A DNA stretch of 64,000 nucleotides from Candidatus Spechtbacteria bacterium RIFCSPLOWO2_12_FULL_38_22. GTDB taxonomy: Bacteria; Patescibacteriota; Minisyncoccia; Spechtbacterales; 2-12-FULL-38-22. Both the position numbers and the translations under genes were made by a program. The stretch lies in assembly GCA_001820055.1 (NCBI GenBank), contig MHOK01000005.1, positions 7,371-71,370 of the forward strand. Direction: 5' to 3'. Numbering within the stretch: position 1 is the stretch's first letter; each line of letters begins with the position of its first letter. A model generated the notes under the pieces. It saw only the letters and a program-made list of their open reading frames with translations, ran no database searches and had not been told where the DNA came from. This document shows, one piece after another, positions 1-64,000 of the stretch.

Positions 1-110
1 ATTTATCTACGTTCAGATAAATGATACCAAACAAACACCAGCCTGTAAACACCGCCCACCGTGGCTCTGTGGTATAAGAAAAATGAGTAATAAAATGTTA
101 TTATGTTTGT

Positions 111-1664
111 ATGGAAAATAATACAAAAAAAGTGGCCCTCATAATTTTGGACGGATGGGGCGTCACGGAACCCTCAAACGGAAATGCTATATACAAAGCA
201 AAAACACCAACCGTAAATATGATAGAAAAAACCTATTTTTCTACTACCTTGCAGGCTTCTGGAATCGCAGTTGGTCTTCCTTGGGGCAGAGAAGGAAACA
301 GCGAAGTCGGGCACATAAACTTAGGGGCAGGCCGTATAGTTTATCAATATTTACCCAGAATAGTATCTAGCATAAGAGATGGTTCATTTTTCAAAAATGA
401 AGCCCTGTTGCGTGCTATAAAATTTGTAAAACGAAATGACTCAACTCTACATCTAATGGGCCTTGTTTCAAGTGGCTCTGTGCACAGCTATATAGACCAT
501 CTGTACGGCTTACTTGAGTTAGCTAAAAAAAATGATGTTAAAAAAGTTGTGCTTCATGTATTTACAGACGGCAAAGACGGTGAACCAAACGAAGGGGCAG
601 AATTTATACAAAAACTACAAGATAGGTTAAAAAAAGAAAATCTAGGAAAAATCGGAACAATCATAGGAAGAGCATACGCAATGGATAGAAATAACAAATG
701 GGATTTTACTCAAAAAACATATGAGCTCCTAACGAATGGCATAGGAGAAAAAATTACAAACATCTACGAATACCTTAAAAACTCCTACGCTACCGACAAA
801 ACAGATATGACTATAGACCCAGCTGTCGTATATGAAAACGGATCTCCTATCGGGTTAATAAAATCGCAAGACGCTCTAATATTTTTTAATTTCCGAGAAG
901 ATAGCGCAAGACAACTAACTAGAGCTTTTGTACTTTCGGACGATGAATTTGATAAGTTTCCAAGAAAAAAAATTCAAAGCTTATACTTTGTGGGTATGAC
1001 ACAATACGAGATCGGCCTTCCTTTTGAAACTGCCTTTCTTCCTCCTATCATTAAAATGCCACTAGCTGAAGTGCTGTCCAAAAATAAAAAAAAACAGTTG
1101 CACATAGCAGAAACTGAAAAATACGCACATGTCACATATTTTTTTAATGGAGAAAATGAAAAACGTTACGAAGGAGAAGAAAGAATGCTTTGCTCGTCCA
1201 CGGGGACTCCTCATTATGATAAATTCCCGGAAATGCAAGCAGACAGTATCGCCCAAAAATTTTACGAAAATATAGATAAATATGACTTCTTTCTATTAAA
1301 CTTTGCAAATGCAGATATGCTAGCCCACAGCGGAAATATTAAGGCAACAATACGGGGTATAGAAATAATAGACGCAAATCTTTCTGGAATACTTCAGGTT
1401 GCCCAAGATAAAAATATAACTATAATTATTACGTCAGACCACGGAAATGCAGAAGAGATGTTAAATCTGAAGACAGGAGAGATAATAACTAGCCATTCCA
1501 AAAACCCCGTTCCTATATATATCGTAGGCGAAAAATATACCACCGACAGCATACCCCTTTATAAAAAAGTAGCTAGTGGCGTTTTAGCTGATGTCGCGCC
1601 AACAATTTTAAAAATTATGGGACTAAACATCCCACCAGAGATGACAGGAAAACCTTTAATCTAA
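111..1664 (+). CDS. gpmI: 2,3-bisphosphoglycerate-independent phosphoglycerate mutase
   Basis: 517 aa. N-terminal LIILDGWG and metalloenzyme-superfamily motifs (SDHGN, alkaline-phosphatase-like core) typical of iPGM. Confidence 0.88.
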   Translation: MENNTKKVALIILDGWGVTEPSNGNAIYKAKTPTVNMIEKTYFSTTLQASGIAVGLPWGREGNSEVGHINLGAGRIVYQYLPRIVSSIRDGSFFKNEALLRAIKFVKRNDSTLHLMGLVSSGSVHSYIDHLYGLLELAKKNDVKKVVLHVFTDGKDGEPNEGAEFIQKLQDRLKKENLGKIGTIIGRAYAMDRNNKWDFTQKTYELLTNGIGEKITNIYEYLKNSYATDKTDMTIDPAVVYENGSPIGLIKSQDALIFFNFREDSARQLTRAFVLSDDEFDKFPRKKIQSLYFVGMTQYEIGLPFETAFLPPIIKMPLAEVLSKNKKKQLHIAETEKYAHVTYFFNGENEKRYEGEERMLCSSTGTPHYDKFPEMQADSIAQKFYENIDKYDFFLLNFANADMLAHSGNIKATIRGIEIIDANLSGILQVAQDKNITIIITSDHGNAEEMLNLKTGEIITSHSKNPVPIYIVGEKYTTDSIPLYKKVASGVLADVAPTILKIMGLNIPPEMTGKPLI

Positions 1665-1671
1665 GAGGTTA

Positions 1672-1786
1672 AAAAAATAGTACAACTTATTCTATCGTAA
1701 GCCTGCCTGTCTACCTGCACGTTGTACGTAGGCAGGCGGGAACGAAGTGGCAGCGTGGAATAAGCTGTACTATTTTTTATTTTTTA
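1672..1786. repeat. Inverted-repeat hairpin element, family A copy 1, placed as a bidirectional terminator between convergent gpmI and clpP
   Basis: Outer arms AAAATAGTACAACTTATTC / GAATAAGCTGTACTATTTT. Inner CCTGCCTG...CAGGCAGG palindrome. Conserved core GGGAACGAAGTGGCAGCGTGGAATAA. Related copies at 15634, 15729 and 36080. Confidence 0.6.
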
Positions 1787-2364
1787 GATTTGATTATATT
1801 ATCTATTAAACCGTACTTTTTTGCTTCATCTGACATTAGATAAAAATCCCGATCTGTATCTTTTGTAACCGTCTCTAAACTCTGGCCAGTATGCTTAGCC
1901 AAAATTTCATTCAAACGTTTTTTTGTATTTATTATTTGTTTTGCAGAAATTTCTATATCAGATGCCTGCCCACTCAAACCGCTAATAATCACTTGATGAA
2001 GCATCATCTCTGAATTTGGCAGTGCACTGCGTTTACCTTTGGCACCGGCAGCCAAAATCACCGCTCCCCCGGAAGCTGCCATGCCAACACAAATTGTCGC
2101 TACATCGTTTTTAACATGTTGCATTGTGTCATAAATTGCAAGAGCAGCACTCACACCACCTCCGGGACTGTTTACATATAATTGTATATCTTTTTTAGAA
2201 TCCACGCTCTCCAAAAAAAGAAGCTGGGCAATAATGGTATTTGCGGTATCATCTGATATTAGACCACCCAAAAAAACAATGTGGTCTTTAAGTAAACGAG
2301 AATATATATCGTAAGCTCTTTCACCATATTGACTTTTTTCTATAACAGTTGGAATTAAGTTCAT
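1777..2364 (-). CDS. clpP: ATP-dependent Clp protease proteolytic subunit
   Basis: 195 aa. Matches ClpP throughout (GGxVxAG, catalytic Ser in GMAASGG context). Lies downstream of tig as in conserved tig-clpP synteny. Confidence 0.9.
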
Positions 2365-2519
2365 ATTCCTTCGCTCATTAGTAAATTTAAAAAATTTACT
2401 AATTCGCTTCAGTTAAATTAAACATTTAAAATGAAAAGTGAAAATTTTAGTAATTACTTTCGTAATTTTTAATTTTAAATTGCCCGCTTCGCCAAAGCTT
2501 TAGCGAGGCGAGTCGTTTT

Positions 2520-3545
2520 TTATTTTACATTAACGGCCTCTAGCAATTCAAATACTTTCTCATTTCTTATTATACCACGAATATGAACTCGTAACGCATC
2601 TGGATCAATTTGTTTTTCAGCTTCTTTAGAACTACCAAACTGTATTAAATACCTGTTTGCCTCATCTTCCACCTCTTTCTCGTCAGGAACAAAACCTTCT
2701 TTATCTGCTATTAGGCGTAGCAACAAAGAATTAACAGTTCTCTGATTTGCTTTGTCTCTCCACCCGTCTCTAACCTCTTTTAAGTTCTGCTTCGCGTTTT
2801 CTAAATATTTATCCAGCGTCATGTCCATTGACGCAATCTGCTGGCTTAGTTCGTCCTGCATTTTATCTAGCTCTTGCTCTATTAAACTATCTGGCAATTT
2901 AACTTTTATTTTATTTCCTACAGCCTCCAATATTAATAATCTAAGTTTTTGTCTCTCTTGATATTTTTTTTCCTCCATCATGCCCTCCCTCAAGCTTTGT
3001 TTAAGTCCCTCAAGTGTTTTAAATTCTCCTATCTCTTGAGCAAACTTGTCATCTAGCTCTGGTTTTTTGTCCTTATCTTTAACTCTTGAGTTCCTCAACC
3101 ACTCAAGCGCGCTATCTACTTCCTTATCCTCTACCTCCATTTTCACCTTATGTTTGGTCAGTATGTTTTTGGCTATTGCCTTATAATCCGGTAAATCAAT
3201 TTTTGGTAGCAGAGGAACAACAATTCGAAACTCAAAATCGTTTCCGTAAGCTATTTTTAAAATTTTTATATCTGGCCTTCCGATTGGTTCTATGTTGTTT
3301 TTTTCTATTACATAAACATAGTTATCTTGTATGGCTTCCTCTGCGGCCTCCTGAAAAATTACTTCCCTTCCCAAATGATTTTCTACAACATTGCGGGGGA
3401 TATGTCCTTGGCGGAATCCTTTTATTTTTATATCTTTAGATAACCTGTCTACTACCCTGCTAACAAAGCGCTCCATATCGCTTGGAGTAAGCACAATATC
3501 TATTTGTTTTTGTGAATTTTCTAAATCCTTAATTTCAATTTTCAT
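2520..3545 (-). CDS. tig: Trigger factor (short form)
   Basis: 341 aa. N-terminal ribosome-binding signature region IKGFRQGHIPRNVVE (cf. GFRxGxxP). PPIase-like middle. Shorter than canonical ~430 aa. Synteny with clpP. Confidence 0.72.
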   Translation of the reverse strand: MKIEIKDLENSQKQIDIVLTPSDMERFVSRVVDRLSKDIKIKGFRQGHIPRNVVENHLGREVIFQEAAEEAIQDNYVYVIEKNNIEPIGRPDIKILKIAYGNDFEFRIVVPLLPKIDLPDYKAIAKNILTKHKVKMEVEDKEVDSALEWLRNSRVKDKDKKPELDDKFAQEIGEFKTLEGLKQSLREGMMEEKKYQERQKLRLLILEAVGNKIKVKLPDSLIEQELDKMQDELSQQIASMDMTLDKYLENAKQNLKEVRDGWRDKANQRTVNSLLLRLIADKEGFVPDEKEVEDEANRYLIQFGSSKEAEKQIDPDALRVHIRGIIRNEKVFELLEAVNVK

Positions 3546-5452
3546 ATAAGAAATATAACCAAGAATACAGAAAACACAGCTATAGATAGTATGCTAACCA
3601 TCAAAGTTCCCACGTAAGAATAACTATCTCCAATACCGACCATGTTGTCTGAGTCTAAAATTCTATTTATTATTTTTGCAAATTTATCTGGTGATTTATT
3701 TTTTAGAGCATTAACCACCTTGTCTTCGCTGTCAAAGATTATATGCATAGCTAAAAATGTTCCAAGAATAATACTACCCACGACAAGTCCGCCCAAAGCT
3801 TCGGCTCCAAACAACAAGCTGACAACTAGGGGAACCAAAATGATAATGGACAACAACAAAATACTTTCTCTAAATACAGAGGACGCAATCATGCCGACAA
3901 AAGCGTTGTGATCTGGGTTTATGGTTCTTCCGGCCTTGCCCCTTAATTCCTTTAGCTGTTTTGACAAATAACCCACCAGCCTTAAGCGTATCTTTTGAGG
4001 AAAATGATACGTAAAGTACAGAATCCAGTAAATAAGCGAGCCTCCTAAAAACAAGCTTGCTAGTACGGTTGGGTTGTCTAAGGCAAAATCAAGATGCGTT
4101 GCCTTGCTTGTTATTTCCTGTTTATACAGAAAAAACATAATTATGCTAGCTAATACTGACGCAAACCAAGTATATACGTTAACTCCAACTCTAAAAATTC
4201 TGCTTATAAAATGAAGTTTATCTATGGTATTTATACTCTCTTGCGGAAGTTCTGTTATTTTAGAAAAACTACGAGCGTTGTCTGTAACAGACGAAAATAC
4301 TAGTAGAGAAACGATAGAACTACCCACAGATACAAAGGCCACAACGAATAACGACACCGCATAAATACCCGCCAAAACGTAACTAAACCCTATAAATATT
4401 GGAATAGTGAGCGTAATTGTTGCTATAGACTTTATAACCCCCAAGTTTTTCCATCGCGCAATGTAATAAAAACACGATATAAATCCAGCAGCCCAAAAAC
4501 CAAAAATGGAAGAAAGCCATACAGACACATCAGAATACTGCGGGCTTGCGCTTAAAACCCATGCAAGAAGCGGAAATAAAATTACAGATGCAACTAGCAC
4601 TGTTGCAAATACAGATAAAAATATGTTTTTTAGGATATTAGTAGTAGTTCCAGCTCTTACCAACTTGACTCCGATGAAAGATGAAAATAGCCCCACCGCT
4701 GCTATTAAAGAAGGTAAAATCGTGTCCCCCAATACAGAAGACCCAATGATGATAGCTCCTGTTATGCTTATGGTGAATATCCCAAATATGATTGTCGGTA
4801 GTCCAATGCCGTCCTCTATATCATACCCAACCAAAGATGCCACAATTTGTGGATCTCTAGATTCTTTTTCTGTCTTCTTTCTTCCGGAATCTATAAAAAA
4901 CTTCTTATCTGTCAACACCGTCTGCGTATAGCTTGCAATACCTATTCTGGAAAAAGCCATAACAAGTGTAGCGCCCAATGTCATAGCTACTAAATCTTCT
5001 GCACTGGGGTCTAGTGTTATTCTGTATAGAGAAATTATAAAAAGCGAAAGTCCCAATATAAAAACGCTAAAGATATTTCCGCCTTCCAAAATAGACCTAA
5101 AGGACTCGATTAATCCTTTATACGAATTATCTGCAATTTTAGAGTTAAGTTTGTTCAAAAACAAAAGAGATATATATGCCACCAATCCCGCGCCAACAAC
5201 TCCTATGATAAACCCCAGCGCCGTACTAAAATCTAAAAACGGTACGCTTAAAATAACTATCAATATAATCAAAGCAAATACACCTATGATTCTGTATAGT
5301 CTGAATAAATACACAAAAGATATTTTTTGAACCTTACTCGCCAGAGCAGCTATTTCAATATTTCCCAACTTTCCAAAAAAATGCTTCTGACTGGTATAAA
5401 TAGAGTATATAAGCGCAAGAAAGGATATTGTAAGAGGCACAAGAAAAAACAT
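3542..5452 (-). CDS. Polytopic integral membrane protein, possibly a degenerate H+-pyrophosphatase-like protein
   Basis: 636 aa with more than 12 predicted TM helices. Segment RDPQIVASLVGYDIEDGIGLPTIIFG loosely resembles the H+-PPase [29 protein letters not shown] motif but lacks the Asp-rich catalytic residues. Confidence 0.3.
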   Translation of the reverse strand: MFFLVPLTISFLALIYSIYTSQKHFFGKLGNIEIAALASKVQKISFVYLFRLYRIIGVFALIILIVILSVPFLDFSTALGFIIGVVGAGLVAYISLLFLNKLNSKIADNSYKGLIESFRSILEGGNIFSVFILGLSLFIISLYRITLDPSAEDLVAMTLGATLVMAFSRIGIASYTQTVLTDKKFFIDSGRKKTEKESRDPQIVASLVGYDIEDGIGLPTIIFGIFTISITGAIIIGSSVLGDTILPSLIAAVGLFSSFIGVKLVRAGTTTNILKNIFLSVFATVLVASVILFPLLAWVLSASPQYSDVSVWLSSIFGFWAAGFISCFYYIARWKNLGVIKSIATITLTIPIFIGFSYVLAGIYAVSLFVVAFVSVGSSIVSLLVFSSVTDNARSFSKITELPQESINTIDKLHFISRIFRVGVNVYTWFASVLASIIMFFLYKQEITSKATHLDFALDNPTVLASLFLGGSLIYWILYFTYHFPQKIRLRLVGYLSKQLKELRGKAGRTINPDHNAFVGMIASSVFRESILLLSIIILVPLVVSLLFGAEALGGLVVGSIILGTFLAMHIIFDSEDKVVNALKNKSPDKFAKIINRILDSDNMVGIGDSYSYVGTLMVSILSIAVFSVFLVIFLI

Positions 5453-5457
5453 AAAAG

Positions 5458-6870
5458 TTAACTTTTGAGTTTTTTAACACTTCCTTTTTTCTTTTTGATT
5501 TTAGTTCCTGTTTTGCTTTTTTTATTTTCTCCCACTAAATCTTCGTCAGTCTTTTCTACTGAAGCTTCGGCTTCTGCCTCAGCACCTAAATTTTTTGGGC
5601 TTTCAGCGGTTTCTGTTTTTTTAAAATTTTCGCTTACGACAGTTTCCCCTTCTTCTTCCACTCTCTGTTCTGCTTCTTCTGATGTTTCTTCAACCTCTCC
5701 TGTTTCTTTACTTACAATATCTATCTTCCAACCCGTAAGTTTAGCGGCTAGCCGAACATTCTGGCCCTCTTTGCCTATGGCAAGTGAAAGCTGGTCTTCA
5801 GCAACCGTAACCTCTGCTCTGTTTCTCCCTATTTTAGCGCTTAAAACTTTGGCCGGACTTAAAGAATTTGCGATAAATTCCTCTGAATCCTGTTTCCACT
5901 CAATAATATCTATTTTTTCTCCTCCTAATTCATGTATAACTGCCGTAACACGCGTACCGCGCTGCCCAACACAAGAACCAATCGGATCCACCCCGTCTTC
6001 GTTGCTCATAACTGCAATTTTGCTCCTGCTTCCTGCTTCTCTTGCCACCGCTTTTATCTCTACTGTCCCTGTTCCAATTTCTGGAACCTCTAATTCAAAT
6101 AAACGAGATAAAATTTTAGGGTGAGATCTAGATACAAAAATCTGAGGACCCCTTTGACCCTGTTCAAGCTCTGCCAAGTAAAGACGCATTCTTTGTCCAA
6201 TTCTGTATCTCTCACGAGGCATTCTGTCTTTTGCAAGCATGATGCCGGTTGTTTTACCTAGATCAAAAAATATAGTATTGCCCTCAATACGTTGCACTAC
6301 ACCACTGACAATACTATCTATTTTCTCTTCATACTCCTCAAATACCGCCTCCCTTTCTGCTTCACGAATTCTCTGTATTATTACCTGCTTGGCAGTTTGC
6401 GCGGCGATGCGTCCAAAATCTTCCCGGACATCAAGGTCAAAACGCAAAACATCCTCTGGCTGTGCCTTGGAATTAATTTTTTTTGCCTCATCAACCATTA
6501 TGTGTTTTTCTTCATTGAAACGCACCTTCTTTTGCATATCCTCATCGTCTTCCTCATTAATCTCCGGCAATTCTCCAGCCTCTCTTAAACGAGCTTCTTC
6601 TTCCAATTCTTCTTCGCTTTTTATCATATCTTCGTTCACCACTATTTTTTCTTGCCAAATATCAAATTTACCGGTTGCTGAATCCAGTTTTGCCTTAATT
6701 ATTTGGCCTCTTTGGCCATAGTCTTTTTTATAAGCGGCGGCGATTGCAAGCTCAACCGTTTCTAAGATTTTTTCACGGCTTATGCCTTTTTCCTCTTCAA
6801 TTTGACTTACCGCAGATATAAAATTTTTTAAATCAATCATATATGTTTTTACTAAAAAAGCTCGTTCCAT
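5458..6870 (-). CDS. nusA: Transcription termination/antitermination factor NusA
   Basis: 470 aa. NusA N-terminal domain, S1 domain and two KH domains (IGKEGQNVRLAAKLTGWKIDI). Lys-rich acidic/basic C-terminal tail. Confidence 0.9.
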   Translation of the reverse strand: MERAFLVKTYMIDLKNFISAVSQIEEEKGISREKILETVELAIAAAYKKDYGQRGQIIKAKLDSATGKFDIWQEKIVVNEDMIKSEEELEEEARLREAGELPEINEEDDEDMQKKVRFNEEKHIMVDEAKKINSKAQPEDVLRFDLDVREDFGRIAAQTAKQVIIQRIREAEREAVFEEYEEKIDSIVSGVVQRIEGNTIFFDLGKTTGIMLAKDRMPRERYRIGQRMRLYLAELEQGQRGPQIFVSRSHPKILSRLFELEVPEIGTGTVEIKAVAREAGSRSKIAVMSNEDGVDPIGSCVGQRGTRVTAVIHELGGEKIDIIEWKQDSEEFIANSLSPAKVLSAKIGRNRAEVTVAEDQLSLAIGKEGQNVRLAAKLTGWKIDIVSKETGEVEETSEEAEQRVEEEGETVVSENFKKTETAESPKNLGAEAEAEASVEKTDEDLVGENKKSKTGTKIKKKKGSVKKLKS

Positions 6871-6939
6871 GAACGAACTTCAGTTTATGTGTACAGTATA
6901 GCATAAATGAAATAAAATTACAATAGCAACTAAACGACT

Positions 6940-7120
6940 ATATAACAATATAACCAGATACAATATAACTATACAACAACATAACTACATAACCGCACAA
7001 TCAAACTACCACACAAGGGGTTTGGTAATCTGGTAATTTAGTAATCTGATGATTTAGTTATTTGGTTATTATAGTAATTTAGTTATCCTGCGATATAGTA
7101 ATCCGGCAATTTAGTAATGT
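6940..7120 (-). repeat. Upstream repeat module (family U), reverse orientation, 5' of nusA
   Basis: Contains GGTAATCTGGTAATTTAGTAATCTG, the reverse complement of CAGATTACTAAATTACCAGATT. Also TATAAC/GGTTAT-rich direct repeats homologous to 37601-37815 and 43635-43695. Confidence 0.5.
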
Positions 7121-7122
7121 GG

Positions 7123-7503
7123 TTATCTGACAGCATTTCTATAATATCTTAATCTTGCAACTTTGTTGGCGTTATTTATCTCCAGCGCCGCAAGGTCTAT
7201 TCTATAATCTGTGTCCTCTGGATAGTTGTTTTTTATTAAATATACCTGTGCGGTTTTTATAACTCTTTGAGCCTTTTTGTAATCAAAATGCTCTTCGGGT
7301 TTAAAATATTCTATGTACTTTGCGTCTAGCGCTTTTACTTCAACAAATACTACTGTGCGTTTATCTTTTGCAATAATATCTATCTCTCCAGTTTTGTATG
7401 AAAAATTTCTGTCAATAATTTTAAACTCTAAATCTTTTTTAAGATATTTAACTACCAAATCCTCTCCCAAGTTTCCAGTTTTTATATTATTGTGTTTAAC
7501 CAT
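7123..7503 (-). CDS. yraN: YraN/UPF0102 family endonuclease
   Basis: GEDLVVKYLKK...GEIDIIAKDKRTVVFVEVKA matches the UPF0102 (YraN) signature. Likely true start is the internal Met (MVKHNN). The ORF track extends to 7563. Confidence 0.6.
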   Translation of the reverse strand: MVKHNNIKTGNLGEDLVVKYLKKDLEFKIIDRNFSYKTGEIDIIAKDKRTVVFVEVKALDAKYIEYFKPEEHFDYKKAQRVIKTAQVYLIKNNYPEDTDYRIDLAALEINNANKVARLRYYRNAVR

Positions 7504-7526
7504 TTCTTGTGTAGTATAATAACAAT

Positions 7527-8225
7527 ATGTTTCCTTTGTCCAGCGAAAATGAACAAACTGCAAAAAGTATCGTAGAAAAGTTAAAAATAGAACGCCGAGA
7601 AAGAAGCAATAAACTTCCAGTACTTAGCTTTAGGCGCCTATATAGTATACTAAACGGGGACGAAAAACTCTTTGTAAAAAATCTACTTAACCAAAATCCT
7701 AAGACATATGGTTTCAATGGACCATTTTTAGGCATAGAAAAGGTCCCACTTTTTCTCAAAAAAATACGGGGACAAAAATATACGCGTGAGAGAGAAGAAG
7801 AGGAAATCGCGCAACAATACTTACCGTTCCAGGTATGGCTGGCATACAAAAAACTAAGCAAAGCAATGAAAAATGAAATTGGCAAAGAGATACTAATCGA
7901 ATCTGGTTATCGATCTCCTGCGTATCAAGTGCTTACGTTTCTATATTCTTTAGTTGAAAAACATAAGTTGGACTACGAAAAAACATTGAATCTTGTTGCG
8001 CTTCCCGGTTACAGCCAACACGGACACCCTCCGCTTCAAGCAATAGACTTTACAACCAAGGACGGCGCGCTTAGAGGTGAAAAAATGGGATTTGAAAATA
8101 CAAGTGAGTACGACTGGCTATCAAAAAGTGCAAATAAATACCACTTCCACCTTTCTTACCCTAAAAATAATGCACTGGGTATTAGATTTGAACCCTGGCA
8201 CTGGCACTATCAAAAACAAAATTAA
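7527..8225 (+). CDS. D-alanyl-D-alanine carboxypeptidase, peptidase M15B/VanY-like
   Basis: SGYRS...SQHGHPPLQAIDF (SxHxxGxAxD) and EPWHWHY (EPWHW), characteristic of VanY/M15 zinc peptidases. Confidence 0.7.
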   Translation: MFPLSSENEQTAKSIVEKLKIERRERSNKLPVLSFRRLYSILNGDEKLFVKNLLNQNPKTYGFNGPFLGIEKVPLFLKKIRGQKYTREREEEEIAQQYLPFQVWLAYKKLSKAMKNEIGKEILIESGYRSPAYQVLTFLYSLVEKHKLDYEKTLNLVALPGYSQHGHPPLQAIDFTTKDGALRGEKMGFENTSEYDWLSKSANKYHFHLSYPKNNALGIRFEPWHWHYQKQN

Positions 8226-8240
8226 AAACTACAAAAAAAA

Positions 8241-8732
8241 ATGGCGGACCCAAGAATAAAATTTGACTTATTTAGCACATATATAGCAACTATAAAAAAC
8301 TCCGTCGGAACGAAAATGTTCCGAAATATTTATGTTATAGAAAACAAGAGACGCAGAGATGTCGCAAAAAACGGTAGAGTTTCGTGCGCCGCTTTTGTTT
8401 CCTCTGTTTTAGTAATATCCGACAACTTAATAAAATCATCTCACACAACCGTAAAAGGATTACTGGAAGATATGCGGGAAAGTGGCTGGCATAAAATAGA
8501 CAAACCCAAAAAGGGTGCCGTGCTTGTATGGACACCCTTAAAACAAATGGAAGACTTGTCTAAAGATATTATAAGTTTTCCCTGGGAAAATGAGGACAGG
8601 TGGCATCCTGGATTTTATGTTGGCAAAAATACGGCAATAAGCAATAATTCAGATAGCGGGACACCCACAAAACACCCGTGGACTTACAGAAAAGTGGACA
8701 GCATTTGGTGGAACGATAGACTAAATAACTAG
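8241..8732 (+). CDS. Hypothetical protein with a possible Cys/His hydrolase fold
   Basis: 163 aa. Conserved-looking Cys (RVSCAAFVSSVL) and His (WHPGFYVG) spaced as in NlpC/P60 or CHAP folds. Weak evidence. Confidence 0.3.
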   Translation: MADPRIKFDLFSTYIATIKNSVGTKMFRNIYVIENKRRRDVAKNGRVSCAAFVSSVLVISDNLIKSSHTTVKGLLEDMRESGWHKIDKPKKGAVLVWTPLKQMEDLSKDIISFPWENEDRWHPGFYVGKNTAISNNSDSGTPTKHPWTYRKVDSIWWNDRLNN

Positions 8733-8757
8733 AACTACTAGCCATTAACCACCCTTT

Positions 8758-8803
8758 AAATAAACGTTTCAATCCGCCAGCTGGCGGATTGAAACGTTTA
8801 TTT
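8758..8803. terminator. 46-bp perfect palindromic hairpin (family H copy 1)
   Basis: AAATAAACGTTTCAATCCGCCAG|CTGGCGGATTGAAACGTTTATTT. Same arms as the hairpin at 50407-50456. Confidence 0.6.
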
Positions 8804-8842
8804 GTTGATAAATCAAACAATTTGTGGCATTATAAGTTAACA

Positions 8843-10132
8843 ATGACCTCTCAATCAAAAAATAAAAAACTTATATATGACCCTCTCTGGGGCTTAGTAG
8901 ACGTCACTCAATTTATCCCCATGATAGATATCCCCCAATTCCAAGCGCTAGGCTTTAAGTACCAACTTGGCGTAACTCACTTGCTTTTTCCAGCGGCAAC
9001 TCACACAAGAAAGGAACATTCCTTCGGCGCTCTAAAAAGAACTCAAATTTTAACTGAAAAATGGGTTAAACGCGGATTTATAAAAGAAAAAGAAGCAAAA
9101 CTAATGCAGGCATACGCGCTTTGGCACGACCTAGGACATGGACCGTTTTCTCATGTTGTAGAATCTGTAACCAAGGAACTTTGGAATCACGATCACGACC
9201 AAAACGGCGCAAAAATTATAGATAATCTAAAAAAACCCGTTACTGAAGTAGGGCTTGATATAAAAGAACTAAAAAAGTTTTTTACTAAAGAAAATCCCCT
9301 GTACCTGGGAGTACATGATAAAAATTTGGGCACAGAAAAATTAGACTATCTAAGCCGCGATGCTTATTACACTATTGGAGAAATTCCGGGAGTAGAATAT
9401 GTCACGGAACATACATATTTTATAGATAAAAAAATAATGATAGATGAAAAAGCAATAGATAACGCGAAAGCGTTACAGGATTTCTATGTAAAAATGTTTA
9501 AAACTGTATATTTGCGTAAAAACTCTTCTATCGCGCAACGCATGATGCAAAAAATGATGTTTGATTTAATTAACCTAGAAAAAATAAAGGAAAGTGAAAT
9601 GTGGGCAATGAGAGATTTTGAAATTTTGAGCCGTCTAATAAATTCCAAAGATAAAAACCTGCGGGAAAGTGTAAATAAATTTTTAGATCGCGATTTACCT
9701 CGTACGGCAATAGCTCTAAAAATAAACAGGTTCACAAAAATTGATGAAGTTCAATATAAATCGCAAACTATTATTGGGGTATCTGAAAACCAAATGAAGT
9801 CACTTGGCGCATCCCCCATCCTTGAAAGTCCCTCACAGCTAAAGAAGTTGGAGCAGGAGATCGCAAAAATGGCAAAACTGCCCGACAACTCCATACTTGT
9901 TGTTCCGCCAACATCTCAAGATCGTTTTGTACCAAAAGATATTGATATATACGTATCTGGAAACTCTTGCGCAAAACTAAGCGACTATTTCAAAGACCAC
10001 TACCGCTCAATCGAAGAGGAAGGAAAAAGTTACGCTGTGGTCCGCGTGTGCACATTCAAAGAATACCGAGACAAGTTAAGTGATAAAATTATCGCAGAAG
10101 AAATAAAAGATTATCTGTTTTCTTTGCTTTAA
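8843..10132 (+). CDS. HD-domain deoxynucleoside triphosphate triphosphohydrolase-like protein
   Basis: HD motifs RKEHSFGA ... HDLGHGPFSH, typical of the dGTPase/SAMHD1 family. The ORF track starts at 8789 (alternative start). Confidence 0.72.
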   Translation: MTSQSKNKKLIYDPLWGLVDVTQFIPMIDIPQFQALGFKYQLGVTHLLFPAATHTRKEHSFGALKRTQILTEKWVKRGFIKEKEAKLMQAYALWHDLGHGPFSHVVESVTKELWNHDHDQNGAKIIDNLKKPVTEVGLDIKELKKFFTKENPLYLGVHDKNLGTEKLDYLSRDAYYTIGEIPGVEYVTEHTYFIDKKIMIDEKAIDNAKALQDFYVKMFKTVYLRKNSSIAQRMMQKMMFDLINLEKIKESEMWAMRDFEILSRLINSKDKNLRESVNKFLDRDLPRTAIALKINRFTKIDEVQYKSQTIIGVSENQMKSLGASPILESPSQLKKLEQEIAKMAKLPDNSILVVPPTSQDRFVPKDIDIYVSGNSCAKLSDYFKDHYRSIEEEGKSYAVVRVCTFKEYRDKLSDKIIAEEIKDYLFSLL

Positions 10133-10138
10133 CACAGA

Positions 10139-10201
10139 CTAAAAAGATTTCATCCACTATAGGGTTGCCTGGCAGCCCTATAGTGGATGAAATCTTTTTA
10201 G
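10139..10201. terminator. Long perfect hairpin between convergent genes
   Basis: CTAAAAAGATTTCATCCACTATAGGG-loop-CCCTATAGTGGATGAAATCTTTTTAG, stem ~26 bp. Confidence 0.6.
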
Positions 10202-10239
10202 TAGATAGCTATTCTATAGGAGGGGCAAACTAATAAACT

Positions 10240-10292
10240 CTGATACACAAAGAAAAAGCAGGACTTAATCCTGCTTTTTCTTTGTGTATCAG
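10240..10292. terminator. Second long perfect hairpin between convergent genes
   Basis: CTGATACACAAAGAAAAAGCAGGA-CTTAA-TCCTGCTTTTTCTTTGTGTATCAG. Confidence 0.6.
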
Positions 10293-10306
10293 TTATCATT
10301 ATTAAC

Positions 10307-12208
10307 CTACAAACTATCCGAAACTGTAAAAATTTTGGTTAACCTTATATTATCAAAAAAACTTACAAACTCCTTCCATATCTTGCCTAAAGAACTAACA
10401 GGCGCAATTTCTTTAAAGTCTGGTAGGGGTAATTTAACATCTATTGTATCTGTTTTTGAACACTGGCCGTTACCAGAGTTTGAATCTGTGGCAAGAGTGT
10501 TATCTGTAACCCTTAGGATAATTGTTTGGTTCCCGTCACTGCCAAATACTGCTTGGGGATTTTGTTGGGCAGAAGAACTTGGGGTTGTGTCAGCTGGAAA
10601 TGTCCAGTTCCAAGATTGACTTGCGCTTCCTGAATCAAAAATAGTTTGATCTCCAAATTGTACAGGCTCTCCTTGGGAGGGCTTTTGAGGCGCCCAAGAA
10701 AAATCTACAAACGGATATGGATGAAGAAGAGTTCTAAATGAAGTTCCGGCTGAAAATCCACTGCCTGCGTCCGAGGCATCATATACTTGCACTCTCCAAT
10801 AGTATGTCCTATTAAATGCCAGTTGTCCGTCTCCGTCTGCGATTCCGTCTGTAAATTCTGCCACCGGAGTAGAGGAAATAGCTATAAATCTTTCCTCGGC
10901 TCCACTTGCCACCTTTCCAGAATCAAATTGCAAATTTTGTTGAGTAAAGGATGGATTTCTTGAAACCTGCAATCTATATGCTGACTGGCTTGAACTTTCT
11001 AAATCAGAAAAATCCCACCTAAAACGTTCCCTAGCTATGCACGAGGGGCCAGAACCGATAACTAAACTGGCGGGCGAAGTGATTACTGTGGGGGGAGTAT
11101 TTATTAATGTACAAACCCTATCTCCATTTGGATCCTCGTAACCTGCGGGCATAGTTGCTTGTACTCCTCCGAGATTTGTACACAAATCTATAATACATGC
11201 TTGCGTATTGCATGCTTGCGAATCGCTTGTGCTTGTGCATGAAGTCGTATCCCTATTAATCGCAAGACGAGTGCGTGTTTGAGTGCCACCGCCACAAGGT
11301 TCAGAACAAGCACTCCAGACACTCCATTCAGAATATATACAACATCTGTCATCCAAAGAACATCTTTTTTCATTTGGATACGGAGCGCAAACTGTTCGTT
11401 CTTGCGGAACTTCTGTCGGATCACATTTCTCGCCTCCTCCACAACTGCCGACGGTCGTCCACGGTCCTTTGGCGCATGAATCACAAGACCGATGAGGTGT
11501 ACAACTTATAGACCCCGCGCAGTTAGTTTTTAAACCAGAATCGCATATACCGCAAGTAGGCGTAGACGCACTACATATTTGCGTACAAACCCTATCTCCA
11601 TTTGGATCTTCGTAACCCGCAGGCATAGTTGCCTGATTCCCTGCAATGTTTGTGCATACATCGCTAACGGGGCAAGTGGGAAGGTTTACCCCGTCCCATC
11701 TTATGGTAGTACTCCCAGATGGACAGGCGGCTTCTGAAGGAGCCTTGCCATCTACATTGGCCCTAACAGAATTAACCGGAGTACTGCCGTTACAACATAT
11801 TTTATACCGCCCGCCCACGGTACAATTACAATATCCTGCCCTCAAATACGGCGAAGGACCTGGTTCGTCATATTTATCTGCGGTTGAGCATGAGCTTGTG
11901 GTATAGATGAGTCTCCAACTACATGCATATCTACCCGTTCTCCTGCAAGAGGTAGTGTACTTACTCCATGTGTTAGTCTTGCTATTTGGGCCACAGGCCT
12001 CTCCACACCCTCCTGAATCGGTACGACTAGGACCATTATTACAGACTACGTTCGCGCCGGAGGGAGGACTACACCTTACTGGATCACATGATCCCAAACC
12101 ACCATCCGCCCGATATGGCTGATAAGCGCGAACTATGCTGAAAAAACCAAAAAACACAGCTACACTAACTGCCAAAAAAAGACTATGTTTAAGATATCGC
12201 TTATTCAT
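10307..12208 (-). CDS. Secreted/cell-surface Cys-rich adhesin-like protein with thrombospondin type-1 repeat, Fn3-like and PKD-like domains
   Basis: N-terminal signal/anchor. Residues ~291-338 read CIYSEWSVWSACSEPCGGGTQTRTR...QACNTQAC, a canonical TSP1 pattern (WSxWSxCSxxCGxGxQxRxR). Duplicated MPAGYEDPNGDRVCT modules. Fn3-like segment (TYYWRVQV). PKD-like segment (FGDQTIFDSG...WNWTF...ILRVTDN). Locally elevated GC. Confidence 0.7.
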   Translation of the reverse strand: MNKRYLKHSLFLAVSVAVFFGFFSIVRAYQPYRADGGLGSCDPVRCSPPSGANVVCNNGPSRTDSGGCGEACGPNSKTNTWSKYTTSCRRTGRYACSWRLIYTTSSCSTADKYDEPGPSPYLRAGYCNCTVGGRYKICCNGSTPVNSVRANVDGKAPSEAACPSGSTTIRWDGVNLPTCPVSDVCTNIAGNQATMPAGYEDPNGDRVCTQICSASTPTCGICDSGLKTNCAGSISCTPHRSCDSCAKGPWTTVGSCGGGEKCDPTEVPQERTVCAPYPNEKRCSLDDRCCIYSEWSVWSACSEPCGGGTQTRTRLAINRDTTSCTSTSDSQACNTQACIIDLCTNLGGVQATMPAGYEDPNGDRVCTLINTPPTVITSPASLVIGSGPSCIARERFRWDFSDLESSSQSAYRLQVSRNPSFTQQNLQFDSGKVASGAEERFIAISSTPVAEFTDGIADGDGQLAFNRTYYWRVQVYDASDAGSGFSAGTSFRTLLHPYPFVDFSWAPQKPSQGEPVQFGDQTIFDSGSASQSWNWTFPADTTPSSSAQQNPQAVFGSDGNQTIILRVTDNTLATDSNSGNGQCSKTDTIDVKLPLPDFKEIAPVSSLGKIWKEFVSFFDNIRLTKIFTVSDSL

Positions 12209-12839
12209 TAATAAAATATTTTTTGGACAACTCTTCGTCGTCTATTAAACTTTTAGCGACAGTGTCCATGCTCATAAATTGTATAAGCAAATTATAGTTA
12301 TCAAGAACAGCGGGGCCCTCAACCACTTCTGCAATCACGTGTCCCTCCTTATCTATAGAACCTCCCTTTGTTGAATCAATAATCCCTAAATTTTCTTGGG
12401 CTATTTTTTCCAAAGATATCGCTCCAGCCACAAAAACTCCTGTGGTAAAACTATCCACAACACCATTCGGATCATGCTCAAGAACAACCCAGCTCGTTTT
12501 ATCGTTCCAGTCCCAATCTAAATCAGTTCCGGCCATTAAATATCCTTCAAAGGGCGCTAGTACTCTTGTTCCAACAGGTAAGCTAAACGCAAAAAGACTA
12601 TATCCCTTAGAATCTTTGACAATGGTCCAATCGTCGCAATATTGTTGTTCAAGAATTAAACACTTGCCCGCTGACACTGATGGGAGTCCCTCTTTTTTAA
12701 AATCTTCTTCCAATAAAGAGTCTTCATTCTGGGACGCCCGAAATAAATATAAGAACAAACCCAGAAGAATCACCGAAACTAATGCAAATATTATTAATAG
12801 TATGGTCTTTTTGCTTTTCATGTATTTATAACTAAGCAA
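12201..12839 (-). CDS. Membrane-anchored protein with degenerate LytM/M23-like domain
   Basis: N-terminal TM. Domain VLAPFEGYL...WVVLEHDPNGVVDSFTTGVFV resembles the M23 beta-barrel core without HxH catalytic motifs. Paralogous to 12979-13668 (ILAPFDGYL). Confidence 0.4.
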   Translation of the reverse strand: MLSYKYMKSKKTILLIIFALVSVILLGLFLYLFRASQNEDSLLEEDFKKEGLPSVSAGKCLILEQQYCDDWTIVKDSKGYSLFAFSLPVGTRVLAPFEGYLMAGTDLDWDWNDKTSWVVLEHDPNGVVDSFTTGVFVAGAISLEKIAQENLGIIDSTKGGSIDKEGHVIAEVVEGPAVLDNYNLLIQFMSMDTVAKSLIDDEELSKKYFINE

Positions 12840-12978
12840 CGGTGTTCGTCTTTTTTTAGCTCCGAGGTTTAATTAAATTATATATCACACTCCCAATAAA
12901 CTAAAACCTAATCCTAACAAATTTTTAACAATATATGGAGTTGGGTGAGCGGGTTTGAGGCCCACTCACCCAACAGTC

Positions 12979-13668
12979 TCAAGGAAGATAGCTGAAAAAC
13001 TCGCGCATTAGGTCTTCGTCTTCTTCGTACCCTCCGGTGTCTGGATTGAATGTGGTTAAGCCAATCAATACATTGATTTGACTTTCTAGATCAACCATCA
13101 CCTTGGCAGGATCTGTAACTACAGCGATTACCTCCCCCCTCTTCTTCACTCCCGGCTCTGCAAAAGTGACACTGTGACCCGTGAGAATTAAAAGATAATC
13201 ACCTGACATATCTTCTCCCTGGAAAAATAATCCAGCAGGAACGTTGTGTCCGGCAATAAAAGAATTTGCCTGTGTATCAAGGTAACCATCAAATGGCGCC
13301 AGTATTTCACTCCCACTCGGCAAAATGTACCCAACACCTGCCAATTTTGATTCTGGCTGATACCCTATGTCTCCCAGTGAAATTGGAATGCCTTTTGGAT
13401 ATTCGGCCGGATCAACGATATAAATACCGTTTGCCGGAGGAATTACTTGTATCGTCGTAGTCGTAACTGGAATTGTCGTGGTCGTAGTTGTAGTGGTTGT
13501 CGAAGGAACTGCAGTTGTGGTCGTCGTAACTGGCGGCGCAGTTGTAGTCGTAATTGTCGGCTCTGCGGTAGTACTTGTGGTAGGAACAGCGCCTTTGCCA
13601 CTACATGCCGTAGCAACAAAGAAGATAAATGTCAGCATTAGTGCAAAAGAACGCGCGAACTTGGACAT
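12979..13668 (-). CDS. Lipoprotein with Thr/Pro-rich linker and degenerate LytM/M23-like domain
   Basis: Signal peptide with lipobox-like VATAC|SG. Poly-Thr linker. Domain shared with 12201-12839. Confidence 0.5.
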   Translation of the reverse strand: MSKFARSFALMLTFIFFVATACSGKGAVPTTSTTAEPTITTTTAPPVTTTTTAVPSTTTTTTTTTIPVTTTTIQVIPPANGIYIVDPAEYPKGIPISLGDIGYQPESKLAGVGYILPSGSEILAPFDGYLDTQANSFIAGHNVPAGLFFQGEDMSGDYLLILTGHSVTFAEPGVKKRGEVIAVVTDPAKVMVDLESQINVLIGLTTFNPDTGGYEEDEDLMREFFSYLP

Positions 13669-13832
13669 GTTGTTTACCTCTTTCTTGGTGATCTTGCGTT
13701 CTCAACGTGCGCGTGGCACGCAAGAACTCCTTACTGCCTCCAGTATATCGCTCATTTGACAAATAGTCAATAGTATTGTAAAAAACATTCTCTTCTGCAA
13801 AAATAACCTAAAACCAAAAAACGTCTACCAAT

Positions 13833-14186
13833 CTATAATTCAGTAGCAACACAATCATACGGGAGGAGTTCGTTTAATTCTTTCCTCGTTAATTCGTCTC
13901 TGGCATAAATTTCATCTAAGCGCTTAGTATAATCTTCCTGTTCTAGCAGGGGTAAGCTACTAAAGCCTTCACAAAGTATTTCTAAATTATTTGGCTTGAT
14001 TATATCTGTTTCATTCTTGGGCTTGGGTGAAACTCCTTTGTCAAAACCATTTCCAAAATAAAAGAAAGACCCCGCTCCAAGAATGACGACGCCGAGCACG
14101 ATACTCAAGATTAGCTGTTTATTTAAATGCGGCAAAACTTTAATCTTTTTCATAAATTTTATTGCGGTAAATAACCTCCAACTCAT
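13833..14186 (-). CDS. Small single-pass membrane protein
   Basis: 117 aa. One hydrophobic helix near the N-terminus. No recognizable domain. Confidence 0.35.
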   Translation of the reverse strand: MSWRLFTAIKFMKKIKVLPHLNKQLILSIVLGVVILGAGSFFYFGNGFDKGVSPKPKNETDIIKPNNLEILCEGFSSLPLLEQEDYTKRLDEIYARDELTRKELNELLPYDCVATEL

Positions 14187-14334
14187 TTACTTATACTTAA
14201 TTTTAATATTAAACTCCGCGTAAAGCAAAAAAGTTTTCCACCTATAAAAAATCCGCATCAACGTGCGGATTTTATTAAGGCTCAATCATTATGCATTCGC
14301 CGGGACACTCTTCGGCCGCTTCTAGCACAATAAA

Positions 14335-14360
14335 AAAATACCCGCAAATGCAGGTATTTA
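14335..14360 (-). terminator. Intrinsic terminator of the oxidoreductase gene
   Basis: Hairpin AAATACC-CGCAAATGC-AGGTATTT overlapping the stop codon, followed on the minus strand by a T-run (A7 on the plus strand). Confidence 0.5.
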
Positions 14361-15551
14361 CACTAAATCTTTTTCAAAATAATCAATTAAATCCGCTGGC
14401 AATTGCGGTACTTCTCTGCATCCCATATCCCCGCGTAAAGATTGTGTGGCTAAATCTCCTGTAGCAACCGCTTGGCGCGCGGCAATCGGAGAAACAGTTA
14501 TCTTTTTACCATCCCTAACATATCCAATAAATTCTTCTACAATCCTTGGGTCTGCTCCTCCGTGGCCACCAGCCGGGGGCAACACCCGCAGTATTTCTCC
14601 TTCGCTATATCCATCTACCCTATTTTTTAAAATCCTTATTTGGCTGCTACCAATATTTTCTATTCTTCCTTCCGTACCTATAAATGTGTAGTTGCGCCAT
14701 GCGTCAGGCGTGAAATGACACTGCTGATACGACGCAAATACTCCATTGTCAAATACCATATTTACTAAACTTACATCTTCAACATCCATATCGGGGTTAA
14801 GATTCTCTTGGCCCAACGGTGGCCAATTTTCAGGCACAGAAAATTGTCTAATCGTAACCCTACTTTCTGCTTTTAGGTAGTCCTCGCGCTTACTTGGATC
14901 CAACGCCCTGCCGTAAGTAGTTAAACCTCCCATAGCATGCACAAAGCGAGTATATCCACCACCCAACCAATGCATAACGTCTATGTCGTGTGCGGCCTTC
15001 TGTAATAATAGACCATTTACATATTTTCTTTGAGCATGCCAATCCTTAAAGTATGCATCTCCGCCGTAAGAAACAAAGTGTCTGCACCATATTGTAACAA
15101 TTCTTCCTATACTCCCTGAATCTATAATGCTTTTCATGGCCAATATAAGTTCCATGTGTCTCATGTTGTGTCCAACATAAACTTTTTTATCTACCCTACG
15201 CGCTGTCTCTAAAATTCTGTCGCATCCTTGCGTTGTAATAGCCATGGGCTTTTCTAAAAATACATGCTTACCAGCTTCAAGTGCGGCTACGGCTTGTTCT
15301 TCGTGTAAAAAATCCGGAGTCATTATAAATATCGCAGATATCTCTGGACAATCTAACAGATCTTGGTACTGGGTACTGGTAAACGTATCCCCGGCAAACG
15401 GTTTATTTTTAAACATGGCCAAAATTTCTGGTTTTATATCTGAGACGCCAACCAAAAATAATCCCTCATCGGGATTGTGCATATAGTCCACCATGCCGGT
15501 TCCCAGACCGCGCAGACCTAAACCCACCACCCCAACTCCGAATTGCTTCAC
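14358..15551 (-). CDS. Gfo/Idh/MocA family NAD(P)-dependent oxidoreductase
   Basis: N-terminal Rossmann motif GVGVVGLGLRG. EKPMA motif. C-terminal alpha/beta domain typical of the family. Confidence 0.8.
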   Translation of the reverse strand: MKQFGVGVVGLGLRGLGTGMVDYMHNPDEGLFLVGVSDIKPEILAMFKNKPFAGDTFTSTQYQDLLDCPEISAIFIMTPDFLHEEQAVAALEAGKHVFLEKPMAITTQGCDRILETARRVDKKVYVGHNMRHMELILAMKSIIDSGSIGRIVTIWCRHFVSYGGDAYFKDWHAQRKYVNGLLLQKAAHDIDVMHWLGGGYTRFVHAMGGLTTYGRALDPSKREDYLKAESRVTIRQFSVPENWPPLGQENLNPDMDVEDVSLVNMVFDNGVFASYQQCHFTPDAWRNYTFIGTEGRIENIGSSQIRILKNRVDGYSEGEILRVLPPAGGHGGADPRIVEEFIGYVRDGKKITVSPIAARQAVATGDLATQSLRGDMGCREVPQLPADLIDYFEKDLV

Positions 15552-15633
15552 TTGTGCTCCCGTCTACTCACAAGAACTAAACATAAAATACATAAAAAAA
15601 GAGCCCTAGTCAATGGGCCTTGGGACGTAAAAT

Positions 15634-15718
15634 AAAATAGTACAATTTATTCCGTCGTAAGCCTGCCTGCGGTAGGCAGGCGGGAACGAAGTGGCAGCGT
15701 GGAATAAATTGTGCTATT
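15634..15718. repeat. Inverted-repeat hairpin element, family A copy 2
   Basis: AAAATAGTACAATTTATTCCGTCGTAAGCCTGCCTGCGGTAGGCAGGCGGGAACGAAGTGGCAGCGTGGAATAAATTGT. Confidence 0.6.
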
Positions 15719-15728
15719 TGTTAAAAAA

Positions 15729-15856
15729 AGAGTTTGTATAATTTATTTCGTCGTAAGCCTGCCTACCGCAGGCAGGCGGGAATGAGCGTAGCGAATGGCA
15801 GCGTGAAATAAATTGTACAAACTCTTTTTTTAATAAACTGTACTATTTTTTATTTT
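15729..15856. repeat. Inverted-repeat hairpin element, family A copy 3, with conserved 25-nt tail
   Basis: Tandem to copy 2. Inner palindrome CCTGCCTACCGCAGGCAGGC. Tail AATAAACTGTACTATTTTTTATTTT is also present after copies 1 and 4. Confidence 0.6.
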
Positions 15857-15899
15857 ACGTATCTATGTTTTAAAACAATTCAATATACTGCTTAGAAAC

Positions 15900-17108
15900 T
15901 TAGCGCGGCAAAAAATCCTCAAATTTATCCCGTCTACGAATAAGTTTATCTTTTTTGCCTTGGATTAAGATTTCCGCCGGCAACAACCTCCCATTATACC
16001 GCGAGCTCATGGCAAAACTATGAGCTCCAGCGTCCCGAATCACCAACAAATCGCCCTCGGAAATAAATGAAATTTGTCTATCTTTTGCAAACACATCAGA
16101 ACTTTCACAAATATTCCCCACAATAGTAACCTTCTGCTTGCGTCCATTCGGATTACTGATGTTGTCAACTTTGTGATACGCGCCATACATGGCAGGCCTA
16201 ATTAAATGAGTCATTCCAGAGTTGGTTCCCGCCACCAATTCCCCGGCGGGAGTCTTTTTTATACTTGTTACCTCCATCAATAAGTTGCCCGCCTGACCGG
16301 TTAGGTAACGCCCGGGTTCCAGCAGTAAAAGAATATCTTTACCCAACACAAAAGACAACTCTTTCATTTTTTTAGAAATCCAAATACCGTATTTTTTAAC
16401 ATCCACGGACTTATCTTGAGGCTTATATGGTATTCCCAATCCCCCGCCTATGTTGATATATCTTAGATTTTCAAACTCTTGAGCAATTTTTATAGTAGTT
16501 TCAGTCGGCGCAAAAAAACTATCAACACCTAAAATGCCAGACCCTATATGCTGATGCACGCCTATTATTTTCAATCCGTATTTTTTAGCAATTTCTTTAA
16601 TTTTATTAACATCTTTATAGTAAATTCCAAAAGTATTATGCATGCCCGCGGTTACCACTTTTGCGTGGTGCCCTGCCCCAGAGGCTGGATTAATCCTTAC
16701 GCCAACTTCTGCACCCTTAGCTAATTTTCCAACTTGCTCTAACTGGCTCAACGAATCAGCGTGAAAATAAGTTTTATGTTTTATTATGTATTCTAGTTCT
16801 TGGCGAGAAAAATTACGTCCGGTTACGGAAATTTCATTAGCAAGCGCTCCTGCTTTTTTTGCCAAAAATAATTCTGTTGGAGAACCAGCGTCAAAACCCA
16901 CTCCTAAATCTCTTAATAATTTCAAAATGTATAAATTGCTATTTGCTTTTATAGCAAAAAGTATGCGTTTTGGTTCGTAGCTTATGGCGACTTTCAATGC
17001 TTTGAATTGACGCTCCATAACAGAAACATCATAAACGTAAAGCGGAGTTCCGTATTTTTTTGCTAAAGCTTTAAATTGTGCGTTGGAAATCATACTTTTA
17101 GAAATCAC
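15900..17108 (-). CDS. lysA: Diaminopimelate decarboxylase (PLP-dependent Orn/DAP/Arg decarboxylase family)
   Basis: 402 aa. PLP-binding AIKAN. GGGLGIPY and EPGRYL motifs. The lysA call over other fold-III decarboxylases is by length and motif pattern. Confidence 0.75.
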   Translation of the reverse strand: MISKSMISNAQFKALAKKYGTPLYVYDVSVMERQFKALKVAISYEPKRILFAIKANSNLYILKLLRDLGVGFDAGSPTELFLAKKAGALANEISVTGRNFSRQELEYIIKHKTYFHADSLSQLEQVGKLAKGAEVGVRINPASGAGHHAKVVTAGMHNTFGIYYKDVNKIKEIAKKYGLKIIGVHQHIGSGILGVDSFFAPTETTIKIAQEFENLRYINIGGGLGIPYKPQDKSVDVKKYGIWISKKMKELSFVLGKDILLLLEPGRYLTGQAGNLLMEVTSIKKTPAGELVAGTNSGMTHLIRPAMYGAYHKVDNISNPNGRKQKVTIVGNICESSDVFAKDRQISFISEGDLLVIRDAGAHSFAMSSRYNGRLLPAEILIQGKKDKLIRRRDKFEDFLPR

Positions 17109-17110
17109 AC

Positions 17111-17674
17111 TTATTTTAACCTTTCAACATACTCACCTTTCTCTGTATTTATCTTTATAATATCGCCTTCCTCTATAAAAAGCGGTGTCTGAATTTTGGC
17201 GCCTGTTTCTATTGTAACCATCTTTGTCCCTCCGCCTGCTGTATTACCTTTTACATTCGGGGGAGCATCTACAACCTTGTAATCAATCTTTATAGGCAAC
17301 TTAACGCCTATAAACTCATCGTCAAAATATTCAACCACAACCAATAACCCCCCTTTTAAAAACTCCTTCTCATAAACTAAATCTGACTCTTTTATACTAA
17401 CTCTGTTTGATTTGTCATTGGGGTCACTAAAAACGCACTCTCCCCTGTGGTTATATATAAATACAAGCTCCCTTTTTTCAATATCTGCAGGCTCAAAACG
17501 CTCATTAGAGCTTACGTTTTTTGAAATTATGGATCCCGTGACTAAATTTTTCAACTTCAACTGAACGGTTGCCCCCTGGCGTCCTTTCTTCATATGCGAG
17601 CTCTCCAAAACTTTATGTGGATGACCCCCCAAAATAAACACAGAATCTCTTTTTAAATCATTTGCCGAAATCAT
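17111..17674 (-). CDS. efp: Elongation factor P
   Basis: 187 aa. KLKNLVTG near the modified-Lys loop. Three OB domains. Typical EF-P length. Confidence 0.9.
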   Translation of the reverse strand: MISANDLKRDSVFILGGHPHKVLESSHMKKGRQGATVQLKLKNLVTGSIISKNVSSNERFEPADIEKRELVFIYNHRGECVFSDPNDKSNRVSIKESDLVYEKEFLKGGLLVVVEYFDDEFIGVKLPIKIDYKVVDAPPNVKGNTAGGGTKMVTIETGAKIQTPLFIEEGDIIKINTEKGEYVERLK

Positions 17675-18831
17675 GTTATTTTTTTGACTTCCAAATTATT
17701 TATTGCCTCTTGGACAGCGTCCTGAAGCTTAAGTTTTTCTTCCCACTGCGCAATTTCCTGTAGCTTTGCTTTCGTTTTTGGATTAGCGGAACTCAATACC
17801 GTACAGCAATCTTCAAACGGTAAAATTGAAATTTCGTAGGTATCTATACGTTTTGCAATCTCAATAGTCTCTAGCTTATCAAATCCAACGAGGGGTCGCA
17901 ATATGGGAAAGTTGATAGCATAGTCCACCGCGGCGATATTTTCTATGGTTTGACTTGCAACTTGTCCTAAACTTTCTCCGTTAATTAAAGCTTTGTAATT
18001 CTTTTTTTGGGCAATCTCTTTGGCAATTTGCACCATAAATCTTCTATGCAAGAGTGTCCATAATCGTTCTGGCGCTTTTTTTGATTCTACCTGAATTCTT
18101 GCTAAGTTTACAAGATACAACTGAATTTCCCCCCCATTAAAAACAGCCAACTTGCGACATAAATCTACCACCTTTTCTTTTGCTTTTTCCCCAGTGTAGG
18201 GCGGACTGTAAAAATGCACAGCATCAATTTTCATTCCACGCTTTTGACTCATCCATCCAGCAACAGGGCTATCTATGCCCCCTGAAAGCAACAATAATCC
18301 TGTGCCACTTATGCCCACGGGGAGTCCTTTAGGACCCGCAACTTCATCTTTGCTTGAATATAAATATATGCTAGATTTCTGCACTTCCACAAATATGCTA
18401 AAGTCAGGATTTTTAACATCCACTGTTAACATTTCGCCAAACTTATTAAGAACCGCCTCACCCAGTTCCTGGTTTAATTCCATTGAACTTTTTTCAAACT
18501 TTTTATCTGCTCTGCGAGCTTCTATTTTAAAAGTTTTGGCGCCATTTTCAACCTCTTTGCCTGCGATTTCATGTGTAATTTTTACAGCTTCTTTCAAGTT
18601 TGGTTCAACTTCATACGCTTCAACAAAACTGTGGATTCCAAAAATAGGTTTTAGGTTATAGTTGCTAGGTTTTAGGTTGTAAAGATAAATTCTTCCCTGC
18701 CCTATGATAATATCTTTATTGCTTAAACCTGTGCTTGCTTTAATATTTTTAATCAGTCGACCTATAAATTCATCTCTATTTTTACCCTTAAGCCAGATCT
18801 CTCCAAGTTTTATTAAAATAACTTTTTCCAT
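17671..18831 (-). CDS. thiI: tRNA 4-thiouridine synthase/sulfurtransferase ThiI
   Basis: THUMP domain followed by PP-loop SGGIDSPVAGW. Adjacent to cysteine desulfurase. Confidence 0.85.
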   Translation of the reverse strand: MEKVILIKLGEIWLKGKNRDEFIGRLIKNIKASTGLSNKDIIIGQGRIYLYNLKPSNYNLKPIFGIHSFVEAYEVEPNLKEAVKITHEIAGKEVENGAKTFKIEARRADKKFEKSSMELNQELGEAVLNKFGEMLTVDVKNPDFSIFVEVQKSSIYLYSSKDEVAGPKGLPVGISGTGLLLLSGGIDSPVAGWMSQKRGMKIDAVHFYSPPYTGEKAKEKVVDLCRKLAVFNGGEIQLYLVNLARIQVESKKAPERLWTLLHRRFMVQIAKEIAQKKNYKALINGESLGQVASQTIENIAAVDYAINFPILRPLVGFDKLETIEIAKRIDTYEISILPFEDCCTVLSSANPKTKAKLQEIAQWEEKLKLQDAVQEAINNLEVKKIT

Positions 18832-19974
18832 TTATACTCTTAGTTCTTTTAACTTATTTTTCAAAACTTTACATGTGAAATCTATATCTTTCTCGCTTGT
18901 GAAACGGCTCAATCCAAAACGCAGGCTTCCAGTTATATACTCGTCTGGCACCTTTATTTCTTCTAAAACATGACTAGCCCCGCGATTTGCAGATGAACAA
19001 GCAGATCCGCTAGATACGTATATGCCCTCTAGCTCAAGGGCATGAAGCAAAATTTCAGCAGGAACCCTCTCAAAACTTACATTCAATGTCATCAATATCC
19101 CATTCTGGGGGGAATTTATTCTTACTCCCTCCATGTCTCCCAAATATTCCAAAAACTTGCTTCGCAATTTTTCAAAGTGTTTTTTCTTAACCTCAAAATC
19201 TTCGTACATCAGCTCAACTGCTTTCCCAAAACCAACGATTCCTGCCACATTTTCTGTACCGCTACGCATTCTGTTTTCCTGATTTCCACCGTGTATCAGT
19301 TTTTCTATATTTACACCTTCTTTTATGATTAGCGCACCGACACCCTTTGGGCCATGTACTTTGTGAGAGCTTAAAGCATATAGGTCAATGCCTTCTAGAT
19401 TAATCTCTAGTTTGCCAAGCGCTTGCACGCCATCTGAAAAAAATATAATATCTTTTTTTTTGTTTTTGCATGCTCGCGCTAAATCATTTATCGGATAGAC
19501 GGTTCCTATTTCATTATTTACATGCATTATTGAAACTAAAATTGTTCTATCGGTTATAGAGTCTACTAACTCATCCTTGTTAATGCGCCCCTCACCGTCT
19601 ACATCTAAATAGGTAACCTCAAAACCCTTGCTTTCTAGATACTGGCAGGTGCGCAATACCGCCTTGTGTTCTGTTTTTTGAGTAATTATGTGGTTACCGC
19701 TTTTTTGATGCGCAAACGTAGCTCCCTTTACTGCCCAGTTATCACTTTCCGTTGCGCCAGAAGTAAAAATAACTTCAGAACTTTTCACACACAAGATACC
19801 TGCAATTTTACGACGCGCTTCTTCAATGCCACGCATGGCTTCAACTCCCTTTATGTGCAAACTTGAAGGATTGCCAAAAAATTCCTCCATATAGGGCAAC
19901 ATGGCCTCTTTTACTTTCGGGTCTAGGGGAGTAGTCGCATTGTTGTCAAGATAAATTTTATTCACTTCGTTCAT
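18832..19974 (-). CDS. iscS: Cysteine desulfurase (IscS/NifS family)
   Basis: PLP-dependent class V aminotransferase motifs. SSHKVHGPKGVGAL (PLP-Lys region). Active-site Cys loop near the C-terminus (SGSACSS). Confidence 0.85.
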   Translation of the reverse strand: MNEVNKIYLDNNATTPLDPKVKEAMLPYMEEFFGNPSSLHIKGVEAMRGIEEARRKIAGILCVKSSEVIFTSGATESDNWAVKGATFAHQKSGNHIITQKTEHKAVLRTCQYLESKGFEVTYLDVDGEGRINKDELVDSITDRTILVSIMHVNNEIGTVYPINDLARACKNKKKDIIFFSDGVQALGKLEINLEGIDLYALSSHKVHGPKGVGALIIKEGVNIEKLIHGGNQENRMRSGTENVAGIVGFGKAVELMYEDFEVKKKHFEKLRSKFLEYLGDMEGVRINSPQNGILMTLNVSFERVPAEILLHALELEGIYVSSGSACSSANRGASHVLEEIKVPDEYITGSLRFGLSRFTSEKDIDFTCKVLKNKLKELRV

Positions 19975-20015
19975 AAAATATTAGTAACCAGCAACAAGTA
20001 ACTTGTAACAAGTAA

Positions 20016-20390
20016 TTATTTTTGTTTTTCAATAGACCTTATTAAACCATTAATTAACTTCTCTACATCCTTGCTTGTTTCGCCTAACTGCTGACAGCTC
20101 TCTTTGTCTATTAATTTTAAATCTCTGGCCAAAAGTAGGAAATTCTGCACTTCTGCCACAGAACCCCTTGCTTGATAATAAAATCTTATTTTGTCGTTGT
20201 AGTGATATCGCGCAAATCCCTCTGCCATATTGGCTGTAACTGAACTTGAGGCTCTCCTCAACTGACTAGTTATCCCAAACACTTCTTCTTTGGGAAACCT
20301 TTCTGTAATTTGGTAAATTTTTATGATCAACTGGTGACCCTTTTTCCAAGCGCCCAAGTCATAAAAATTTTTAATGGAATTTTCGTTCAT
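20016..20390 (-). CDS. Four-helix-bundle protein (TIGR02436-type, '23S rRNA intervening-sequence protein' family)
   Basis: 124 aa. N-terminal region (FYDLGAWKKGHQLIIKIYQITERFPKEE...SQLRRASSSVTANMAEGF) matches this family. Confidence 0.7.
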   Translation of the reverse strand: MNENSIKNFYDLGAWKKGHQLIIKIYQITERFPKEEVFGITSQLRRASSSVTANMAEGFARYHYNDKIRFYYQARGSVAEVQNFLLLARDLKLIDKESCQQLGETSKDVEKLINGLIRSIEKQK

Positions 20391-20426
20391 TTTACTAGTT
20401 ACTAGTTGTTTGTTACTTGTTACTAA

Positions 20427-21875
20427 TTATTTCAAATAGTATTTCTCCTTTATATCCTGATTAACTTTTTCTTCCAGTTTTTCTTGTTTCTTTATGGCTT
20501 CTTTTTTTAACTTTTCAAGCTCTTTATCGCTCATTTTACCCAGTTCTCCTGTTCGTTTTTTTAAATAAGTCTTTTTATTTTTTAATGGATCGTCTAACAC
20601 CTCGTCTAAAAGAACGTTTAATACCTGTCCCACTTTTGGACTAGGCTTAATATCTAAAAATTTCATTACCTCGTTGCCGGAAACTTTCAACATGCCAACA
20701 GAGATAGCGTCCTTTTGTACTTTATCTATCATGTAGCGAAGATGACGAAGGCGATATGGTTCGGGCTTTGGAACGCCAGAACCCATTCTGTCGCAAATCC
20801 TTACTTTAATCAAGTCGTCCATATTTTGAGAACCAACCTTCGCGATAAGACGACGGACAGAGCTTTCCGTAACTTCGTCCACATTATAGTAAAACAGGTG
20901 ATAGCGCACTAAAGATACCACCCGTTCAATAAATTCACGTGAAAAATTAAGTCGCTCAAGGGCTTTACGCGTTATGCGCGCGCCCACAACTTCGTGGCCG
21001 TAAAAGGTTGCCTCTTCTCCTTCGCCTCTCTTTGTTTGGGGTTTACCAACATCGTGAAATAATGCGGCAAAACGCACGTGCGTAGGGTAGTCGTGTTCTG
21101 CGGCCCATTTAAGAGATAGGGCATTATGTTCAAAAACAGTATATATATGATGTTTTGATTGGTCTACCCCAACACCTTTTGCAATCTCCAGTAAAACAAG
21201 CTCTAGGAGCCCCGTATCTTTCATAAACAAAAGTCCATTATAGGCGCTTTTCGCGTTTATTAGTTTCACCAGTTCGTCTCTTACCCTTTCGCTGGCTATC
21301 AGTTTTATTAAGTGCGCATTTTTTATAATAGCCTTAAATGTCTCCTCATCAATTGTAAAATTTAACTGCGCGGCAAAACGCACACCTCTCATAAGGCGAA
21401 GTGCGTCTTCGTTAAATCTCTCATGCGGATCTCCCACCGCTTTTATAAATCCCTCTTTTAGATCTTTTTTGCCGTTAAACAAGTCAACAAGTTTGCCATC
21501 AGCGCTCATGGCAAGAGCGTTAATGGTAAAATCTCTGCGAGCTAAGTCCTTTTCAAGCGACTCTGTAAACTTAACCTCATCTGGATGGCGTTTATCAGAA
21601 TACTTTGCTTCAACTCTATAAGTTGTAACTTCTATAACCTTAAGTATTTCGTCTTTAGAATCTGTTTTCACCCCGACTGTTCCAAATGTGTTTTCGTAAA
21701 AACTATCTGGAAACAGTTTTTGAATAGCTTGAGTTTTAGCATTGGTCGTGATATCCCAGTCCTTGGGTTTTTGTTCTAATAAAATATCGCGCACGCATCC
21801 GCCTACAACATAAGCCTCAAAACCTGCTTTTTCTAATGTCTTTAATACTTTTTCTACCTCTTTTGGTATTTTCAT
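20427..21875 (-). CDS. cca: CCA-adding tRNA nucleotidyltransferase with HD domain
   Basis: PolyA-polymerase head GGCVRD. HD domain (HDVGK). 482 aa. Confidence 0.85.
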   Translation of the reverse strand: MKIPKEVEKVLKTLEKAGFEAYVVGGCVRDILLEQKPKDWDITTNAKTQAIQKLFPDSFYENTFGTVGVKTDSKDEILKVIEVTTYRVEAKYSDKRHPDEVKFTESLEKDLARRDFTINALAMSADGKLVDLFNGKKDLKEGFIKAVGDPHERFNEDALRLMRGVRFAAQLNFTIDEETFKAIIKNAHLIKLIASERVRDELVKLINAKSAYNGLLFMKDTGLLELVLLEIAKGVGVDQSKHHIYTVFEHNALSLKWAAEHDYPTHVRFAALFHDVGKPQTKRGEGEEATFYGHEVVGARITRKALERLNFSREFIERVVSLVRYHLFYYNVDEVTESSVRRLIAKVGSQNMDDLIKVRICDRMGSGVPKPEPYRLRHLRYMIDKVQKDAISVGMLKVSGNEVMKFLDIKPSPKVGQVLNVLLDEVLDDPLKNKKTYLKKRTGELGKMSDKELEKLKKEAIKKQEKLEEKVNQDIKEKYYLK

Positions 21876-21907
21876 TATCAGTTACATTTCCTAAGACTTT
21901 CTAGGGG

Positions 21908-21956
21908 AAACTTCCTGGGGGTTGAATCTCCTGGGGGTTGAACCCCCAGGAGATTG
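21908..21956. repeat. REP palindromes (1.5 copies) downstream of the RAYT-type transposase gene
   Basis: CTTCCTGGGGGTTGAA then perfect palindrome TCTCCTGGGGGTTGAACCCCCAGGAGA. Confidence 0.65.
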
Positions 21957-21990
21957 CCGCTTATTACTTCCGACTTCTAATTTCCTGTTG

Positions 21991-22019
21991 ATTTCCCGGG
22001 GGTTCAACCCCTGGGAAAT
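21991..22019. repeat. REP palindrome
   Basis: ATTTCCCGGGGGTTCAACCCCTGGGAAAT, immediately 3' of the transposase stop. Confidence 0.65.
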
Positions 22020-22024
22020 GTGCA

Positions 22025-22750
22025 TTAAAACGTATCCGCTCTAATAATATTATTCTCCGCTTTAAAATTTATCCAGTCTTCAACAATTCTGCGACAACTA
22101 CTTTCTCCTCCAAATAAGTTTAAATAAAAATCTCTTTCTGTAACTAGAGGGAAATTAGAATTTCCAATATAATCACAATAACTAGACCACCTATACCTTT
22201 CCAAAAAATTTAGTGCGTTGTTCTTGTTTTTAACTATTAATTCTTTCCAATCCGACTCCACTAGTTCTACAGGATTTGTATGAACATAGCTAAATATAAC
22301 CATTAATTGTTCGTTAGTCTTAATTTTAACACTTCTATATCTACCCTGAAATATGCCACCCATACCACTCCTATTGTACTTCTCATTAAAATATCCCGTA
22401 TATCCATTGCCTAATTTCTTCATAAATAGAGATATACCGCCATCGTTTATCTCTCTCAAAATTAAATGAAAATGATTGCGCATAAGAACAAGGGCTAAAA
22501 TAGCAACTATCGGCTTACGTTGTTTAACACTTCTAGCCTCTAACTTCTTAGGGGTTGAACCCCCAGGAAGTCGTCTTTCGTCATTCTTTAAGTCTCCTAT
22601 AACAATAAGCTCCTTGTTATTAAACCAATATAATGATTCAATAAAGCGCAAATAATCTTTATCGTCTAAAAATATATCGCGTTTATCATATCCGCGATTA
22701 TATACATGGTATATTCCATTTATTTCAAAATCTCTAGGTGGTGAAGCCAT
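22025..22750 (-). mobile_element. IS200/IS605-like Y1 HUH transposase, REP-associated (RAYT)
   Basis: 241 aa. YHVYNRGYDKRDIF N-terminal motif. HUH motif NHFHLIL. Catalytic Tyr region YVHTNPV. Flanked on both sides by REP palindromes. One REP-like copy at 22546-22575 lies in-frame inside the CDS (RLPGGSTPKKL). Confidence 0.65.
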
Positions 22751-22765
22751 AAAGTCAACCTATCA

Positions 22766-22798
22766 TACAATTCCTGGGGGTTCAACCCCCAGGAATTG
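22766..22798. repeat. REP palindrome upstream of the RAYT-type transposase gene
   Basis: Perfect palindrome ACAATTCCTGGGGGTTCAACCCCCAGGAATTGT. Confidence 0.65.
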
Positions 22799-22874
22799 TA
22801 AATTAGCCACCGAGTCCGCCGAAAGGGCGAATAAACTCCGCGAGGCGAACCAAAACTCTTTGACTTTTCCTACG

Positions 22875-22951
22875 TGGTGCTCCCGGGAGGACTCGAACCT
22901 CCAACCTTCTGGTCCGAAGCCAGACACTCTATCCGATTGAGCTACAGGAGC
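22875..22951 (-). tRNA. tRNA-Arg (anticodon TCG), CCA encoded
   Basis: Manual cloverleaf fold. Acceptor GCTCCTG/CGGGAGC. Anticodon stem TCTGG/CCAGA with loop CTTCGGA (UCG). T-arm GGAGG-TTCGAGT-CCTCC. 3' ACCA. Confidence 0.8.
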
Positions 22952-23211
22952 TATACTTTGCTCAGAAAATATTCTGAGCCACGGAAGAACTAAAAACAAA
23001 TTCAAGTTACTACTTGCTTGCCGTCCGAAGTCTTGACGAAGGATGGCCCTTCCGAAGCCCACAATGAAATAAGGGGCGTAGGAGGGAGCTACAGGAGCAT
23101 ATCGTTATTTATACCACACGCTATGCTAAAATTCAATTGAGAAGTTGACTTTAATTTAAAATTATGTTAGGATTGAGACAGCGTACGAAATCCGTACAAG
23201 GGAGGTGAAAA

Positions 23212-23706
23212 GTGACTGCTCAACAAACTAAACAGCCCGATATGTACCAGCCGGGGGATAATGGGAAGGCGACTGCGGTATTAGTTCTAATGCCAGACCC
23301 AACCAATACATACCTTGGCATTCCATTAGTGAAGGACGAAAAGCATCCTAATCCAAAATGGAAACTACCAGGAGGTAGAGGAGAGGGTGAAGAAAGCCCT
23401 TCAAAGACAGGGGTCAGGGAGTTGCTAGAAGAAACTGGTGTTAGTGTAATCCAGTCCCAGTTGTTCCCTCTTACTGAACCAGAGGATAGACACACCAATA
23501 CATTTTTCCTGTACTGGACTGTTCTTCCCCAGTACCAACCCCTTAAGGACAGGGGAACAGTAGATAAAGAACTTGTGGGATTTTTCTCGGTAGAGGAAGT
23601 TATGGAAATGGTGGAGCGGGAAGAATTTCTGCGTTCCCATGGAAAATTCCTATATCCACTTTTTAAGTATCTGCGAAGCCAACATCCCCAATTCGTTACC
23701 GCCTGA
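23212..23706 (+). CDS. NUDIX hydrolase
   Basis: Nudix box GGRGEGEESPSKTGVRELLEETGV (GGx5Ex7REuxEExGu). GTG start preceded by GGAGGTG Shine-Dalgarno. GC content clearly above the window average. Confidence 0.8.
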   Translation: MTAQQTKQPDMYQPGDNGKATAVLVLMPDPTNTYLGIPLVKDEKHPNPKWKLPGGRGEGEESPSKTGVRELLEETGVSVIQSQLFPLTEPEDRHTNTFFLYWTVLPQYQPLKDRGTVDKELVGFFSVEEVMEMVEREEFLRSHGKFLYPLFKYLRSQHPQFVTA

Positions 23707-23819
23707 AAGAACATAAATACGTCTACTCTGTGTAGGCGTATTATTATATCTGGGGATTAGAAAATAGTGACTAAATATTTTATATCTGATAGAATTATTA
23801 TGTTGCATTAATAAAAAGT

Positions 23820-24239
23820 ATGGAAAAAATTTTTAATAGAATACTATTTGGGGTATTGATCATATTTATCGCGACACTTCCGATATCTCCACAAATTACT
23901 GAAGCAGATACAAGAGGGGGCGGACTAATCCCTTGCGGAGGAACTGAAAACCCTTGCGGTGTACGGGATCTATTTGTTCTACTGCACAATGTGGTGGATT
24001 TTGGTATTACAAAACTGGCTCCCATATTCGTTGTAATGATGCTCGTAATTGGAGGGTTCCACATACTAACTTCGGCAGGTAATCCGGGGCGCGTTACCAA
24101 GGGTAAGGACCTAATAAAATGGGCCTTAATCGGTTATGCGATAGTATTATTGTCATGGATCATTATAAATACGATATTTAGTCTCATCGGCCTTGCCAAT
24201 TGGACGGGGTTAAACAAATGGTGGGAAATAAAACTATAA
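23820..24239 (+). CDS. Small exported VirB2/TrbC-like (pilin-like) two-helix protein, stand-alone paralog
   Basis: 139 aa. Signal peptide, Cys pair (PCGGTENPCG), TM1, motif SAGNPGRVTKGKDL, TM2 (ILLSWIIINTIF). Same module as the N-terminal parts of 46899-48122 and 48132-49715. Confidence 0.45.
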   Translation: MEKIFNRILFGVLIIFIATLPISPQITEADTRGGGLIPCGGTENPCGVRDLFVLLHNVVDFGITKLAPIFVVMMLVIGGFHILTSAGNPGRVTKGKDLIKWALIGYAIVLLSWIIINTIFSLIGLANWTGLNKWWEIKL

Positions 24240-24293
24240 CAATACAGTTAGTAGTGAGTAGTTGGTAGGGAGTAGTGGATAACAACAAAAAAC

Positions 24294-24367
24294 CCGCCCA
24301 TAGCTCAATCCGGCAGAGCAGCTCCCTCTTAAGGAGAAGGTTTCAGGTTCAATTCCTGATGGGCGGA
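24294..24367 (+). tRNA. tRNA-Lys (anticodon CTT)
   Basis: Manual fold. Acceptor CCGCCCA/TGGGCGG. D-stem GCTC/GAGC. Anticodon loop CTCTTAA (CUU). T-arm TCAGG-TTCAATT-CCTGA. Discriminator A. CCA not encoded. Confidence 0.78.
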
Positions 24368-24464
24368 CACTCTAGAAAACGGCTCGTACTACTTCAATAA
24401 TACTGGACATTTTTCATACAAAAATCCTTGATTTAACAAATATAGTATGGTAGCATAGATAAAT

Positions 24465-24734
24465 ATGGCATTAAAAACAGATTCTAAACAAAAAGTTATA
24501 GAAGACTACAAATTACATCCAGCCGATACGGGTTCCGCAGAAGTTCAAGTAGCTGTTCTAACAGAAGAAATTAACAAACTAGTTAAACATCTTAAGAAAC
24601 ATAAAAAAGACGACCACTCCAGACGCGGTCTTTTAATGATGGTTTCAAAAAGAAAAAGATTATTGGATTATCTCTCACGTGAAAACGAAAAGAGGTACAA
24701 AAATCTAATCAAAAAACTAGGATTAAAAAGATAA
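24465..24734 (+). CDS. rpsO: 30S ribosomal protein S15
   Basis: 89 aa. Full-length S15 match ([16 protein letters not shown]...[16 protein letters not shown]). Confidence 0.92.
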
Positions 24735-24736
24735 TC

Positions 24737-25252
24737 ATGGTAGAACCTATTACATATCCGGCTCAACGAGTTGCTGTTTTGATAGATGTTCAGAACTTTT
24801 ATCACTCCGCAAAAAACATATACAAACGCCGAGTAAACTTTAAAGAAATACTAAAACACGCTGTTCAAGATAGGCAACTAATACGCGCCTACGCATATGT
24901 CGTTAGCACAGAAAGCGGGGAAGAAAAAGATTTTTTTGAAGTTCTTAAGGGCATGGGGATTGAAATACGCGTAAAAGACCTGCAAATATACTACGGCGGA
25001 TTAAAAAAGGCCGATTGGGATGTTGGGGTTGTAATAGATGCAGTGCGCTTATGTAGCTATGCGGATGTGATAATTTTAATGAGTGGAGATGGTGATTTTA
25101 TACCTCTTGTTGAATACCTTAAAAACAAGGGGGTGCAGACAGAAGTTCTTGCGTTCGGACGCAGCGCATCAGCAAAGCTAAAGGAGTCAGCAGACTATTT
25201 TATAGACTTAGATGAAGCACCGGATAGGTTTTTACTAAAAAAGAAACTATAA
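24737..25252 (+). CDS. NYN-domain (LabA-like/DUF88) putative RNase
   Basis: VAVLIDVQNF ... DVGVVIDAV ... SGDGDFIPLV. Inserted between rpsO and pnp. Confidence 0.62.
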   Translation: MVEPITYPAQRVAVLIDVQNFYHSAKNIYKRRVNFKEILKHAVQDRQLIRAYAYVVSTESGEEKDFFEVLKGMGIEIRVKDLQIYYGGLKKADWDVGVVIDAVRLCSYADVIILMSGDGDFIPLVEYLKNKGVQTEVLAFGRSASAKLKESADYFIDLDEAPDRFLLKKKL

Positions 25253-25289
25253 AACTTAACAAGCAATTTATAGATTTAAACAGAGAAAG

Positions 25290-25339
25290 AAAGACAAAGA
25301 TTGAATTACTGTAGGTGCGGCAACTCAATCTTTGTCTTT
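25290..25339 (+). promoter_or_regulatory. pnp leader stem-loop (candidate RNase III/autoregulatory hairpin)
   Basis: AAAGACAAAGATTGAATT-(14 nt)-AACTCAATCTTTGTCTTT, about 30 nt 5' of the pnp ATG. Confidence 0.45.
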
Positions 25340-25368
25340 ACTCTAAATCTACAAATTGCATTTTAGAA

Positions 25369-27504
25369 ATGCAAAAAAAAGAATATTCTATTGAACTTGG
25401 GGGTGAAACGCTAACTCTCCGTTTTTTAAATTGGGCACAACAAGCAGATGCTTCTGTTTTGGCTCAACTAGGTGAAACAGTTGTCTTGTCTACTGTTGTT
25501 ATGGGAAAGAAAGAGAGTGCCTTGTCTTACTTTCCCCTAACTGTCGAGTACGCAGAAAAATATTATGCTGCCGGAAAAATAGGGGGTGGTAGATTTAATA
25601 AAAGAGAAGGAAGACCGTCAAATGACGCAACACTAAAAGGCAGGCTAATAGACAGAACAATAAGACCGCTATTTAATAACTCCATGAGACGCGATGTTCA
25701 GGTTGTAAGCACTATACTAAGTTATGATTATAAAAATACTCCAGAAATTTTGGCGCTCATTGCCTCTTCCACCGCGCTATGCATATCAAACATACCGTGG
25801 GACGGGCCAATTGGAGCTGTGAGAATGGCAAAAATAGACGAACACTGGAAAATAAATCCCAGCGCCGAAGATAAGGCAAGCTTTAGCGCTGATATAATCG
25901 CTTCCGGACCAAAAGGAAAGATAAATATGATAGAGATTGGGGCTAACGAGGTGCAGGAAAAAGACTTGGTGGACGCCTTGAGTATAGCGCAAAAAGAAAT
26001 AGATAAACTTGTTGATTTTCAATTAAAAATTCAAAAAGAAATTGGCGAAAAGAAAGAACAAATAGAGCTACGGGAGGCACCGCAGGAAATTCAAAAAGAA
26101 ATACGAGGAAATTTTGAGCAAAAAATAAGGTCTCTCATAATAGAAAACTCCACTAAAGAGGGTAAAGAGGAGTTGAATACTCTCACCGATGAATTAAAAA
26201 AATACCTAGAGGAAAAATATACTGAAAATAACCCTCAATACATAGACAGGGGTTTAGAATATTTTGATAAGCTGATAGATGAGTTAGTGCACGAAGCGGC
26301 TCTTAAACACAATAAAAGGGTAGATGGCCGAGCATTTGATGAAATTAGAAATCTTTCTGCAGAAATATCCATCTTGCCTCGAACGCATGGATCTGGAATA
26401 TTTATGAGGGGTCTTACGCACGTACTGTCTGCGGTAACCCTTGATTCACCCGGGGAAGAGGAGCTAAGCGATGCAATGGAGGGAGAGGCTAAAAAACGTT
26501 TCATGCATCACTACAACTTTCCTCCATACTCTGTGGGGGAAGTTGGATTCTTCCGCGGACCGGGCAGAAGAGAAATAGGGCACGGAGCGTTAGCAGAAAA
26601 AGCGTTACAACCGCTTATTCCTGTTCTTGAAGAATTCCCATATGTTGTACGAGTAGTAACCGAAGCCATATCCAGCAATGGTTCAACTTCCATGGCTTCT
26701 GTTTGTGGAAGCTCTCTTGCCCTTATGGACGCTGGTGTTCCTATTAAAAACCATATAGCTGGAATTGCCATGGGTCTAATAACAGACGGTAAAAATACAA
26801 AAATTCTAACAGATATTCAAGGCCCAGAAGATCATTACGGCGATATGGACTTTAAAGTTGCTGGAACAAGAAATGGGGTGACAGCCGTACAACTAGACGT
26901 AAAAATAGGTGGTTTGGATACAGACTTAGTCACTTCCGTACTTGAACAAGCAAAAAAAGCAAGATTACAAATAATCGAACTGCTAGAAAAGACCATACCA
27001 AGCCCGAGAGAAGAAATATCTAAATACGCACCGGTGATAGAATTTATTAAGATAGAACCCTCCACCATAGCAATATTAATAGGAAGCGGTGGAAGAACTA
27101 TCAAGGAGTTAATGGCACAAACAAACACCGAGATTGATGTCGAAGATGATGGTAGCGTATATGTCAGTGGAGCATTAAGAGAAGAGGTTCAAAAAGCAAT
27201 TAAGCGAGTTGAACAAATAACTCATCAGGTAGAGATCGGAGAAATATATGAAGCCAAAGTAGTGCGTATTGCGGACTTTGGAGCATTTGTAGAACTGACC
27301 CCCGGGCAAGACGCGCTTGTTCATGTTTCAGAAATTAGTTCAAACTATGTAAAAAATGTAAGCGATATAGTAAAGGTAGGGGATACTATACGGGTAAAAG
27401 TAATAAAAATTGACGAAAGTGGAAAAATTGCGGCCTCTGCTCGCTTCAACGACGCAAACGAAACAAACAAAACAAGTGGAAAACACGATAACGCTATGAG
27501 TTAA
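25369..27504 (+). CDS. pnp: Polynucleotide phosphorylase
   Basis: Two RNase PH domains, KH domain and S1 domain. Conserved rpsO-pnp neighbourhood. The ORF track starts at an upstream GTG (25315). ATG 25369 fits the PNPase N-terminus (MQKKEYSIELGG). Confidence 0.9.
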   Translation: MQKKEYSIELGGETLTLRFLNWAQQADASVLAQLGETVVLSTVVMGKKESALSYFPLTVEYAEKYYAAGKIGGGRFNKREGRPSNDATLKGRLIDRTIRPLFNNSMRRDVQVVSTILSYDYKNTPEILALIASSTALCISNIPWDGPIGAVRMAKIDEHWKINPSAEDKASFSADIIASGPKGKINMIEIGANEVQEKDLVDALSIAQKEIDKLVDFQLKIQKEIGEKKEQIELREAPQEIQKEIRGNFEQKIRSLIIENSTKEGKEELNTLTDELKKYLEEKYTENNPQYIDRGLEYFDKLIDELVHEAALKHNKRVDGRAFDEIRNLSAEISILPRTHGSGIFMRGLTHVLSAVTLDSPGEEELSDAMEGEAKKRFMHHYNFPPYSVGEVGFFRGPGRREIGHGALAEKALQPLIPVLEEFPYVVRVVTEAISSNGSTSMASVCGSSLALMDAGVPIKNHIAGIAMGLITDGKNTKILTDIQGPEDHYGDMDFKVAGTRNGVTAVQLDVKIGGLDTDLVTSVLEQAKKARLQIIELLEKTIPSPREEISKYAPVIEFIKIEPSTIAILIGSGGRTIKELMAQTNTEIDVEDDGSVYVSGALREEVQKAIKRVEQITHQVEIGEIYEAKVVRIADFGAFVELTPGQDALVHVSEISSNYVKNVSDIVKVGDTIRVKVIKIDESGKIAASARFNDANETNKTSGKHDNAMS

Positions 27505-27526
27505 AATTTTGTGATAATATGAAGCT

Positions 27527-29056
27527 ATGGTAAAGCAAACTTTTCTAGGAACAATTAGAACAATGCAAGATGATATAAAAGGAGCTCCACAAAAGTCTCT
27601 GGAATACTCTGATCAACCTGATTCTATGGCCGTTCCTGCGCCAAAAAAAACTCCAGAACCCCCACATTTTAAACCACGACCAACGCCTCTACCCGTACAT
27701 AGCCTGCCCACAGAAGAAACCCCGAAACCTCCAATTTTAAAATCATCACCGACACCGCTACCGCCACTACCTCAAATTAAATTAGAAGCTCAACCTACTA
27801 CAACTCATGCTACTCCACCTATAAATCTTCCTTTTCAAAAAAAATCATCAAGAGATATACTTGATGAGCTTTTGCCTATGGAGGATAATGAATTTGCGTC
27901 AACACAACCACAAAAAATAGTGCTACCAGGCACCGAAAAAGAAGAAGAGAGAATAGAACAAGAAATTTTTCCAAGTCCCAACTTTCCAAAAGAAGAAACG
28001 CCAGAACAGTTGTTGGGGCTGGGTGACATAGGTGAAATAAATGATATAGAAAGAACCATTGAAGCTCAGACCGTTCCTTCTACTGCGCCTCTGCGCCCAA
28101 TACACGCACCGATACCACCAAAAGCGCCGGCGCCAATGCTTCCAACACAAAATACTCCAACGCCACCACTTCTCACTACTACAAAAATGAAAAGAAAAAA
28201 AATATTTTTATCAAAAACAATCCTTCTCACAACGTCATTCGTAGTAATCGGAGCGGTGCTTGTTGGTGGTGGGCTATATTTTATATTCTCAAACAAAGAC
28301 GACTCACAGGTTTCCCAAGAACCTGAAAAAATAGATACTGAAAAGACGGAGGATTTGGATTTAACACCTCCAAAAGCACTGGTAAGCCCCGATTTTATAC
28401 TAGAAAATATAGTCGTACAAGATGCACTTAAAAACACCTTGCTTGGAATGTTTGACGACTTAAAACAGGCTAATTTTACAAAAAACACGATTACCTATGT
28501 ACCCATAAGGTTAAAGGGCGTGGTGGTTGACCGAAAGGCTCAATTTTTAAAACTACAAACCTTTTTTAGCGGATTAGACATAGCCTATCCCAAGGAACTG
28601 TTTGACGCTGTAGAATCTAATTTTATGCTCTACATATATTCCCCAGGAGATGAAGAAAGAATAGCTTGTCAAAACAACCTCGTAAGCGAAGAGGAGTGTT
28701 ATGGACCGCGTCTGGGTATAGTTATACAGGCACAAGAAGGTAAACAAGAACAACTAACAAAACTCATGACAGAGTGGACAGACGTGGCTAAAACATCAGG
28801 TCTGGAACAGTTTGTTTTAAATAGCCTAACCAAAATGCCATCGGAAACAGTATTTGAACAAGGAGTATACAAAAGCACAAACGTACCGTCTGCGCCGGAA
28901 GTTGCCGTACATTACATGAATTTACAAATGGCAAAATATAACAATTTAGGACTTTCGGGAACGGCGCTAGACTTTGCCGTCTTAGGCAATAAATTAATAC
29001 TAGCTACCTCAAAAAACTCTATGCGCAAAATTATAGATTACATATTAGCCGAATAA
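27527..29056 (+). CDS. Bitopic membrane protein with Pro-rich N-terminal region
   Basis: 509 aa. Proline-rich low-complexity N-terminal ~220 aa. Single TM (ILLTTSFVVIGAVLVGGGLYFIF). ~260-aa C-terminal domain of unknown function. Confidence 0.35.
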   Translation: MVKQTFLGTIRTMQDDIKGAPQKSLEYSDQPDSMAVPAPKKTPEPPHFKPRPTPLPVHSLPTEETPKPPILKSSPTPLPPLPQIKLEAQPTTTHATPPINLPFQKKSSRDILDELLPMEDNEFASTQPQKIVLPGTEKEEERIEQEIFPSPNFPKEETPEQLLGLGDIGEINDIERTIEAQTVPSTAPLRPIHAPIPPKAPAPMLPTQNTPTPPLLTTTKMKRKKIFLSKTILLTTSFVVIGAVLVGGGLYFIFSNKDDSQVSQEPEKIDTEKTEDLDLTPPKALVSPDFILENIVVQDALKNTLLGMFDDLKQANFTKNTITYVPIRLKGVVVDRKAQFLKLQTFFSGLDIAYPKELFDAVESNFMLYIYSPGDEERIACQNNLVSEEECYGPRLGIVIQAQEGKQEQLTKLMTEWTDVAKTSGLEQFVLNSLTKMPSETVFEQGVYKSTNVPSAPEVAVHYMNLQMAKYNNLGLSGTALDFAVLGNKLILATSKNSMRKIIDYILAE

Positions 29057-29061
29057 TAAAC

Positions 29062-29946
29062 ATGATAACCCAAGATGTTTTAAAAACTCTAGCGTATTTT
29101 CAGGCCTTAGCCGATATGCCCCTAACCTTACTGGAAATCAAAAAATATCTTATAAAGGAGGGGAGTAAAAATAATACTCCTCTTTTTGATATACAAAAAT
29201 CACTAAACCACTTAATTAAAACGAGGCTTGTGTGCGGTAAAAACGGATTTTTTTATTTTGAGAACGCGCGCAACAATAAGGTCTACATAAATAGAATAGA
29301 GAAAATAAAAAATACTCACGGAAAATGGCGTAAATTTAATAAAATAAACAAATTCTTAATGTACATACCCTATATACGATCTATATCCTTAACAGGATCT
29401 GTTGCCCTTAATAACGCCTCGCCAAAAAGCGACCTGGATATACTCATAGAGTCGCGAAAAAATAGAATATGGACCGTACGCCTTCTAACAACAGCCGTGT
29501 CAGCTATCTTTCTAAGAAGAAGATACGCTAAAAAGATAAACAACAAGCTATGTTTTAACCGCTACATGGTTGAAAACTCTGATTTGGGACCTACGAACAT
29601 AAATCATGTAGTTAAAAATCGCGTAATAGTATGGAAAAAAGGTTATGACACAAGTGGTGAGACTATATATTCCTTAAAGCCAAATATTTTTGGGTTTGCC
29701 ATAAAGACCCTAGCAGAATTTATATTAAATATTACCGCAGTAGGTTTTTTCTTAGAAAAAGTGTCTGGCGCGTTACAAATAAAAAAGATAAAACATAACT
29801 TAATAGAATACCCCCGACACATCACACCGCTTACGATTCCTGCTTCCAACATATTCTTTTATTATCCAAGCGTCCTTGAAACAGAAAAAAAATGTAAAGA
29901 TATTTTGAGTTCCTTATACAGATTCGGACATGTGTCCGAAGAATAA
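29062..29946 (+). CDS. Nucleotidyltransferase-fold protein (Pol-beta superfamily)
   Basis: LTGSVALNNASPKSDLDIL fits the GS...D.D minimal NTase motif. Confidence 0.4.
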   Translation: MITQDVLKTLAYFQALADMPLTLLEIKKYLIKEGSKNNTPLFDIQKSLNHLIKTRLVCGKNGFFYFENARNNKVYINRIEKIKNTHGKWRKFNKINKFLMYIPYIRSISLTGSVALNNASPKSDLDILIESRKNRIWTVRLLTTAVSAIFLRRRYAKKINNKLCFNRYMVENSDLGPTNINHVVKNRVIVWKKGYDTSGETIYSLKPNIFGFAIKTLAEFILNITAVGFFLEKVSGALQIKKIKHNLIEYPRHITPLTIPASNIFFYYPSVLETEKKCKDILSSLYRFGHVSEE

Positions 29947-29989
29947 CAAGGATGTGGAAAACTATTTGTTGACTCGGCTGTCCGAATAG

Positions 29990-30476
29990 AAATATAATAT
30001 AATTAGATCCTTTTTTGTGTTCTATCTGCGGACCTCAGGAAAAAATTGGCACGAAAAGACTGGGCCACGAAGCCGGCAGAGGGAGCACAATCCTTGGTAT
30101 TCAGGGAAATAGGCCCTCTAATTAACAACTGGAATATGCTTTAGAAGTATCATTATAGTTATTAATTAGGGGGTCCAAGTGAACCCACTACAAGTAGTAA
30201 AACTATCGGGGATAAATCACAACTCCCTGAATACCGACCAAGCCTCCCTATCGGCAGACAGGCCTATCAACCGACAGGCAAATCAAAAAGTTCTTTATTT
30301 ATTAATACGTAAGTTTTCCTCCAAAAACACTCGGATAAGAGAACGCCTTAAGCCGTAGGCTTCTCTTTTTCATTCTCTCTCGTTGTCCGCATGACTAGGA
30401 CAACATTGTCTGCTCCATCATCGAGAGCAAGACACCCCGCTACTGACTACCAGTAGCGGGTCTTTTTTTATTAATA
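29990..30476 (+). ncRNA. Candidate structured non-coding RNA of unknown family, ending in an intrinsic terminator
   Basis: ~650-bp ORF-free stretch with elevated GC. Multiple local hairpins (GAGAACGCCTTAAGCCGTAGGCTTCTC; CTCTCGTTGTCC...GGACAAC). Terminal hairpin CCCGCTACTG-ACTA-CCAGTAGCGGG plus T9 at 30444-30476. Confidence 0.3.
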
Positions 30477-30606
30477 CTCCAGCGATAAACAGCTTGACAA
30501 AAAATCCAATAACGATTAAGCCCGAAAACTCCTATTATAAATAGGTTCTTCTCCCTAGGGATTAACTTCAATTGTCTTTGTCTGTTTTTTTGTTTACAAT
30601 ATATCT

Positions 30607-30981
30607 ATGACTTTAAAAACCTTAGAAAAATTTAAACTTCTCTTGCTTGAGCAAAAGGACTTGCTAGAAAAGAAATTAGAAACGATTGCTCAACGCGATC
30701 CAAATCAAGAAGATAACTGGAATACTATTTTCCCCAACTTTGCGCCAGACGAGTTTGACGAAGAAGAATCCGCAGACGAAGTGCAAGAGTACATAAACAG
30801 ACTCCCGCTAGAACATGCTATGGAACTGAGAATAAAAGAAATAAACAAAGCGCTTGGAAGAATTAAGGTGGGCACTTATGGAAAATGTAAAAACTGTAAC
30901 GAAGATATACCCCAAAAAAGACTGGAAATTCTGCCCGAAACAGACATTTGTTTAAAGTGTAAAGCTAAAACCAACAAATAG
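30607..30981 (+). CDS. DksA/TraR-family C4 zinc-finger protein
   Basis: C-terminal CKNC-x17-CLKC zinc finger with coiled-coil N-terminus. Confidence 0.62.
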   Translation: MTLKTLEKFKLLLLEQKDLLEKKLETIAQRDPNQEDNWNTIFPNFAPDEFDEEESADEVQEYINRLPLEHAMELRIKEINKALGRIKVGTYGKCKNCNEDIPQKRLEILPETDICLKCKAKTNK

Positions 30982-30983
30982 AT

Positions 30984-31856
30984 ATGTACTGGATTTTGTT
31001 ATCGCTGGGAGCGGGACTGTTTAATTCAGCCACTGGTGTCTTTAAGAAGAGAGGGGGGTTAAAACAGCTTGACCCCTATACTATAGCGTGGTCAGTTGCT
31101 TTTTTTTCTTTATTTATATTAGTGCCAGCTACAATAATTAAAGGAATCCCTCAAATAAGCGCCTCCTTTTGGTGGGCGCTTTTAGTTAGCGGATCTTTAA
31201 ACGCGCTAGCCACCACCCTTCAGGTAAAGGCCCTTCTTAAAAGCGACATGTCCCTAATCGGACCGCTCCAAGCGACAACTCCATTTTTTATAATCTTTAG
31301 CGCGTTCATACTACTAAAAGAAGTCCCTACAATATTGGGACTGGTTGGAATTATCATTCTAATTGTGGGGTCGTATTTTTTACAATACAAACGAAAGGCG
31401 AGCTTATTTGCACCCTTTAAGGCCTTGCTAGAGGACAAAGGAGCGCGATTGGTATTTGGGGCAGCTTTAATTTGGGGCATAACCGGCACCGTAGATAAAA
31501 TCGGTGTACAAAGTTCATCTTCTGTTTTTTGGTCAATGTTTGTAAACGCCCTTATGGCGCTTATTTTATTTCCCATAGTTATCGGGTTTGGAAATAACCG
31601 CGGAATAAAAGATCTATTCTCTTATAAAAAACTTAAAAACTTGGTTCCCCTAGGACTTTTTACATCACTTATGTCTATATTCCAGATGACAGCGCTAACT
31701 ATGGCAAATGTCGCCTACGTAGTATCTCTAAAAAGAACCAGCGCTTTGACAGATGTATTATTTGGCAAGTTATTTTTTAAAGAACCAAATATCAAAAGCA
31801 GGGCACTGGGAGCCACTTTAATAGTTATTGGTGTAATACTTATCTCTATAAACTAA
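30984..31856 (+). CDS. EamA/DMT-superfamily transporter
   Basis: 290 aa. ~10 TM helices in two repeated halves. Confidence 0.5.
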   Translation: MYWILLSLGAGLFNSATGVFKKRGGLKQLDPYTIAWSVAFFSLFILVPATIIKGIPQISASFWWALLVSGSLNALATTLQVKALLKSDMSLIGPLQATTPFFIIFSAFILLKEVPTILGLVGIIILIVGSYFLQYKRKASLFAPFKALLEDKGARLVFGAALIWGITGTVDKIGVQSSSSVFWSMFVNALMALILFPIVIGFGNNRGIKDLFSYKKLKNLVPLGLFTSLMSIFQMTALTMANVAYVVSLKRTSALTDVLFGKLFFKEPNIKSRALGATLIVIGVILISIN

Positions 31857-31957
31857 CAAACCCCACACTAGCTAGGGAAAATTTTTCTATTCTTAATTTA
31901 TCCTGAGCCATTCGATATCTAGCTCACGGCCGAAGTACTTTTCGAAGGACTAGTTAA

Positions 31958-33232
31958 TCACATATCAATTACCAGCGTTGCCCACCCAAATTCGTCAGCA
32001 CCCACCGGCTCACCAGTCAGGGGATTATAAAACTCGTTGAAACCATATTGCTCTACGAGTTTTTTTGATTTACGAGCTATTTGATCTGCTAAATCTCCGT
32101 AGCCATGTTGCCTAAGCCCATCAACTAAAAACCAGTTGGTATTCATAGATAATGGACCTCGCCATATACCACTCCGATCTTTATCATTACTTTTTGGATT
32201 AAAAGTTTTTTCGTTCTTAGCTACAGACGGAATCATGTGGGGCGTTAAAAACTCGTCCCCATTTATTAAATGATCTATAACCATTTTATCTGCAATTTCC
32301 CTCGGCAATTCCTTTATTATAAGGGGCATTAGTGACAAAATGGTTTTTACCTTGGAAGGAGTCTGTTTTTTTCCATCTAAATTCCAAAATAACCCCGATT
32401 CTTTGTCATAACATTTACTTGTCAAAGACTTCAAAGCTACTTGCGCTTGTTCGCGAGCCCATTTTTCAATTTCTATGTTACTGCAAAGTCCCGCCAGGTG
32501 TACCAAAGAAAAAAGACCCTGTATAAAAACGCTATTAACAAGTACGTCCTTGGTTTGGAAGCGTCCAAAAGTAAAAATTAGCTTTAAGTTATAGTTAAAA
32601 AGTTTATTTAAAAAGGTAATTCTGCGAACTTTATCAGCCGGCTTATTTTTATCGCTATCGTATGCTATTGCACTATCGTAGGCCGGACTATAATCTATTC
32701 CTGATTCATACTGGCAAATTATTGATATTAAGCCATCTTTGTGCACACTTCTTGTTTCTAGCAAATTCTTATAGTACCTATATAGGGGAAATAGCATTTT
32801 GTGAACAAAAGTAATGTCTTTGTCTTGTTCCCAAATTTTTTCAACTGCCTGCGCTATAATTGGAGGCTGTATTTCCGCGGTTATTTTTGCTTTTGCCAGT
32901 GGGTTTAGCCATGTAAGATAACCTTTGCTTTGCAATTTATGCCAGCTCCTCCACGACCTAGATCCATGTTTTCTGTCCCAAAAAATAACATGGGGTATAA
33001 ATCCATCCCCTTTTTGCCACAAGACTAAAGCTTGCAATTCTTCTTTGGCGCGCTTATATTCCCCCAACTTAGCCCAAACTATCGCGTGGAAACAAGAATC
33101 CCAAAACCATTGAAACGGATACACGGTTCCGGACGGCACACTGAACCGATAGATATGTTTACCTCTTTTGATGACTCTCGTATTTTTTTCCAACAATTTT
33201 TTTGCTTGTTCTTCCAGTTTTGACATAAACAT
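31958..33232 (-). CDS. Glycoside hydrolase, (alpha/alpha)6-barrel type (GH63/GH37/mannosylglycerate-hydrolase-like)
   Basis: YPFQWFWDSCFHAI motif and overall length match six-hairpin glycosidases. Confidence 0.5.
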   Translation of the reverse strand: MFMSKLEEQAKKLLEKNTRVIKRGKHIYRFSVPSGTVYPFQWFWDSCFHAIVWAKLGEYKRAKEELQALVLWQKGDGFIPHVIFWDRKHGSRSWRSWHKLQSKGYLTWLNPLAKAKITAEIQPPIIAQAVEKIWEQDKDITFVHKMLFPLYRYYKNLLETRSVHKDGLISIICQYESGIDYSPAYDSAIAYDSDKNKPADKVRRITFLNKLFNYNLKLIFTFGRFQTKDVLVNSVFIQGLFSLVHLAGLCSNIEIEKWAREQAQVALKSLTSKCYDKESGLFWNLDGKKQTPSKVKTILSLMPLIIKELPREIADKMVIDHLINGDEFLTPHMIPSVAKNEKTFNPKSNDKDRSGIWRGPLSMNTNWFLVDGLRQHGYGDLADQIARKSKKLVEQYGFNEFYNPLTGEPVGADEFGWATLVIDM

Positions 33233-33274
33233 ATTTAAATGCTAAAAAGTGTATAGTTTACAAAAAAGGTTACG

Positions 33275-34033
33275 ATGAAAAATCCACCCCTAATCATATC
33301 ACATGCAGGATGCGAAGGGCTAGCTCCCAGAAACTCTTTGGAAAGCATAGGGGTAGCGTTAGAATTGGGCATAAACTACATAGAAGTAGATGTTCAGGTA
33401 ACCAGCGATGGTGTTCCAATTTTAGCTCACGACCCCATAGTTCGGTTGTTGAGTGGTCAAACTTTAGTTATCCCAGAAACCGATGCAAAACAGCTGGTTG
33501 GCAAACGCATATACGTATACTCAAATGGAGAACTGGGGTTAACAACCCATCTTGGTACCTTAGAGCAGGCTACTACACTAATACCCAAACACGTAACTCT
33601 GATTGTGGAAATCAAACACCCCCGCTTTGACCCAAAATATGCACGTAGAATGCGAGATGTAGATATTTTACAAGAAGATAAAGTAGAAAGCGCAATCTTT
33701 GATTGTACAAATGGGCATAATGTTCAATATATATCGTTCTATTCGGAAGTTTTACTAAATATCAAAAGATTCAGTTCCAAAGCGATTTGCGGTTTTGTAT
33801 CAGAACTCTCGGATGAGCGTATCTTAGTAGTAGCAAAAGCGCTTGGTGTATACCATGTTGTACCAAATTATAGAAATCTAGGAAAATGCTTCATAGATTT
33901 AGCGCATCAACAGCTTCTAAATGTATTTACCTGGACAGTAGATAAAGAATCAGAAATGCTGCGTCTAGCAGAAATGGGCGTAGACGGCATTATAACAAAC
34001 CGCCCCGACAGAGCGTTAAGACTGTTTTTGTAA
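33275..34033 (+). CDS. Glycerophosphodiester phosphodiesterase
   Basis: IISHAGCEG...ENSLESI...IEVDVQVTSDGVPILAHD matches the GDPD catalytic signature. Confidence 0.8.
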   Translation: MKNPPLIISHAGCEGLAPRNSLESIGVALELGINYIEVDVQVTSDGVPILAHDPIVRLLSGQTLVIPETDAKQLVGKRIYVYSNGELGLTTHLGTLEQATTLIPKHVTLIVEIKHPRFDPKYARRMRDVDILQEDKVESAIFDCTNGHNVQYISFYSEVLLNIKRFSSKAICGFVSELSDERILVVAKALGVYHVVPNYRNLGKCFIDLAHQQLLNVFTWTVDKESEMLRLAEMGVDGIITNRPDRALRLFL

Positions 34034-34070
34034 AAATCCTGTTTTTCAGGATTTTTTATTAATATACAGG

Positions 34071-35642
34071 TTGACTAAAAAACAAAATTTTGATACCTTG
34101 CAAACAATGCCAAATAAACTATACTCCATTGCCAAACTAGGCATGAGTACTCGAACTGTTGAACTAGAAACAGATGTCACAAGCGGTCTGCATGTATTTT
34201 CTATTGTCGGACTTCCCGATAAGGCCGTGGAGGAAAGCAAAGAAAGAATAAGCAGTGCGCTAAAAAATAATGGTTTTAAACCGCCACGCGCATTTAATAA
34301 ACGAGTTATTATAAACCTAGCTCCAGCGGATATTAAAAAAGAAGGCGGACTATACGATCTTGGTATGGCACTTGGTTTTTTAATAGACTCTCAGCAAATC
34401 GAGCCTGTTTTTGATTTAAGTAAAACACTCGTAGTGGGCGAGGTGGGGCTTAACGGAATTATACGTTCGGTACGCGGTGTTATTTTGTATGCAATACATG
34501 GCGCAGAAAATGGATTTGAAAATATAATTGTCCCCGCAGGAAATAAACAGGAAGCCGAACTAATAAAAGATATAAATGTTATTGCTCCTGATAATATCGG
34601 CGAATTGGTGGCGTTTTTAGAAAAAAGAGGAGAAATAAAAGATAAAAAACCAATCGGGAAAAAGGCTGCTTCTGTAAAAACCCAACATGATTTTTCTCTT
34701 ATCCAGGGACAGGAAAATGCAAAATGCGCCCTAGAGGTTGCTGTCGCCGGAGGGCACAATATTTTATTTCATGGACCGCCGGGTAGCGGGAAATCTATGC
34801 TGGCAAAAACTGCGACAACAATCATGCCGACCTTGAGCTACGAAGAAGCGCTTGAGGTAACAAAAATAGAAAGTGTATGCGGTAACGTTTCAACGCAAAA
34901 CCCCCTTGCTGAAAACAGACCCTTTAGATCTCCGCACCACGCTTCCAGCGAAAGCGCGATAATTGGTGGCGGATCCACTCTAAACCCCGGGGAAATAACG
35001 CGGGCGCACAGAGGAATATTATTTCTAGACGAATTTCCAGAGTTCCACCGAGACATTTTAGAATCGCTTCGCCAACCAATGGAAAATGGATCTATAACCG
35101 TAGCGCGCGCAAAAGGAACTGTGAATTATCCAAGCAAATTCATGCTTATCGCCGCAGCAAATCCTTGTCCTTGCGGCTACTTCGGAGATCCAAAACGTGA
35201 ATGTAATTGTACAACCGCAAGCGTTATTAAATACCAAAGAAAATTATCAGGCCCTATCGCCGATAGAATAGACATGCATATAAGTGTGCCGCGCCAACAC
35301 TTCAAAAAAATATCCTCTGAAGATTTGGCGGAATCTTCACAATCAATAAGAAAAAGAGTTGAAAAAGCTCGTTTCATTCAACAAAATAGATTCAAAAATG
35401 ACCCTATCCATACAAACTCTGAAATGGGAATAAAAGAAATAAAAAAATACTGCGCAATTGACGCTAATCTAAAAAACTTTATAGGTCTTGCTATTGAAAA
35501 ATATAAACTTTCAGCCCGCGCCTATCATTCCATACTAAAAGTTGCGCGCACCGTGGCAGATTTAGCTAACTCTGAAAGCATCCAACGACCACATATTGCC
35601 CAAACCTTACAATACATTAAAAGGGATATGGAAATTATTTAG
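34071..35642 (+). CDS. comM: YifB/ComM family Mg-chelatase-like AAA+ ATPase
   Basis: N-terminal Lon-like ChlI domain. Walker A GPPGSGKS. C-terminal Mg-chelatase domain. Confidence 0.8.
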   Translation: MTKKQNFDTLQTMPNKLYSIAKLGMSTRTVELETDVTSGLHVFSIVGLPDKAVEESKERISSALKNNGFKPPRAFNKRVIINLAPADIKKEGGLYDLGMALGFLIDSQQIEPVFDLSKTLVVGEVGLNGIIRSVRGVILYAIHGAENGFENIIVPAGNKQEAELIKDINVIAPDNIGELVAFLEKRGEIKDKKPIGKKAASVKTQHDFSLIQGQENAKCALEVAVAGGHNILFHGPPGSGKSMLAKTATTIMPTLSYEEALEVTKIESVCGNVSTQNPLAENRPFRSPHHASSESAIIGGGSTLNPGEITRAHRGILFLDEFPEFHRDILESLRQPMENGSITVARAKGTVNYPSKFMLIAAANPCPCGYFGDPKRECNCTTASVIKYQRKLSGPIADRIDMHISVPRQHFKKISSEDLAESSQSIRKRVEKARFIQQNRFKNDPIHTNSEMGIKEIKKYCAIDANLKNFIGLAIEKYKLSARAYHSILKVARTVADLANSESIQRPHIAQTLQYIKRDMEII

Positions 35643-35720
35643 TTGAACAACAAAAACAAAGCTTGGTTTAAGATACAAACTATGTTATACTACGTTTAGC
35701 ATTCAAGGAAGGAGTAGGTA

Positions 35721-35966
35721 ATGTTGACATTCTTGGTACTAACGCTTTGGTTATCTTGTGGGTACGTAGGTTCTGCTATTATGTCCGCTCATTTTATAGA
35801 AAATACTCCCAATGCTGGATTTAATAAGATAGACAAACTCTTTGCTTGGCTGGTGGTATTGCTGGGATTGGTTACTATGGTAATGGCGCTCTTAATTGCG
35901 GGTAATTTCTTTCGCTCCCATAAAAAACCCCTATGGAATTGGCCTTTCTATAATAACAACAAGTAA
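35721..35966 (+). CDS. Small two-TM membrane protein
   Basis: 81 aa. Two hydrophobic helices. Confidence 0.35.
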   Translation: MLTFLVLTLWLSCGYVGSAIMSAHFIENTPNAGFNKIDKLFAWLVVLLGLVTMVMALLIAGNFFRSHKKPLWNWPFYNNNK

Positions 35967-35978
35967 TATACGTCTTTA

Positions 35979-36006
35979 TGTCGTCCTGTCAGGACGACAT
36001 TTTTGT
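35979..36006 (+). terminator. Intrinsic terminator
   Basis: Perfect hairpin ATGTCGTCC-TGTCA-GGACGACAT followed by TTTTT. Confidence 0.6.
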
Positions 36007-36079
36007 AAAACAGTCTTTATTCAATGTCGTTTACTTGACGCACAACATAAGTACATACAAGAAAATAAAACAAAAACAA

Positions 36080-36190
36080 AAGAGTCTGTATAATTTTATT
36101 TCGTCGTAAGTGGGAATGAGCGTAGCGAATGGCAGCGTGAAATAAAATTATACAGACTCTTTTGTTAATAAACTGTACTGTTTTTTATTT
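36080..36190. repeat. Inverted-repeat hairpin element, family A copy 4 (lacks the inner palindrome module)
   Basis: AGAGTCTGTATAATTTTATTTCGTCGTAAG-TGGGAATGAGCGTAGCGAATGGCAGCGTGAAATAAAATTATACAGACTCT plus the AATAAACTGTACTGTTTTTTATTTTTAC tail. Confidence 0.6.
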
Positions 36191-36205
36191 TTACTATTTT
36201 TAAGT

Positions 36206-37363
36206 TCAACTCAACGGATTTCTTGCTCCATGCACCTCCCAATGCAAATGGCATCCCGTAGAGCGCCCAGTGGAACCCGTGTAGCCTATCAGTTGCCCCT
36301 GGCCTACATCTTGTCCTTGAAACACAGAGGTCTGGATCAAGTGGGCGTAAAGTGCTGAAGTTCCATTTGGATGTGAAACTTTTACATAGTTGCCAAACCC
36401 GCCATTCCACCTTCCGTTACCCACTGATAAAACAGCGCTTCCAGATGCCGCCGCATAAACTGGCTGCCAACAACCACCTGCGATATCAACAGCATTGTAC
36501 CCATGCAACCGCTGACTAATATAACCCGTGGTAGGTTTTATAAAGTAACCGCTCAAATTCTCAAGCGCAGGAGAAGAGGTGCGTGTTGTCGCGTACTTGG
36601 GCACAGGTGGCTTAACTCCCCCAGGAATGATAAGAGTCTGACCAGCAACAATATGAGCCGCGTCTGCGATATCGTTTACCCTCAAAATCTCCTCGCCGTC
36701 TGCTTTATAGCGGGAGGCAATTGTAGAAATAGTATCGCCATATTGCACCTCATATGCCAGACCGTCCATCGGTAATATCATAAGTTCGTCTCCCGGTTGT
36801 ATGTAATCTGAAGAACTTAGGTCGTTAGACCAAAGCAAAGTATCTAAACTTAATCCGAAGGAGTTTGCGATTGCGGCTGGAGTATCTCCAGAACGAACAA
36901 CATATTTTCTCAAACCGACTCTATCGCTTGTAGGTACCGTCTCTTCAATTTCACTTGTATTATTCCAAAGAAAAGCACTACCTTGATCCACTGAATTAAT
37001 ATACTCCACGCTACCACCAATACCCGTTGAATCAGACATAAGGGCATCTATGTTCAATCCAGCTACTAAGCGACCGCTCGCAAACACTTCCGAGTACTTG
37101 GTGCTACTATTTTCTATTACTTTTTCTACCTTAATTTCCTGGTCAACAATAGCATGTATTGGCGTCACGGGGCCTAAATTGTCGCGTAAGAATATAGAAA
37201 AAAAGCCAACTAAAAAAAGAACGGCGATAGAACCTTTGAAAAAAATAAAAAAGGCATAATGATCGCCTTTCTGTTGTATATCTAAAAATTTGAATTTTAA
37301 TTTACTAAAAACACCCTCGACGTAGAGTACAATTCTTTTTATGTCGCGCATCTTTTTTATCAA
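36206..37363 (-). CDS. LysM-domain peptidoglycan endopeptidase (M23 family)
   Basis: N-terminal TM. Two LysM repeats (GDTPAAIANSFGLSLDTLLWSN; GDTISTIASRY). C-terminal M23 core with HxH (CHLHWEVH). Confidence 0.82.
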   Translation of the reverse strand: MIKKMRDIKRIVLYVEGVFSKLKFKFLDIQQKGDHYAFFIFFKGSIAVLFLVGFFSIFLRDNLGPVTPIHAIVDQEIKVEKVIENSSTKYSEVFASGRLVAGLNIDALMSDSTGIGGSVEYINSVDQGSAFLWNNTSEIEETVPTSDRVGLRKYVVRSGDTPAAIANSFGLSLDTLLWSNDLSSSDYIQPGDELMILPMDGLAYEVQYGDTISTIASRYKADGEEILRVNDIADAAHIVAGQTLIIPGGVKPPVPKYATTRTSSPALENLSGYFIKPTTGYISQRLHGYNAVDIAGGCWQPVYAAASGSAVLSVGNGRWNGGFGNYVKVSHPNGTSALYAHLIQTSVFQGQDVGQGQLIGYTGSTGRSTGCHLHWEVHGARNPLS

Positions 37364-37600
37364 TTTATTGACAGACGAAGATGTGGTTTTTAATTTCTCG
37401 ATAATATATTTCTATAGCTTAAGGGTTGAATAAATACACCATTCAGCTACAATCTAAGAGTATTTAATATATAATCTGCGTAATCAAAAATGCTGCTTTC
37501 GCAGCACTCCTATAGTATTCAGCATAGCAGTTACACCCTATTTGTCAATAGGTCTAGGTGGAAAAAGTGTTAATATCGCATAGTGACTGTATTACTATAT

Positions 37601-37815
37601 TACTAGATTACAAAATTACTAAATTACCAGATTACAGAAACGCCGGATTACTAGATTACAAAATTACTAAATTACCAGATTATTTACATGACCCTGCGGT
37701 TGTACGGTTATATAGTCATCTTATTATGTAGTTATATAGCCGTCTTGTTACATGGTTATATGGTTATGTAGTTATTGTTATATAGTTATATAGTCATCTT
37801 GTTATTAGTTATCTT
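37601..37815 (+). repeat. Upstream repeat module (family U), 5' of pcrA
   Basis: Two tandem copies of ATTACTAGATTACAAAATTACTAAATTACCAGATTA, followed by TTATATAGTCATCTTRTTAT direct repeats. Confidence 0.5.
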
Positions 37816-37820
37816 ATTGT

Positions 37821-39734
37821 ATGGATATTTTAAAAAATTTAAACGAAAAACAAAAGCAGGCAGTTAGTATAACTGATGGCCCACTTTTGATTTTGGCGGG
37901 GCCGGGAAGCGGAAAAACACGAACCCTTACACACAAAATTGTTTATTTAATTCTCAAACAAGTAAGCCCTCATAATATACTTGCCGTAACTTTTACAAAC
38001 AAGGCCGCTTCCGAAATGAAAAACCGCGTATCGGGCCTGCTTTCTGGGCCAAATGTTAAAAATCAAATGTCCAGTGTGTCGTCGGCCATGCCGACGATCG
38101 GGACCTTTCACTCCATATGCGTAAAAATTTTACGAACAGAAGCTAAAAACTTGGGTTATAACTCAAGTTTCACTATATATGACAACCAAGATCAGTTAAG
38201 TTTAATAAAAAATATAATGAAAAGCTTTGAAATGGACACTGAACAACTTCCCCCGTCTCGCGTGGCTTCTTTTATAAATGACGCAAAAGATAATTTAGTG
38301 TCGCAGTCAGAATTTCAACTAACGGCGTATAATACAGCCACGGAAAAGACATCAAAAGTGTACAGCGAATATCAAAAAAGGCTGAAAAACATAAATGCTT
38401 TTGATTTTGGCGATCTTATTACGCAGGTTGTGTTCTTGTTTCGAGAAAATAAAAACATTCTAGAAAAATACCAAAATCGTTTTCACTATATTTTGGTGGA
38501 TGAATACCAAGACACAAATACCGCCCAGTACACCTGGTTGAAACTGCTTGCGCAAAAAAACAACAACATCTGTGTAGTAGGGGATGATGCTCAAGCAATA
38601 TATGGTTGGCGCAACGCTAATTTTAGAAATATCTTAAACTTTCAAAAAGATTGGCCTGACGCTGAAATTATAAAATTAGAACAAAATTACAGATCAACCC
38701 AAAACATAGTGCTCGGTGCCTCAAATCTTATTAAAACCAACACTCTTGGCTATCCAAAAAAACTATGGACCGAAAATACTATCGGAGATCCTATATTCAT
38801 ATGCGAACTGGGAAACGAATATGAAGAGAGTGAGTTTATAATAAGCCAAATAGAACGGCTCACTGAACAAAAGCAGTACCAACTTAAAGATTTTGTTGTT
38901 TTATATAGAACAAATGCCCAATCTCGCCCGATAGAACAAATGTTCTTGAAATATGATATACCCTACAAAATAGTTGGCGGGTTAAAATTTTATCAAAGAC
39001 AAGAAGTAAAAGATGTTATTGCTTGGCTGCGCTTGTTACAAAATCCTTACGATGAAGCATCTGTTCAGAGACTCGAGCGATTAAAATTAAAGGATCTGCT
39101 AAAAAATACTCAAAACGAAGCACGGACAAAAAAGCAGGCGATTGGTGTACTGCTTAAAAAAATTAAAGACTGTGCTGGAGAAAACCCCAGTTTAGGTAAA
39201 TTGTTAAAATATGTAATTGAAATATCAAATTTTGAAATTATGTTGCGCGACAGCACAGAGAAGGGGGAGGAAAAATGGCAAAACGTACAAGAACTCTTAT
39301 CCGTCGCCCAAGACTACGGACAAATAAACGTACGGGAAGCCATAGATACCTTCCTAGAAAACGTAACTTTGGCGCAAGAAGCAGATAATATAGAATACAG
39401 CTCACAACTGGTGCACCTAATGACTCTTCATATGGCAAAGGGGTTAGAATTTCCAGTGGTTTTTATTGCAGGATGCGAAGATGGTCTTTTACCTCACTCA
39501 AGTAGCATGACCAGCGTAGAAGAATTAGAAGAAGAGCGTCGTCTTGCATATGTCGGGGTAACGCGAGCAAAAGACAGGGTTTATATGTTATTTGCGCGCC
39601 AACGGATGTTATGGGGAAATATTCAATCTAACCCTCCTAGCAGTTTTCTACATGAACTACCGCAAGAAAATATACAATTTAAACCCCTTTATGAAGAATT
39701 GGAAACAGAAGAAGATATCATAGAAATAGATTAG
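37821..39734 (+). CDS. pcrA: ATP-dependent DNA helicase, UvrD/PcrA family
   Basis: Walker A AGPGSGKTRTL. Helicase motifs II (DEYQDTN) to VI. 637 aa, shorter than typical. Confidence 0.85.
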   Translation: MDILKNLNEKQKQAVSITDGPLLILAGPGSGKTRTLTHKIVYLILKQVSPHNILAVTFTNKAASEMKNRVSGLLSGPNVKNQMSSVSSAMPTIGTFHSICVKILRTEAKNLGYNSSFTIYDNQDQLSLIKNIMKSFEMDTEQLPPSRVASFINDAKDNLVSQSEFQLTAYNTATEKTSKVYSEYQKRLKNINAFDFGDLITQVVFLFRENKNILEKYQNRFHYILVDEYQDTNTAQYTWLKLLAQKNNNICVVGDDAQAIYGWRNANFRNILNFQKDWPDAEIIKLEQNYRSTQNIVLGASNLIKTNTLGYPKKLWTENTIGDPIFICELGNEYEESEFIISQIERLTEQKQYQLKDFVVLYRTNAQSRPIEQMFLKYDIPYKIVGGLKFYQRQEVKDVIAWLRLLQNPYDEASVQRLERLKLKDLLKNTQNEARTKKQAIGVLLKKIKDCAGENPSLGKLLKYVIEISNFEIMLRDSTEKGEEKWQNVQELLSVAQDYGQINVREAIDTFLENVTLAQEADNIEYSSQLVHLMTLHMAKGLEFPVVFIAGCEDGLLPHSSSMTSVEELEEERRLAYVGVTRAKDRVYMLFARQRMLWGNIQSNPPSSFLHELPQENIQFKPLYEELETEEDIIEID

Positions 39735-39769
39735 ATGCTAACTAAATAACATATTACTAAATAACGAAG

Positions 39770-40582
39770 ATGGTGCAAAATATAAAAAACTTATTAGAAA
39801 AATACAATGTAACACCGAACAAAGTGCTGGGGCAAAATTTTTTAATAAACGAAGGTGTCGCAGATGAGCTTATCAAAGCGACGTGCTTAACAAAAGATGA
39901 TACTGTGGTTGAGGTCGGGCCGGGAACGGGTGTCATCACGAAAAAATTAGCGCAGATTGCAAAAAAAGTAATAGCTGTGGAAAAAGACCCTAAACTTATC
40001 CCAATTCTCCAAAAAGAACTAAAAACTTTTCTTAATATTGAAATTATAAACGAGGACATTCTTAAATTCAATCCCGCAAACTACTCACTACAAACTACCT
40101 GCCTACCGGACAGGCAGGCTCACTACTCACTACTTGGCGCCCCTCCCTATTATCTGACCGGACGCCTGTTTCGTCACTTTTTAGAACTCTCTCTTATTCG
40201 ACCGACACAAATCTCCCTTATTATACAGAAAAATGTCGCTCAAAGAATTATTGCAAAACCACCAAAATCTAATATCCTAGCAACATCTATTCAATTTTAT
40301 GGAGAACCAAGTATTATCAATATAATTTCTAAAAACTCTTTTTGGCCCCGACCCAAAGTTGATTCTGCTATTTTGGTGATTAAAGATATAAAAAATCCTA
40401 CCACAAATGAGCAAAACTTTTTTAAAATTGTGCGCGCTGGCTTTTCTTCACCAAGAAAACAGCTCAAATCAAACCTAAAACAACAATTTAAACTAGATAC
40501 GGCGTTGGAAATAGACTTTTCGCGCAGAGCAGAAACACTCACCATAAAAGAATGGGCATACTTAACAGAAAAACTGCGCTAG
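39770..40582 (+). CDS. rsmA: 16S rRNA (adenine1518/1519-N6)-dimethyltransferase
   Basis: VLGQNFLINEGV ... VVEVGPGTGVITKKL SAM-binding motif. Degenerate NLPYNIS region (APPYYLTG). Contains a 42-bp palindrome-bearing insertion at 40080-40133. Confidence 0.85.
   Translation: MVQNIKNLLEKYNVTPNKVLGQNFLINEGVADELIKATCLTKDDTVVEVGPGTGVITKKLAQIAKKVIAVEKDPKLIPILQKELKTFLNIEIINEDILKFNPANYSLQTTCLPDRQAHYSLLGAPPYYLTGRLFRHFLELSLIRPTQISLIIQKNVAQRIIAKPPKSNILATSIQFYGEPSIINIISKNSFWPRPKVDSAILVIKDIKNPTTNEQNFFKIVRAGFSSPRKQLKSNLKQQFKLDTALEIDFSRRAETLTIKEWAYLTEKLR
40080..40133 (+). repeat. Palindromic mini-element with 12-bp flanking direct repeats inside the rsmA reading frame
   Basis: ACTACTCACTAC-AAACTA-CCTGCCTACCGGACAGGCAGG-CTC-ACTACTCACTAC. 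The palindrome matches the inner module of family A repeats (CCTGCCTACCGCAGGCAGGC). Confidence 0.5.
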
Positions 40583-40591
40583 CGCAGTTTT

Positions 40592-43021
40592 TTGTTAGGG
40601 GAAAACTTCTTGAGCAAACGTGCTCTTCTATTGTATAATAAATCTATAACTAGTATGGATTTTTATAGAAAACTCCGCAAATTTTTTATTACAAAAAATC
40701 TGCATATGTCGCAGAGTATTCTTAGTATTTCGCTGTCCATAAGATACTCAAAATACTTCCTCACAGCTATCGTTTTTGTAGTATTTGGGGGATTTTTCTT
40801 TTCAGCGCAACCAACAGACGCGTTCGGATTTTTAGCGTGGTTCGGTGTTGGTTTATTAGCGGATATACTTACTGGTGGACACGTCTTAAGTGCCGTAGCA
40901 GCACCCTTCTTCGAAGCCTTAATGAAGATATTGACCGAATTTATATTTCCAATTGTTGAAGCTGTCATAACCTCAATATTATCCTTCATAAACTTCTTAC
41001 TCACTGGAATTGTATATGTGGCAAAAACCATAATGGAGTTTGCTTTAAACTTTTCCCTTACCGCTCCTTACACAGACACAAGCCAAGGAGTTATAAAAGC
41101 CGCATGGCCGATATTTAGAGATTTGGCAAATATGGGACTTATTCTAGTACTAGTAGCTATCGGCATCGGGACAATACTTAACCTAAAGACAAACCGCAAC
41201 CAATTGATGCCCTTTATTATAATCGCGTTTCTAATTAACTTTACTCCGATGCTTACGGGCATCGTTATAGATTTAAGTAACTTAACCGCACGTATCTTTT
41301 TTGACGCGGCGCAAAATGCCTCAAACGCGTTTCTAGCTGGGAATCCATTTTCAGGTTCAATGGACAGACTTGGGGGAAGCATACCACTAATAGGTAGAGG
41401 AATATCAGGAGATGCGTTCGGAGCAACAGATTTTTCTGGCATCTCAATTTTTGCCATAATGACTACCATATTTTTACTTGTCCTAATTTTTGCGTACTTA
41501 CTGCTAGGCGCGCTATTTTTGGGTAGAACTTTGGCGCTTTGGTTGCTTGTTATATTTTCTCCTATAGCGTTTGTGGCTTATATACTTCCCTCGACCAGAA
41601 AAGTTTTTGATAACTGGTGGAACAACTTTTTAAAATGGTCCCTCATCGCAATACCCCTTATATTCTCTTTGTGGCTAGCGGGTATATTTTTACATAACAC
41701 AAGTGTTGGTTGTCAGGCGATATCTCAAAGTGCGATAGAACAAAATATTGGCGAAAACTTAGAGGAAAACGACGGAACAATAACAGGAGAGTCGTCGTTA
41801 GCAGGAGATGACTACGCAACCATACTTTATCCTGTAACCGCCGCGCAAACCAATACCGGCACAAATATGATTTGCGGAATTACATCTATGATATTTGCTC
41901 TTGGGACGCTATTTGTTGGCATATCTATGAGCTTAAAAAGTTCTGCCACAGGGGCGAACATTATAATATCGCGCGCTAAAAAACTGAAAGATGCGATGAT
42001 GAAAAAAGCTTCAAAGTGGGCAGGCACTGAAGCTGAAAAAAGGGGAAGACAACTTACGGCAAGACCGCTTTCAAAAGCGGGGCAGGGCTTGGCAGATTCT
42101 CGCCTTGGGCGCAGCGCTCTAGGGTCACCACTTCGCAACCTCGGGCTTGCGATGCAACGCCCTGCTGTAAAATGGGCTCAACAATATAAAGAGCACGAAA
42201 AGAAATTCCAAGGCATGAGCTGGGAACAAATGAAAGGAATGTTGTTTGAACGCACAGACAAAGGGTCTGCTGCGTGGGCATACGCCGCTAAAAACCACGC
42301 CGGAGATTTAAGAAAAACCTTAGATGATCCAAAAACTGGAGGTGGCCTAAGAAAAGTTATGAAAGCAAAGATGAAAAAAGCTAATTTACGAGGCGATGAC
42401 TCTATGAAAGAGGTAGAAAAAATTGATCCAAAAACCGCAGCAGAAACAAAACATGCCGGTATCAGTGATGAAGGAAAACGACTAGATGCTATAAAAAATG
42501 AAATACATAAGATAGTAGAAAAGCTAGATGACAAAGCGGTCGCAAACCTATCTAATTCGTCTCTGGGAGATACTAGAGTTGTAAAAGCGCTAGAGGAACA
42601 AGGCAAGTTAACTAAGGGTGCCATTGAAAATCTGGCAAAAGAAGAAACACGACTTGCAACGCTGGACACCATTCTGCAAGAAAACTACAAAAAAGAATTG
42701 GTCAAAGAATTAAAGAAAATGACATCAGAAGAAAGAATAAAAACATTTGGATCAGTTGGATCACTTATAGCGAGAGGGGGGGATTTATCACCCGAAGCAT
42801 ACAAAAAATTCCTATCAAGTCCTGAAAACTATAAAAAAATGTTGCGATACAAAAAGGATAAAAGTGGGGGGCGTGTTAGCCCGTACTTGGAAACCATAGA
42901 GGCTCACCCTTATGCGGCGGCGTTTCACTTCACAACCAAAGAATCTGTCCGGGAAGGACTAACAAAAAAAGATTTCGAGACTTTTAGAAAAGAAATGACC
43001 TCAAAGGAAGATAAAAAATAA
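40592..43021 (+). CDS. VirB6/TrbL-like polytopic membrane protein with long hydrophilic C-terminal domain
   Basis: ~8-10 TM helices in the first ~400 aa. Charged Lys/Ala-rich ~400-aa C-terminal extension. Position at the head of the VirB3/VirB4 cluster. True start may be 40655 or 40706. Confidence 0.45.
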   Translation: MLGENFLSKRALLLYNKSITSMDFYRKLRKFFITKNLHMSQSILSISLSIRYSKYFLTAIVFVVFGGFFFSAQPTDAFGFLAWFGVGLLADILTGGHVLSAVAAPFFEALMKILTEFIFPIVEAVITSILSFINFLLTGIVYVAKTIMEFALNFSLTAPYTDTSQGVIKAAWPIFRDLANMGLILVLVAIGIGTILNLKTNRNQLMPFIIIAFLINFTPMLTGIVIDLSNLTARIFFDAAQNASNAFLAGNPFSGSMDRLGGSIPLIGRGISGDAFGATDFSGISIFAIMTTIFLLVLIFAYLLLGALFLGRTLALWLLVIFSPIAFVAYILPSTRKVFDNWWNNFLKWSLIAIPLIFSLWLAGIFLHNTSVGCQAISQSAIEQNIGENLEENDGTITGESSLAGDDYATILYPVTAAQTNTGTNMICGITSMIFALGTLFVGISMSLKSSATGANIIISRAKKLKDAMMKKASKWAGTEAEKRGRQLTARPLSKAGQGLADSRLGRSALGSPLRNLGLAMQRPAVKWAQQYKEHEKKFQGMSWEQMKGMLFERTDKGSAAWAYAAKNHAGDLRKTLDDPKTGGGLRKVMKAKMKKANLRGDDSMKEVEKIDPKTAAETKHAGISDEGKRLDAIKNEIHKIVEKLDDKAVANLSNSSLGDTRVVKALEEQGKLTKGAIENLAKEETRLATLDTILQENYKKELVKELKKMTSEERIKTFGSVGSLIARGGDLSPEAYKKFLSSPENYKKMLRYKKDKSGGRVSPYLETIEAHPYAAAFHFTTKESVREGLTKKDFETFRKEMTSKEDKK

Positions 43022-43035
43022 CAAACACAAACATT

Positions 43036-43611
43036 ATGTTGGATATTGCCCTTAATAACTACGTACAAGCATTTGATACAACTCCGCAGAAGATAAAGGA
43101 TGTGCTTTTTGCCGACTTTACATCATCGGCAATAAAAAACATTACTCACCGACATAACGCGCAAAATAACATGCTGGATATATCTGCAACCATTGGTTAT
43201 GTACTAGTTGGCCTTATTCCCGTAAAAAACATTATTGAAGTTTTAAAATTAGAAGCGCAACTTGATCAAAACACAGCTCGCAATATAGCCTATGACATAC
43301 GCGAACAGATATTCGCGCCCATAGCTCAAGAACTTGCTTCAATACAAGCGCAAGCGCAAAACAGTTGGGGACAAATCAACGTACTTCAACCGCAAACAAT
43401 GCTTACTGTAGCTCCTGTTTTAGACGAATCAATCACAAGAGAAAAACTACAAATGATTCCTCCTGCGTTACAAGACCATCCTGCCCTAGAACTCCCCACA
43501 AAAGTAGCGCCCGCCCCGCCTCAAAACTTGCCAACAGAACCAAAAGCAATAGACAATATTCCGCCCGACAATCGAATAGATTTAAGAGACAAAAGAGATA
43601 CAAGGTTTTAA
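43036..43611 (+). CDS. Hypothetical soluble protein in the T4SS-like cluster
   Basis: 191 aa. No TM. Gln/Pro-rich C-terminus. Confidence 0.3.
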   Translation: MLDIALNNYVQAFDTTPQKIKDVLFADFTSSAIKNITHRHNAQNNMLDISATIGYVLVGLIPVKNIIEVLKLEAQLDQNTARNIAYDIREQIFAPIAQELASIQAQAQNSWGQINVLQPQTMLTVAPVLDESITREKLQMIPPALQDHPALELPTKVAPAPPQNLPTEPKAIDNIPPDNRIDLRDKRDTRF

Positions 43612-43634
43612 CGCCTACTGATAAACCCGTACAC

Positions 43635-43695
43635 TATTACTAGATTGCAGAAGTACCAAATTACTAGATTACAAAATTACTAAATTACCAGATTT
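43635..43695 (+). repeat. Upstream repeat module (family U), 5' of the VirB3-like gene
   Basis: ATTACTAGATTGCAGAAGTACCAAATTACTAGATTACAAAATTACTAAATTACCAGATTTG. Confidence 0.5.
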
Positions 43696-43717
43696 GTTAT
43701 CTTGTTATTTAATTATA

Positions 43718-44119
43718 ATGCAATATTCAACTCCACAATTTATAGACAGGGAACAAAAGCTGCTGGGGCCACTAACTGTACACCAAACAGTTATTCTTGG
43801 TTTAACTACTGTGTTTTTGGTAATATCCTATTTTATATTTAATTTCTTTTTGTTTAGCGTGTTACTCGTAATTCTTGGAGGCACGAGTATCTCAATATCT
43901 TTTATTAAAATAAACGACAGACCAGTATACCAGTTTGTAACTTCTTTTTTTGGATATTTTTTAAAACCCCGCATATACATATGGCAAGGAGAATCTCAAA
44001 ATCCTGTTGCGCAACCTCAAACCACGCAAAAGACACAACAAGAAACTGAGCCTCAAAAGAGATCTCCCCAAATTACAAAAAAAGAACTAGAAGAACTGAC
44101 AGAATTTCTTAACAAATAA
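43718..44119 (+). CDS. VirB3-like small membrane protein
   Basis: Two adjacent TM helices near the N-terminus. Immediately upstream of VirB4. The ORF track starts at TTG 43694. Confidence 0.3.
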   Translation: MQYSTPQFIDREQKLLGPLTVHQTVILGLTTVFLVISYFIFNFFLFSVLLVILGGTSISISFIKINDRPVYQFVTSFFGYFLKPRIYIWQGESQNPVAQPQTTQKTQQETEPQKRSPQITKKELEELTEFLNK

Positions 44120-44120
44120 T

Positions 44121-44771
44121 ATGGCACAACCCTCAACTCAACAATTTATACCGATAGATAATATAAGAGATGATGTGGTTATTTTAAAAGGCGGGCAAAT
44201 GCGCGCTGTTTTACAAGTATCCAGCATAAACTTGGCCCTAAAATCGCAAGACGAACAGGACGCAATAATTCAAAGTTACGGAGCGTTTCTTAATTCTCTA
44301 GAATTCCCGATACAGATACTCGCAAATTCCCGCTATATGAACCTAGACGAATATCTTAAAAACCTCAACGACATGATAGAGAAACAGCCATCCGAACTGA
44401 TGCAGATACAAACCCAAGAATATATAAATTTTATACAAGAATTCTTGTCACAAGACTATGTAGTATCTACAAACTTTTACGTTACGGTGCCCTTCAGTCT
44501 GGTTGATATAGATATTCAAAAGGGCGGTGCGCAAGAAAGATTTAAAGCCTTACTTGGAAAACAAAGCGAACTATCCTATATAGACCCCAAAGAATTTGTA
44601 TCTTACAGGAACCAACTAGTGCAGAGGGTTGAATTTATAGCAAGCGGTTTGCACAGAATGGGACTTGTTATAGATATGCTAAACACCGAACAGTTAATAT
44701 CCTTGTTTTGGAGCTTGTACAATCCCGAGGACTTAAAAAAAAGGTCTTTAGTAAAATCATTATTTGAATAA
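44121..44771 (+). CDS. VirB4/TrbE-family protein, N-terminal domain encoded as a separate ORF
   Basis: IPIDNIRDDVVILKGGQMRAVLQVSSINLALKSQDEQDAI... resembles the VirB4 N-terminal domain. Stop TAA overlaps the next ORF's start (TAATATG). Confidence 0.55.
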   Translation: MAQPSTQQFIPIDNIRDDVVILKGGQMRAVLQVSSINLALKSQDEQDAIIQSYGAFLNSLEFPIQILANSRYMNLDEYLKNLNDMIEKQPSELMQIQTQEYINFIQEFLSQDYVVSTNFYVTVPFSLVDIDIQKGGAQERFKALLGKQSELSYIDPKEFVSYRNQLVQRVEFIASGLHRMGLVIDMLNTEQLISLFWSLYNPEDLKKRSLVKSLFE

Positions 44772-46542
44772 TATGAAGCAGCTTGACGCACAACAAATCA
44801 ACCAGAAAGAACTTGAGCAAGAAAAAAAAAGGCGTTTAATAAATGTCCTGGCACCTCCGGTGGTAGAAATTGAAGCAGATTTTATAAAATTAGGTGGAGT
44901 ATTTGTTCGTACATTATTTATATCAAGTTACCCTAGATTTCTTTCACAAAACTGGATCAGTCCAATTATAAATTTGGACGAAACTGTTGATGTGTCCATA
45001 TTTATACAACCGATACCAACAGAATCTGTGCTTAAAAAACTGGAAAGCCAACTGACCGGCGTGGAAGCAGATATGATGGAGCGAGAAAAAAAGGGGCTGA
45101 TTCGCGACCCATTGCTTGAAGCGGCGTATACAAATATAGAAGATTTGAGAGATAAAATGCAAACCTCAGAAGAGAGGGTATTTAAGTTTGGGTTATATTT
45201 AATGCTTTACGGAAAAACAAAAGAAGCGCTTGAAGATGTTGAAAATAAAATTAAATCCCTACTGGAAAGTAGATTGATATACGCAAAACCCGTTGTATAC
45301 AAACAAGAACAGGGAATCGTGGGTGGACTACCTCTGGGTATAGACAACCTTAAATTAAACACGAGCCTAAACACATCATCGCTTTCTGCGTCTTTCCCTT
45401 TTGTTTCTTTTGACTTATCGGACAACAAGGGCATTCTTTATGGAATTAACCGACACAATTCAAGCCTAATACTATTTGACCGTTTCTCCTTAGAAAACGC
45501 AAATACTGTGGTTTTAGGAAAAAGTGGGGGGGGTAAAAGTTATGCTGTAAAATTAGAGATTCTGCGCTCTTTAATGCTTGGCATAGACAATATTGTAATA
45601 GATCCAGAAAATGAGTATAAATATCTTGCGGAAGCGACAGGAGGCAGTTTTTTTCATATATCGCTTACAAGCGGGGACCATATAAACCCTTTTGATATAC
45701 CCCAACCCCAACCAGACGATAAACCTCAAGAGGTTTATCGGGCTAATGTAATAACCTTAATGGGACTACTCAAACTTATGCTGGGCTCTATGACCCCAGA
45801 AGAAGAAAGCGTTTTAAATGAAGCAATAGACCAAACTTATGCCTCATACGATATTACAGCGGACACAGAGAGTTTCTGGAAAAAATCTCCACCCCTAATG
45901 AGAGACCTCCAGGCCGTGCTAGAAAGCATGCAAGGGGGAGAAGCGCTTGGACAACGGTTAGAAAAATATACGAAAGGCATCTATTCAGGATTTTTAAACG
46001 AAAGAACAAACGTAGAGCTAAACGACCAGCTGGTTGTTTTAAGCATAAGGGATATGGAAGAGGAACTGCGCCCAATAGCCATGTATATAATAATTGACTA
46101 TATCTGGGGAGCTATACGGCGGGAGCTTAAAAAAAGAATTTTAACAATAGACGAGGCTTGGTGGATGCTACAACAAAAAGAAAGTGCCTCGTTTTTGTTT
46201 GGAATTGCAAAACGAGCTCGTAAATACTTTTTGGGGTTAACAACTATCTCCCAAGATATAGCAGATTTTTTAAGCAGTGACTACGGCCGCGCTATTATTG
46301 CAAATTCTTCACTTCAAATTTTAATGAAGCAGTCTCCAACCACAATAGACCAAGTGCAAGAAGTATTTAATTTGACAGATGAAGAAAAACTACTGTTACT
46401 GGAGGACAATGTGGGCGAGGGTTTGTTTTTTGCGGGAACCAAGCATGTCGCCATAAAAATAATGTCCTCCTACATAGAAGACCAAATAATAACATCCGAC
46501 CCAGAGCAACTGCTTGAAATAAAAAGAATGAAAGAAAATTAA
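44764..46542 (+). CDS. VirB4/TrbE-family T4SS ATPase, C-terminal ATPase domain
   Basis: Walker A VVLGKSGGGKSY. DPENEY motif. Walker B ILTIDEAWWML. Probable ATG start at 44773. Confidence 0.85.
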   Translation: MNNMKQLDAQQINQKELEQEKKRRLINVLAPPVVEIEADFIKLGGVFVRTLFISSYPRFLSQNWISPIINLDETVDVSIFIQPIPTESVLKKLESQLTGVEADMMEREKKGLIRDPLLEAAYTNIEDLRDKMQTSEERVFKFGLYLMLYGKTKEALEDVENKIKSLLESRLIYAKPVVYKQEQGIVGGLPLGIDNLKLNTSLNTSSLSASFPFVSFDLSDNKGILYGINRHNSSLILFDRFSLENANTVVLGKSGGGKSYAVKLEILRSLMLGIDNIVIDPENEYKYLAEATGGSFFHISLTSGDHINPFDIPQPQPDDKPQEVYRANVITLMGLLKLMLGSMTPEEESVLNEAIDQTYASYDITADTESFWKKSPPLMRDLQAVLESMQGGEALGQRLEKYTKGIYSGFLNERTNVELNDQLVVLSIRDMEEELRPIAMYIIIDYIWGAIRRELKKRILTIDEAWWMLQQKESASFLFGIAKRARKYFLGLTTISQDIADFLSSDYGRAIIANSSLQILMKQSPTTIDQVQEVFNLTDEEKLLLLEDNVGEGLFFAGTKHVAIKIMSSYIEDQIITSDPEQLLEIKRMKEN

Positions 46543-46543
46543 T

Positions 46544-46897
46544 ATGGCTTTGCTCCACAAGAAATTAAAAAAGCGTATAGAAAAAGAATCTGTGTGGGGA
46601 GATAACTTCTTAATATTATTCTGGGCTATATTTATAGACATTATAGGATTTATTTCCGGATTATTGGGATTTCTTATTGTTCCTATAATATTTTCTAACA
46701 TTCTAAGTTCCATAGCCGGTATTCCTATTTTTGTTTGGGGTTATAAAAAATATAAAAAACGCGGAGGCTTTGGTGTTTGGAAATACATAAAACAAGTCTG
46801 GAGGACATCTCTAGCAGAAACGCTTGTAAGCCCGGGACCATGGTTAACTTTATTCGTAAGAAAAACAATACGAGGTAAAAAAATATTTAAATTCTAA
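46544..46897 (+). CDS. Small membrane protein in the T4SS-like cluster
   Basis: 117 aa. Basic N-terminus and 2-3 TM helices. Confidence 0.35.
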   Translation: MALLHKKLKKRIEKESVWGDNFLILFWAIFIDIIGFISGLLGFLIVPIIFSNILSSIAGIPIFVWGYKKYKKRGGFGVWKYIKQVWRTSLAETLVSPGPWLTLFVRKTIRGKKIFKF

Positions 46898-46898
46898 A

Positions 46899-48122
46899 AT
46901 GCTAAACTTCACAAAAAAGTCCACAAGCATTCTTGCGCTCTTCATACTAGTTTTTGGCGGTTGGGGTATAAACGCAAACACGCATGACACACGAGAAGCT
47001 GATATAATATATACTCCGCCATCCGAAGCAACTACCACAGCGGGAGAACCCATAGAACTGGGACCTATAAAATGCAACGTTAACTGGCCACGAATTCCTA
47101 TTCCGGGCGGAACTTTTGACCTAAACGAGTACTGCCAACCGGGCGCTTCAATAAGTATCGGCACCGTGATTGCCGCAATATATGCAACAGCACTCTGGCT
47201 TGGCGGTTTAATCGCATTTGGCGCTTTGTTTTATTCAGGGTTTTTATATATATTTTCTGGAAATGTTCCGGCAAATCGGTCTAAAGCGCGGGGTATGCTA
47301 GTTAATGTAGCATGGGGCATGGGAATACTACTACTTTCCTGGGTAACGCTCAGGTTGATAAATCCAGATATAACTAACCTAAAATTCCAAGAACCTCAAA
47401 AAACTAGAGTATGTCTGGACGCCAATCAGATAAACTGCATACCGGTGCCGGGTTTTATAGGAAGAGTCTCCTATAGCCCATACAATGCCGGAGATCCCTT
47501 GGAATCGGCTAGATGTATCGGGACAGGAGATGTGCGAGTGGGAGACTCCACTCTAAACAGTCTGGCAAATATTATGTGTGAAAGCGAAGAACTACTTAGA
47601 AAAGACGCCCATTCTTACCTAATACAGGCTGTCGGAAATTCAAATTGTTCTCAAGAGGATGTGGATGCGCTGTTGTTAAAAACAGAAACACTATGTCCTG
47701 CGAACCAGCCCGGAGATGAAGCGCTGGGAATAACCGGGGACACTGTGTCAACTGGTTTATGCTACTGGCAAGGACAATACGGTGGGGGAGCAGGAATATC
47801 TTTTGGAGCAAGCGGAGCTGTATATTTTCCGAATGACTATCTAGGCGATGCAGCTGATGATTTTTTGGAAATTGCTAACCTAGACATAATTGATGCTACG
47901 TCTCCCAGTGCCGAATTCGTTAATGCTATTCAAAAAAACCTTGACGCTGTTTTTGACTATTGTTCAAACGAAGATTCTAACCCCAACATCTGCATACTAC
48001 TGGACGAAGACGAATCCAACATCGCTGACCTAAACCCAGCACGAAGGGAGGCGCTACGTTGTTTCTGCACCAGGGACATATTACCATCCAAGTGGAACCC
48101 ATCTTTCCCTGAATGCAACTAA
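46899..48122 (+). CDS. Exported protein: VirB2/TrbC-like two-helix module fused to a Cys-rich ectodomain
   Basis: Signal peptide. Residues ~67-165 read IPGGTFDLNEYC...GGLIAFGALFYSGFLYIFSGNVPANRSKARGMLVNVAWGMGILLLSWVTLRLINPD, paralogous to the 23820 and 48132 proteins. C-terminal ~240 aa has 14 Cys. Confidence 0.45.
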   Translation: MLNFTKKSTSILALFILVFGGWGINANTHDTREADIIYTPPSEATTTAGEPIELGPIKCNVNWPRIPIPGGTFDLNEYCQPGASISIGTVIAAIYATALWLGGLIAFGALFYSGFLYIFSGNVPANRSKARGMLVNVAWGMGILLLSWVTLRLINPDITNLKFQEPQKTRVCLDANQINCIPVPGFIGRVSYSPYNAGDPLESARCIGTGDVRVGDSTLNSLANIMCESEELLRKDAHSYLIQAVGNSNCSQEDVDALLLKTETLCPANQPGDEALGITGDTVSTGLCYWQGQYGGGAGISFGASGAVYFPNDYLGDAADDFLEIANLDIIDATSPSAEFVNAIQKNLDAVFDYCSNEDSNPNICILLDEDESNIADLNPARREALRCFCTRDILPSKWNPSFPECN

Positions 48123-48131
48123 ACACCCTTT

Positions 48132-49715
48132 ATGATTATTAAAAATAAAAAATACATAATACTGGGCTTATCTATTTTGGTACTATTGCCTACTACCTTT
48201 GTATACGCCGCAGAGTCCCCAAACATAATCTTTAATACGAACTTCCCAGCAATTCCCGCTCCAGTACCAGGAGGGTTTTTTGATTTAAATTGCATAGAAG
48301 GATTAAACTCTAATCTGTGTAGTAGCAACTTTGAATATGCTCCAACTATTGGAAACATAATTTTATTTATATTTACCGCCGCGATATGGATCGGCGGACT
48401 TGTCGCATTTGGGGTTTTATTCTACGGCGGGTTTTTATATATATTTTCTGGAAACGCTCCGGCTAATCGATCTAAAGCGCGAGGCATGTTGGTTAATGTA
48501 GCATGGGGAATTGGGATTTTACTCCTTTCTGTTGTATTTTTAAACTTAATAAACCCTGATGTTGCTAACTTGCGTTTTGAGAACCCCGAAGCCATCCAAA
48601 CTTGTCCCGACGGCACAACTGATTGTATAACCTACCCAGAATTGCCAAAACAATACAACACATTTGGATGTAGTTGGAACGAACAGGAAGACAAGTGCGA
48701 AATAGCCCAAGATACCGTAGCGTGTACACTTGGGTTTAAAACCTCTGGTGTGTGTGAAAAAGTTAATGGACTTCATAACCAAAATAGCTTACTTGATAAC
48801 GAAAAGGTTTGTAAAAGCTTAAAATCAAATGCTTGCGCGCTAAGTTCTGAGGGCGAAGACGCAGTTGGCAATGTTGGTTCCTATGTAGCATGTCTTGGAA
48901 CTTGCCTGTCACAAGGAAAATTAGAGGCAACATGCCAAAACGAGTGTTCTGTTTATACAGGAGGGGGCAGCGGATACTCTTGCCGGGAAAGATGCCAGGA
49001 AACCCTTCCTCCACAACTAGCGCATGAGTGTTCAGAGCTTCCGTCATGCTTAGAAACTCCCCCCGGAGTTACACCTGCAGCTGACGGATATTTTAAACTA
49101 CCCGCTTCAAATTTTTATACCAAAAGATACGAAGACGCATCGTGTGGCAAATTAGAACTAATACAAGCAATATATGTTGTGGCAAAAAGATGGTCAGAAA
49201 TAGGGGGGTCTAAAATGAATGTAACGGATTTAAACGGGGGAGGAGATTACAACTCCGGAGTTTGCCACTCAACCCATAATAGAGGCATCGACGTTGATAT
49301 TCATATTGAAGGTGTAACGCTGCACAAAACAGCAAATTCTGGAGAGTGGCTAATTAAACTGGGTAAACTACTAGTGGACACCGGGGTCGTGTCAGGATTC
49401 ATACACAGAACTGATGCTCCCCAGGATGCCGCAGCTTTAGAAGTTGTTAATAGATACTTTGAGAATAAATTCCCAAATCGAAACCCCTGGCACCCACCAT
49501 GGGCTCTAAATGAGGGGTTCTGGAGGACGGATACTGCAGGTAATCACGAAGATCATATGCACATACATATTGGCGACTCAGACGGAGCAACGGGGACAGG
49601 AATTCAACCTGGACCATACAATAGGTCTTGTAGTAGGGATACAACCTTAAGATATTATTCGAGCTCCGATTATTGTTGCTATAGAACAGATGGAGGGCAA
49701 CAAAAGTGTGGTTAG
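48132..49715 (+). CDS. Exported protein: VirB2/TrbC-like module, Cys-rich region, C-terminal LAS/M15-like zinc peptidase domain
   Basis: Residues ~40-145 are paralogous to the 46899 protein (FSGNAPANRSKARGMLVNVAWGIGILLLS). Residues ~375-482 read CHSTHNRGIDVDIH ... NHEDHMHIH, fitting SxHxxGxxxD plus HxH of Hedgehog/DD-peptidase-fold (M15) enzymes. Confidence 0.5.
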   Translation: MIIKNKKYIILGLSILVLLPTTFVYAAESPNIIFNTNFPAIPAPVPGGFFDLNCIEGLNSNLCSSNFEYAPTIGNIILFIFTAAIWIGGLVAFGVLFYGGFLYIFSGNAPANRSKARGMLVNVAWGIGILLLSVVFLNLINPDVANLRFENPEAIQTCPDGTTDCITYPELPKQYNTFGCSWNEQEDKCEIAQDTVACTLGFKTSGVCEKVNGLHNQNSLLDNEKVCKSLKSNACALSSEGEDAVGNVGSYVACLGTCLSQGKLEATCQNECSVYTGGGSGYSCRERCQETLPPQLAHECSELPSCLETPPGVTPAADGYFKLPASNFYTKRYEDASCGKLELIQAIYVVAKRWSEIGGSKMNVTDLNGGGDYNSGVCHSTHNRGIDVDIHIEGVTLHKTANSGEWLIKLGKLLVDTGVVSGFIHRTDAPQDAAALEVVNRYFENKFPNRNPWHPPWALNEGFWRTDTAGNHEDHMHIHIGDSDGATGTGIQPGPYNRSCSRDTTLRYYSSSDYCCYRTDGGQQKCG

Positions 49716-49740
49716 TTGTTTATTATTAACATAAAAGTAA

Positions 49741-50394
49741 ATGAAGCATAATCTGAAAACTTTATTAGCCTTTGGCGGCTTACTGCTGGGTTTAACTTTG
49801 ATATTTGTATTTATAAATAGGTTATGGGATGTACAAGATCCAGAAACTTTTGTAATAAAGAGAACAGACCAAACAACAACGCAATGGGATAGAATTTTAC
49901 AACAAAAAGACACAGAGAACGCAAAGATTATAACTAATGTATACGACGGCTACGAAATAACAATTCCAAAAAATTGGCTAGCTCCCCAAAAAAGTCCCTC
50001 TGCCCTACGTCTATATTCATACGAACAGCTACAATACCGTACAGAAAAAAATCTATTAGAAAATATAGAAAAATGGCCCCCACTAGAACACGAGATGCCG
50101 ATATTCAGTATAGATATCTTAGAAAAAATAGAAAAAACCCCTCTAGATGTTTGGCTAAACACCTCGCCCTTTGTAACAAACGTCCTCCCTGGTGAATTAA
50201 TTTTTAAAAAAATAAAAATAAACACTTTGGAAGCCTTGAAAGCTATACAACAAACATATGAAGAAGACGGTAGCCTAGGACTTATGCAAAGTGTCTTTGT
50301 TGTGTCTGGTAAGAATAGAGTTTACATCTTAACCTGCGCCGACGACTTACAAAAATGTGAAAACGCGATAAAAACCTTTAAAATCCTCGAATAA
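49741..50394 (+). CDS. Bitopic membrane protein, possibly VirB8-like
   Basis: 217 aa. N-terminal TM plus ~190-aa extracytoplasmic domain, the VirB8/PrgL topology and size. No motif-level support. Confidence 0.25.
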   Translation: MKHNLKTLLAFGGLLLGLTLIFVFINRLWDVQDPETFVIKRTDQTTTQWDRILQQKDTENAKIITNVYDGYEITIPKNWLAPQKSPSALRLYSYEQLQYRTEKNLLENIEKWPPLEHEMPIFSIDILEKIEKTPLDVWLNTSPFVTNVLPGELIFKKIKINTLEALKAIQQTYEEDGSLGLMQSVFVVSGKNRVYILTCADDLQKCENAIKTFKILE

Positions 50395-50406
50395 GTGGGC
50401 CCACAA

Positions 50407-50456
50407 ATCAACAAATAAACGTTTCAAACCTGGTTTGAAACGTTTATTTGTTGATT
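50407..50456. terminator. Palindromic hairpin (family H copy 2) between convergent genes
   Basis: AATCAACAAATAAACGTTTCAAACC-T-GGTTTGAAACGTTTATTTGTTGATT. Shares AAATAAACGTTTCAA arms with 8758-8803. Confidence 0.6.
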
Positions 50457-50457
50457 T

Positions 50458-51903
50458 TTAATCCAGTTGCTGATCGGTTTTGGAGAGTAAGTTTGAAGGT
50501 AATATCTTATGAAGTCTAAGTAAATAAGAAGATGCTATAAATATCCCAACACCAAACACGAATACCCGCATGAACCGGTTAGCACCAAGAGGTGTTTGTA
50601 TGTCCGCTATAGCGTAAAACACAAACCCCCCAACAACAGTAGCAACTAACACCGCCCGAAACAACACAGAAAACGAGATACTAAATTTAGTCTTCGTTCT
50701 TACAATATAAACTATGTAAATAAACACTAGTAATTCGGTGGCAACCGTGGTCCACGAAGCTCCCAAATAAGAATACTTAGGTATAAAAATTAAATTAGCG
50801 ACAAAATTAAAAATAAATCCGGCTACGTAAGCCCACATTGCTTTTTTTTGTAAATCCAAAGCTACCACGCTGTTGCCAAAAAGGGTAGCTAAAAATATTA
50901 TACCTGTTGCAATAAATAATATCTGAAGTGGCAAACCAGAGGGTAAAAACTCTGTTCCCCCTATAAAATTTACTATTGAATAAGAGAGTAAAACCCCACA
51001 AACCACCGCCGTCAATGTTACTGTAAATATCAACTCCACTAAACGGGAAAGTAAATGAGAAAACTTTTCTTTATTTTCTTTCGCATAACGTGAAAGAATA
51101 GGGAGCAAAAGACCAACAAAAGCTGCTGGAAAAAATATCAAAACCTCCAAAATCTTATAGGCTACGTTGTATGTTCCTACTTCTTCCTGCGTTTTTATGA
51201 TAGATAAAAGAAGTGTGTCTGATTTAAAATATAGAAGTGTAAAAATAATAGAAATAGCAATCGGATAGGTGGTTTTTATAATTCTTCGCCACTCTAAATT
51301 TCTAAAAGTTACCTTAAACGGAACTAAACGACGAACAAACACCAAGTCAACTACAAATATAACAAACACCCCCGCAAGTACAGCGCTTAGATAGTGAAAC
51401 AGTCCGCCCCCCCTGACAAAAAAGAACCATACAAAACCCAACTGAACAACCCGGCCCAAAACTTCAGCGAACGCCGCTTTATAAACTTGTAAATATTTCT
51501 GAAAAACTCCCAAAAAAAGCTGTGTTAAAGAAAGCATAACAAATGCGGAAGATGCAAAAACTATTCCTAGTTTAAGCTCGCGTGAATACGGAAACAAAAA
51601 TACCAACACGCTCGCCAAGGCCATAAAAAATACGGCCACAATAAGCCGTAGCGTAAAGAACTGTCCCACCAACTGTTTTTCCTGTTCAGGTTTTTGAGAT
51701 ATCTCTTTGGTCAATAAAGAATACAACCCCAAGTCCGCTAAAATTTGAAAAGTAGACAAATAAGCAACGCCTGTTGCGTATTGCCCAAATCCAAAAACAC
51801 CAAGGGAGCGGGTAATGAAACCCAAAATCACGAGCGAAATGCCCCCGCCAAGAACCTTGCCTAACGAAGAAGCAATGGTATTAAGTGTTATTTTCCTCAA
51901 CAT
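50458..51903 (-). CDS. MOP-superfamily flippase (MurJ/Wzx-like)
   Basis: 481 aa. 12-14 TM helices. N-terminal region resembles polysaccharide-biosynthesis/MurJ proteins. Confidence 0.55.
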   Translation of the reverse strand: MLRKITLNTIASSLGKVLGGGISLVILGFITRSLGVFGFGQYATGVAYLSTFQILADLGLYSLLTKEISQKPEQEKQLVGQFFTLRLIVAVFFMALASVLVFLFPYSRELKLGIVFASSAFVMLSLTQLFLGVFQKYLQVYKAAFAEVLGRVVQLGFVWFFFVRGGGLFHYLSAVLAGVFVIFVVDLVFVRRLVPFKVTFRNLEWRRIIKTTYPIAISIIFTLLYFKSDTLLLSIIKTQEEVGTYNVAYKILEVLIFFPAAFVGLLLPILSRYAKENKEKFSHLLSRLVELIFTVTLTAVVCGVLLSYSIVNFIGGTEFLPSGLPLQILFIATGIIFLATLFGNSVVALDLQKKAMWAYVAGFIFNFVANLIFIPKYSYLGASWTTVATELLVFIYIVYIVRTKTKFSISFSVLFRAVLVATVVGGFVFYAIADIQTPLGANRFMRVFVFGVGIFIASSYLLRLHKILPSNLLSKTDQQLD

Positions 51904-52364
51904 TATTTTTTAAGCTTAACGACGATTCTGCGCTCGCGCCCCTCGCCCGTACTTTCAGTTTCCACGTCGCTAAATTCTGAAAGCGCGCTGTGTACTATGC
52001 GTCTATCAAAAGCGGTCATGGCCTCCATTTCTATATCTTTATCTTCTCTCAACGCTCGAGTGCGAGTAAAGTGCGCCATATCTTTTAAAAGCTCCGCGCG
52101 CTTTCTCTTGTACCCGTTAATATCCAGATCCATCACAACTTCATCCCCATGCTTTTTTCTGACCATCAAACGAACTAAGTGTTGTAGCGCGTTTAGATTC
52201 TTGCCTTTTTCTCCTATCAGCTGGCGAGGCTCATCAACAAAAACGTCCACAAAAAATCTGCCATCTTCTTCAATAACCTCCGGCGCTTGCAAAGAAATAT
52301 ATCCAGTTTTCTCCAACAACTCTTGAACGTCTCTTTTTAAATCCAACGCTATTTTAGATTTCAT
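51903..52364 (-). CDS. jag: Jag/KhpB-like RNA-binding protein (KH + R3H)
   Basis: KH-like (IGEKGKNLNALQHLVRLMV) and R3H (DRRIVHSAL) motifs. Downstream of yidC as in the conserved yidC-jag pair. Confidence 0.8.
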   Translation of the reverse strand: MKSKIALDLKRDVQELLEKTGYISLQAPEVIEEDGRFFVDVFVDEPRQLIGEKGKNLNALQHLVRLMVRKKHGDEVVMDLDINGYKRKRAELLKDMAHFTRTRALREDKDIEMEAMTAFDRRIVHSALSEFSDVETESTGEGRERRIVVKLKK

Positions 52365-53080
52365 GTTGTTATTTTATTTAAAGATTTGTTAATAAAAAGC
52401 TGTTGAGCAAAAGAAAACACGGTAGTTACAAACCAGTAAAGAACGAGCCCCGCAGGAAAACTCTGCGCAATAAAAAAAGTAACCAGAGGCAAAACATATA
52501 TCATCTGTTTACCCATCATTCCTTGTAGCCCAGAATTTCCGCTTGTCCCTATTTTTTTCCTTTGGCTGAAAGTGATGCGCGATACCATAAATTGAGAAAA
52601 CGCGGCAAGAAACGCCAACACCATGGAAACTTCTGTCAAAGGAACTAAACCAAGAAAATTAGTGTTTATACCGGAAGGAGCACCGACGAAAGAGTATAAC
52701 CCGTTTAAAGTTTCGGGCGTAAGTTGTATCGAAAATACCTTATACAAACCTATAATAATTGGCAGTTGTATTAAAAATGGCAGACATCCAGCAAAAGGAT
52801 TAATATTATTTTTCTTATAAAACTCCATGACAGCTTGCGACTGTTTTTGGCGGTCGTCTTTAAATTCCTTCTGAATTTCTTTCAACTGTGGTTGTAGCTG
52901 CGACATCTTTTTTTGAGAAGAAAGCGCCTTATGAGACAAAGGGAAAAGTATAAGGCGCGTTATAACAGTAACAGCTACAATCGCCCAACCCAAACTATGC
53001 CCGGGTAAATAATCCACGATAAAAATCAAAAGATTAAGTATGGGCCTAAATATTATTTCATTAAAAATTGTTAGTAACAT
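52361..53080 (-). CDS. yidC: Membrane protein insertase YidC (short form)
   Basis: 239 aa. Conserved YidC/Oxa1 core (LFPLS...QLQPQLKEIQKEFKDD...FAGCLPFLIQLPI). Confidence 0.85.
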   Translation of the reverse strand: MLLTIFNEIIFRPILNLLIFIVDYLPGHSLGWAIVAVTVITRLILFPLSHKALSSQKKMSQLQPQLKEIQKEFKDDRQKQSQAVMEFYKKNNINPFAGCLPFLIQLPIIIGLYKVFSIQLTPETLNGLYSFVGAPSGINTNFLGLVPLTEVSMVLAFLAAFSQFMVSRITFSQRKKIGTSGNSGLQGMMGKQMIYVLPLVTFFIAQSFPAGLVLYWFVTTVFSFAQQLFINKSLNKITT

Positions 53081-53087
53081 AATTAAA

Positions 53088-53357
53088 TTAATGGCATTTT
53101 TTTAACTGCGCAAACCCCGCTTTTAAGCCATGAAGCGCTCCGCGCTCCTTAATCGCTATTTTTGTGTACTGTGAACATGTCGGGCGGAACTTGCACTGCC
53201 CTACTGTAAAAAAACTTACAACACCGTGGTCTGGCGACAGCGTCCATTGATAAACTGTTATTAAACCTAAAAATAAAAAACTGGGAGTTCTTTTGGCCCA
53301 GCTATTGGTCAGTCTATTTTTAAAACATATTGGTTTTTTTAAATAGTTGTATTGCAT
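53088..53357 (-). CDS. yidD: Membrane protein insertion efficiency factor YidD
   Basis: YQWTLSP...CKFRPTCSQY motif. 5' end overlaps rnpA, so the true start is probably internal. Confidence 0.78.
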   Translation of the reverse strand: MQYNYLKKPICFKNRLTNSWAKRTPSFLFLGLITVYQWTLSPDHGVVSFFTVGQCKFRPTCSQYTKIAIKERGALHGLKAGFAQLKKCH

Positions 53358-53655
53358 CTTCTCTTAAATCTTCAAATTTCCTATTTTTAATGTCTTCATT
53401 ACCTATAATTATAATGTCAAACCCTAAATTTAAATTCCCAATAGCCTCACGAGCCACATGGCGCAAAACTCTTTTGTAATAGTTCTTTTTAACAGAGGTT
53501 TTTGCAATCTTCTTGCTAACAGCGACACCGACTTTTATAATTCCAAAATTATTTTTGATAATTCTTACATAAAAAAATCTCCCTCTGTATACACGACCCT
53601 TGGCAAGTGTGTATTCAAATTCTTTCGTGTTTAATCTGTGTTTTTTAGAGAACAT
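53320..53655 (-). CDS. rnpA: RNase P protein component
   Basis: 111 aa. Basic. RNR-like motif region (KKNYYKRVLRHVARE). Position between rpmH and yidD. Confidence 0.85.
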   Translation of the reverse strand: MFSKKHRLNTKEFEYTLAKGRVYRGRFFYVRIIKNNFGIIKVGVAVSKKIAKTSVKKNYYKRVLRHVAREAIGNLNLGFDIIIIGNEDIKNRKFEDLREDAIQLFKKTNMF

Positions 53656-53658
53656 ATA

Positions 53659-53802
53659 TTAAACCGCCAAACGTTTTCGTCCTTTGCTCCTGCGACGCGA
53701 CAAAACTCTACGCCCATTCTTTGTGGCGGCCCTCTTTAGAAATCCATGGGTTCTTTTTCTTCTACTTTTGCTTGGATTATATGTTTGTGCTTTTGTCGTC
53801 AT
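53659..53802 (-). CDS. rpmH: 50S ribosomal protein L34
   Basis: Manual translation of the minus strand: [47 protein letters not shown] (47 aa). Below the ORF-track length cutoff. Confidence 0.85.
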
Positions 53803-54040
53803 ATTTATAACTTTACCACTTTAATGAACTGTTTTCAAGTTAGGAAAGTGATTCCACACACACTCCACAACTTATACCCAAAATTCGTAAAAAATCAAGA
53901 TTTACAACATGGTATGTGCTCGTGGTAGAATGGAATAGAATTAATCGCCCACACTTAGTTATCGTATCCGCCAACTACAGACTGCGACAAAAAACTAAAC
54001 GTAGTCCATAGACACCTTGTGGGTGGTGGCAAATAAAATT
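53803..54040. promoter_or_regulatory. Candidate oriC / dnaA promoter region with DnaA-box-like 9-mers
   Basis: GATTCCACA, ACTCCACAA, TGTGGGTGG. Classical rpmH-dnaA position. Confidence 0.35.
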
Positions 54041-55396
54041 ATGAATGAGTATGATTTGTGGCAAGTCGTTTTAACTGAAATAGAACCTCAAATATCAAAA
54101 GCTAATTTTGTTACTTGGTTTAAAAACACTTATATATCTTCCAAAAAAGATGGGGTTGTTTCTGTTGCAGTACCTAATGCGTTCAGCAGAGAATGGTTAG
54201 AAAATAAATATACCAAACCAATAATGAGATCGTTGAGAAACACATCAAGAGACATTAGAGAGATTCGCTATATAATAGAAAACAAAAAACCTACGATTAT
54301 TACGGCCCAAAATCAAACAGTAGAAAAAAGGGACATTGAGGAAACACAGTTACAGTTTGAAGAGTTACAAATAGATAGTGTAACCAATCTTAACCCAAAA
54401 TACTCCTTTGACAACTTCGTTGTAGGCTCCTCCAACGAGTTGGCGCATGCCGCAGCCATCTCAATAACAAAAAAACCCGGAGCATTGTATAACCCACTAT
54501 TCATATACGGGGGGGTGGGACTAGGAAAAACACACCTGCTTCAAGCGATAGGAAATACTTTTGCCCAAACCAGAAAAAAAGTTCTTTACATAACGTCCGA
54601 ACGCTTTACAAGCGAGTTTATAACCTCTATATCCAACCAAACAATAGATAGTTTTAAAAATAAATATAGAAACAAGGATGTTTTAATAATAGACGATATA
54701 CAGTTTATAGCTGGCAAAGAGCAGACCCAAGAAGAGTTCTTCCACACATTCAACACCCTACATGAAACAAACAAACAAATAATTCTTAGCTCCGACAGAA
54801 CCCCACGGTCCATACCAACCCTAGAAGAAAGGTTGCGATCCAGGTTCGAGGGTGGGATGTTGGTAGACATAGGATACCCAAACTATGAGATGCGGGTAGC
54901 TATTTTAAAAACGAAGGTTAAAAGTAAAAATATCTTTTTATCCGAGGAGGTTATTAACTACATAGCAAACAATATACAAAAAAACGTACGAGAATTGGAG
55001 GGTGCCCTTAATTTGGTCATCGCCTCCTCAAAACTCAACAACAACGAGACGAACCTAGAACAGGCTAAAAAAATACTATCTCACATAACCAGCAAACCAA
55101 ACAAGCCGATTAGTTACAAAAAAATATTTAAGACAGTTTCTGATTTCTATGAGATAGAGGAAAAGTCTCTTTTGGGCAAAAATAGAAAAAGAGAAATTGT
55201 TTTACCCAGACAAATTGCTATGTTTTTAATGCGGTCTGAACTAAAAGCCTCTTACCCGTTTATAGGAGAAAGGTTTGGTGGCAAAGACCACACAACAGTC
55301 ATGTATGCTTGTGCAAAAATAGAAAAAGAAGTAAACACTAATCACAATTTAGAACAAGAAATAGGACTGATAAAACAACAAATATATAGTGACTAA
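54017..55396 (+). CDS. dnaA: Chromosomal replication initiator DnaA
   Basis: AAA+ Walker A GGVGLGKTHLL. Sensor motifs. C-terminal DNA-binding domain. Likely true start at 54041 (MNEYDLWQ). Confidence 0.9.
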   Translation: MWVVANKIMNEYDLWQVVLTEIEPQISKANFVTWFKNTYISSKKDGVVSVAVPNAFSREWLENKYTKPIMRSLRNTSRDIREIRYIIENKKPTIITAQNQTVEKRDIEETQLQFEELQIDSVTNLNPKYSFDNFVVGSSNELAHAAAISITKKPGALYNPLFIYGGVGLGKTHLLQAIGNTFAQTRKKVLYITSERFTSEFITSISNQTIDSFKNKYRNKDVLIIDDIQFIAGKEQTQEEFFHTFNTLHETNKQIILSSDRTPRSIPTLEERLRSRFEGGMLVDIGYPNYEMRVAILKTKVKSKNIFLSEEVINYIANNIQKNVRELEGALNLVIASSKLNNNETNLEQAKKILSHITSKPNKPISYKKIFKTVSDFYEIEEKSLLGKNRKREIVLPRQIAMFLMRSELKASYPFIGERFGGKDHTTVMYACAKIEKEVNTNHNLEQEIGLIKQQIYSD

Positions 55397-55623
55397 TATA
55401 TCAATTTTGTGGAAAAGTTGTTGAAAAGTGTGTATATATCCCTTAGGATATCTATGTTGAAAAAACTCTAATCGTTTTCTAAAAAATAATTAACCCGCTT
55501 CTTTCCAACAAAAATCCACAACGTTATACAAACTAGTTTGCACAGGTTTTTCCATCTAACAAATACTGATCACAAAGCCAAAAAATAGTTTTTGAACAAA
55601 TTTATAACTATACTATAACAACT
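55397..55623. promoter_or_regulatory. Candidate oriC segment (dnaA-dnaN intergenic) with DnaA-box-like 9-mers and AT-rich stretch
   Basis: TTGTGGAAA (TTTCCACAA) and AAATCCACA. AT-rich tracts. Confidence 0.35.
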
Positions 55624-56736
55624 ATGAAACTGTATATAAAAAAAGAGTTATTTCTGAAAGCAATAAGCGCAACCGAAAAAAATACCGGAAAAAATTTTAC
55701 ATTACCTATATTAAACAATGTTTTAATAAAAACTGTTGAAAACATATTGCAATTAACCTCTACAGATTTGGAATTAGCAACAATTGCTGAGGTGCCTGCA
55801 AAAATAGAAGAAGAAGGAAGTATCGCGATGAACCCAAAAACCTTAAGCGGTTTTTTAGTCAATTCCCCAGAGGGAGAAGTTTTATTAAAAACAAAAAAAG
55901 ACATCTTACTTGTAGAGCATAGAAATTATAAAACAAACATTAAAGGTTTTTTAGATAAAGATTTTCCATTATTACCAAAAACAGATAAAAAGAAGTTTTT
56001 TACAATTCCGTCTACCATTATCACCAGTGCTTTGTCCCAAGTAATAAATTCTGTCTCTATCAGTGATTTGAAGCTGGAACTCACAGGAGTGTTTTTTAAG
56101 ATTACAAAAAATAATATTAAACTGGTGTCCACGGATTCTTTTAGATTATCTGAAAAAACACTTTCTAGAGATAAATCAGAAAATGTTAACGAGGAAAGTT
56201 TTATATTGCCGACGAAAGCGGCGAACGAGATTATAAGAAATTATCAAGACCTCAACGATATTTTGTTTTTTTATATAGACAAAAACCAAGTTACTATACA
56301 AAATGAGGAAAACAAAAAGGTAAATTTAAAAATTATATCCAAAATTATTGAGGGCGAGTATCCAGAATATTCCCAAATAATACCCAAAGAATTTACAACA
56401 AAAGTAATTATTTCTAAAAAGGAGTTTGCGCAACAAATAAAAAGCGCGGGCTTATTTGCAAGCAGAATAAACGACATTACTCTCAGGGTTGAAAAAGATA
56501 AATTGACAATACATTCGCAAAATAATGATGTAGGAGAGTTCAGTTCTTATATTGAGGCCCATGTGGAGGGGGAAGAACAGGAAATGAGATTTAATTATAA
56601 CTACCTTTTATCTGGGTTGAATAATATAGAAGGAGATGAAGTTGTGTTTAAGATAAATAGGTCTGACGGCCCAACTCTTGTGGAATCTGTTAAAAACAAA
56701 GATTACTTCTATATTCTGATGCCAATTAGAAAATAA
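55624..56736 (+). CDS. dnaN: DNA polymerase III beta sliding clamp
   Basis: 370 aa. Three-domain clamp. Immediately downstream of dnaA. Confidence 0.9.
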   Translation: MKLYIKKELFLKAISATEKNTGKNFTLPILNNVLIKTVENILQLTSTDLELATIAEVPAKIEEEGSIAMNPKTLSGFLVNSPEGEVLLKTKKDILLVEHRNYKTNIKGFLDKDFPLLPKTDKKKFFTIPSTIITSALSQVINSVSISDLKLELTGVFFKITKNNIKLVSTDSFRLSEKTLSRDKSENVNEESFILPTKAANEIIRNYQDLNDILFFYIDKNQVTIQNEENKKVNLKIISKIIEGEYPEYSQIIPKEFTTKVIISKKEFAQQIKSAGLFASRINDITLRVEKDKLTIHSQNNDVGEFSSYIEAHVEGEEQEMRFNYNYLLSGLNNIEGDEVVFKINRSDGPTLVESVKNKDYFYILMPIRK

Positions 56737-56740
56737 ATTT

Positions 56741-56772
56741 AATAAACCCCCGATGCGTCGGGGGTTTATTAA
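56741..56772. terminator. Bidirectional hairpin terminator between dnaN and the PBP gene
   Basis: AATAAACCCCCGA-TGCG-TCGGGGGTTTATT. Confidence 0.6.
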
Positions 56773-59060
56773 ATGTCGGATTGAGCAGGAACATTTCCAA
56801 CCCAATTTTGTATGGCTGCTTCCCAGTTTTTATACTGGGGATCATCTTGCGAGGTGTCAGAAGACAGAGGATTTTTCTTTGATATGTAGTGAAGTATGGT
56901 GTGGGGTATTGTAATAATTCCGTCTAACATATTTTTTCCCATTGTTTCAATTTTAGGGTCTATAAATTTTTTTTCATTTTCTATAGAAGTTAGTTTGAAG
57001 TAAAACTCTTTTTCTTTTAAGTCTGCTTCCTCTGCGATTTTTTTTGCGTATGCTTCTTTAAAAAACCGATTCCAAATAGGAACAGCGGCGGATACACCGG
57101 GTGCATTGATCATTGCTTCGTTATTATTGTTTCCTACCCAAATGCCCGCGGCTAAACTTGGTGTATATCCGACCACCCAAGCGTCTCTAAATTCTTGTGT
57201 AGTCCCTGTTTTTGCAGCTATATCTAGCCCGTCTATTGTTAGGTTACTTACCCGCCCAAAGACCCTAGAGCGGAACTCGTCTGTGCTTAGAATATAATTT
57301 ATCTGATCTGCCACGTTTTCTTCTAAAACTTTTTCTGACTCTTGGCGCAGTTCCTCTAAAATATTTCCTTCCTTGTCTTCAATTTTTAGTATAAATTTGG
57401 TTTTATTTCTTGTTCCTCTGTTTGCGAAAGTGCTGAACGCCGAAGTCTGTTCTAGAAGCGTTACATCAGCGCCACCTAATACTAATGAGAGGCCGTACCC
57501 AGAGCGGTCTTTTAAAGATTCAACTCCTAATTTTTTTGCTAAATCTATTGTGTTTTCAATTCCCGCAAGATATAGAGTTTTAACCGAACTTATGTTGCGA
57601 GATTCTGCCAAAGACTCTTTCATAGATATAGCTCCAAACTGGAGCGAGTCATAGTTATTCGGATGGTAACAATCAAGTCCGTACTGGTCTTTGTCTTGCG
57701 TTGCGGACCAATGGCAATCTGGGTTGAATTCGGTTTTTATATCGTATAGTATTGTATCTGGTGTGAAGCCCTTCTGGAATGCGGCAGCGTACGCGAAGGG
57801 TTTGAAAGCAGATCCCGGTTGTTGTAGAGAGGTTGCTATGTTCACTTGAGGGTCAAATAGACAAGTTTTTCCAGGAACACATCCTTGAGGATAAGAATCG
57901 CCTAAGTAGTTTTTAGACCCGACCATAGCAAGAATTTGTCCGGTATTTGGGTCTATAGCAACTAGGGACGCATTGTGCGCATTAAAATTTGTTTGATTAA
58001 ACTCCGCTCGTTCTTCTACTGCTGTTTCTGCTATATTCTGAAGTGTTTTATCTAGTGTTGTTAAAACCCTAAGTCCTGCTTGTTGAACAAAACTAACCCC
58101 ATATTTTTCTTCTAGATACTGTTTTACCATTATTACAAAATGAGGAGATCGAATAGAACCAGGCCTTTGTTTGAGTGTTGTGTCTTGCGACCGGGCTTCG
58201 CTATGTTGTTTTTCGGTTATGTAACCAAAATGAAGCATTCTATCCAACACGTATTTCTGGCGAGCTTCTAGGGCGTCTGGATTGTTGGTGTAATATGTCG
58301 GGGCTTGGGGGAGTGCGGCAAGCAGTGCAGATTCTGCCAGAGTCAGATTTTTTGCGCGTTTGCTAAAATAAATTTGCGCCGCCGCTTCTGTTCCGTATGC
58401 GTTAGATCCGTATGGCACATAGTTTAGATATCCGGTTAGGATTTCTTCTTTCGTGTATAGTACCTCCATTTCTATAGCAAGTATGGCTTCTTTAATTTTT
58501 CTAACGAAAGTTCTTTCGGGGGTTAGGAGGAGGTTTTTAATGTATTGTTGTGTAATGGTTGAACCACCCTGTCGTATACTGCCTCCTTTTATATTTACCC
58601 AAACAGCCCGCAGTATCGCCTTGATATCTATGCCCCAATGATGATAAAAGTCATCATCCTCGGCAACTATAGTCGCCCAGCGCATGTAGTCCGGCATATC
58701 TTGCGCGCTGATGACAGTTCTATTATATTCGTCGTAAATATCATAGAGAATAGAAGTACCGGTTCGGTCCAATATTTTTGTGCTTTCTGGAACAAACAAG
58801 TCATTAATTGCATCGCGTCTAGGCAAATCTTTGGCAAAGTAAATAAAAAGAAACGCGACAAAAACAAAGCCGGAAAACGAGGCGTAGCCGACCACTTTTA
58901 AAGTCTGTTTTTTGTTTTGGGATATATAGGAAAAGAGTTTTTTTGCAGAGCGTTTAAGTTTTGTCAGTAAAAATAGGGCTACGTAACCCAATATCTTAAA
59001 CATTTTCCATATGTATATGAGGACTTTTTTTAGGTAGTATTTTGCAGTATGATTTATCAT
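56769..59060 (-). CDS. Class A penicillin-binding protein (transglycosylase + transpeptidase)
   Basis: GT51 motifs (RQGGSTITQQ). Transpeptidase SxxK (SAFKPF), SxN and KTG motifs. N-terminal TM. Confidence 0.85.
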   Translation of the reverse strand: MINHTAKYYLKKVLIYIWKMFKILGYVALFLLTKLKRSAKKLFSYISQNKKQTLKVVGYASFSGFVFVAFLFIYFAKDLPRRDAINDLFVPESTKILDRTGTSILYDIYDEYNRTVISAQDMPDYMRWATIVAEDDDFYHHWGIDIKAILRAVWVNIKGGSIRQGGSTITQQYIKNLLLTPERTFVRKIKEAILAIEMEVLYTKEEILTGYLNYVPYGSNAYGTEAAAQIYFSKRAKNLTLAESALLAALPQAPTYYTNNPDALEARQKYVLDRMLHFGYITEKQHSEARSQDTTLKQRPGSIRSPHFVIMVKQYLEEKYGVSFVQQAGLRVLTTLDKTLQNIAETAVEERAEFNQTNFNAHNASLVAIDPNTGQILAMVGSKNYLGDSYPQGCVPGKTCLFDPQVNIATSLQQPGSAFKPFAYAAAFQKGFTPDTILYDIKTEFNPDCHWSATQDKDQYGLDCYHPNNYDSLQFGAISMKESLAESRNISSVKTLYLAGIENTIDLAKKLGVESLKDRSGYGLSLVLGGADVTLLEQTSAFSTFANRGTRNKTKFILKIEDKEGNILEELRQESEKVLEENVADQINYILSTDEFRSRVFGRVSNLTIDGLDIAAKTGTTQEFRDAWVVGYTPSLAAGIWVGNNNNEAMINAPGVSAAVPIWNRFFKEAYAKKIAEEADLKEKEFYFKLTSIENEKKFIDPKIETMGKNMLDGIITIPHTILHYISKKNPLSSDTSQDDPQYKNWEAAIQNWVGNVPAQSDI

Positions 59061-59098
59061 AAACTATAGTATACTACTATTATATCAATGAATTTTCA

Positions 59099-60292
59099 AT
59101 GCGTATGGATATTAATTTTACACAAAGAGACATTTTAGAAAGGGGGGTGGAAGAAATTATAGAGATTACAAGCTTAAGAAAAAAGTTAAAATCTGGCAGG
59201 AAATTGCGGGTTAAATTAGGCATAGATCCAAATGCGCCGGACATACACTTGGGTCACACGGCGCCTCTTTGGAAGCTTCGACAGTTCCAAGAATTAGGAC
59301 ACAAAGCAGTGCTTATAATAGGAGATTATACAGCTTCTATAGGAGATCCTTCGGGGAAAGACGAAACACGTCCTAGTTTAACAGAGGCGCAGATTAAAGG
59401 AAACTACAAAACTTATGAAAAACAAGCGTTAAAAATTTTAGACAACAAAACTCTGGAGGTTAGGTATCAAACAGAATGGTATAAAAATTTTAATCTGAAA
59501 GATGTATTAAATTTGTTAAGGAAAGCTTCAGTTGGACGGCTTTTGCAACACGAAACATTTCGCGAACGACTTAAAAAAAAACAACAGTTCGCTGTGCATG
59601 AGATTATATACCCGTTTTTACAGGGATATGATTCTGTTGCCGTAAAAGCAGATGTTGAACTAGGTGCCACGGAACAAAAGTTTAATTTGTTGATGGGAAG
59701 GGAACTGCAAAAAGCATATGGACAGGAACAGCAGGATATTATTACGAATCCGTATTTGTTGGGTACGGACGGGAAAGAAAAAATGAGCAAATCGTTGGGT
59801 AATTATATAGCTATACAAGACAAGCCCACGGAAATGTTCGGCAAGGTTATGAGTATACGAGATAGTGAAATTGTGCAGTATTTTGAACTTGTCACACCCG
59901 TACCGTTTAAAAAAGTGCAAGAAATAAAAAAATTAAAAATAACCGGAAAAACCGCACGGGACTTAAAAGTACAACTTGCCGGAGTTATAACGGAGTTATA
60001 TTGGGGCAAGGAAGAGGCAGAGAAAGCGCAGGAAAGATTTGAAACACAATTCCAAAAAAGGGGAGTGTCAAAAGGACTAAGCGTGGTGCGTGTTTCTGGG
60101 TCTGATAGCACAATCATCACAATACTAGTTGATGCTGGATTTGTGTCTTCTAAAAACGAGGCTAGAAGGTTAGTAGAACAAGGGGCTGTATATTTTGATA
60201 ATGAGAGAATGGCAGAGTATAACGATCCTATTCCTAAACGCTCTTTTATACTTAAGGCAGGAAGAAAGATGGCAAAAATAGTGCCAAAATAA
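59099..60292 (+). CDS. tyrS: Tyrosine--tRNA ligase
   Basis: Class I HIGH variant (HLGHTAP) and KMSKS (KMSKSLGN). C-terminal S4-like domain. Confidence 0.9.
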   Translation: MRMDINFTQRDILERGVEEIIEITSLRKKLKSGRKLRVKLGIDPNAPDIHLGHTAPLWKLRQFQELGHKAVLIIGDYTASIGDPSGKDETRPSLTEAQIKGNYKTYEKQALKILDNKTLEVRYQTEWYKNFNLKDVLNLLRKASVGRLLQHETFRERLKKKQQFAVHEIIYPFLQGYDSVAVKADVELGATEQKFNLLMGRELQKAYGQEQQDIITNPYLLGTDGKEKMSKSLGNYIAIQDKPTEMFGKVMSIRDSEIVQYFELVTPVPFKKVQEIKKLKITGKTARDLKVQLAGVITELYWGKEEAEKAQERFETQFQKRGVSKGLSVVRVSGSDSTIITILVDAGFVSSKNEARRLVEQGAVYFDNERMAEYNDPIPKRSFILKAGRKMAKIVPK

Positions 60293-60314
60293 AAAAGAGG
60301 TGTACACCTCTTTT

Positions 60315-61751
60315 TTATTTTGGCTTAGTGTTAGAATAAGTTTTGGTAATTTCGGCACTTTTTTTTGTTAATCCCGCACTTCTAGTTTTTTTACTTTTTT
60401 GAATTTTGTATTCGTATACCAAGCCGTCTATATTGTTAATAAAGTAACCTTTTTTCTTACCCTTTTTAGTAAACCCAGCTTTTTTGAAGGACAGCTGTCT
60501 TTTTTTATTGTTAGCTGGAACGATAACATTGATTTTTTTGTTTTTCGCAGTTTTGGATATCTCTATTAATTGTCGTATCATCCTTCTTCCCATTCTTTGT
60601 CCGCGGAAGTCCTTGAGTATACCCATGCGTGTTATTCTGCGCATTTTGCCACTTAAATAGTGGGTCATAAAAGCTATGGGCTCTTGATTTTTGTAAATTA
60701 CAATAAGATCTCGTTGCAAAACTGTGTCTAGAAAATCTTTTTTTGTAAACGGCTTTTCAGTTTGTTCTGGATTGTCTTTTTCTATCTTGTATAAAGTATC
60801 AAATATTTTCTTTTTAGTTTTTGTGTCAAATTCTGTTTCTATGCTCCACAAATATTTTTCTTCTATGTAGGATATTAACTTTTCTGCCACGTTAATTTTG
60901 GTTGCGGATTCAAAGCCCTCAAATCCGGGGAAGATATTTACCTCTAAAATATAGTGTTTATTTTTATATTTAATGATATCTACTCCCGCAAACTCTGCGT
61001 TAAATATTTTTGCCGCTTTTAGCGCTAGGCGTTGCATTTCAGGCGTTACTTCGGCTTCTTCCGCCGCACCTCCTAAAGACACGTTGGCCCTGAATTCCCC
61101 TTCTTTGGCTGTTCTTTTCATAGCGCCTATTACTTTACCCCCTATCACTATGACCCTGTAGTCATGTTTGGTCGGTATGTATTTTTGTATCAACACCTTG
61201 CCCGGACCAGAGACCCCCACTAGGTTCTCTATTTGTTCCGTCTTTTCTATAAGAAACACTTGAGCACCCCTTGAACCTTCAACATTTTTTGCTATGTATG
61301 GTTTTTTAAATTTTTTATAAACAGTATCCGGTGTGTGCTTTCCTGTATATAGAAGGGACGTTACAATAGGAAGCCCATTTTTAGCTAGCAAGTAATGTTG
61401 TAGTAGTTTATCGTAGAAGGGTATTTTTATTATGGTTTTTTCGTTCAGTACGTGTTTATAGTGTTCGTTTATATATCGAACCAGAAGTAAATAGTGTCGA
61501 TATAAATGACTTACATATGTTGTTTCTTCTTTTCCTTTAAATAGTGGATTTCTTGGGATTATGTAATCGTAGTATTTTAGATCGGTTCCGTTTGGTCTTT
61601 TTATAACCACGCCTTTTTTAGAAAATTGGAAAACAAGTCCACCCCAAAACATGTAGTTTACCGTGTGACCTCTTTTTTTAAGTTCTTGTACCAACCTTCT
61701 TGATACGTACGGTAGTTTTTTAGCGCTAAATCCCAGTAGTAATATTCTCAT
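60315..61751 (-). CDS. RimK-type ATP-grasp ligase fused to C-terminal GNAT acetyltransferase
   Basis: ATP-grasp core closely matching RimK (IQKYIPTKHDYRVIVIGGKVIGAMKRTAKEGEFRANVSLGGAAE...GVDII...LEVNIFPGFEGFE). C-terminal ~130 aa with GNAT acetyl-CoA motif (RGQRMGRRMIRQLIE). Confidence 0.68.
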   Translation of the reverse strand: MRILLLGFSAKKLPYVSRRLVQELKKRGHTVNYMFWGGLVFQFSKKGVVIKRPNGTDLKYYDYIIPRNPLFKGKEETTYVSHLYRHYLLLVRYINEHYKHVLNEKTIIKIPFYDKLLQHYLLAKNGLPIVTSLLYTGKHTPDTVYKKFKKPYIAKNVEGSRGAQVFLIEKTEQIENLVGVSGPGKVLIQKYIPTKHDYRVIVIGGKVIGAMKRTAKEGEFRANVSLGGAAEEAEVTPEMQRLALKAAKIFNAEFAGVDIIKYKNKHYILEVNIFPGFEGFESATKINVAEKLISYIEEKYLWSIETEFDTKTKKKIFDTLYKIEKDNPEQTEKPFTKKDFLDTVLQRDLIVIYKNQEPIAFMTHYLSGKMRRITRMGILKDFRGQRMGRRMIRQLIEISKTAKNKKINVIVPANNKKRQLSFKKAGFTKKGKKKGYFINNIDGLVYEYKIQKSKKTRSAGLTKKSAEITKTYSNTKPK

Positions 61752-62349
61752 ATTTTTTAATTACCCTACTTAATGCTAAAATGAGGTTCGCAAAATGTTT
61801 TTCGTTTTGTCTAACTTCCTCATTAAGTTCTAGTTGGACTGCGGGTATGTCTAGATTTCTTCTAACGTGATAGGTCAGTGTTTTACTACCAGGTCCTTTG
61901 ACTGACCTGAAAAATCCTTTACTCACGTCCTCTTTTAAGAAAAAAGACTCAAAGCTTTTTAATAGTAGTTCTTCGAGGGCCTGGTCATGTTTATGTGTTT
62001 GAGGGAATATAAAATCATAGTCAATTAAAAAAGGTCTTGAATGTTTTGATCCATGAACATCGAGCACTAAAGATATATTATTCTCTTTTACTATTTCTCT
62101 AACAAATTTTTTGTATACCCTATAAACTTTTTTGTCCCAGTTTTCTAAAATACTTTCGCCGGTTTCTAATTGGGTGAATATGCCCCATACTCCGATTTCG
62201 TCGCATAATACCTCTACAATCTCTGACACCCTTTTTTCGAATTTTGTGTAAGGACCCTCCTTATCTTCTTTTAATAACGGAACAGCGTGAGGCGCGGAGA
62301 TTAGTACAGGAAACTTGCCTTCTATGATTTTTATATTTGGGTGTTCCAT
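61726..62349 (-). CDS. N-formylglutamate amidohydrolase-family (M14-like fold) hydrolase
   Basis: ISAPHAVP ... LDVHGS pattern typical of the FGase / succinylglutamate-desuccinylase-like superfamily. Overlaps the RimK-GNAT start by 26 nt (operon). Confidence 0.45.
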   Translation of the reverse strand: MEHPNIKIIEGKFPVLISAPHAVPLLKEDKEGPYTKFEKRVSEIVEVLCDEIGVWGIFTQLETGESILENWDKKVYRVYKKFVREIVKENNISLVLDVHGSKHSRPFLIDYDFIFPQTHKHDQALEELLLKSFESFFLKEDVSKGFFRSVKGPGSKTLTYHVRRNLDIPAVQLELNEEVRQNEKHFANLILALSRVIKKYENITTGI

Positions 62350-62350
62350 A

Positions 62351-62851
62351 TTATGTTCTTTCTAGGTAATTCAACGAACTGGCACAACACATAGCAACCG
62401 CCAACGCGTCAGCCGCATCATCTGGGTGTGGCACTTCGTTTAGTTTTAATAAATTTTTAACCATACTCTGTACTTGTTTTTTGTCTGCTTGGCCATATCC
62501 GGTTACAGCTTGTTTTACTTGTAGTGGGGTAAATGAATAACATTGTTTATGGTTATCTGCGGCAAGAAGCAACACGATACCCCTGGCTTGGCTGACAGTT
62601 ATGAGCGTTTTTTGATTTTTAAAATAAAAAATATCCTCGACAGCAATAACGTGAGGATTGTATTGTTTTACCATACTTTGCAGTGTTTTGTAAATATCCC
62701 CTAGTCGTAGATGTTCGGGAGTATTCATATCTGTTTCTATTATACCATGTGCTATATGGTTTATGTTAGAATCCTCGAGGCTTATAAGCCCGTATCCCAT
62801 ACGCGCGATTCCAGGGTCAATACCAAGTATAATTTTTTTCGCTTCGCTCAT
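62351..62851 (-). CDS. ruvC: Holliday junction resolvase RuvC
   Basis: ILGIDPGIARMGYGL. Catalytic acidic residues (D, E, D, D). 166 aa. Confidence 0.85.
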   Translation of the reverse strand: MSEAKKIILGIDPGIARMGYGLISLEDSNINHIAHGIIETDMNTPEHLRLGDIYKTLQSMVKQYNPHVIAVEDIFYFKNQKTLITVSQARGIVLLLAADNHKQCYSFTPLQVKQAVTGYGQADKKQVQSMVKNLLKLNEVPHPDDAADALAVAMCCASSLNYLERT

Positions 62852-62936
62852 AAGATTATAGGTATTAGGTGATAGGTATTAGGTCGCTACGCTCTTGGGT
62901 TTAAAACTTACCAGCCCAAAACCTATAACCGATAAC

Positions 62937-63659
62937 CTACTTTGTGTTTGAATAAATTGCTTGTACATCGTCGTTTTCATCAAGTGCCTCAAATAATGCC
63001 TCTAGTTTTTTTTGGTCTCCTTGTGAGATTTCTATTTCATCTTTTGCAACCCACTCTAGACCACTATCTACATTTTGAAAACCTTCCTTTTCAAGTATAG
63101 ATTGCATTGCTTGCAAGTTGTTTATATTTGTATAAATAATCACGCATCCCTCTTCTTCTTTCATGTCTTGCGCTCCTGCGTCTATCGCACGCAGTTCAAA
63201 TTCTTCTATATTTTTTACATTATCCTTGGGTATTTTTAGTACACCTACATATTGGAACATCCAGCGAACACCACCCTCTCCAACTGGTTTTCCGTTATTT
63301 TTGTTTAATATTTGTTTGACTTCAGACGCAGTTCGATTTCGGTTGTCAGTAATTGTTTGTATAAGTAATGCCGAATTCCCAGGCCCGTATGCTTCCATAA
63401 GCAGTTCTTCTAGTTGTGTGCCGCTTTTATCTTCTCCCGTACCCTTTTTTATGGCGGCTTCAATTTTATCTTTGGGCATGTTTAGCTCTTTTGCTTTTTC
63501 AACTTCCGTACGGAGCGTATAATTTGCTCCTAGGTCTCCGCCCCCATGCGTGGCGGCCACTGTTATTATCTTTGCAAGTTTACCAAAAACATCAGCACGT
63601 TTTTGGTCCATCGCAGTTTTTTTGTTTTTTATATTAGCCCATTTACTGTGACCAGACAT
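62937..63659 (-). CDS. yebC: YebC/PmpR-family transcriptional regulator
   Basis: MSGHSKWANIKNKK N-terminus is diagnostic. Confidence 0.9.
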   Translation of the reverse strand: MSGHSKWANIKNKKTAMDQKRADVFGKLAKIITVAATHGGGDLGANYTLRTEVEKAKELNMPKDKIEAAIKKGTGEDKSGTQLEELLMEAYGPGNSALLIQTITDNRNRTASEVKQILNKNNGKPVGEGGVRWMFQYVGVLKIPKDNVKNIEEFELRAIDAGAQDMKEEEGCVIIYTNINNLQAMQSILEKEGFQNVDSGLEWVAKDEIEISQGDQKKLEALFEALDENDDVQAIYSNTK

Positions 63660-63780
63660 AATTTTGTTCAGCTTCGCCTCACAAAATCGTAAAACTTGAA
63701 ACTTGAAACCTATAACCTTAAGTCCTAAATGTTTGATGAATGTTTCATGTTCTATGTTTCAAGTTTTAAGAAGTGGATCG

Positions 63781-64000
63781 TTAGCCAAGTAAAGTATTTT
63801 CTTGTTGTGGCAAGTGCAGACCCAAGTGTTTATATGCTGCAGGTGTTGCCACTCTTCCGCGCGGGGTTCTTTCTAAAAATCCGATTTGCATTAGGTATGG
63901 TTCGTAGACTTCTTCTATGGTCTCTATTTCTTCAAAAGTTCCCGCGGCAAGCGCCTGAACTCCAACTGGCCCCCCCGAAAATTTACTGATTATTATTTCC
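63781..64000 (-). CDS. ruvB: Holliday junction helicase RuvB, C-terminal fragment (runs off window)
   Basis: Manual minus-strand translation ...[40 protein letters not shown] matches the RuvB winged-helix C-terminus. Confidence 0.7.

What the first reader, a model, noticed from the sequence alone, without database searches (positions are those of the whole stretch)
46899..49715. Paralogous exported proteins: VirB2/TrbC-like two-helix module fused to Cys-rich ectodomains, one ending in an M15/LAS peptidoglycan peptidase domain
Both proteins share a ~100-aa module (Cys pair, TM1, FSGNxPANRSKARGMLVNVAWGxGILLLS, TM2) followed by unrelated Cys-rich C-terminal domains of 240-380 aa. The second ends with SxHxxGxxxD...HxH motifs of LAS/M15 zinc peptidases. 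This could be a pilus/tip-adhesin family in which a cell-wall hydrolase is physically fused to the pilin-like anchor (functional analogue of VirB1/PrgK). No such fusion has been described.
Basis: partly seen in the sequence, partly recalled or inferred. Interest (0 to 1): 0.78.

Follow-up and report, generated by a model that had tools for sequence, protein, structure and literature searches.

The report
Secretion-system pilins fused to wall-cutting enzymes
Two neighbouring genes of an uncultured ultra-small bacterium (Candidatus Spechtbacteria) encode type IV secretion pilin-like membrane hairpins that carry large cysteine-rich outer domains, one of them a MepA-type zinc enzyme that cuts bacterial cell wall; this suggests how these host-dependent bacteria get a secretion machine or pilus through a cell wall.

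Summary
ORFs 46899..48122 (p1, 407 aa) and 48132..49715 (p2, 527 aa) share a ~110-aa module (BLASTP E 4e-43). In both, the module scores above the gathering threshold of Pfam PF18895 (T4SS_pilin, the VirB2-like pilin of Patescibacteria). They lie directly downstream of PrgI/VirB3-like, TrsD-like and VirB4 genes, about 4 kb from dnaA.

The fusion recurs. The seven closest relatives of the domain all carry the pilin hairpin. Other loci hold pilin+M23, and one protein combines SLT_3, M23, pilin and M74. A relative's syntenic slot has M23 instead of M74.

The C-terminal domain of p1 remains unidentified.

Most likely function (inferred): a pilin-anchored or pilus-borne peptidoglycan endopeptidase of the T4SS, a functional analogue of VirB1/PrgK. 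Whether it cuts its own wall or the host's wall is unresolved.

Pilin arrays in Patescibacteria are published. I found no description of pilin-hydrolase fusions. This is a new variant of a known kind.

The parts
46899..48122 (+). p1: 407-aa pilin-module protein with a Cys-rich C-terminal ectodomain of unknown fold
   Evidence: ORF. Identical to P0007, a hypothetical protein of Candidatus Spechtbacteria RIFCSPLOWO2_12_FULL. Its orthologue P0004 is 44% identical over the full length.
46899..46976 (+). p1 putative Sec signal peptide (about residues 1-26)
   Evidence: Basic n-region (TKKS), then a hydrophobic helix at residues 6-24 in the model. The cleavage site is inferred, not predicted by a tool.
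47154..47345 (+). p1 T4SS_pilin (PF18895) match, residues 86-149: TM1, basic loop, TM2
   Evidence: Pfam 30.5 bits against a cut-off of 26.6. Helices 87-119 and 124-154 in the model. Hydropathy.
47391..48119 (+). p1 C-terminal Cys-rich domain (residues 165-407, 12 Cys), function unknown
   Evidence: No Pfam, PDB-sequence or PHROG match. AF2 model pLDDT 46. Conserved in P0004.
48132..49715 (+). p2: 527-aa pilin-module protein ending in a MepA-like (M74) LAS peptidase domain
   Evidence: ORF. The exact protein is on at least 24 metagenome contigs.
48132..48209 (+). p2 putative Sec signal peptide (about residues 1-26, ...FVYA|AE)
   Evidence: Hydrophobic segment 7-28 and helix 6-27. The cleavage site is inferred.
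48345..48551 (+). p2 T4SS_pilin (PF18895) match, residues 72-140: TM1, loop, TM2
48447..48488 (+). p2 basic inter-helix loop SGNAPANRSKARGM (residues 106-119), predicted cytoplasmic
   Evidence: Sequence. The topology follows from the positive-inside rule (inference).
48552..49049 (+). p2 Cys-rich linker region (residues 141-306, 16 Cys), including the conserved junction motif INPDVANL and an FGCSWNEQEDKCE beta-hairpin
   Evidence: Low-confidence part of the model, with strands 178-183 and 188-194. Motif recurrence.
49050..49631 (+). p2 MepA-like (peptidase M74, LAS) domain, residues 307-500
49266..49298 (+). Zinc/catalytic motif 1: H379-STH382-NRGIDV-D389
   Evidence: H379, H382, G385 and D389 are invariant in 65 sequences. 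Aligned to GHASHQTGLDVDI of MepA.
49545..49562 (+). Zinc/catalytic motif 2: H472-ED-H475-M-H477
   Evidence: H472 is invariant; H475 and H477 are nearly invariant. Aligned to HRAHMH of MepA.
44764..46542 (+). VirB4-type T4SS ATPase
   Evidence: Pfam P-loop_TraG 1.2e-28, AAA_10, DUF87.
44121..44771 (+). TrsD/TraC-like T4SS protein
   Evidence: NCBIfam TrsD 4.9e-8 and VirB4_plasma N-terminal region 2.1e-11, both below the curated cut-offs. The orthologue in L006 carries PF26593 TraC-like.
43694..44119 (+). PrgI/VirB3-like membrane protein
   Evidence: Pfam PrgI 6.4e-5, 23.9 bits against a cut-off of 27. The orthologue in L006 is annotated PF12666.
40592..43021 (+). 809-aa polytopic membrane protein, candidate extended VirB6 (not confirmed)
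   Evidence: At least 7 hydrophobic segments in the first 450 residues, then a hydrophilic tail. No Pfam or NCBIfam hit. Assigned by position only.
46544..46897 (+). 117-aa small membrane protein between virB4 and p1, conserved in synteny
   Evidence: Hydropathy. A gene of similar size holds the same position in L001-L004 (117 aa), L006 and L013 (110 aa); L015 has a 163-aa ORF there. No family hit.
49741..50394 (+). 217-aa membrane-anchored protein, last gene of the operon, weak PsbP_2 similarity
   Evidence: Pfam PsbP_2 E 0.017. A homologue follows the pilin-M23 gene in L008 (E 1e-10). A PsbP_2-like protein follows virB4 in L014.
50408..50454 (.). 20-bp perfect hairpin followed by a T-run: terminator between the convergent operon end and the polysaccharide-synthesis gene
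23820..24239 (+). Stand-alone short T4SS_pilin (139 aa), candidate major pilin
   Evidence: Pfam PF18895 39.9 bits. Sequence; hydropathy.

Best explanation
p1 and p2 belong to the VirB2-like pilin array of a chromosomal, Gram-positive-type (MPF-FATA-like) type IV secretion system of a Patescibacterium (Candidatus Spechtbacteria). Unlike ordinary pilins, each carries a large disulfide-rich C-terminal ectodomain. Proposed mechanism, with shown and inferred steps marked. (1) The proteins are exported by Sec and the signal peptide is removed (inferred). (2) The two-helix pilin hairpin sits in the membrane with the basic loop in the cytoplasm and both ends outside, so the C-terminal domain is extracellular (topology inferred from sequence; hairpin shown by Pfam and the model). 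(3) The hairpin is the element that the T4SS (VirB4, PrgI/VirB3, VirB6-like) recognises. It therefore docks the protein at the machine or lets it enter the pilus as a minor or terminal subunit, with the short 139-aa pilin at 23820..24239 as the likely bulk subunit (inferred). (4) The C-terminal domain of p2 is a MepA-type LAS zinc endopeptidase with all six active-site His/Asp residues (shown at sequence and fold level). It cleaves peptide cross-links of peptidoglycan exactly where the channel or pilus must cross a wall (activity inferred). This gives the system the local wall-opening function that VirB1, PrgK or TraG provide elsewhere. In sister loci the same role is taken by pilin-M23 and probably pilin-lysozyme-like fusions. 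The ectodomain of p1 has an unknown function in the same setting, either binding or another enzyme. Whether the wall being cut is the bacterium's own, the host's, or both is not resolved.
Confidence: 0.6

Rival explanations
1. Host-directed weapon. The extended pilins are polymerised onto or at the tip of a T4SS pilus, and their enzymes (M74, M23, lysozyme-like) digest the host bacterium's peptidoglycan at the contact site. This opens the host envelope for nutrient or macromolecule exchange. The variable C-terminal domains reflect adaptation to different host wall chemistries.
For: The C-terminal catalytic domain is swapped at the syntenic slot between related genomes: M74 in the window, M23 in L008, an unknown domain in L006. 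Arrays of two or three long pilin proteins with diverse ectodomains follow virB4. Patescibacteria are obligate epibionts, and their T4SS and pilin array are essential for growth on the host (PMC10633639; PMC12857230). T4SS pilins are among the most highly expressed genes of unknown function in parasitic Patescibacteria (PMC10936435). If the hairpin does assemble like VirB2, the C-terminus points outward from the fibre (knowledge of F and T pilus structures).
Against: No cognate immunity gene covaries with the domain. The gene downstream of the M74 version and the gene downstream of the M23 version are homologues (27% identity, E 1e-10). The N-terminal regions are as diverged as the rest of the protein (46% identity), unlike typical polymorphic toxins. 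No pilus has been observed. The host of Spechtbacteria is unknown.
Confidence: 0.25
2. Housekeeping wall enzyme with a convenient anchor. The hairpin is merely a two-TM membrane anchor, and p2 is an ordinary growth or division endopeptidase, like MepA, that happens to be encoded next to the T4SS genes.
For: MepA in E. coli is a housekeeping murein endopeptidase (PMC3927764). Some pilin-M74 loci lie near FtsW and YceG rather than virB4 (L005). 53 of the 64 relatives of the domain do not score as PF18895 and combine it with other wall-related domains.
Against: The anchor is a specific family that scores above the Pfam threshold and is otherwise known only from T4SS pilins (PMC12102498). The closest relatives of the domain all have it. 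The genes sit in a tight operon with VirB4 in the window and in four other genomes. Two different hydrolase classes are fused to the same hairpin.
Confidence: 0.1
3. Non-catalytic LAS domain. The C-terminus of p2 binds peptidoglycan or another ligand and acts as an adhesin or wall tether for the T4SS, in the way hedgehog N-domains keep the LAS fold while acting as ligands.
Against: All six residues equivalent to the MepA zinc-binding and catalytic set are retained, and they are invariant or nearly so across the family. This argues for selection on catalysis.
Confidence: 0.05

Closest known systems
VirB2-like pilins of Patescibacteria T4SS (Pfam PF18895 T4SS_pilin; pilin arrays of Southlakia epibionticum SEML1_0014-0019)
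   Same: The same Pfam family scores above threshold. Same layout of signal peptide, two hydrophobic helices and a basic loop. Same tandem arrangement near virB4 and prgI, and the same chromosomal position near dnaA (PMC12102498).
   Different: The described pilins are short: 103-185 aa in S. epibionticum and 139 aa for the stand-alone copy here. p1 and p2 add ectodomains of 240-380 aa, one of them enzymatic. No paper found in the library mentions such extensions.
E. coli MepA, penicillin-insensitive murein endopeptidase (MEROPS M74, LAS fold; PDB 1TZP/1U10)
   Same: Best sequence-profile and structural match. The H-x-x-H-x6-D and H-x-x-H-x-H motifs are conserved. The expected chemistry is cleavage of D-Ala-mDAP-type cross-links (PMC3927764).
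   Different: About 16-19% identity, and p2 alone is below the Pfam gathering score. MepA is a soluble periplasmic protein. Here the domain is the C-terminus of a membrane or pilin protein, preceded by a Cys-rich linker and followed by a conserved Gly-rich and Cys tail.
VirB1 / PrgK / TraG(pIP501) / TcpG: T4SS-dedicated peptidoglycan hydrolases
   Same: Encoded in the T4SS operon. In monoderms they are membrane-anchored ectoenzymes presumed to open the wall locally for the machine. This is an analogous role.
   Different: A different catalytic class: those enzymes use lytic transglycosylase or lysozyme plus CHAP/NlpC-P60 domains, whereas p2 is a LAS zinc endopeptidase. Their anchor is a plain TM helix rather than a pilin hairpin. 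p2 is therefore an analogue, not a homologue.
Structural-subunit/hydrolase fusions of other envelope-spanning machines: flagellar FlgJ (rod cap + muramidase), T6SS VgrG3 (spike + lysozyme-like), phage phi29 gp13 (tail tip lysozyme + M23) (from general knowledge, not tested here)
   Same: The same design logic: a subunit that assembles into, or caps, the growing or penetrating structure carries the enzyme that digests the peptidoglycan ahead of it.
   Different: Unrelated proteins and machines. For T4SS pilins no such fusion has been reported, as far as the searched literature shows.

Membership tests
PF18895 T4SS_pilin (VirB2-like pilins) | Score above the Pfam gathering threshold | tested here: met
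   p1 30.5 bits and p2 31.1 bits against a cut-off of 26.6.
PF18895 T4SS_pilin (VirB2-like pilins) | Signal peptide followed by two hydrophobic helices joined by a short basic loop | tested here: met
   Hydropathy. AF2 helices at 73-105 and 110-140 in p2 and at 87-119 and 124-154 in p1. The loop is SGNxPANRSKARGM.
PF18895 T4SS_pilin (VirB2-like pilins) | Encoded with virB4 and virB3-type genes | tested here: met
   Operon PrgI, TrsD-like, VirB4, 117-aa gene, p1, p2. Conserved synteny in L001-L004, L006, L013-L015.
PF18895 T4SS_pilin (VirB2-like pilins) | Small protein consisting essentially of the hairpin | tested here: not met
   p1 is 407 aa and p2 is 527 aa. The short copy at 23820..24239 is 139 aa.
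PF18895 T4SS_pilin (VirB2-like pilins) | Structural similarity to solved conjugative pilins | tested here: inconclusive
PF18895 T4SS_pilin (VirB2-like pilins) | Polymerises into a T4SS-dependent pilus | not testable with these tools
   Needs microscopy or biochemistry.
Peptidase M74 (MepA) / LAS metallopeptidases | p2 itself reaches the Pfam M74 gathering score | tested here: not met
   18.6 bits against a cut-off of 25, E 1.5e-3, covering only residues 336-393. NCBIfam MepA E 0.0056.
Peptidase M74 (MepA) / LAS metallopeptidases | Family-level homology to M74 | tested here: met
   50 of 65 relatives hit PF03411, best E 1.6e-14. The family profile against PDB sequences has MepA 1tzp as top hit, E 3.7e-5.
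Peptidase M74 (MepA) / LAS metallopeptidases | H-x(3-6)-D and H-x-H zinc motifs | tested here: met
   H382-x6-D389 and H475-M-H477, plus H379 and H472. These are invariant or nearly invariant and aligned to the MepA motifs. The motif definition is taken from PMC3927764.
Peptidase M74 (MepA) / LAS metallopeptidases | LAS fold | tested here: met
Peptidase M74 (MepA) / LAS metallopeptidases | Zn-dependent cleavage of peptidoglycan cross-links | not testable with these tools
   Needs an enzyme assay.
VirB1/PrgK-type T4SS hydrolases | Lytic transglycosylase/lysozyme-like and/or CHAP/NlpC-P60 catalytic domain | tested here: not met
   No SLT, lysozyme or CHAP hit in p1 or p2.
VirB1/PrgK-type T4SS hydrolases | Peptidoglycan hydrolase encoded within the T4SS operon | tested here: met
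   p2 is two genes downstream of virB4 in the same operon.
Polymorphic toxin/effector systems | Conserved N-terminal carrier with C-terminal domains exchanged between strains | tested here: inconclusive
   A domain swap between M74, M23 and an unknown domain occurs at the syntenic slot. However, the N-terminal regions are only 46% identical, so there is no sharp junction.
Polymorphic toxin/effector systems | Downstream immunity gene that covaries with the toxin domain | tested here: not met
   The downstream genes of the M74 and M23 versions are homologous (E 1e-10). The downstream gene of the L006 version is unrelated.

The most novel reading that the evidence does not exclude
VirB2-like pilins of Patescibacteria serve as carriers that put cell-wall-degrading enzymes (MepA-like, M23, lysozyme-like) and other ectodomains on a T4SS pilus. 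The pilus would then be an enzymatically armed drill that digests its way through the host bacterium's peptidoglycan. This would explain both the essentiality of the pilin arrays for epibiotic growth and the scarcity of VirB1 homologues in these genomes.
Probability: 0.2. Interest if true: 0.85.

Novelty: new variant of a known kind. Interest (0 to 1): 0.6.

Why it matters
The T4SS and its pilin array are essential for the only genetically tractable Patescibacterium, yet their function is described as completely unknown (PMC11665869, PMC12857230). The published survey also found VirB1 homologues poorly associated with virB4 in most Patescibacteria classes (PMC12102498). Here the pilin hairpin is repeatedly fused to peptidoglycan endopeptidases (M74, M23), probably to lysozyme-like domains, and to other variable ectodomains. 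This gives a concrete, testable idea of what part of the array does: it brings wall-cutting and possibly host-binding activities to the machine or pilus. It also supplies candidate enzymes for biochemical work. It shows that 'pilin arrays' counted by HMM hits hide multi-domain proteins. It would add T4SS pilins to the list of envelope-spanning structures whose subunits carry their own wall hydrolase, alongside FlgJ, VgrG3 and phage tail tips.

Tried and rejected
1. A word-indexed search with the p2 C-terminal domain alone found nothing, and the search with alignment A3 added little. The exhaustive HMMER search was needed instead.
2. phmmer of p1 and p2 against PDB sequences gave no hit. Only the family profile reached MepA.
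3. A GTDB genome scan with the peptidase alignment found no relative. The metagenome scan gave four loci.
4. The p1 C-terminal domain stayed unidentified. Pfam at E up to 5, a PDB profile search and PHROGs gave nothing meaningful. The AF2 model was too poor (pLDDT 46) to justify a fold search.
5. I suspected a lytic-transglycosylase domain in the partner pilin fusions L005:3070-4722 and L011:6023-7480, because the motif E-S/A-x-FNPNA...GAWGLFQM recalls the SLT signature. Pfam and a PDB profile search gave no support, so this is kept only as a lead.
6. The immunity-gene idea for the 217-aa downstream protein is not supported.
7. tblastn of p2 against plasmids and phages found no match, so there is no evidence of a mobile-element origin.
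8. The afdb50 fold library was unavailable.
9. Gene conversion between p1 and p2 is only weakly suggested. Nucleotide identity is 83% over the loop and TM2, and 66% of third positions are identical there against 36-40% in the flanks.
Full report
**Observation**

The two ORFs are real and adjacent on the + strand. p1 is 46899..48122 (407 aa) and p2 is 48132..49715 (527 aa). BLASTP of p1 against p2 gives E 4e-43. The similarity is confined to the N-terminal part (p1 60-166 / p2 35-152), including the near-identical stretch FSGNxPANRSKARGMLVNVAWGxGILLLS. The C-terminal regions show no significant similarity. p1 has 14 cysteines and p2 has 24; each has an even number in the region after the second hydrophobic helix. 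The exact p2 protein is encoded on at least 24 contigs from several groundwater or sediment metagenomes, always in the same gene order. p1 is identical to a hypothetical protein of Candidatus Spechtbacteria RIFCSPLOWO2_12_FULL.

**The shared module**

Both proteins score above the gathering threshold of Pfam PF18895, T4SS_pilin (30.5 and 31.1 bits against a cut-off of 26.6). This is the family used to detect VirB2-like pilins in Patescibacteria (PMC12102498). In Southlakia epibionticum some members also hit TrbC/VirB2 PF04956 (Table S2 of PMC10633639).

Hydropathy and the AF2 models show three features: an N-terminal signal-like helix, two long hydrophobic helices (p2 73-105 and 110-140), and a basic loop SGNxPANRSKARGM. 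By the positive-inside rule the loop is cytoplasmic and both ends lie outside the cell. This places the Cys-rich C-terminal domains outside, which fits disulfide bonding (inference).

The module is not a genome-wide generic anchor. In the 64-kb window it occurs only in p1, p2 and a short 139-aa stand-alone pilin at 23820..24239 (PF18895, 39.9 bits).

**Genomic context**

The genes form the end of a tightly packed operon:
- an 809-aa polytopic membrane protein, 40592..43021, a candidate extended VirB6 that is unconfirmed
- a 191-aa protein
- a PrgI/VirB3-like protein, 43694..44119
- a TrsD/TraC-like protein, 44121..44771
- VirB4, 44764..46542 (P-loop_TraG 1.2e-28)
- a 117-aa membrane protein
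- p1 and p2
- a 217-aa membrane-anchored protein

The operon ends in a 20-bp perfect hairpin terminator at 50408..50454. Just beyond lie jag, yidC, rnpA, dnaA and dnaN. The T4SS is therefore chromosomal and about 4 kb from dnaA, as reported for some Patescibacteria (PMC12102498).

The same synteny occurs in another Spechtbacteria genome (L006), a Spechtbacterales MAG (L013) and two MAGs labelled Saccharibacteria (L014, L015). Each has two or three long pilin-module proteins (167-682 aa) after virB4.

**The p2 C-terminal domain**

On its own, p2 gives only a sub-threshold hit to Peptidase_M74 (MepA): 18.6 bits against 25, E 1.5e-3. It gives nothing against PDB sequences.

An exhaustive HMMER search with residues 307-527 against 1.84 billion representatives found only 64 relatives, nearly always as a C-terminal domain. 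Of the 65 sequences, 50 hit Pfam M74 (best E 1.6e-14). The co-occurring domains are wall-related: Glucosaminidase, SLT, M23, LysM and PG_binding.

The family profile finds E. coli MepA (1TZP/1U10) as the top PDB hit (E 3.7e-5). Both motif regions align: GHASHQTGLDVDI and HRAHMHVRL. In p2 these correspond to H379, H382, D389, H472, H475 and H477, which are invariant or nearly invariant across the family. From memory of the MepA literature they correspond to H110, H113, D120, H206, H209 and H211. The H-x(3-6)-D plus H-x-H definition of LAS enzymes and the D-Ala-mDAP specificity of MepA are cited from PMC3927764.

The domain is therefore a divergent MepA-type (M74) LAS peptidase with an intact active site.

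**Is the fusion a one-off?**

It is not. The seven best hits to the peptidase domain (P0008, P0005, P0009-P0013) all carry the pilin hairpin N-terminal to it. In several of them the hairpin follows an additional N-terminal ectodomain of 160-400 aa. In total, 11 of 65 representatives score for PF18895.

Other hydrolase classes are fused to the same hairpin:
- P0002 is pilin + M23. It occupies the slot syntenic to p2, downstream of the p1 orthologue P0004, in a related genome.
- L010 encodes pilin-M74 and pilin-M23, separated by one 203-aa ORF.
- P0049 combines weak SLT_3 and M23 matches, a pilin hairpin and an M74-like domain.

In L005 and L011 the pilin-M74 gene is followed by a second long pilin fusion. 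Its C-terminus carries an E-S/A-x-FNPNA...GAWGLFQM motif that I recall as the lytic-transglycosylase signature. No tool supported this.

At the p2 slot in L006 the ectodomain is yet another, unidentified, Cys-rich domain (P0006).

**The p1 C-terminal domain**

Residues 165-407 are conserved in P0004 (44% identity over the full length). They have no Pfam, PDB or PHROG match. The AF2 model is unreliable (pLDDT 46). The function of this domain remains open.

**Mechanism**

The most likely reading (confidence about 0.6) is that these are T4SS pilin-family proteins whose hairpin targets them to the machine or pilus and whose ectodomains work on the cell wall. p2 would cut peptide cross-links where the channel or pilus must pass. 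That is the job VirB1, PrgK or TraG do in other systems, carried out here by a different enzyme class.

This fits three published points. [quoted passage not shown] In S. epibionticum, lysozyme-like and M15B-like (LAS) proteins are encoded next to virB4, and PMC12102498 reports that peptidase and lysozyme homologues immediately downstream of virB4 are essential for its epibiotic growth. Monoderm VirB1 analogues are membrane-anchored.

The shown steps are family membership of the hairpin, operon context, fold and active-site conservation of the peptidase, and recurrence of the fusion. The inferred steps are export and topology, docking or polymerisation, catalytic activity and substrate.

The main rival (about 0.25) is that the enzymes are displayed on a pilus to attack the host's wall. 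The domain swapping at a fixed slot and the diversity of ectodomains favour it. The absence of a covarying immunity gene and of a sharp N/C junction does not.

Two minor rivals remain. One is a housekeeping endopeptidase with a borrowed anchor (about 0.1). It is supported by loci L005, L010 and L011, which lack virB4 within the flanks. The other is a non-catalytic LAS domain (about 0.05). The invariant catalytic residues argue against it.

**Comparison and novelty**

The T4SS type, the VirB2-like pilins, their tandem arrays and their essentiality are known (PMC10633639, PMC12102498, PMC12857230). Those papers treat the pilins as small proteins and do not mention enzymatic extensions. Full-text searches for PF18895/T4SS_pilin, and for Patescibacteria or Saccharibacteria combined with VirB2, pilin and peptidoglycan-hydrolase terms, returned no description of such fusions. 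tblastn of p2 against plasmids and phages found nothing.

I rate this a new variant of a known kind. It is a pilin family member turned into a carrier of a wall hydrolase, analogous in design to FlgJ, VgrG3 or phage tail-tip hydrolases (general knowledge).

Interest is 0.6. A T4SS or CPR specialist would find it notable and testable. However, the organism is uncultured, function is inferred, and the surrounding system is already described.

Noticed in passing
window 23820..24239 (+): A third PF18895 pilin gene. It is short (139 aa), stands alone, lies 22 kb from the T4SS operon and is flanked by NUDIX and NYN genes. It is a candidate major pilin. It lacks the INPD junction motif found in the extended pilins.
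   Followed up: partly
window 51903..56736: Replication-origin gene set: jag/KhpB-like, yidC, rnpA, dnaA, dnaN. The T4SS operon ends about 4 kb from dnaA. The same arrangement occurs in L006, L013 and L014.
   Followed up: partly
window 47235..47339 versus 48426..48530: The loop and TM2 of p1 and p2 are 83% identical at the DNA level, and 21 of 32 third positions in identical codons match, against 36-40% in the flanks. These paralogues resemble each other more here than p1 resembles its orthologue P0004. Possible causes are gene conversion or a shared docking constraint.
   Followed up: partly
window 47355..47378 and 48546..48569; also P0002-P0013, P0049, P0072, L006, L011: A conserved junction motif (L/I)(I/V)NP(D/Q/R)(I/V/L)x(N/T)L(E/D/K) sits immediately after TM2 in most pilins that carry a C-terminal extension. 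It is absent from the short pilin and from P0075, whose hairpin is C-terminal. It could be a processing or packing site.
   Followed up: no
window 48651..48713 (p2 residues 174-194); P0002, P0006, P0008, P0010, P0012, L010: A recurrent mini-module G-x-F-x-C-x-W-x(3-8)-C, modelled as a beta-hairpin, occurs in the Cys-rich regions flanking the pilin hairpin. It lies on either side of the hairpin in different proteins.
   Followed up: no
window 49566..49631 (p2 residues 479-500): The motif IGDxDGATGTGIxPGPxNxSC directly follows the HxH motif. It is conserved in most of the closest pilin-fused members of the M74-like family (absent in P0013) and absent from MepA. Its function is unknown.
   Followed up: no
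L005:3070-4722, L011:6023-7480, P0049: Partner pilin fusions next to pilin-M74 genes carry the motif E-S/A-x-FNPNA...GAWGLFQM, which resembles the SLT lytic-transglycosylase signature. P0049 combines weak SLT_3 and M23 matches with a pilin hairpin and an M74-like domain. The tools gave no significant SLT hit for L005 or L011.
   Followed up: partly
window 49741..50394; L008:1986-2438; L014:4523-5542: A membrane-anchored protein with weak PsbP_2 (PF18933) similarity recurs in these T4SS loci. It is homologous between the M74-bearing and M23-bearing loci (E 1e-10), so it is probably a system component rather than an immunity protein.
   Followed up: partly
L005:51-734, L010:990-1685, L011:2801-3484: In a more distant lineage, the pair of pilin-hydrolase genes is preceded by a gene of about 230 aa with two MS_channel_1st_1 (PF05552) helices. 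No virB4 lies within the available flanks.
   Followed up: no
window 36206..37363 (-): A LysM (two copies) + Peptidase_M23 protein lies 3 kb upstream of the T4SS operon on the opposite strand. It is an alternative candidate for a T4SS-associated or a division hydrolase.
   Followed up: no
P0071, P0073, P0074 (variants of p2): Shorter variants of p2 (87-91% identical, 103-221 aa) exist in the source data. P0073 has an internal deletion that removes most of TM1. They may be assembly fragments or strain-level disruption.
   Followed up: no
window 22025..22750 (-); L011:10381-10860: An IS200-like Y1 transposase homologue lies near the short pilin gene. A LAGLIDADG endonuclease ORF lies in an ORF-poor stretch of L011, probably an rRNA intron.
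   Followed up: no

What the first reader, a model, noticed from the sequence alone, without database searches (positions are those of the whole stretch)
60315..62349. RimK-like ATP-grasp ligase fused to a GNAT acetyltransferase, co-transcribed with an FGase-family amidohydrolase
The ATP-grasp core is nearly colinear with E. coli RimK (poly-alpha-glutamate ligase) but carries a C-terminal GNAT domain. The overlapping upstream gene encodes an M14-like/N-formylglutamate-amidohydrolase-family enzyme. A ligase/acetylase/amidase triad suggests a small peptide or amino-acid-conjugate modification cycle. That could be a ribosomal protein S6-like tail modification with removal, or synthesis of an N-acetylated oligo-glutamate metabolite.
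Basis: partly seen in the sequence, partly recalled or inferred. Interest (0 to 1): 0.5.

Follow-up and report, generated by a model that had tools for sequence, protein, structure and literature searches.

The report
Glutamate ligase–acetyltransferase fusion with partner amidase
A tiny groundwater bacterium (Candidatus Spechtbacteria) encodes one protein that joins a glutamate-adding enzyme to an acetyl-adding enzyme, next to an uncharacterised enzyme that probably removes glutamate; all three parts belong to known enzyme families, but the target molecule is unknown.

Summary

Three points are new. The GNAT derives from RimI-type N-α-acetyltransferases; one relative passes the rimI cut-off. 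The fusion was found only in Spechtbacterales-type CPR bacteria. The hydrolase sits directly upstream in all 11 loci of the main clade. In sister lineages that place holds an Rlo-like pair that includes a retropepsin of a type known to cut polyglutamate.

My best reading (about 0.38) is a cytoplasmic build, cap and recycle module for short N-acetylated α-glutamate chains. The main rival (about 0.27) is modification of the ribosomal bS6/bS18 pair. I could not retrieve S6 from this genome, so the two remain unresolved. It is a new variant of a known kind, of moderate interest.

The parts
61726..62349 (-). 207-aa cytoplasmic metallo-amidohydrolase candidate. It is a remote FGase-superfamily member with a PghP/FGase/Amidase_3-type fold. 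Predicted metal and catalytic residues are H21, E38, D97, H99 and E174.
60852..61751 (-). Residues 1-300 of the fusion: RimK-family pre-ATP-grasp and ATP-grasp α-L-glutamate ligase domain.
   Evidence: PF08443 150 bits, Rimk_N weak. TIGR00768 187.6 bits, above 143.4. Aligns to E. coli RimK 13-288. ATP/Mg motif residues K155, R199, R213, N223, D258, E270 and N272 are invariant in 26 homologues. Foldseek top hits RimK 5zct/5zk6 and ArgX 3vpb.
60405..60845 (-). Residues 303-449 of the fusion: GNAT domain of the RimI / N-α-acetyltransferase type.
   Evidence: Acetyltransf_1 and Acetyltransf_7 above gathering score. AF2 secondary structure β1-α1-α2-β2-β3-β4-α3-β5-α4-β6-β7 with pLDDT mostly 85-94. 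Nearest solved sequences are Naa50, archaeal Ard1/SSO0209, Naa30 and RimI. All 14 tested homologues hit TIGR01575 rimI. One (P0033) scores 102.5 bits against a cut-off of 86.4; the window protein scores 37.9.
60582..60605 (-). Residues 383-390, R-G-Q-R-M-G-R-R: motif-A-like acetyl-CoA pyrophosphate-binding segment at the β4/α3 junction.
   Evidence: G384, Q385, R386, G388, R389 and R390 are at least 90% conserved. β4 spans 370-378 and α3 spans 387-401 in the model. HMMER aligns the segment to the R-R-L-G-I-G motif of Naa50.
60318..60392 (-). Residues 454-478: disordered, Lys-rich C-terminal tail after a conserved K-G-x-G-L-T motif.
   Evidence: pLDDT below 50 for 454-478. Tails are basic and variable in length across homologues.
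61726..61751 (-). 26-nt overlap between the end of the hydrolase gene and the start of the fusion gene (probable translational coupling).
   Evidence: The same overlap, or a gap of at most about 15 nt, is found in all relatives of the main clade.
60283..60324 (.). 19-bp palindromic hairpin flanked by A and T runs: a bidirectional intrinsic terminator shared by the fusion gene and the convergent tyrS.
   Evidence: RNA fold -26.7 kcal/mol, z = -9.8 against shuffles.
62351..63659 (-). Upstream same-strand genes ruvC (62351-62851) and yebC (62937-63659). They are probably in the same transcript as the hydrolase and the fusion. This is context, not part of the module.
   Evidence: Pfam RuvC and TACO1/YebC. 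1-nt gap between ruvC and the hydrolase. The same gene order occurs in relatives.

Best explanation
This is a three-activity cytoplasmic module that makes, caps and recycles short α-linked glutamate chains.

Shown: the RimK domain has every ATP-grasp catalytic motif, and its closest characterised relatives ligate L-glutamate to a C-terminal α-carboxylate.

Shown: the fused domain is a folded GNAT, descended from RimI-type N-α-acetyltransferases, with a conserved CoA-binding segment.

Shown: the partner gene encodes an FGase/PghP-fold metallohydrolase with its H/E/H/E-type residues intact, and it is translationally coupled to the fusion.

Inferred: the ligase builds (Glu)n from free glutamate, as E. 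coli RimK can do in vitro. The GNAT acetylates the single free α-amino group of the chain, giving N-acetyl-oligo-α-glutamate. From the C-terminal end, every amide bond in Ac-(α-Glu)n is an 'N-acyl-L-glutamate' bond, which is the bond FGase cleaves. So the hydrolase could strip Glu residues one at a time and finally deacetylate Ac-Glu, returning glutamate and acetate. The Lys-rich tail would hold the anionic product.

The physiological role is a guess: an anionic solute, a glutamate buffer or osmotic-stress protection. That guess rests on analogy with NAGGN and with the Rlo system that accompanies this ligase in sister lineages.
For: The RimK-family assignment and intact motifs are.

The GNAT is NAT/RimI-like, meaning an enzyme class that acetylates peptide α-amino groups. 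Its motif A is conserved and the domain is well folded.

The hydrolase model's four best structural matches all hydrolyse, or belong to families that hydrolyse, amide bonds to glutamate: PghP, YndL, FGase and Atu2144. It is homologous to a true FGase.

The hydrolase is adjacent to the fusion in 11 of 11 main-clade loci whose fusions are 52-64% identical to the window protein, always overlapping or within about 15 nt.

The closest relative has a second, canonical PF05013 FGase gene abutting the other end of the fusion.

In three sister lineages the same RimK clade sits inside RloB/RloC::RloA-like clusters and the FGase-fold gene is absent. RloA and RimB retropepsins cleave polyglutamate and counteract the ligase (PMC11957051). 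This points to a non-orthologous swap of the 'eraser'.

There are precedents for acetylation plus peptide ligation making an N-acetyl peptide. Ngg does both in one enzyme (PMC8070244). NAT8L plus RIMKLA/B make NAAG, which a zinc peptidase degrades (PMC8836185).

E. coli RimK makes free poly-α-glutamate (cited in PMC11957051).
Against: There is no biochemical evidence, and the product has never been observed.

The RimK domain fails every equivalog cut-off (S6 ligase 130.9 against 331, MptN 128.9 against 350, LysX 121.4 against 275.6). Neither the amino acid added nor the acceptor is established.

The window's GNAT has diverged far from RimI (37.9 bits against a cut-off of 86.4). Its motif A has Arg where the central Gly usually is. 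The position of the usual catalytic Tyr is Phe in most members. It could therefore be a binding or regulatory domain rather than a catalyst.

The hydrolase family is much wider than the fusion: 609 representatives at E<=1e-3. In Dojkabacteria and Microgenomates it stands next to recA-recX-recJ with no ATP-grasp gene nearby. Its ancestral substrate is therefore something else.

The whole neighbourhood (ruvB-yebC-ruvC ... tyrS-PBP-dnaN-dnaA) is syntenic in these genomes, so adjacency alone is weak evidence.

NAT-type GNATs and RimK both have ribosomal-protein substrates in model organisms.
Confidence: 0.38

Rival explanations
1. Two-ended ribosomal-protein modification. The RimK domain oligoglutamylates the C-terminus of bS6, and the RimI-derived domain acetylates the N-terminus of its heterodimer partner bS18 (or of bS6). 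The FGase-fold hydrolase is the deglutamylase, playing the part RimB plays in Pseudomonas. The Lys-rich tail docks the enzyme on rRNA.
For: The best solved match of the ligase domain is E. coli RimK, including the RimK-RpsF complex 5zk6. The top NCBIfam equivalog is the S6-glutamate ligase. The best family for all 14 GNAT domains tested is rimI, and P0033 passes its cut-off. bS6 and bS18 act as a heterodimer, and RimK modifies bS6 (PMC10931766). The RimK/RimB writer-eraser pair is established (PMC11957051). The C-terminal tail is basic and disordered. The genes lie among core information-processing genes.
Against: The S6-ligase equivalog score is far below its cut-off (130.9 against 331) and no better than the MptN or LysX scores. 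The window GNAT is far below the rimI cut-off. The nearest unfused relatives sit in Rlo-like clusters with a 7TM membrane protein, not with ribosomal genes. No rpsF or rpsR is present in the window or the loci, so the required Glu-ending S6 tail is untested. FGase-family enzymes are known for small substrates.
Confidence: 0.27
2. The hydrolase is functionally unrelated to the fusion. It is a general CPR housekeeping amidase, for example for N-acyl amino acids or γ-D-glutamyl murein peptides. It lies next to the RimK-GNAT gene only because these streamlined genomes pack genes tightly and keep synteny.
Against: A 26-nt translational overlap or a minimal gap is kept at 52-64% protein identity. 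The Spechtbacterales clade is a distinct sub-branch, about 25-30% identical to the others; it has lost the DPNW/Y motif and gained two inserts. A second FGase gene was recruited beside the fusion in L017. Presence of the hydrolase is mutually exclusive with the Rlo retropepsin pair at the same position.
Confidence: 0.17
3. Cell-envelope peptide chemistry. The ligase adds Glu (or another amino acid) to a peptidoglycan or lipid-linked precursor, the GNAT modifies it, and the hydrolase is a murein-peptide amidase.
For: A class A PBP gene lies nearby in every locus. A MurF-like gene is wedged with 4-nt overlaps between RloC::RloA and the RimK-only orthologue in L015. An MprF-type LPG_synthase_TM gene lies next to the fusion in L006. 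The hydrolase fold resembles Amidase_3. Rlo mutants in Pseudomonas have morphology and β-lactam phenotypes (PMC11957051).
Against: None of the three domains has a signal peptide or a TM segment (sequences). The ligase is RimK-type, not Ddl- or Mur-type: the Ddl models match only weakly (30.9 bits for NF002378 against a cut-off of 243, 25.2 bits for TIGR01205 against 245.65). The GNAT is NAT/RimI-like, not FemX-like. The PBP is on a different transcription unit, beyond the convergent tyrS and a strong terminator.
Confidence: 0.08

Closest known systems
RimK / RimB ribosomal protein bS6 glutamylation system (E. coli, Pseudomonas)
   Same: The ATP-grasp α-L-glutamate ligase is of the same family: about 30% identity, colinear, with the same catalytic motifs. 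Both are paired with a hydrolase gene, and in Pseudomonas the hydrolase removes the added glutamates (PMC11957051).
   Different: The ligase is not an orthologue by the NCBIfam cut-off (130.9 against 331). It carries a C-terminal GNAT that RimK lacks. The partner is a metallohydrolase of FGase/PghP fold, not a retropepsin. The bS6 substrate is untested.
RimI (bS18 N-terminal alanine acetyltransferase) and eukaryotic/archaeal NATs (Naa50, Naa30, Ard1)
   Same: These are the best sequence matches of the GNAT domain. One fusion homologue passes the rimI cut-off. An α1-α2 'IE...P(F/L)(T/S)..F' segment that I judge, from memory, to resemble RimI's 'PWS' region is visible.
   Different: The window domain scores only 37.9 bits against a cut-off of 86.4. 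It has Arg at the central Gly of motif A and Phe at the usual catalytic Tyr position. It is fused to a ligase.
Ngg of the NAGGN osmoprotectant pathway (Sinorhizobium, Pseudomonas)
   Same: One polypeptide both N-acetylates and forms a peptide bond, producing an N-acetyl dipeptide (PMC8070244). From my own knowledge, Ngg combines a GNAT and an ATP-grasp-type ligase domain.
   Different: The domain order is reversed (from my own knowledge). No NAGGN-system model appears among the 22 NCBIfam hits. There is no asnO neighbour. The substrates there are glutamines.
Mammalian NAA/NAAG cycle: NAT8L (GNAT), RIMKLA/RIMKLB (RimK-like ligases), GCPII (zinc peptidase)
   Same: The same three chemistries act on one small molecule: N-acetylation, RimK-type addition of Glu, and zinc-hydrolase removal of Glu (PMC8836185).
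   Different: There they are separate, unlinked eukaryotic genes. The hydrolase is of M28 type. No orthology is implied.
RloABC osmotic-stress system (Pseudomonas) and its CPR-type versions
   Same: The unfused or fused orthologues of this RimK clade lie inside RloB-like 7TM plus RloC::RloA-like clusters in three sister lineages. RloA cleaves polyglutamate.
   Different: The window has no RloB, RloC or retropepsin. The FGase-fold hydrolase occupies their position.
N-formylglutamate amidohydrolase (HutG, PF05013) and poly-γ-glutamate hydrolases PghP/YndL
   Same: The fold and the H...E...H...E-type motif layout match. There is profile-level homology to a PF05013 member. All of these act on amide bonds to glutamate.
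   Different: It does not reach the PF05013 gathering score: there is no hit for the window protein, and 9 of 26 relatives hit only below threshold. It has clade-specific inserts. Its substrate is unknown.
TTLL glutamylases / CCP (M14) deglutamylases of eukaryotic tubulin (from my own knowledge)
   Same: A writer/eraser logic: an ATP-grasp enzyme adds Glu and a zinc carboxypeptidase-fold enzyme removes it.
   Different: This is analogy only. The families and the substrates differ.

Membership tests
RimK family α-L-glutamate ligases (TIGR00768 / PF08443) | Score above the curated family cut-offs | tested here: met
   TIGR00768 187.6 bits against 143.4; PF08443 150 bits against 21
RimK family α-L-glutamate ligases (TIGR00768 / PF08443) | ATP-grasp catalytic and Mg/ATP-binding motifs present and conserved | tested here: met
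   K155, R199, R213, N223, D258, E270 and N272 are invariant in 26 homologues and align to the E. coli RimK motifs
30S ribosomal protein S6--L-glutamate ligase (RimK proper, NF007764) | Equivalog score cut-off | tested here: not met
   130.9 bits against a cut-off of 331
30S ribosomal protein S6--L-glutamate ligase (RimK proper, NF007764) | The genome's bS6 ends in Glu-Glu or an acidic tail that can accept Glu | not testable with these tools
   tblastn found no rpsF or rpsR in the window or the loci fetched up to then, L001-L006.
MptN / CofF / LysX-ArgX (other characterised RimK-family ligases) | Equivalog score cut-offs | tested here: not met
   MptN 128.9 against 350; LysX 121.4 against 275.6; CofF 71.4 against 300
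GNAT acetyltransferases (PF00583 / PF13508) | Score above gathering cut-offs, and the GNAT fold | tested here: met
   30.2 bits against 20.7 and 31.8 bits against 27. The AF2 model shows the canonical β/α order at high pLDDT.
GNAT acetyltransferases (PF00583 / PF13508) | Conserved acetyl-CoA pyrophosphate-binding motif A (Q/R-x-x-G-x-G/A) | tested here: met
   (R/I)-G-Q-R-(M/I)-G-R-R lies at the β4/α3 junction, with six positions at least 90% conserved. One position deviates: Arg386 stands where the central Gly is in the HMMER register.
GNAT acetyltransferases (PF00583 / PF13508) | General acid/base residues for catalysis (for example the motif B Tyr) | tested here: inconclusive
   The position before K-(K/R)-A-G-F is Phe in most members, Tyr in a few and Met in two. 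Not all active GNATs use this Tyr.
RimI, bS18-alanine N-acetyltransferase (TIGR01575) | Equivalog score cut-off of 86.4 bits | tested here: not met
   The window domain scores 37.9 bits and other main-clade domains 35-54 bits. Only the AUK048-lineage homologue P0033 passes, at 102.5 bits.
N-formylglutamate amidohydrolase family (PF05013) | Pfam gathering score of 28.9 bits | tested here: not met
   The 207-aa protein has no hit at E<=0.1. 9 of 26 family members hit only at E>=8.2e-5, with no score reaching 28.9 bits.
N-formylglutamate amidohydrolase family (PF05013) | Detectable homology, shared fold and shared motif layout | tested here: met
Poly-γ-glutamate hydrolase PghP/YndL | Sequence-level family membership | tested here: not met
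Peptidase M14 | Sequence or close structural membership | tested here: not met
Ngg (NAGGN synthesis bifunctional enzyme) | Match to a NAGGN-system model, and an asnO neighbour | tested here: not met
   No such model is among the NCBIfam hits at E<=0.1. No amidotransferase gene is in the neighbourhood.
RloABC system | RloB 7TM protein, RloC ligase and RloA retropepsin encoded together | tested here: not met
   These are absent from the window and from the main-clade loci. They are present only in the sister lineages L006/L014/L023, L015/L024 and L016.

The most novel reading that the evidence does not exclude
The fusion is a single enzyme that marks both partners of the bS6:bS18 ribosomal heterodimer: glutamylation of the bS6 C-terminus and acetylation of an N-terminus. 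The unnamed FGase-fold protein is a new kind of metallo-deglutamylase that resets the mark. Ultra-small CPR symbionts would then have a compact, reversible ribosome-tuning switch.
Probability: 0.25. Interest if true: 0.65.

Novelty: new variant of a known kind. Interest (0 to 1): 0.4.

Why it matters
Why bacteria glutamylate bS6 or make poly-α-glutamate is still unclear. Here the ligase is physically fused to an N-α-acetyltransferase, and its 'eraser' has been swapped between a retropepsin and a metallohydrolase. That arrangement argues that addition and removal of glutamate are selected as a unit. It also offers a minimal three-activity system that could be reconstituted in vitro. The work further assigns a fold and a likely chemistry (hydrolysis of amide bonds to glutamate) to a family with no Pfam match. 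That family has about 600 representative clusters, and every source-named member I saw comes from a CPR bacterium and is annotated only as hypothetical protein. If the product is an N-acetyl-oligoglutamate, it would be a new small molecule for organisms thought to have almost no biosynthesis.

Tried and rejected
1. I searched for rpsF, rpsR and ssb by tblastn in the window and the loci fetched so far. Nothing was found, so the S6 C-terminus test could not be done.

2. I looked for any window ORF ending in an acidic Glu tail, as a possible acceptor or LysW-like carrier. None was found.

3. Sequence searches of the hydrolase and of its family profile against PDB gave only chance-level hits. Its relationships came only from the fold search and from hhalign.

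4. I tested whether the hydrolase family is generally linked to ATP-grasp genes. It is not: the Dojkabacteria and Microgenomates members sit upstream of recA-recX-recJ.

5. Ngg/NAGGN orthology is rejected, because no such model was hit. A defence-system role is rejected, because there were no PADLOC hits.

6. I first considered the Mur-ligase gene beside the RimK-only orthologue in L015 as part of a cyanophycin-synthetase-like pair. It is MurF-like (233 bits against 59.8 and 49.4 bits for the two cyanophycin synthetase models), so it may simply be a housekeeping neighbour.

7. The Iyer et al. 2009 amidoligase survey (PMC3268129) is not held. The afdb50 fold library was unavailable.

8. Rfam found only two tRNAs in the window. 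The promoter scan was no better than shuffles.
Full report
**Source and setting.** The window matches contig MHOF01000004.1 of Candidatus Spechtbacteria bacterium RIFCSPLOWO2_12_FULL (GCA_001821835.1). This is a Parcubacteria-group (CPR/Patescibacteria) organism. On the minus strand the local gene order is yebC (62937-63659), ruvC (62351-62851), a 207-aa ORF (61726-62349) and a 478-aa ORF (60315-61751). They are followed by the convergent tyrS (59099-60292), then a class A PBP, dnaN and dnaA.

**Observation: the fusion.** The 478-aa protein matches Pfam RimK at 150 bits and two GNAT models above their gathering scores. It passes the NCBIfam RimK-family cut-off (187.6 against 143.4) but none of the equivalog cut-offs for RimK proper, MptN, LysX or CofF. 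phmmer aligns residues 15-298 to E. coli RimK residues 13-288 (E 3.9e-33). An AF2 model built on 26 homologues (pLDDT 83.7) has three parts: an ATP-grasp part, a complete GNAT fold at residues 303-449, and a disordered Lys-rich tail at 454-478. Its best Foldseek matches are RimK (including the RimK-RpsF complex), ArgX and LysX. Among the 50 best matches listed, no solved chain covers both domains apart from a poor match to PatZ. The ATP/Mg motif residues and a motif-A-like R-G-Q-R-M-G-R-R segment are conserved across the family.

**Observation: the upstream gene.** The upstream ORF overlaps the fusion by 26 nt and begins 1 nt after the ruvC stop codon. No terminator is predicted within the run. 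A 19-bp hairpin (-26.7 kcal/mol, z -9.8) sits between the fusion and tyrS.

**The 207-aa protein.**
- It has no Pfam, NCBIfam or PDB sequence match.
- A model from five homologues is confident (pLDDT 80.7, pTM 0.82).
- An exhaustive profile search found 609 representative proteins at E<=1e-3. The named ones are 'hypothetical proteins' of Dojkabacteria, Microgenomates and other CPR groups.
- Family-wide conserved residues are SAPH21, E/D38, D97-x-H99-G100, Q172-x-E174 and R180. I read this layout, from my own knowledge, as like that of Amidase_3/FGase-type metallohydrolases.
- Nine of 26 members give sub-threshold PF05013 hits, and no other family recurs.
- A bona fide PF05013 protein found in locus L017 aligns to the family profile with 96.5% probability.
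- The protein is thus a remote, unnamed branch of the FGase superfamily. It is not a Pfam FGase or M14 member by threshold.

**The GNAT domain.** A profile of the C-terminal domains finds N-α-acetyltransferases as the closest solved proteins: Naa50, archaeal Ard1/SSO0209, Naa30 and RimI. All 14 domains tested hit the rimI equivalog model. The domain of the most divergent fusion (P0033) passes its cut-off (102.5 against 86.4 bits), whereas the main-clade domains score 35-54 bits. The fusion therefore arose from a RimK-family ligase plus a RimI-type acetyltransferase, and the GNAT domain has since diverged. In the HMMER register the central Gly of motif A is Arg386, and the usual catalytic Tyr position is mostly Phe. 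Catalytic competence is therefore likely but not certain.

**Distribution and context.** The word-indexed search found about 35 clusters with this architecture. All the named ones are Spechtbacteria or Spechtbacterales. Scans of species-representative genomes and JGI metagenomes returned 5 and 9 loci. My own HMM census of all loci gives four arrangements:

| Arrangement | Loci |
|---|---|
| Hydrolase immediately upstream of RimK-GNAT; 11 distinct loci, fusion proteins 52-64% identical to the window protein, always overlapping or within about 15 nt | window, L004, L005, L011, L012, L013, L017, L018, L021, L022, L025 |
| RloB-like 7TM protein, plus an RloC-like ligase fused to an RloA-like retropepsin, upstream of RimK-GNAT; no hydrolase | L006 = L014 = L023 |
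| The same Rlo pair, plus a MurF-like gene, plus a RimK-only orthologue with no GNAT | L015 = L024 |
| PKD-RloB, RimK-only, RloC | L016 |

The FGase-fold hydrolase and the Rlo pair are therefore mutually exclusive partners at one syntenic position. In L017, one of the closest relatives (64% identity), a second and canonical FGase gene abuts the 3' end of the fusion. Against a dedicated link, the hydrolase family outside Spechtbacterales stands upstream of recA-recX-recJ with no ligase nearby.

**Relevant literature.**
- RimK adds glutamates to bS6 and makes free poly-α-glutamate. RimB, and in vitro RloA, remove polyglutamate. Loss of the Rlo proteases is rescued by loss of the ligase RloC or of RloB (PMC11957051).
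- bS6 and bS18 act as a heterodimer (PMC10931766).
- Ngg both N-acetylates and ligates to make N-acetylglutaminylglutamine (PMC8070244).
- NAAG is made by NAT8L plus RIMKLA/B and is degraded by a zinc peptidase (PMC8836185).

**Interpretation.** Three things are shown: an intact RimK-type ligase, a folded RimI-derived GNAT, and a coupled FGase-fold hydrolase. What follows is inferred. The three act on one glutamate-containing substrate. I favour a free N-acetyl-oligo-α-glutamate cycle (about 0.38), for four reasons:
- A NAT-type GNAT needs a peptide α-amine, and a RimK-made chain has exactly one.
- Seen from the C-terminus, every bond in Ac-(Glu)n is the N-acyl-glutamate bond that FGase chemistry cleaves.
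- FGase-type genes are recruited twice beside the fusion.
- The ligase clade is otherwise embedded in Rlo-type clusters rather than in ribosomal ones.

The main rival is bS6/bS18 modification (about 0.27). It is supported by both parent enzymes being 'rim' enzymes, by the basic tail, and by the RimK/RimB precedent. The remaining rivals are an unrelated housekeeping amidase (about 0.17) and envelope peptide chemistry (about 0.08).

**Verdict.** It is a new variant of known kinds, uncharacterised and confined to a CPR order, and of moderate interest. Its substrate can be settled by a simple genome check of bS6 and by in vitro assays.

Noticed in passing
L017:7425-8183 (-): In one of the closest relatives of the window's fusion (64% identity), a 252-aa bona fide PF05013 FGase gene (50.1 bits against a cut-off of 28.9) lies convergent to the fusion and overlaps its 3' end by 4 nt. 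It sits between the fusion and tyrS and is absent from the window.
   Followed up: yes
L007:5001-5591, L008:5001-5591, L009:1841-2431: Dojkabacteria and Microgenomates members of the 207-aa hydrolase family (about 28% identity) are conserved immediately upstream of recA-recX-recJ and downstream of a divergent DUF5684 gene. In Spechtbacteria the family sits after ruvB-yebC-ruvC. I did not explore this recurring proximity to recombination genes.
   Followed up: partly
L006:3754-5771; L015:540-2605; L016:636-4520: These are CPR versions of the Pseudomonas Rlo system. The RloC-like α-glutamate-ligase-like protein is fused at its C-terminus to an RloA-like retropepsin. RloB is reduced to its 7TM part in L006 and L015, or carries PKD domains in L016.
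   Followed up: partly
L015:2602-3885: A MurF-like Mur ligase (TIGR01143 233 bits, below its cut-off of 288.6) is wedged, with 4-nt overlaps on both sides, between RloC::RloA and the RimK-only orthologue. It is unclear whether this link is functional or just genome compaction.
   Followed up: partly
P0165, P0183, P0174, P0187: Distant members of the hydrolase family are fused to SH3_3, fn3/Ig-like or CDC48_N-like domains, or carry long N-terminal extensions. This suggests secreted, cell-wall-associated relatives.
   Followed up: partly
P0039, P0045, P0046, P0049, P0050, P0052: The nearest non-CPR homologues of the ligase (33-35% identity) include proteins of 456-466 aa that also match the RimB-type retropepsin model (PF05618). 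By length these look like RimK-retropepsin fusions, another sign that ligase and peptidase are selected together.
   Followed up: no
window 60283-60324: A perfect 19-bp hairpin with A and T runs on either side spans the stop regions of the convergent fusion gene and tyrS. It looks like a shared bidirectional terminator (-26.7 kcal/mol, z -9.8).
   Followed up: yes
window about 53100-55600: dnaA (54017-55396) and dnaN (55624-56736) lie here. The matching public record has rpmH-rnpA-yidD-yidC-jag divergent from dnaA. The chromosomal replication origin is therefore probably in the intergenic region around 53.1-54.0 kb. This was not examined.
   Followed up: no
L017:9821-12190: The class A PBP of this relative ends in an acidic tail, ...GIVEEDE. 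The window's PBP ends ...PAQSDI. It is probably incidental, but it is the only Glu-rich C-terminus I saw near any of these ligase genes.
   Followed up: no
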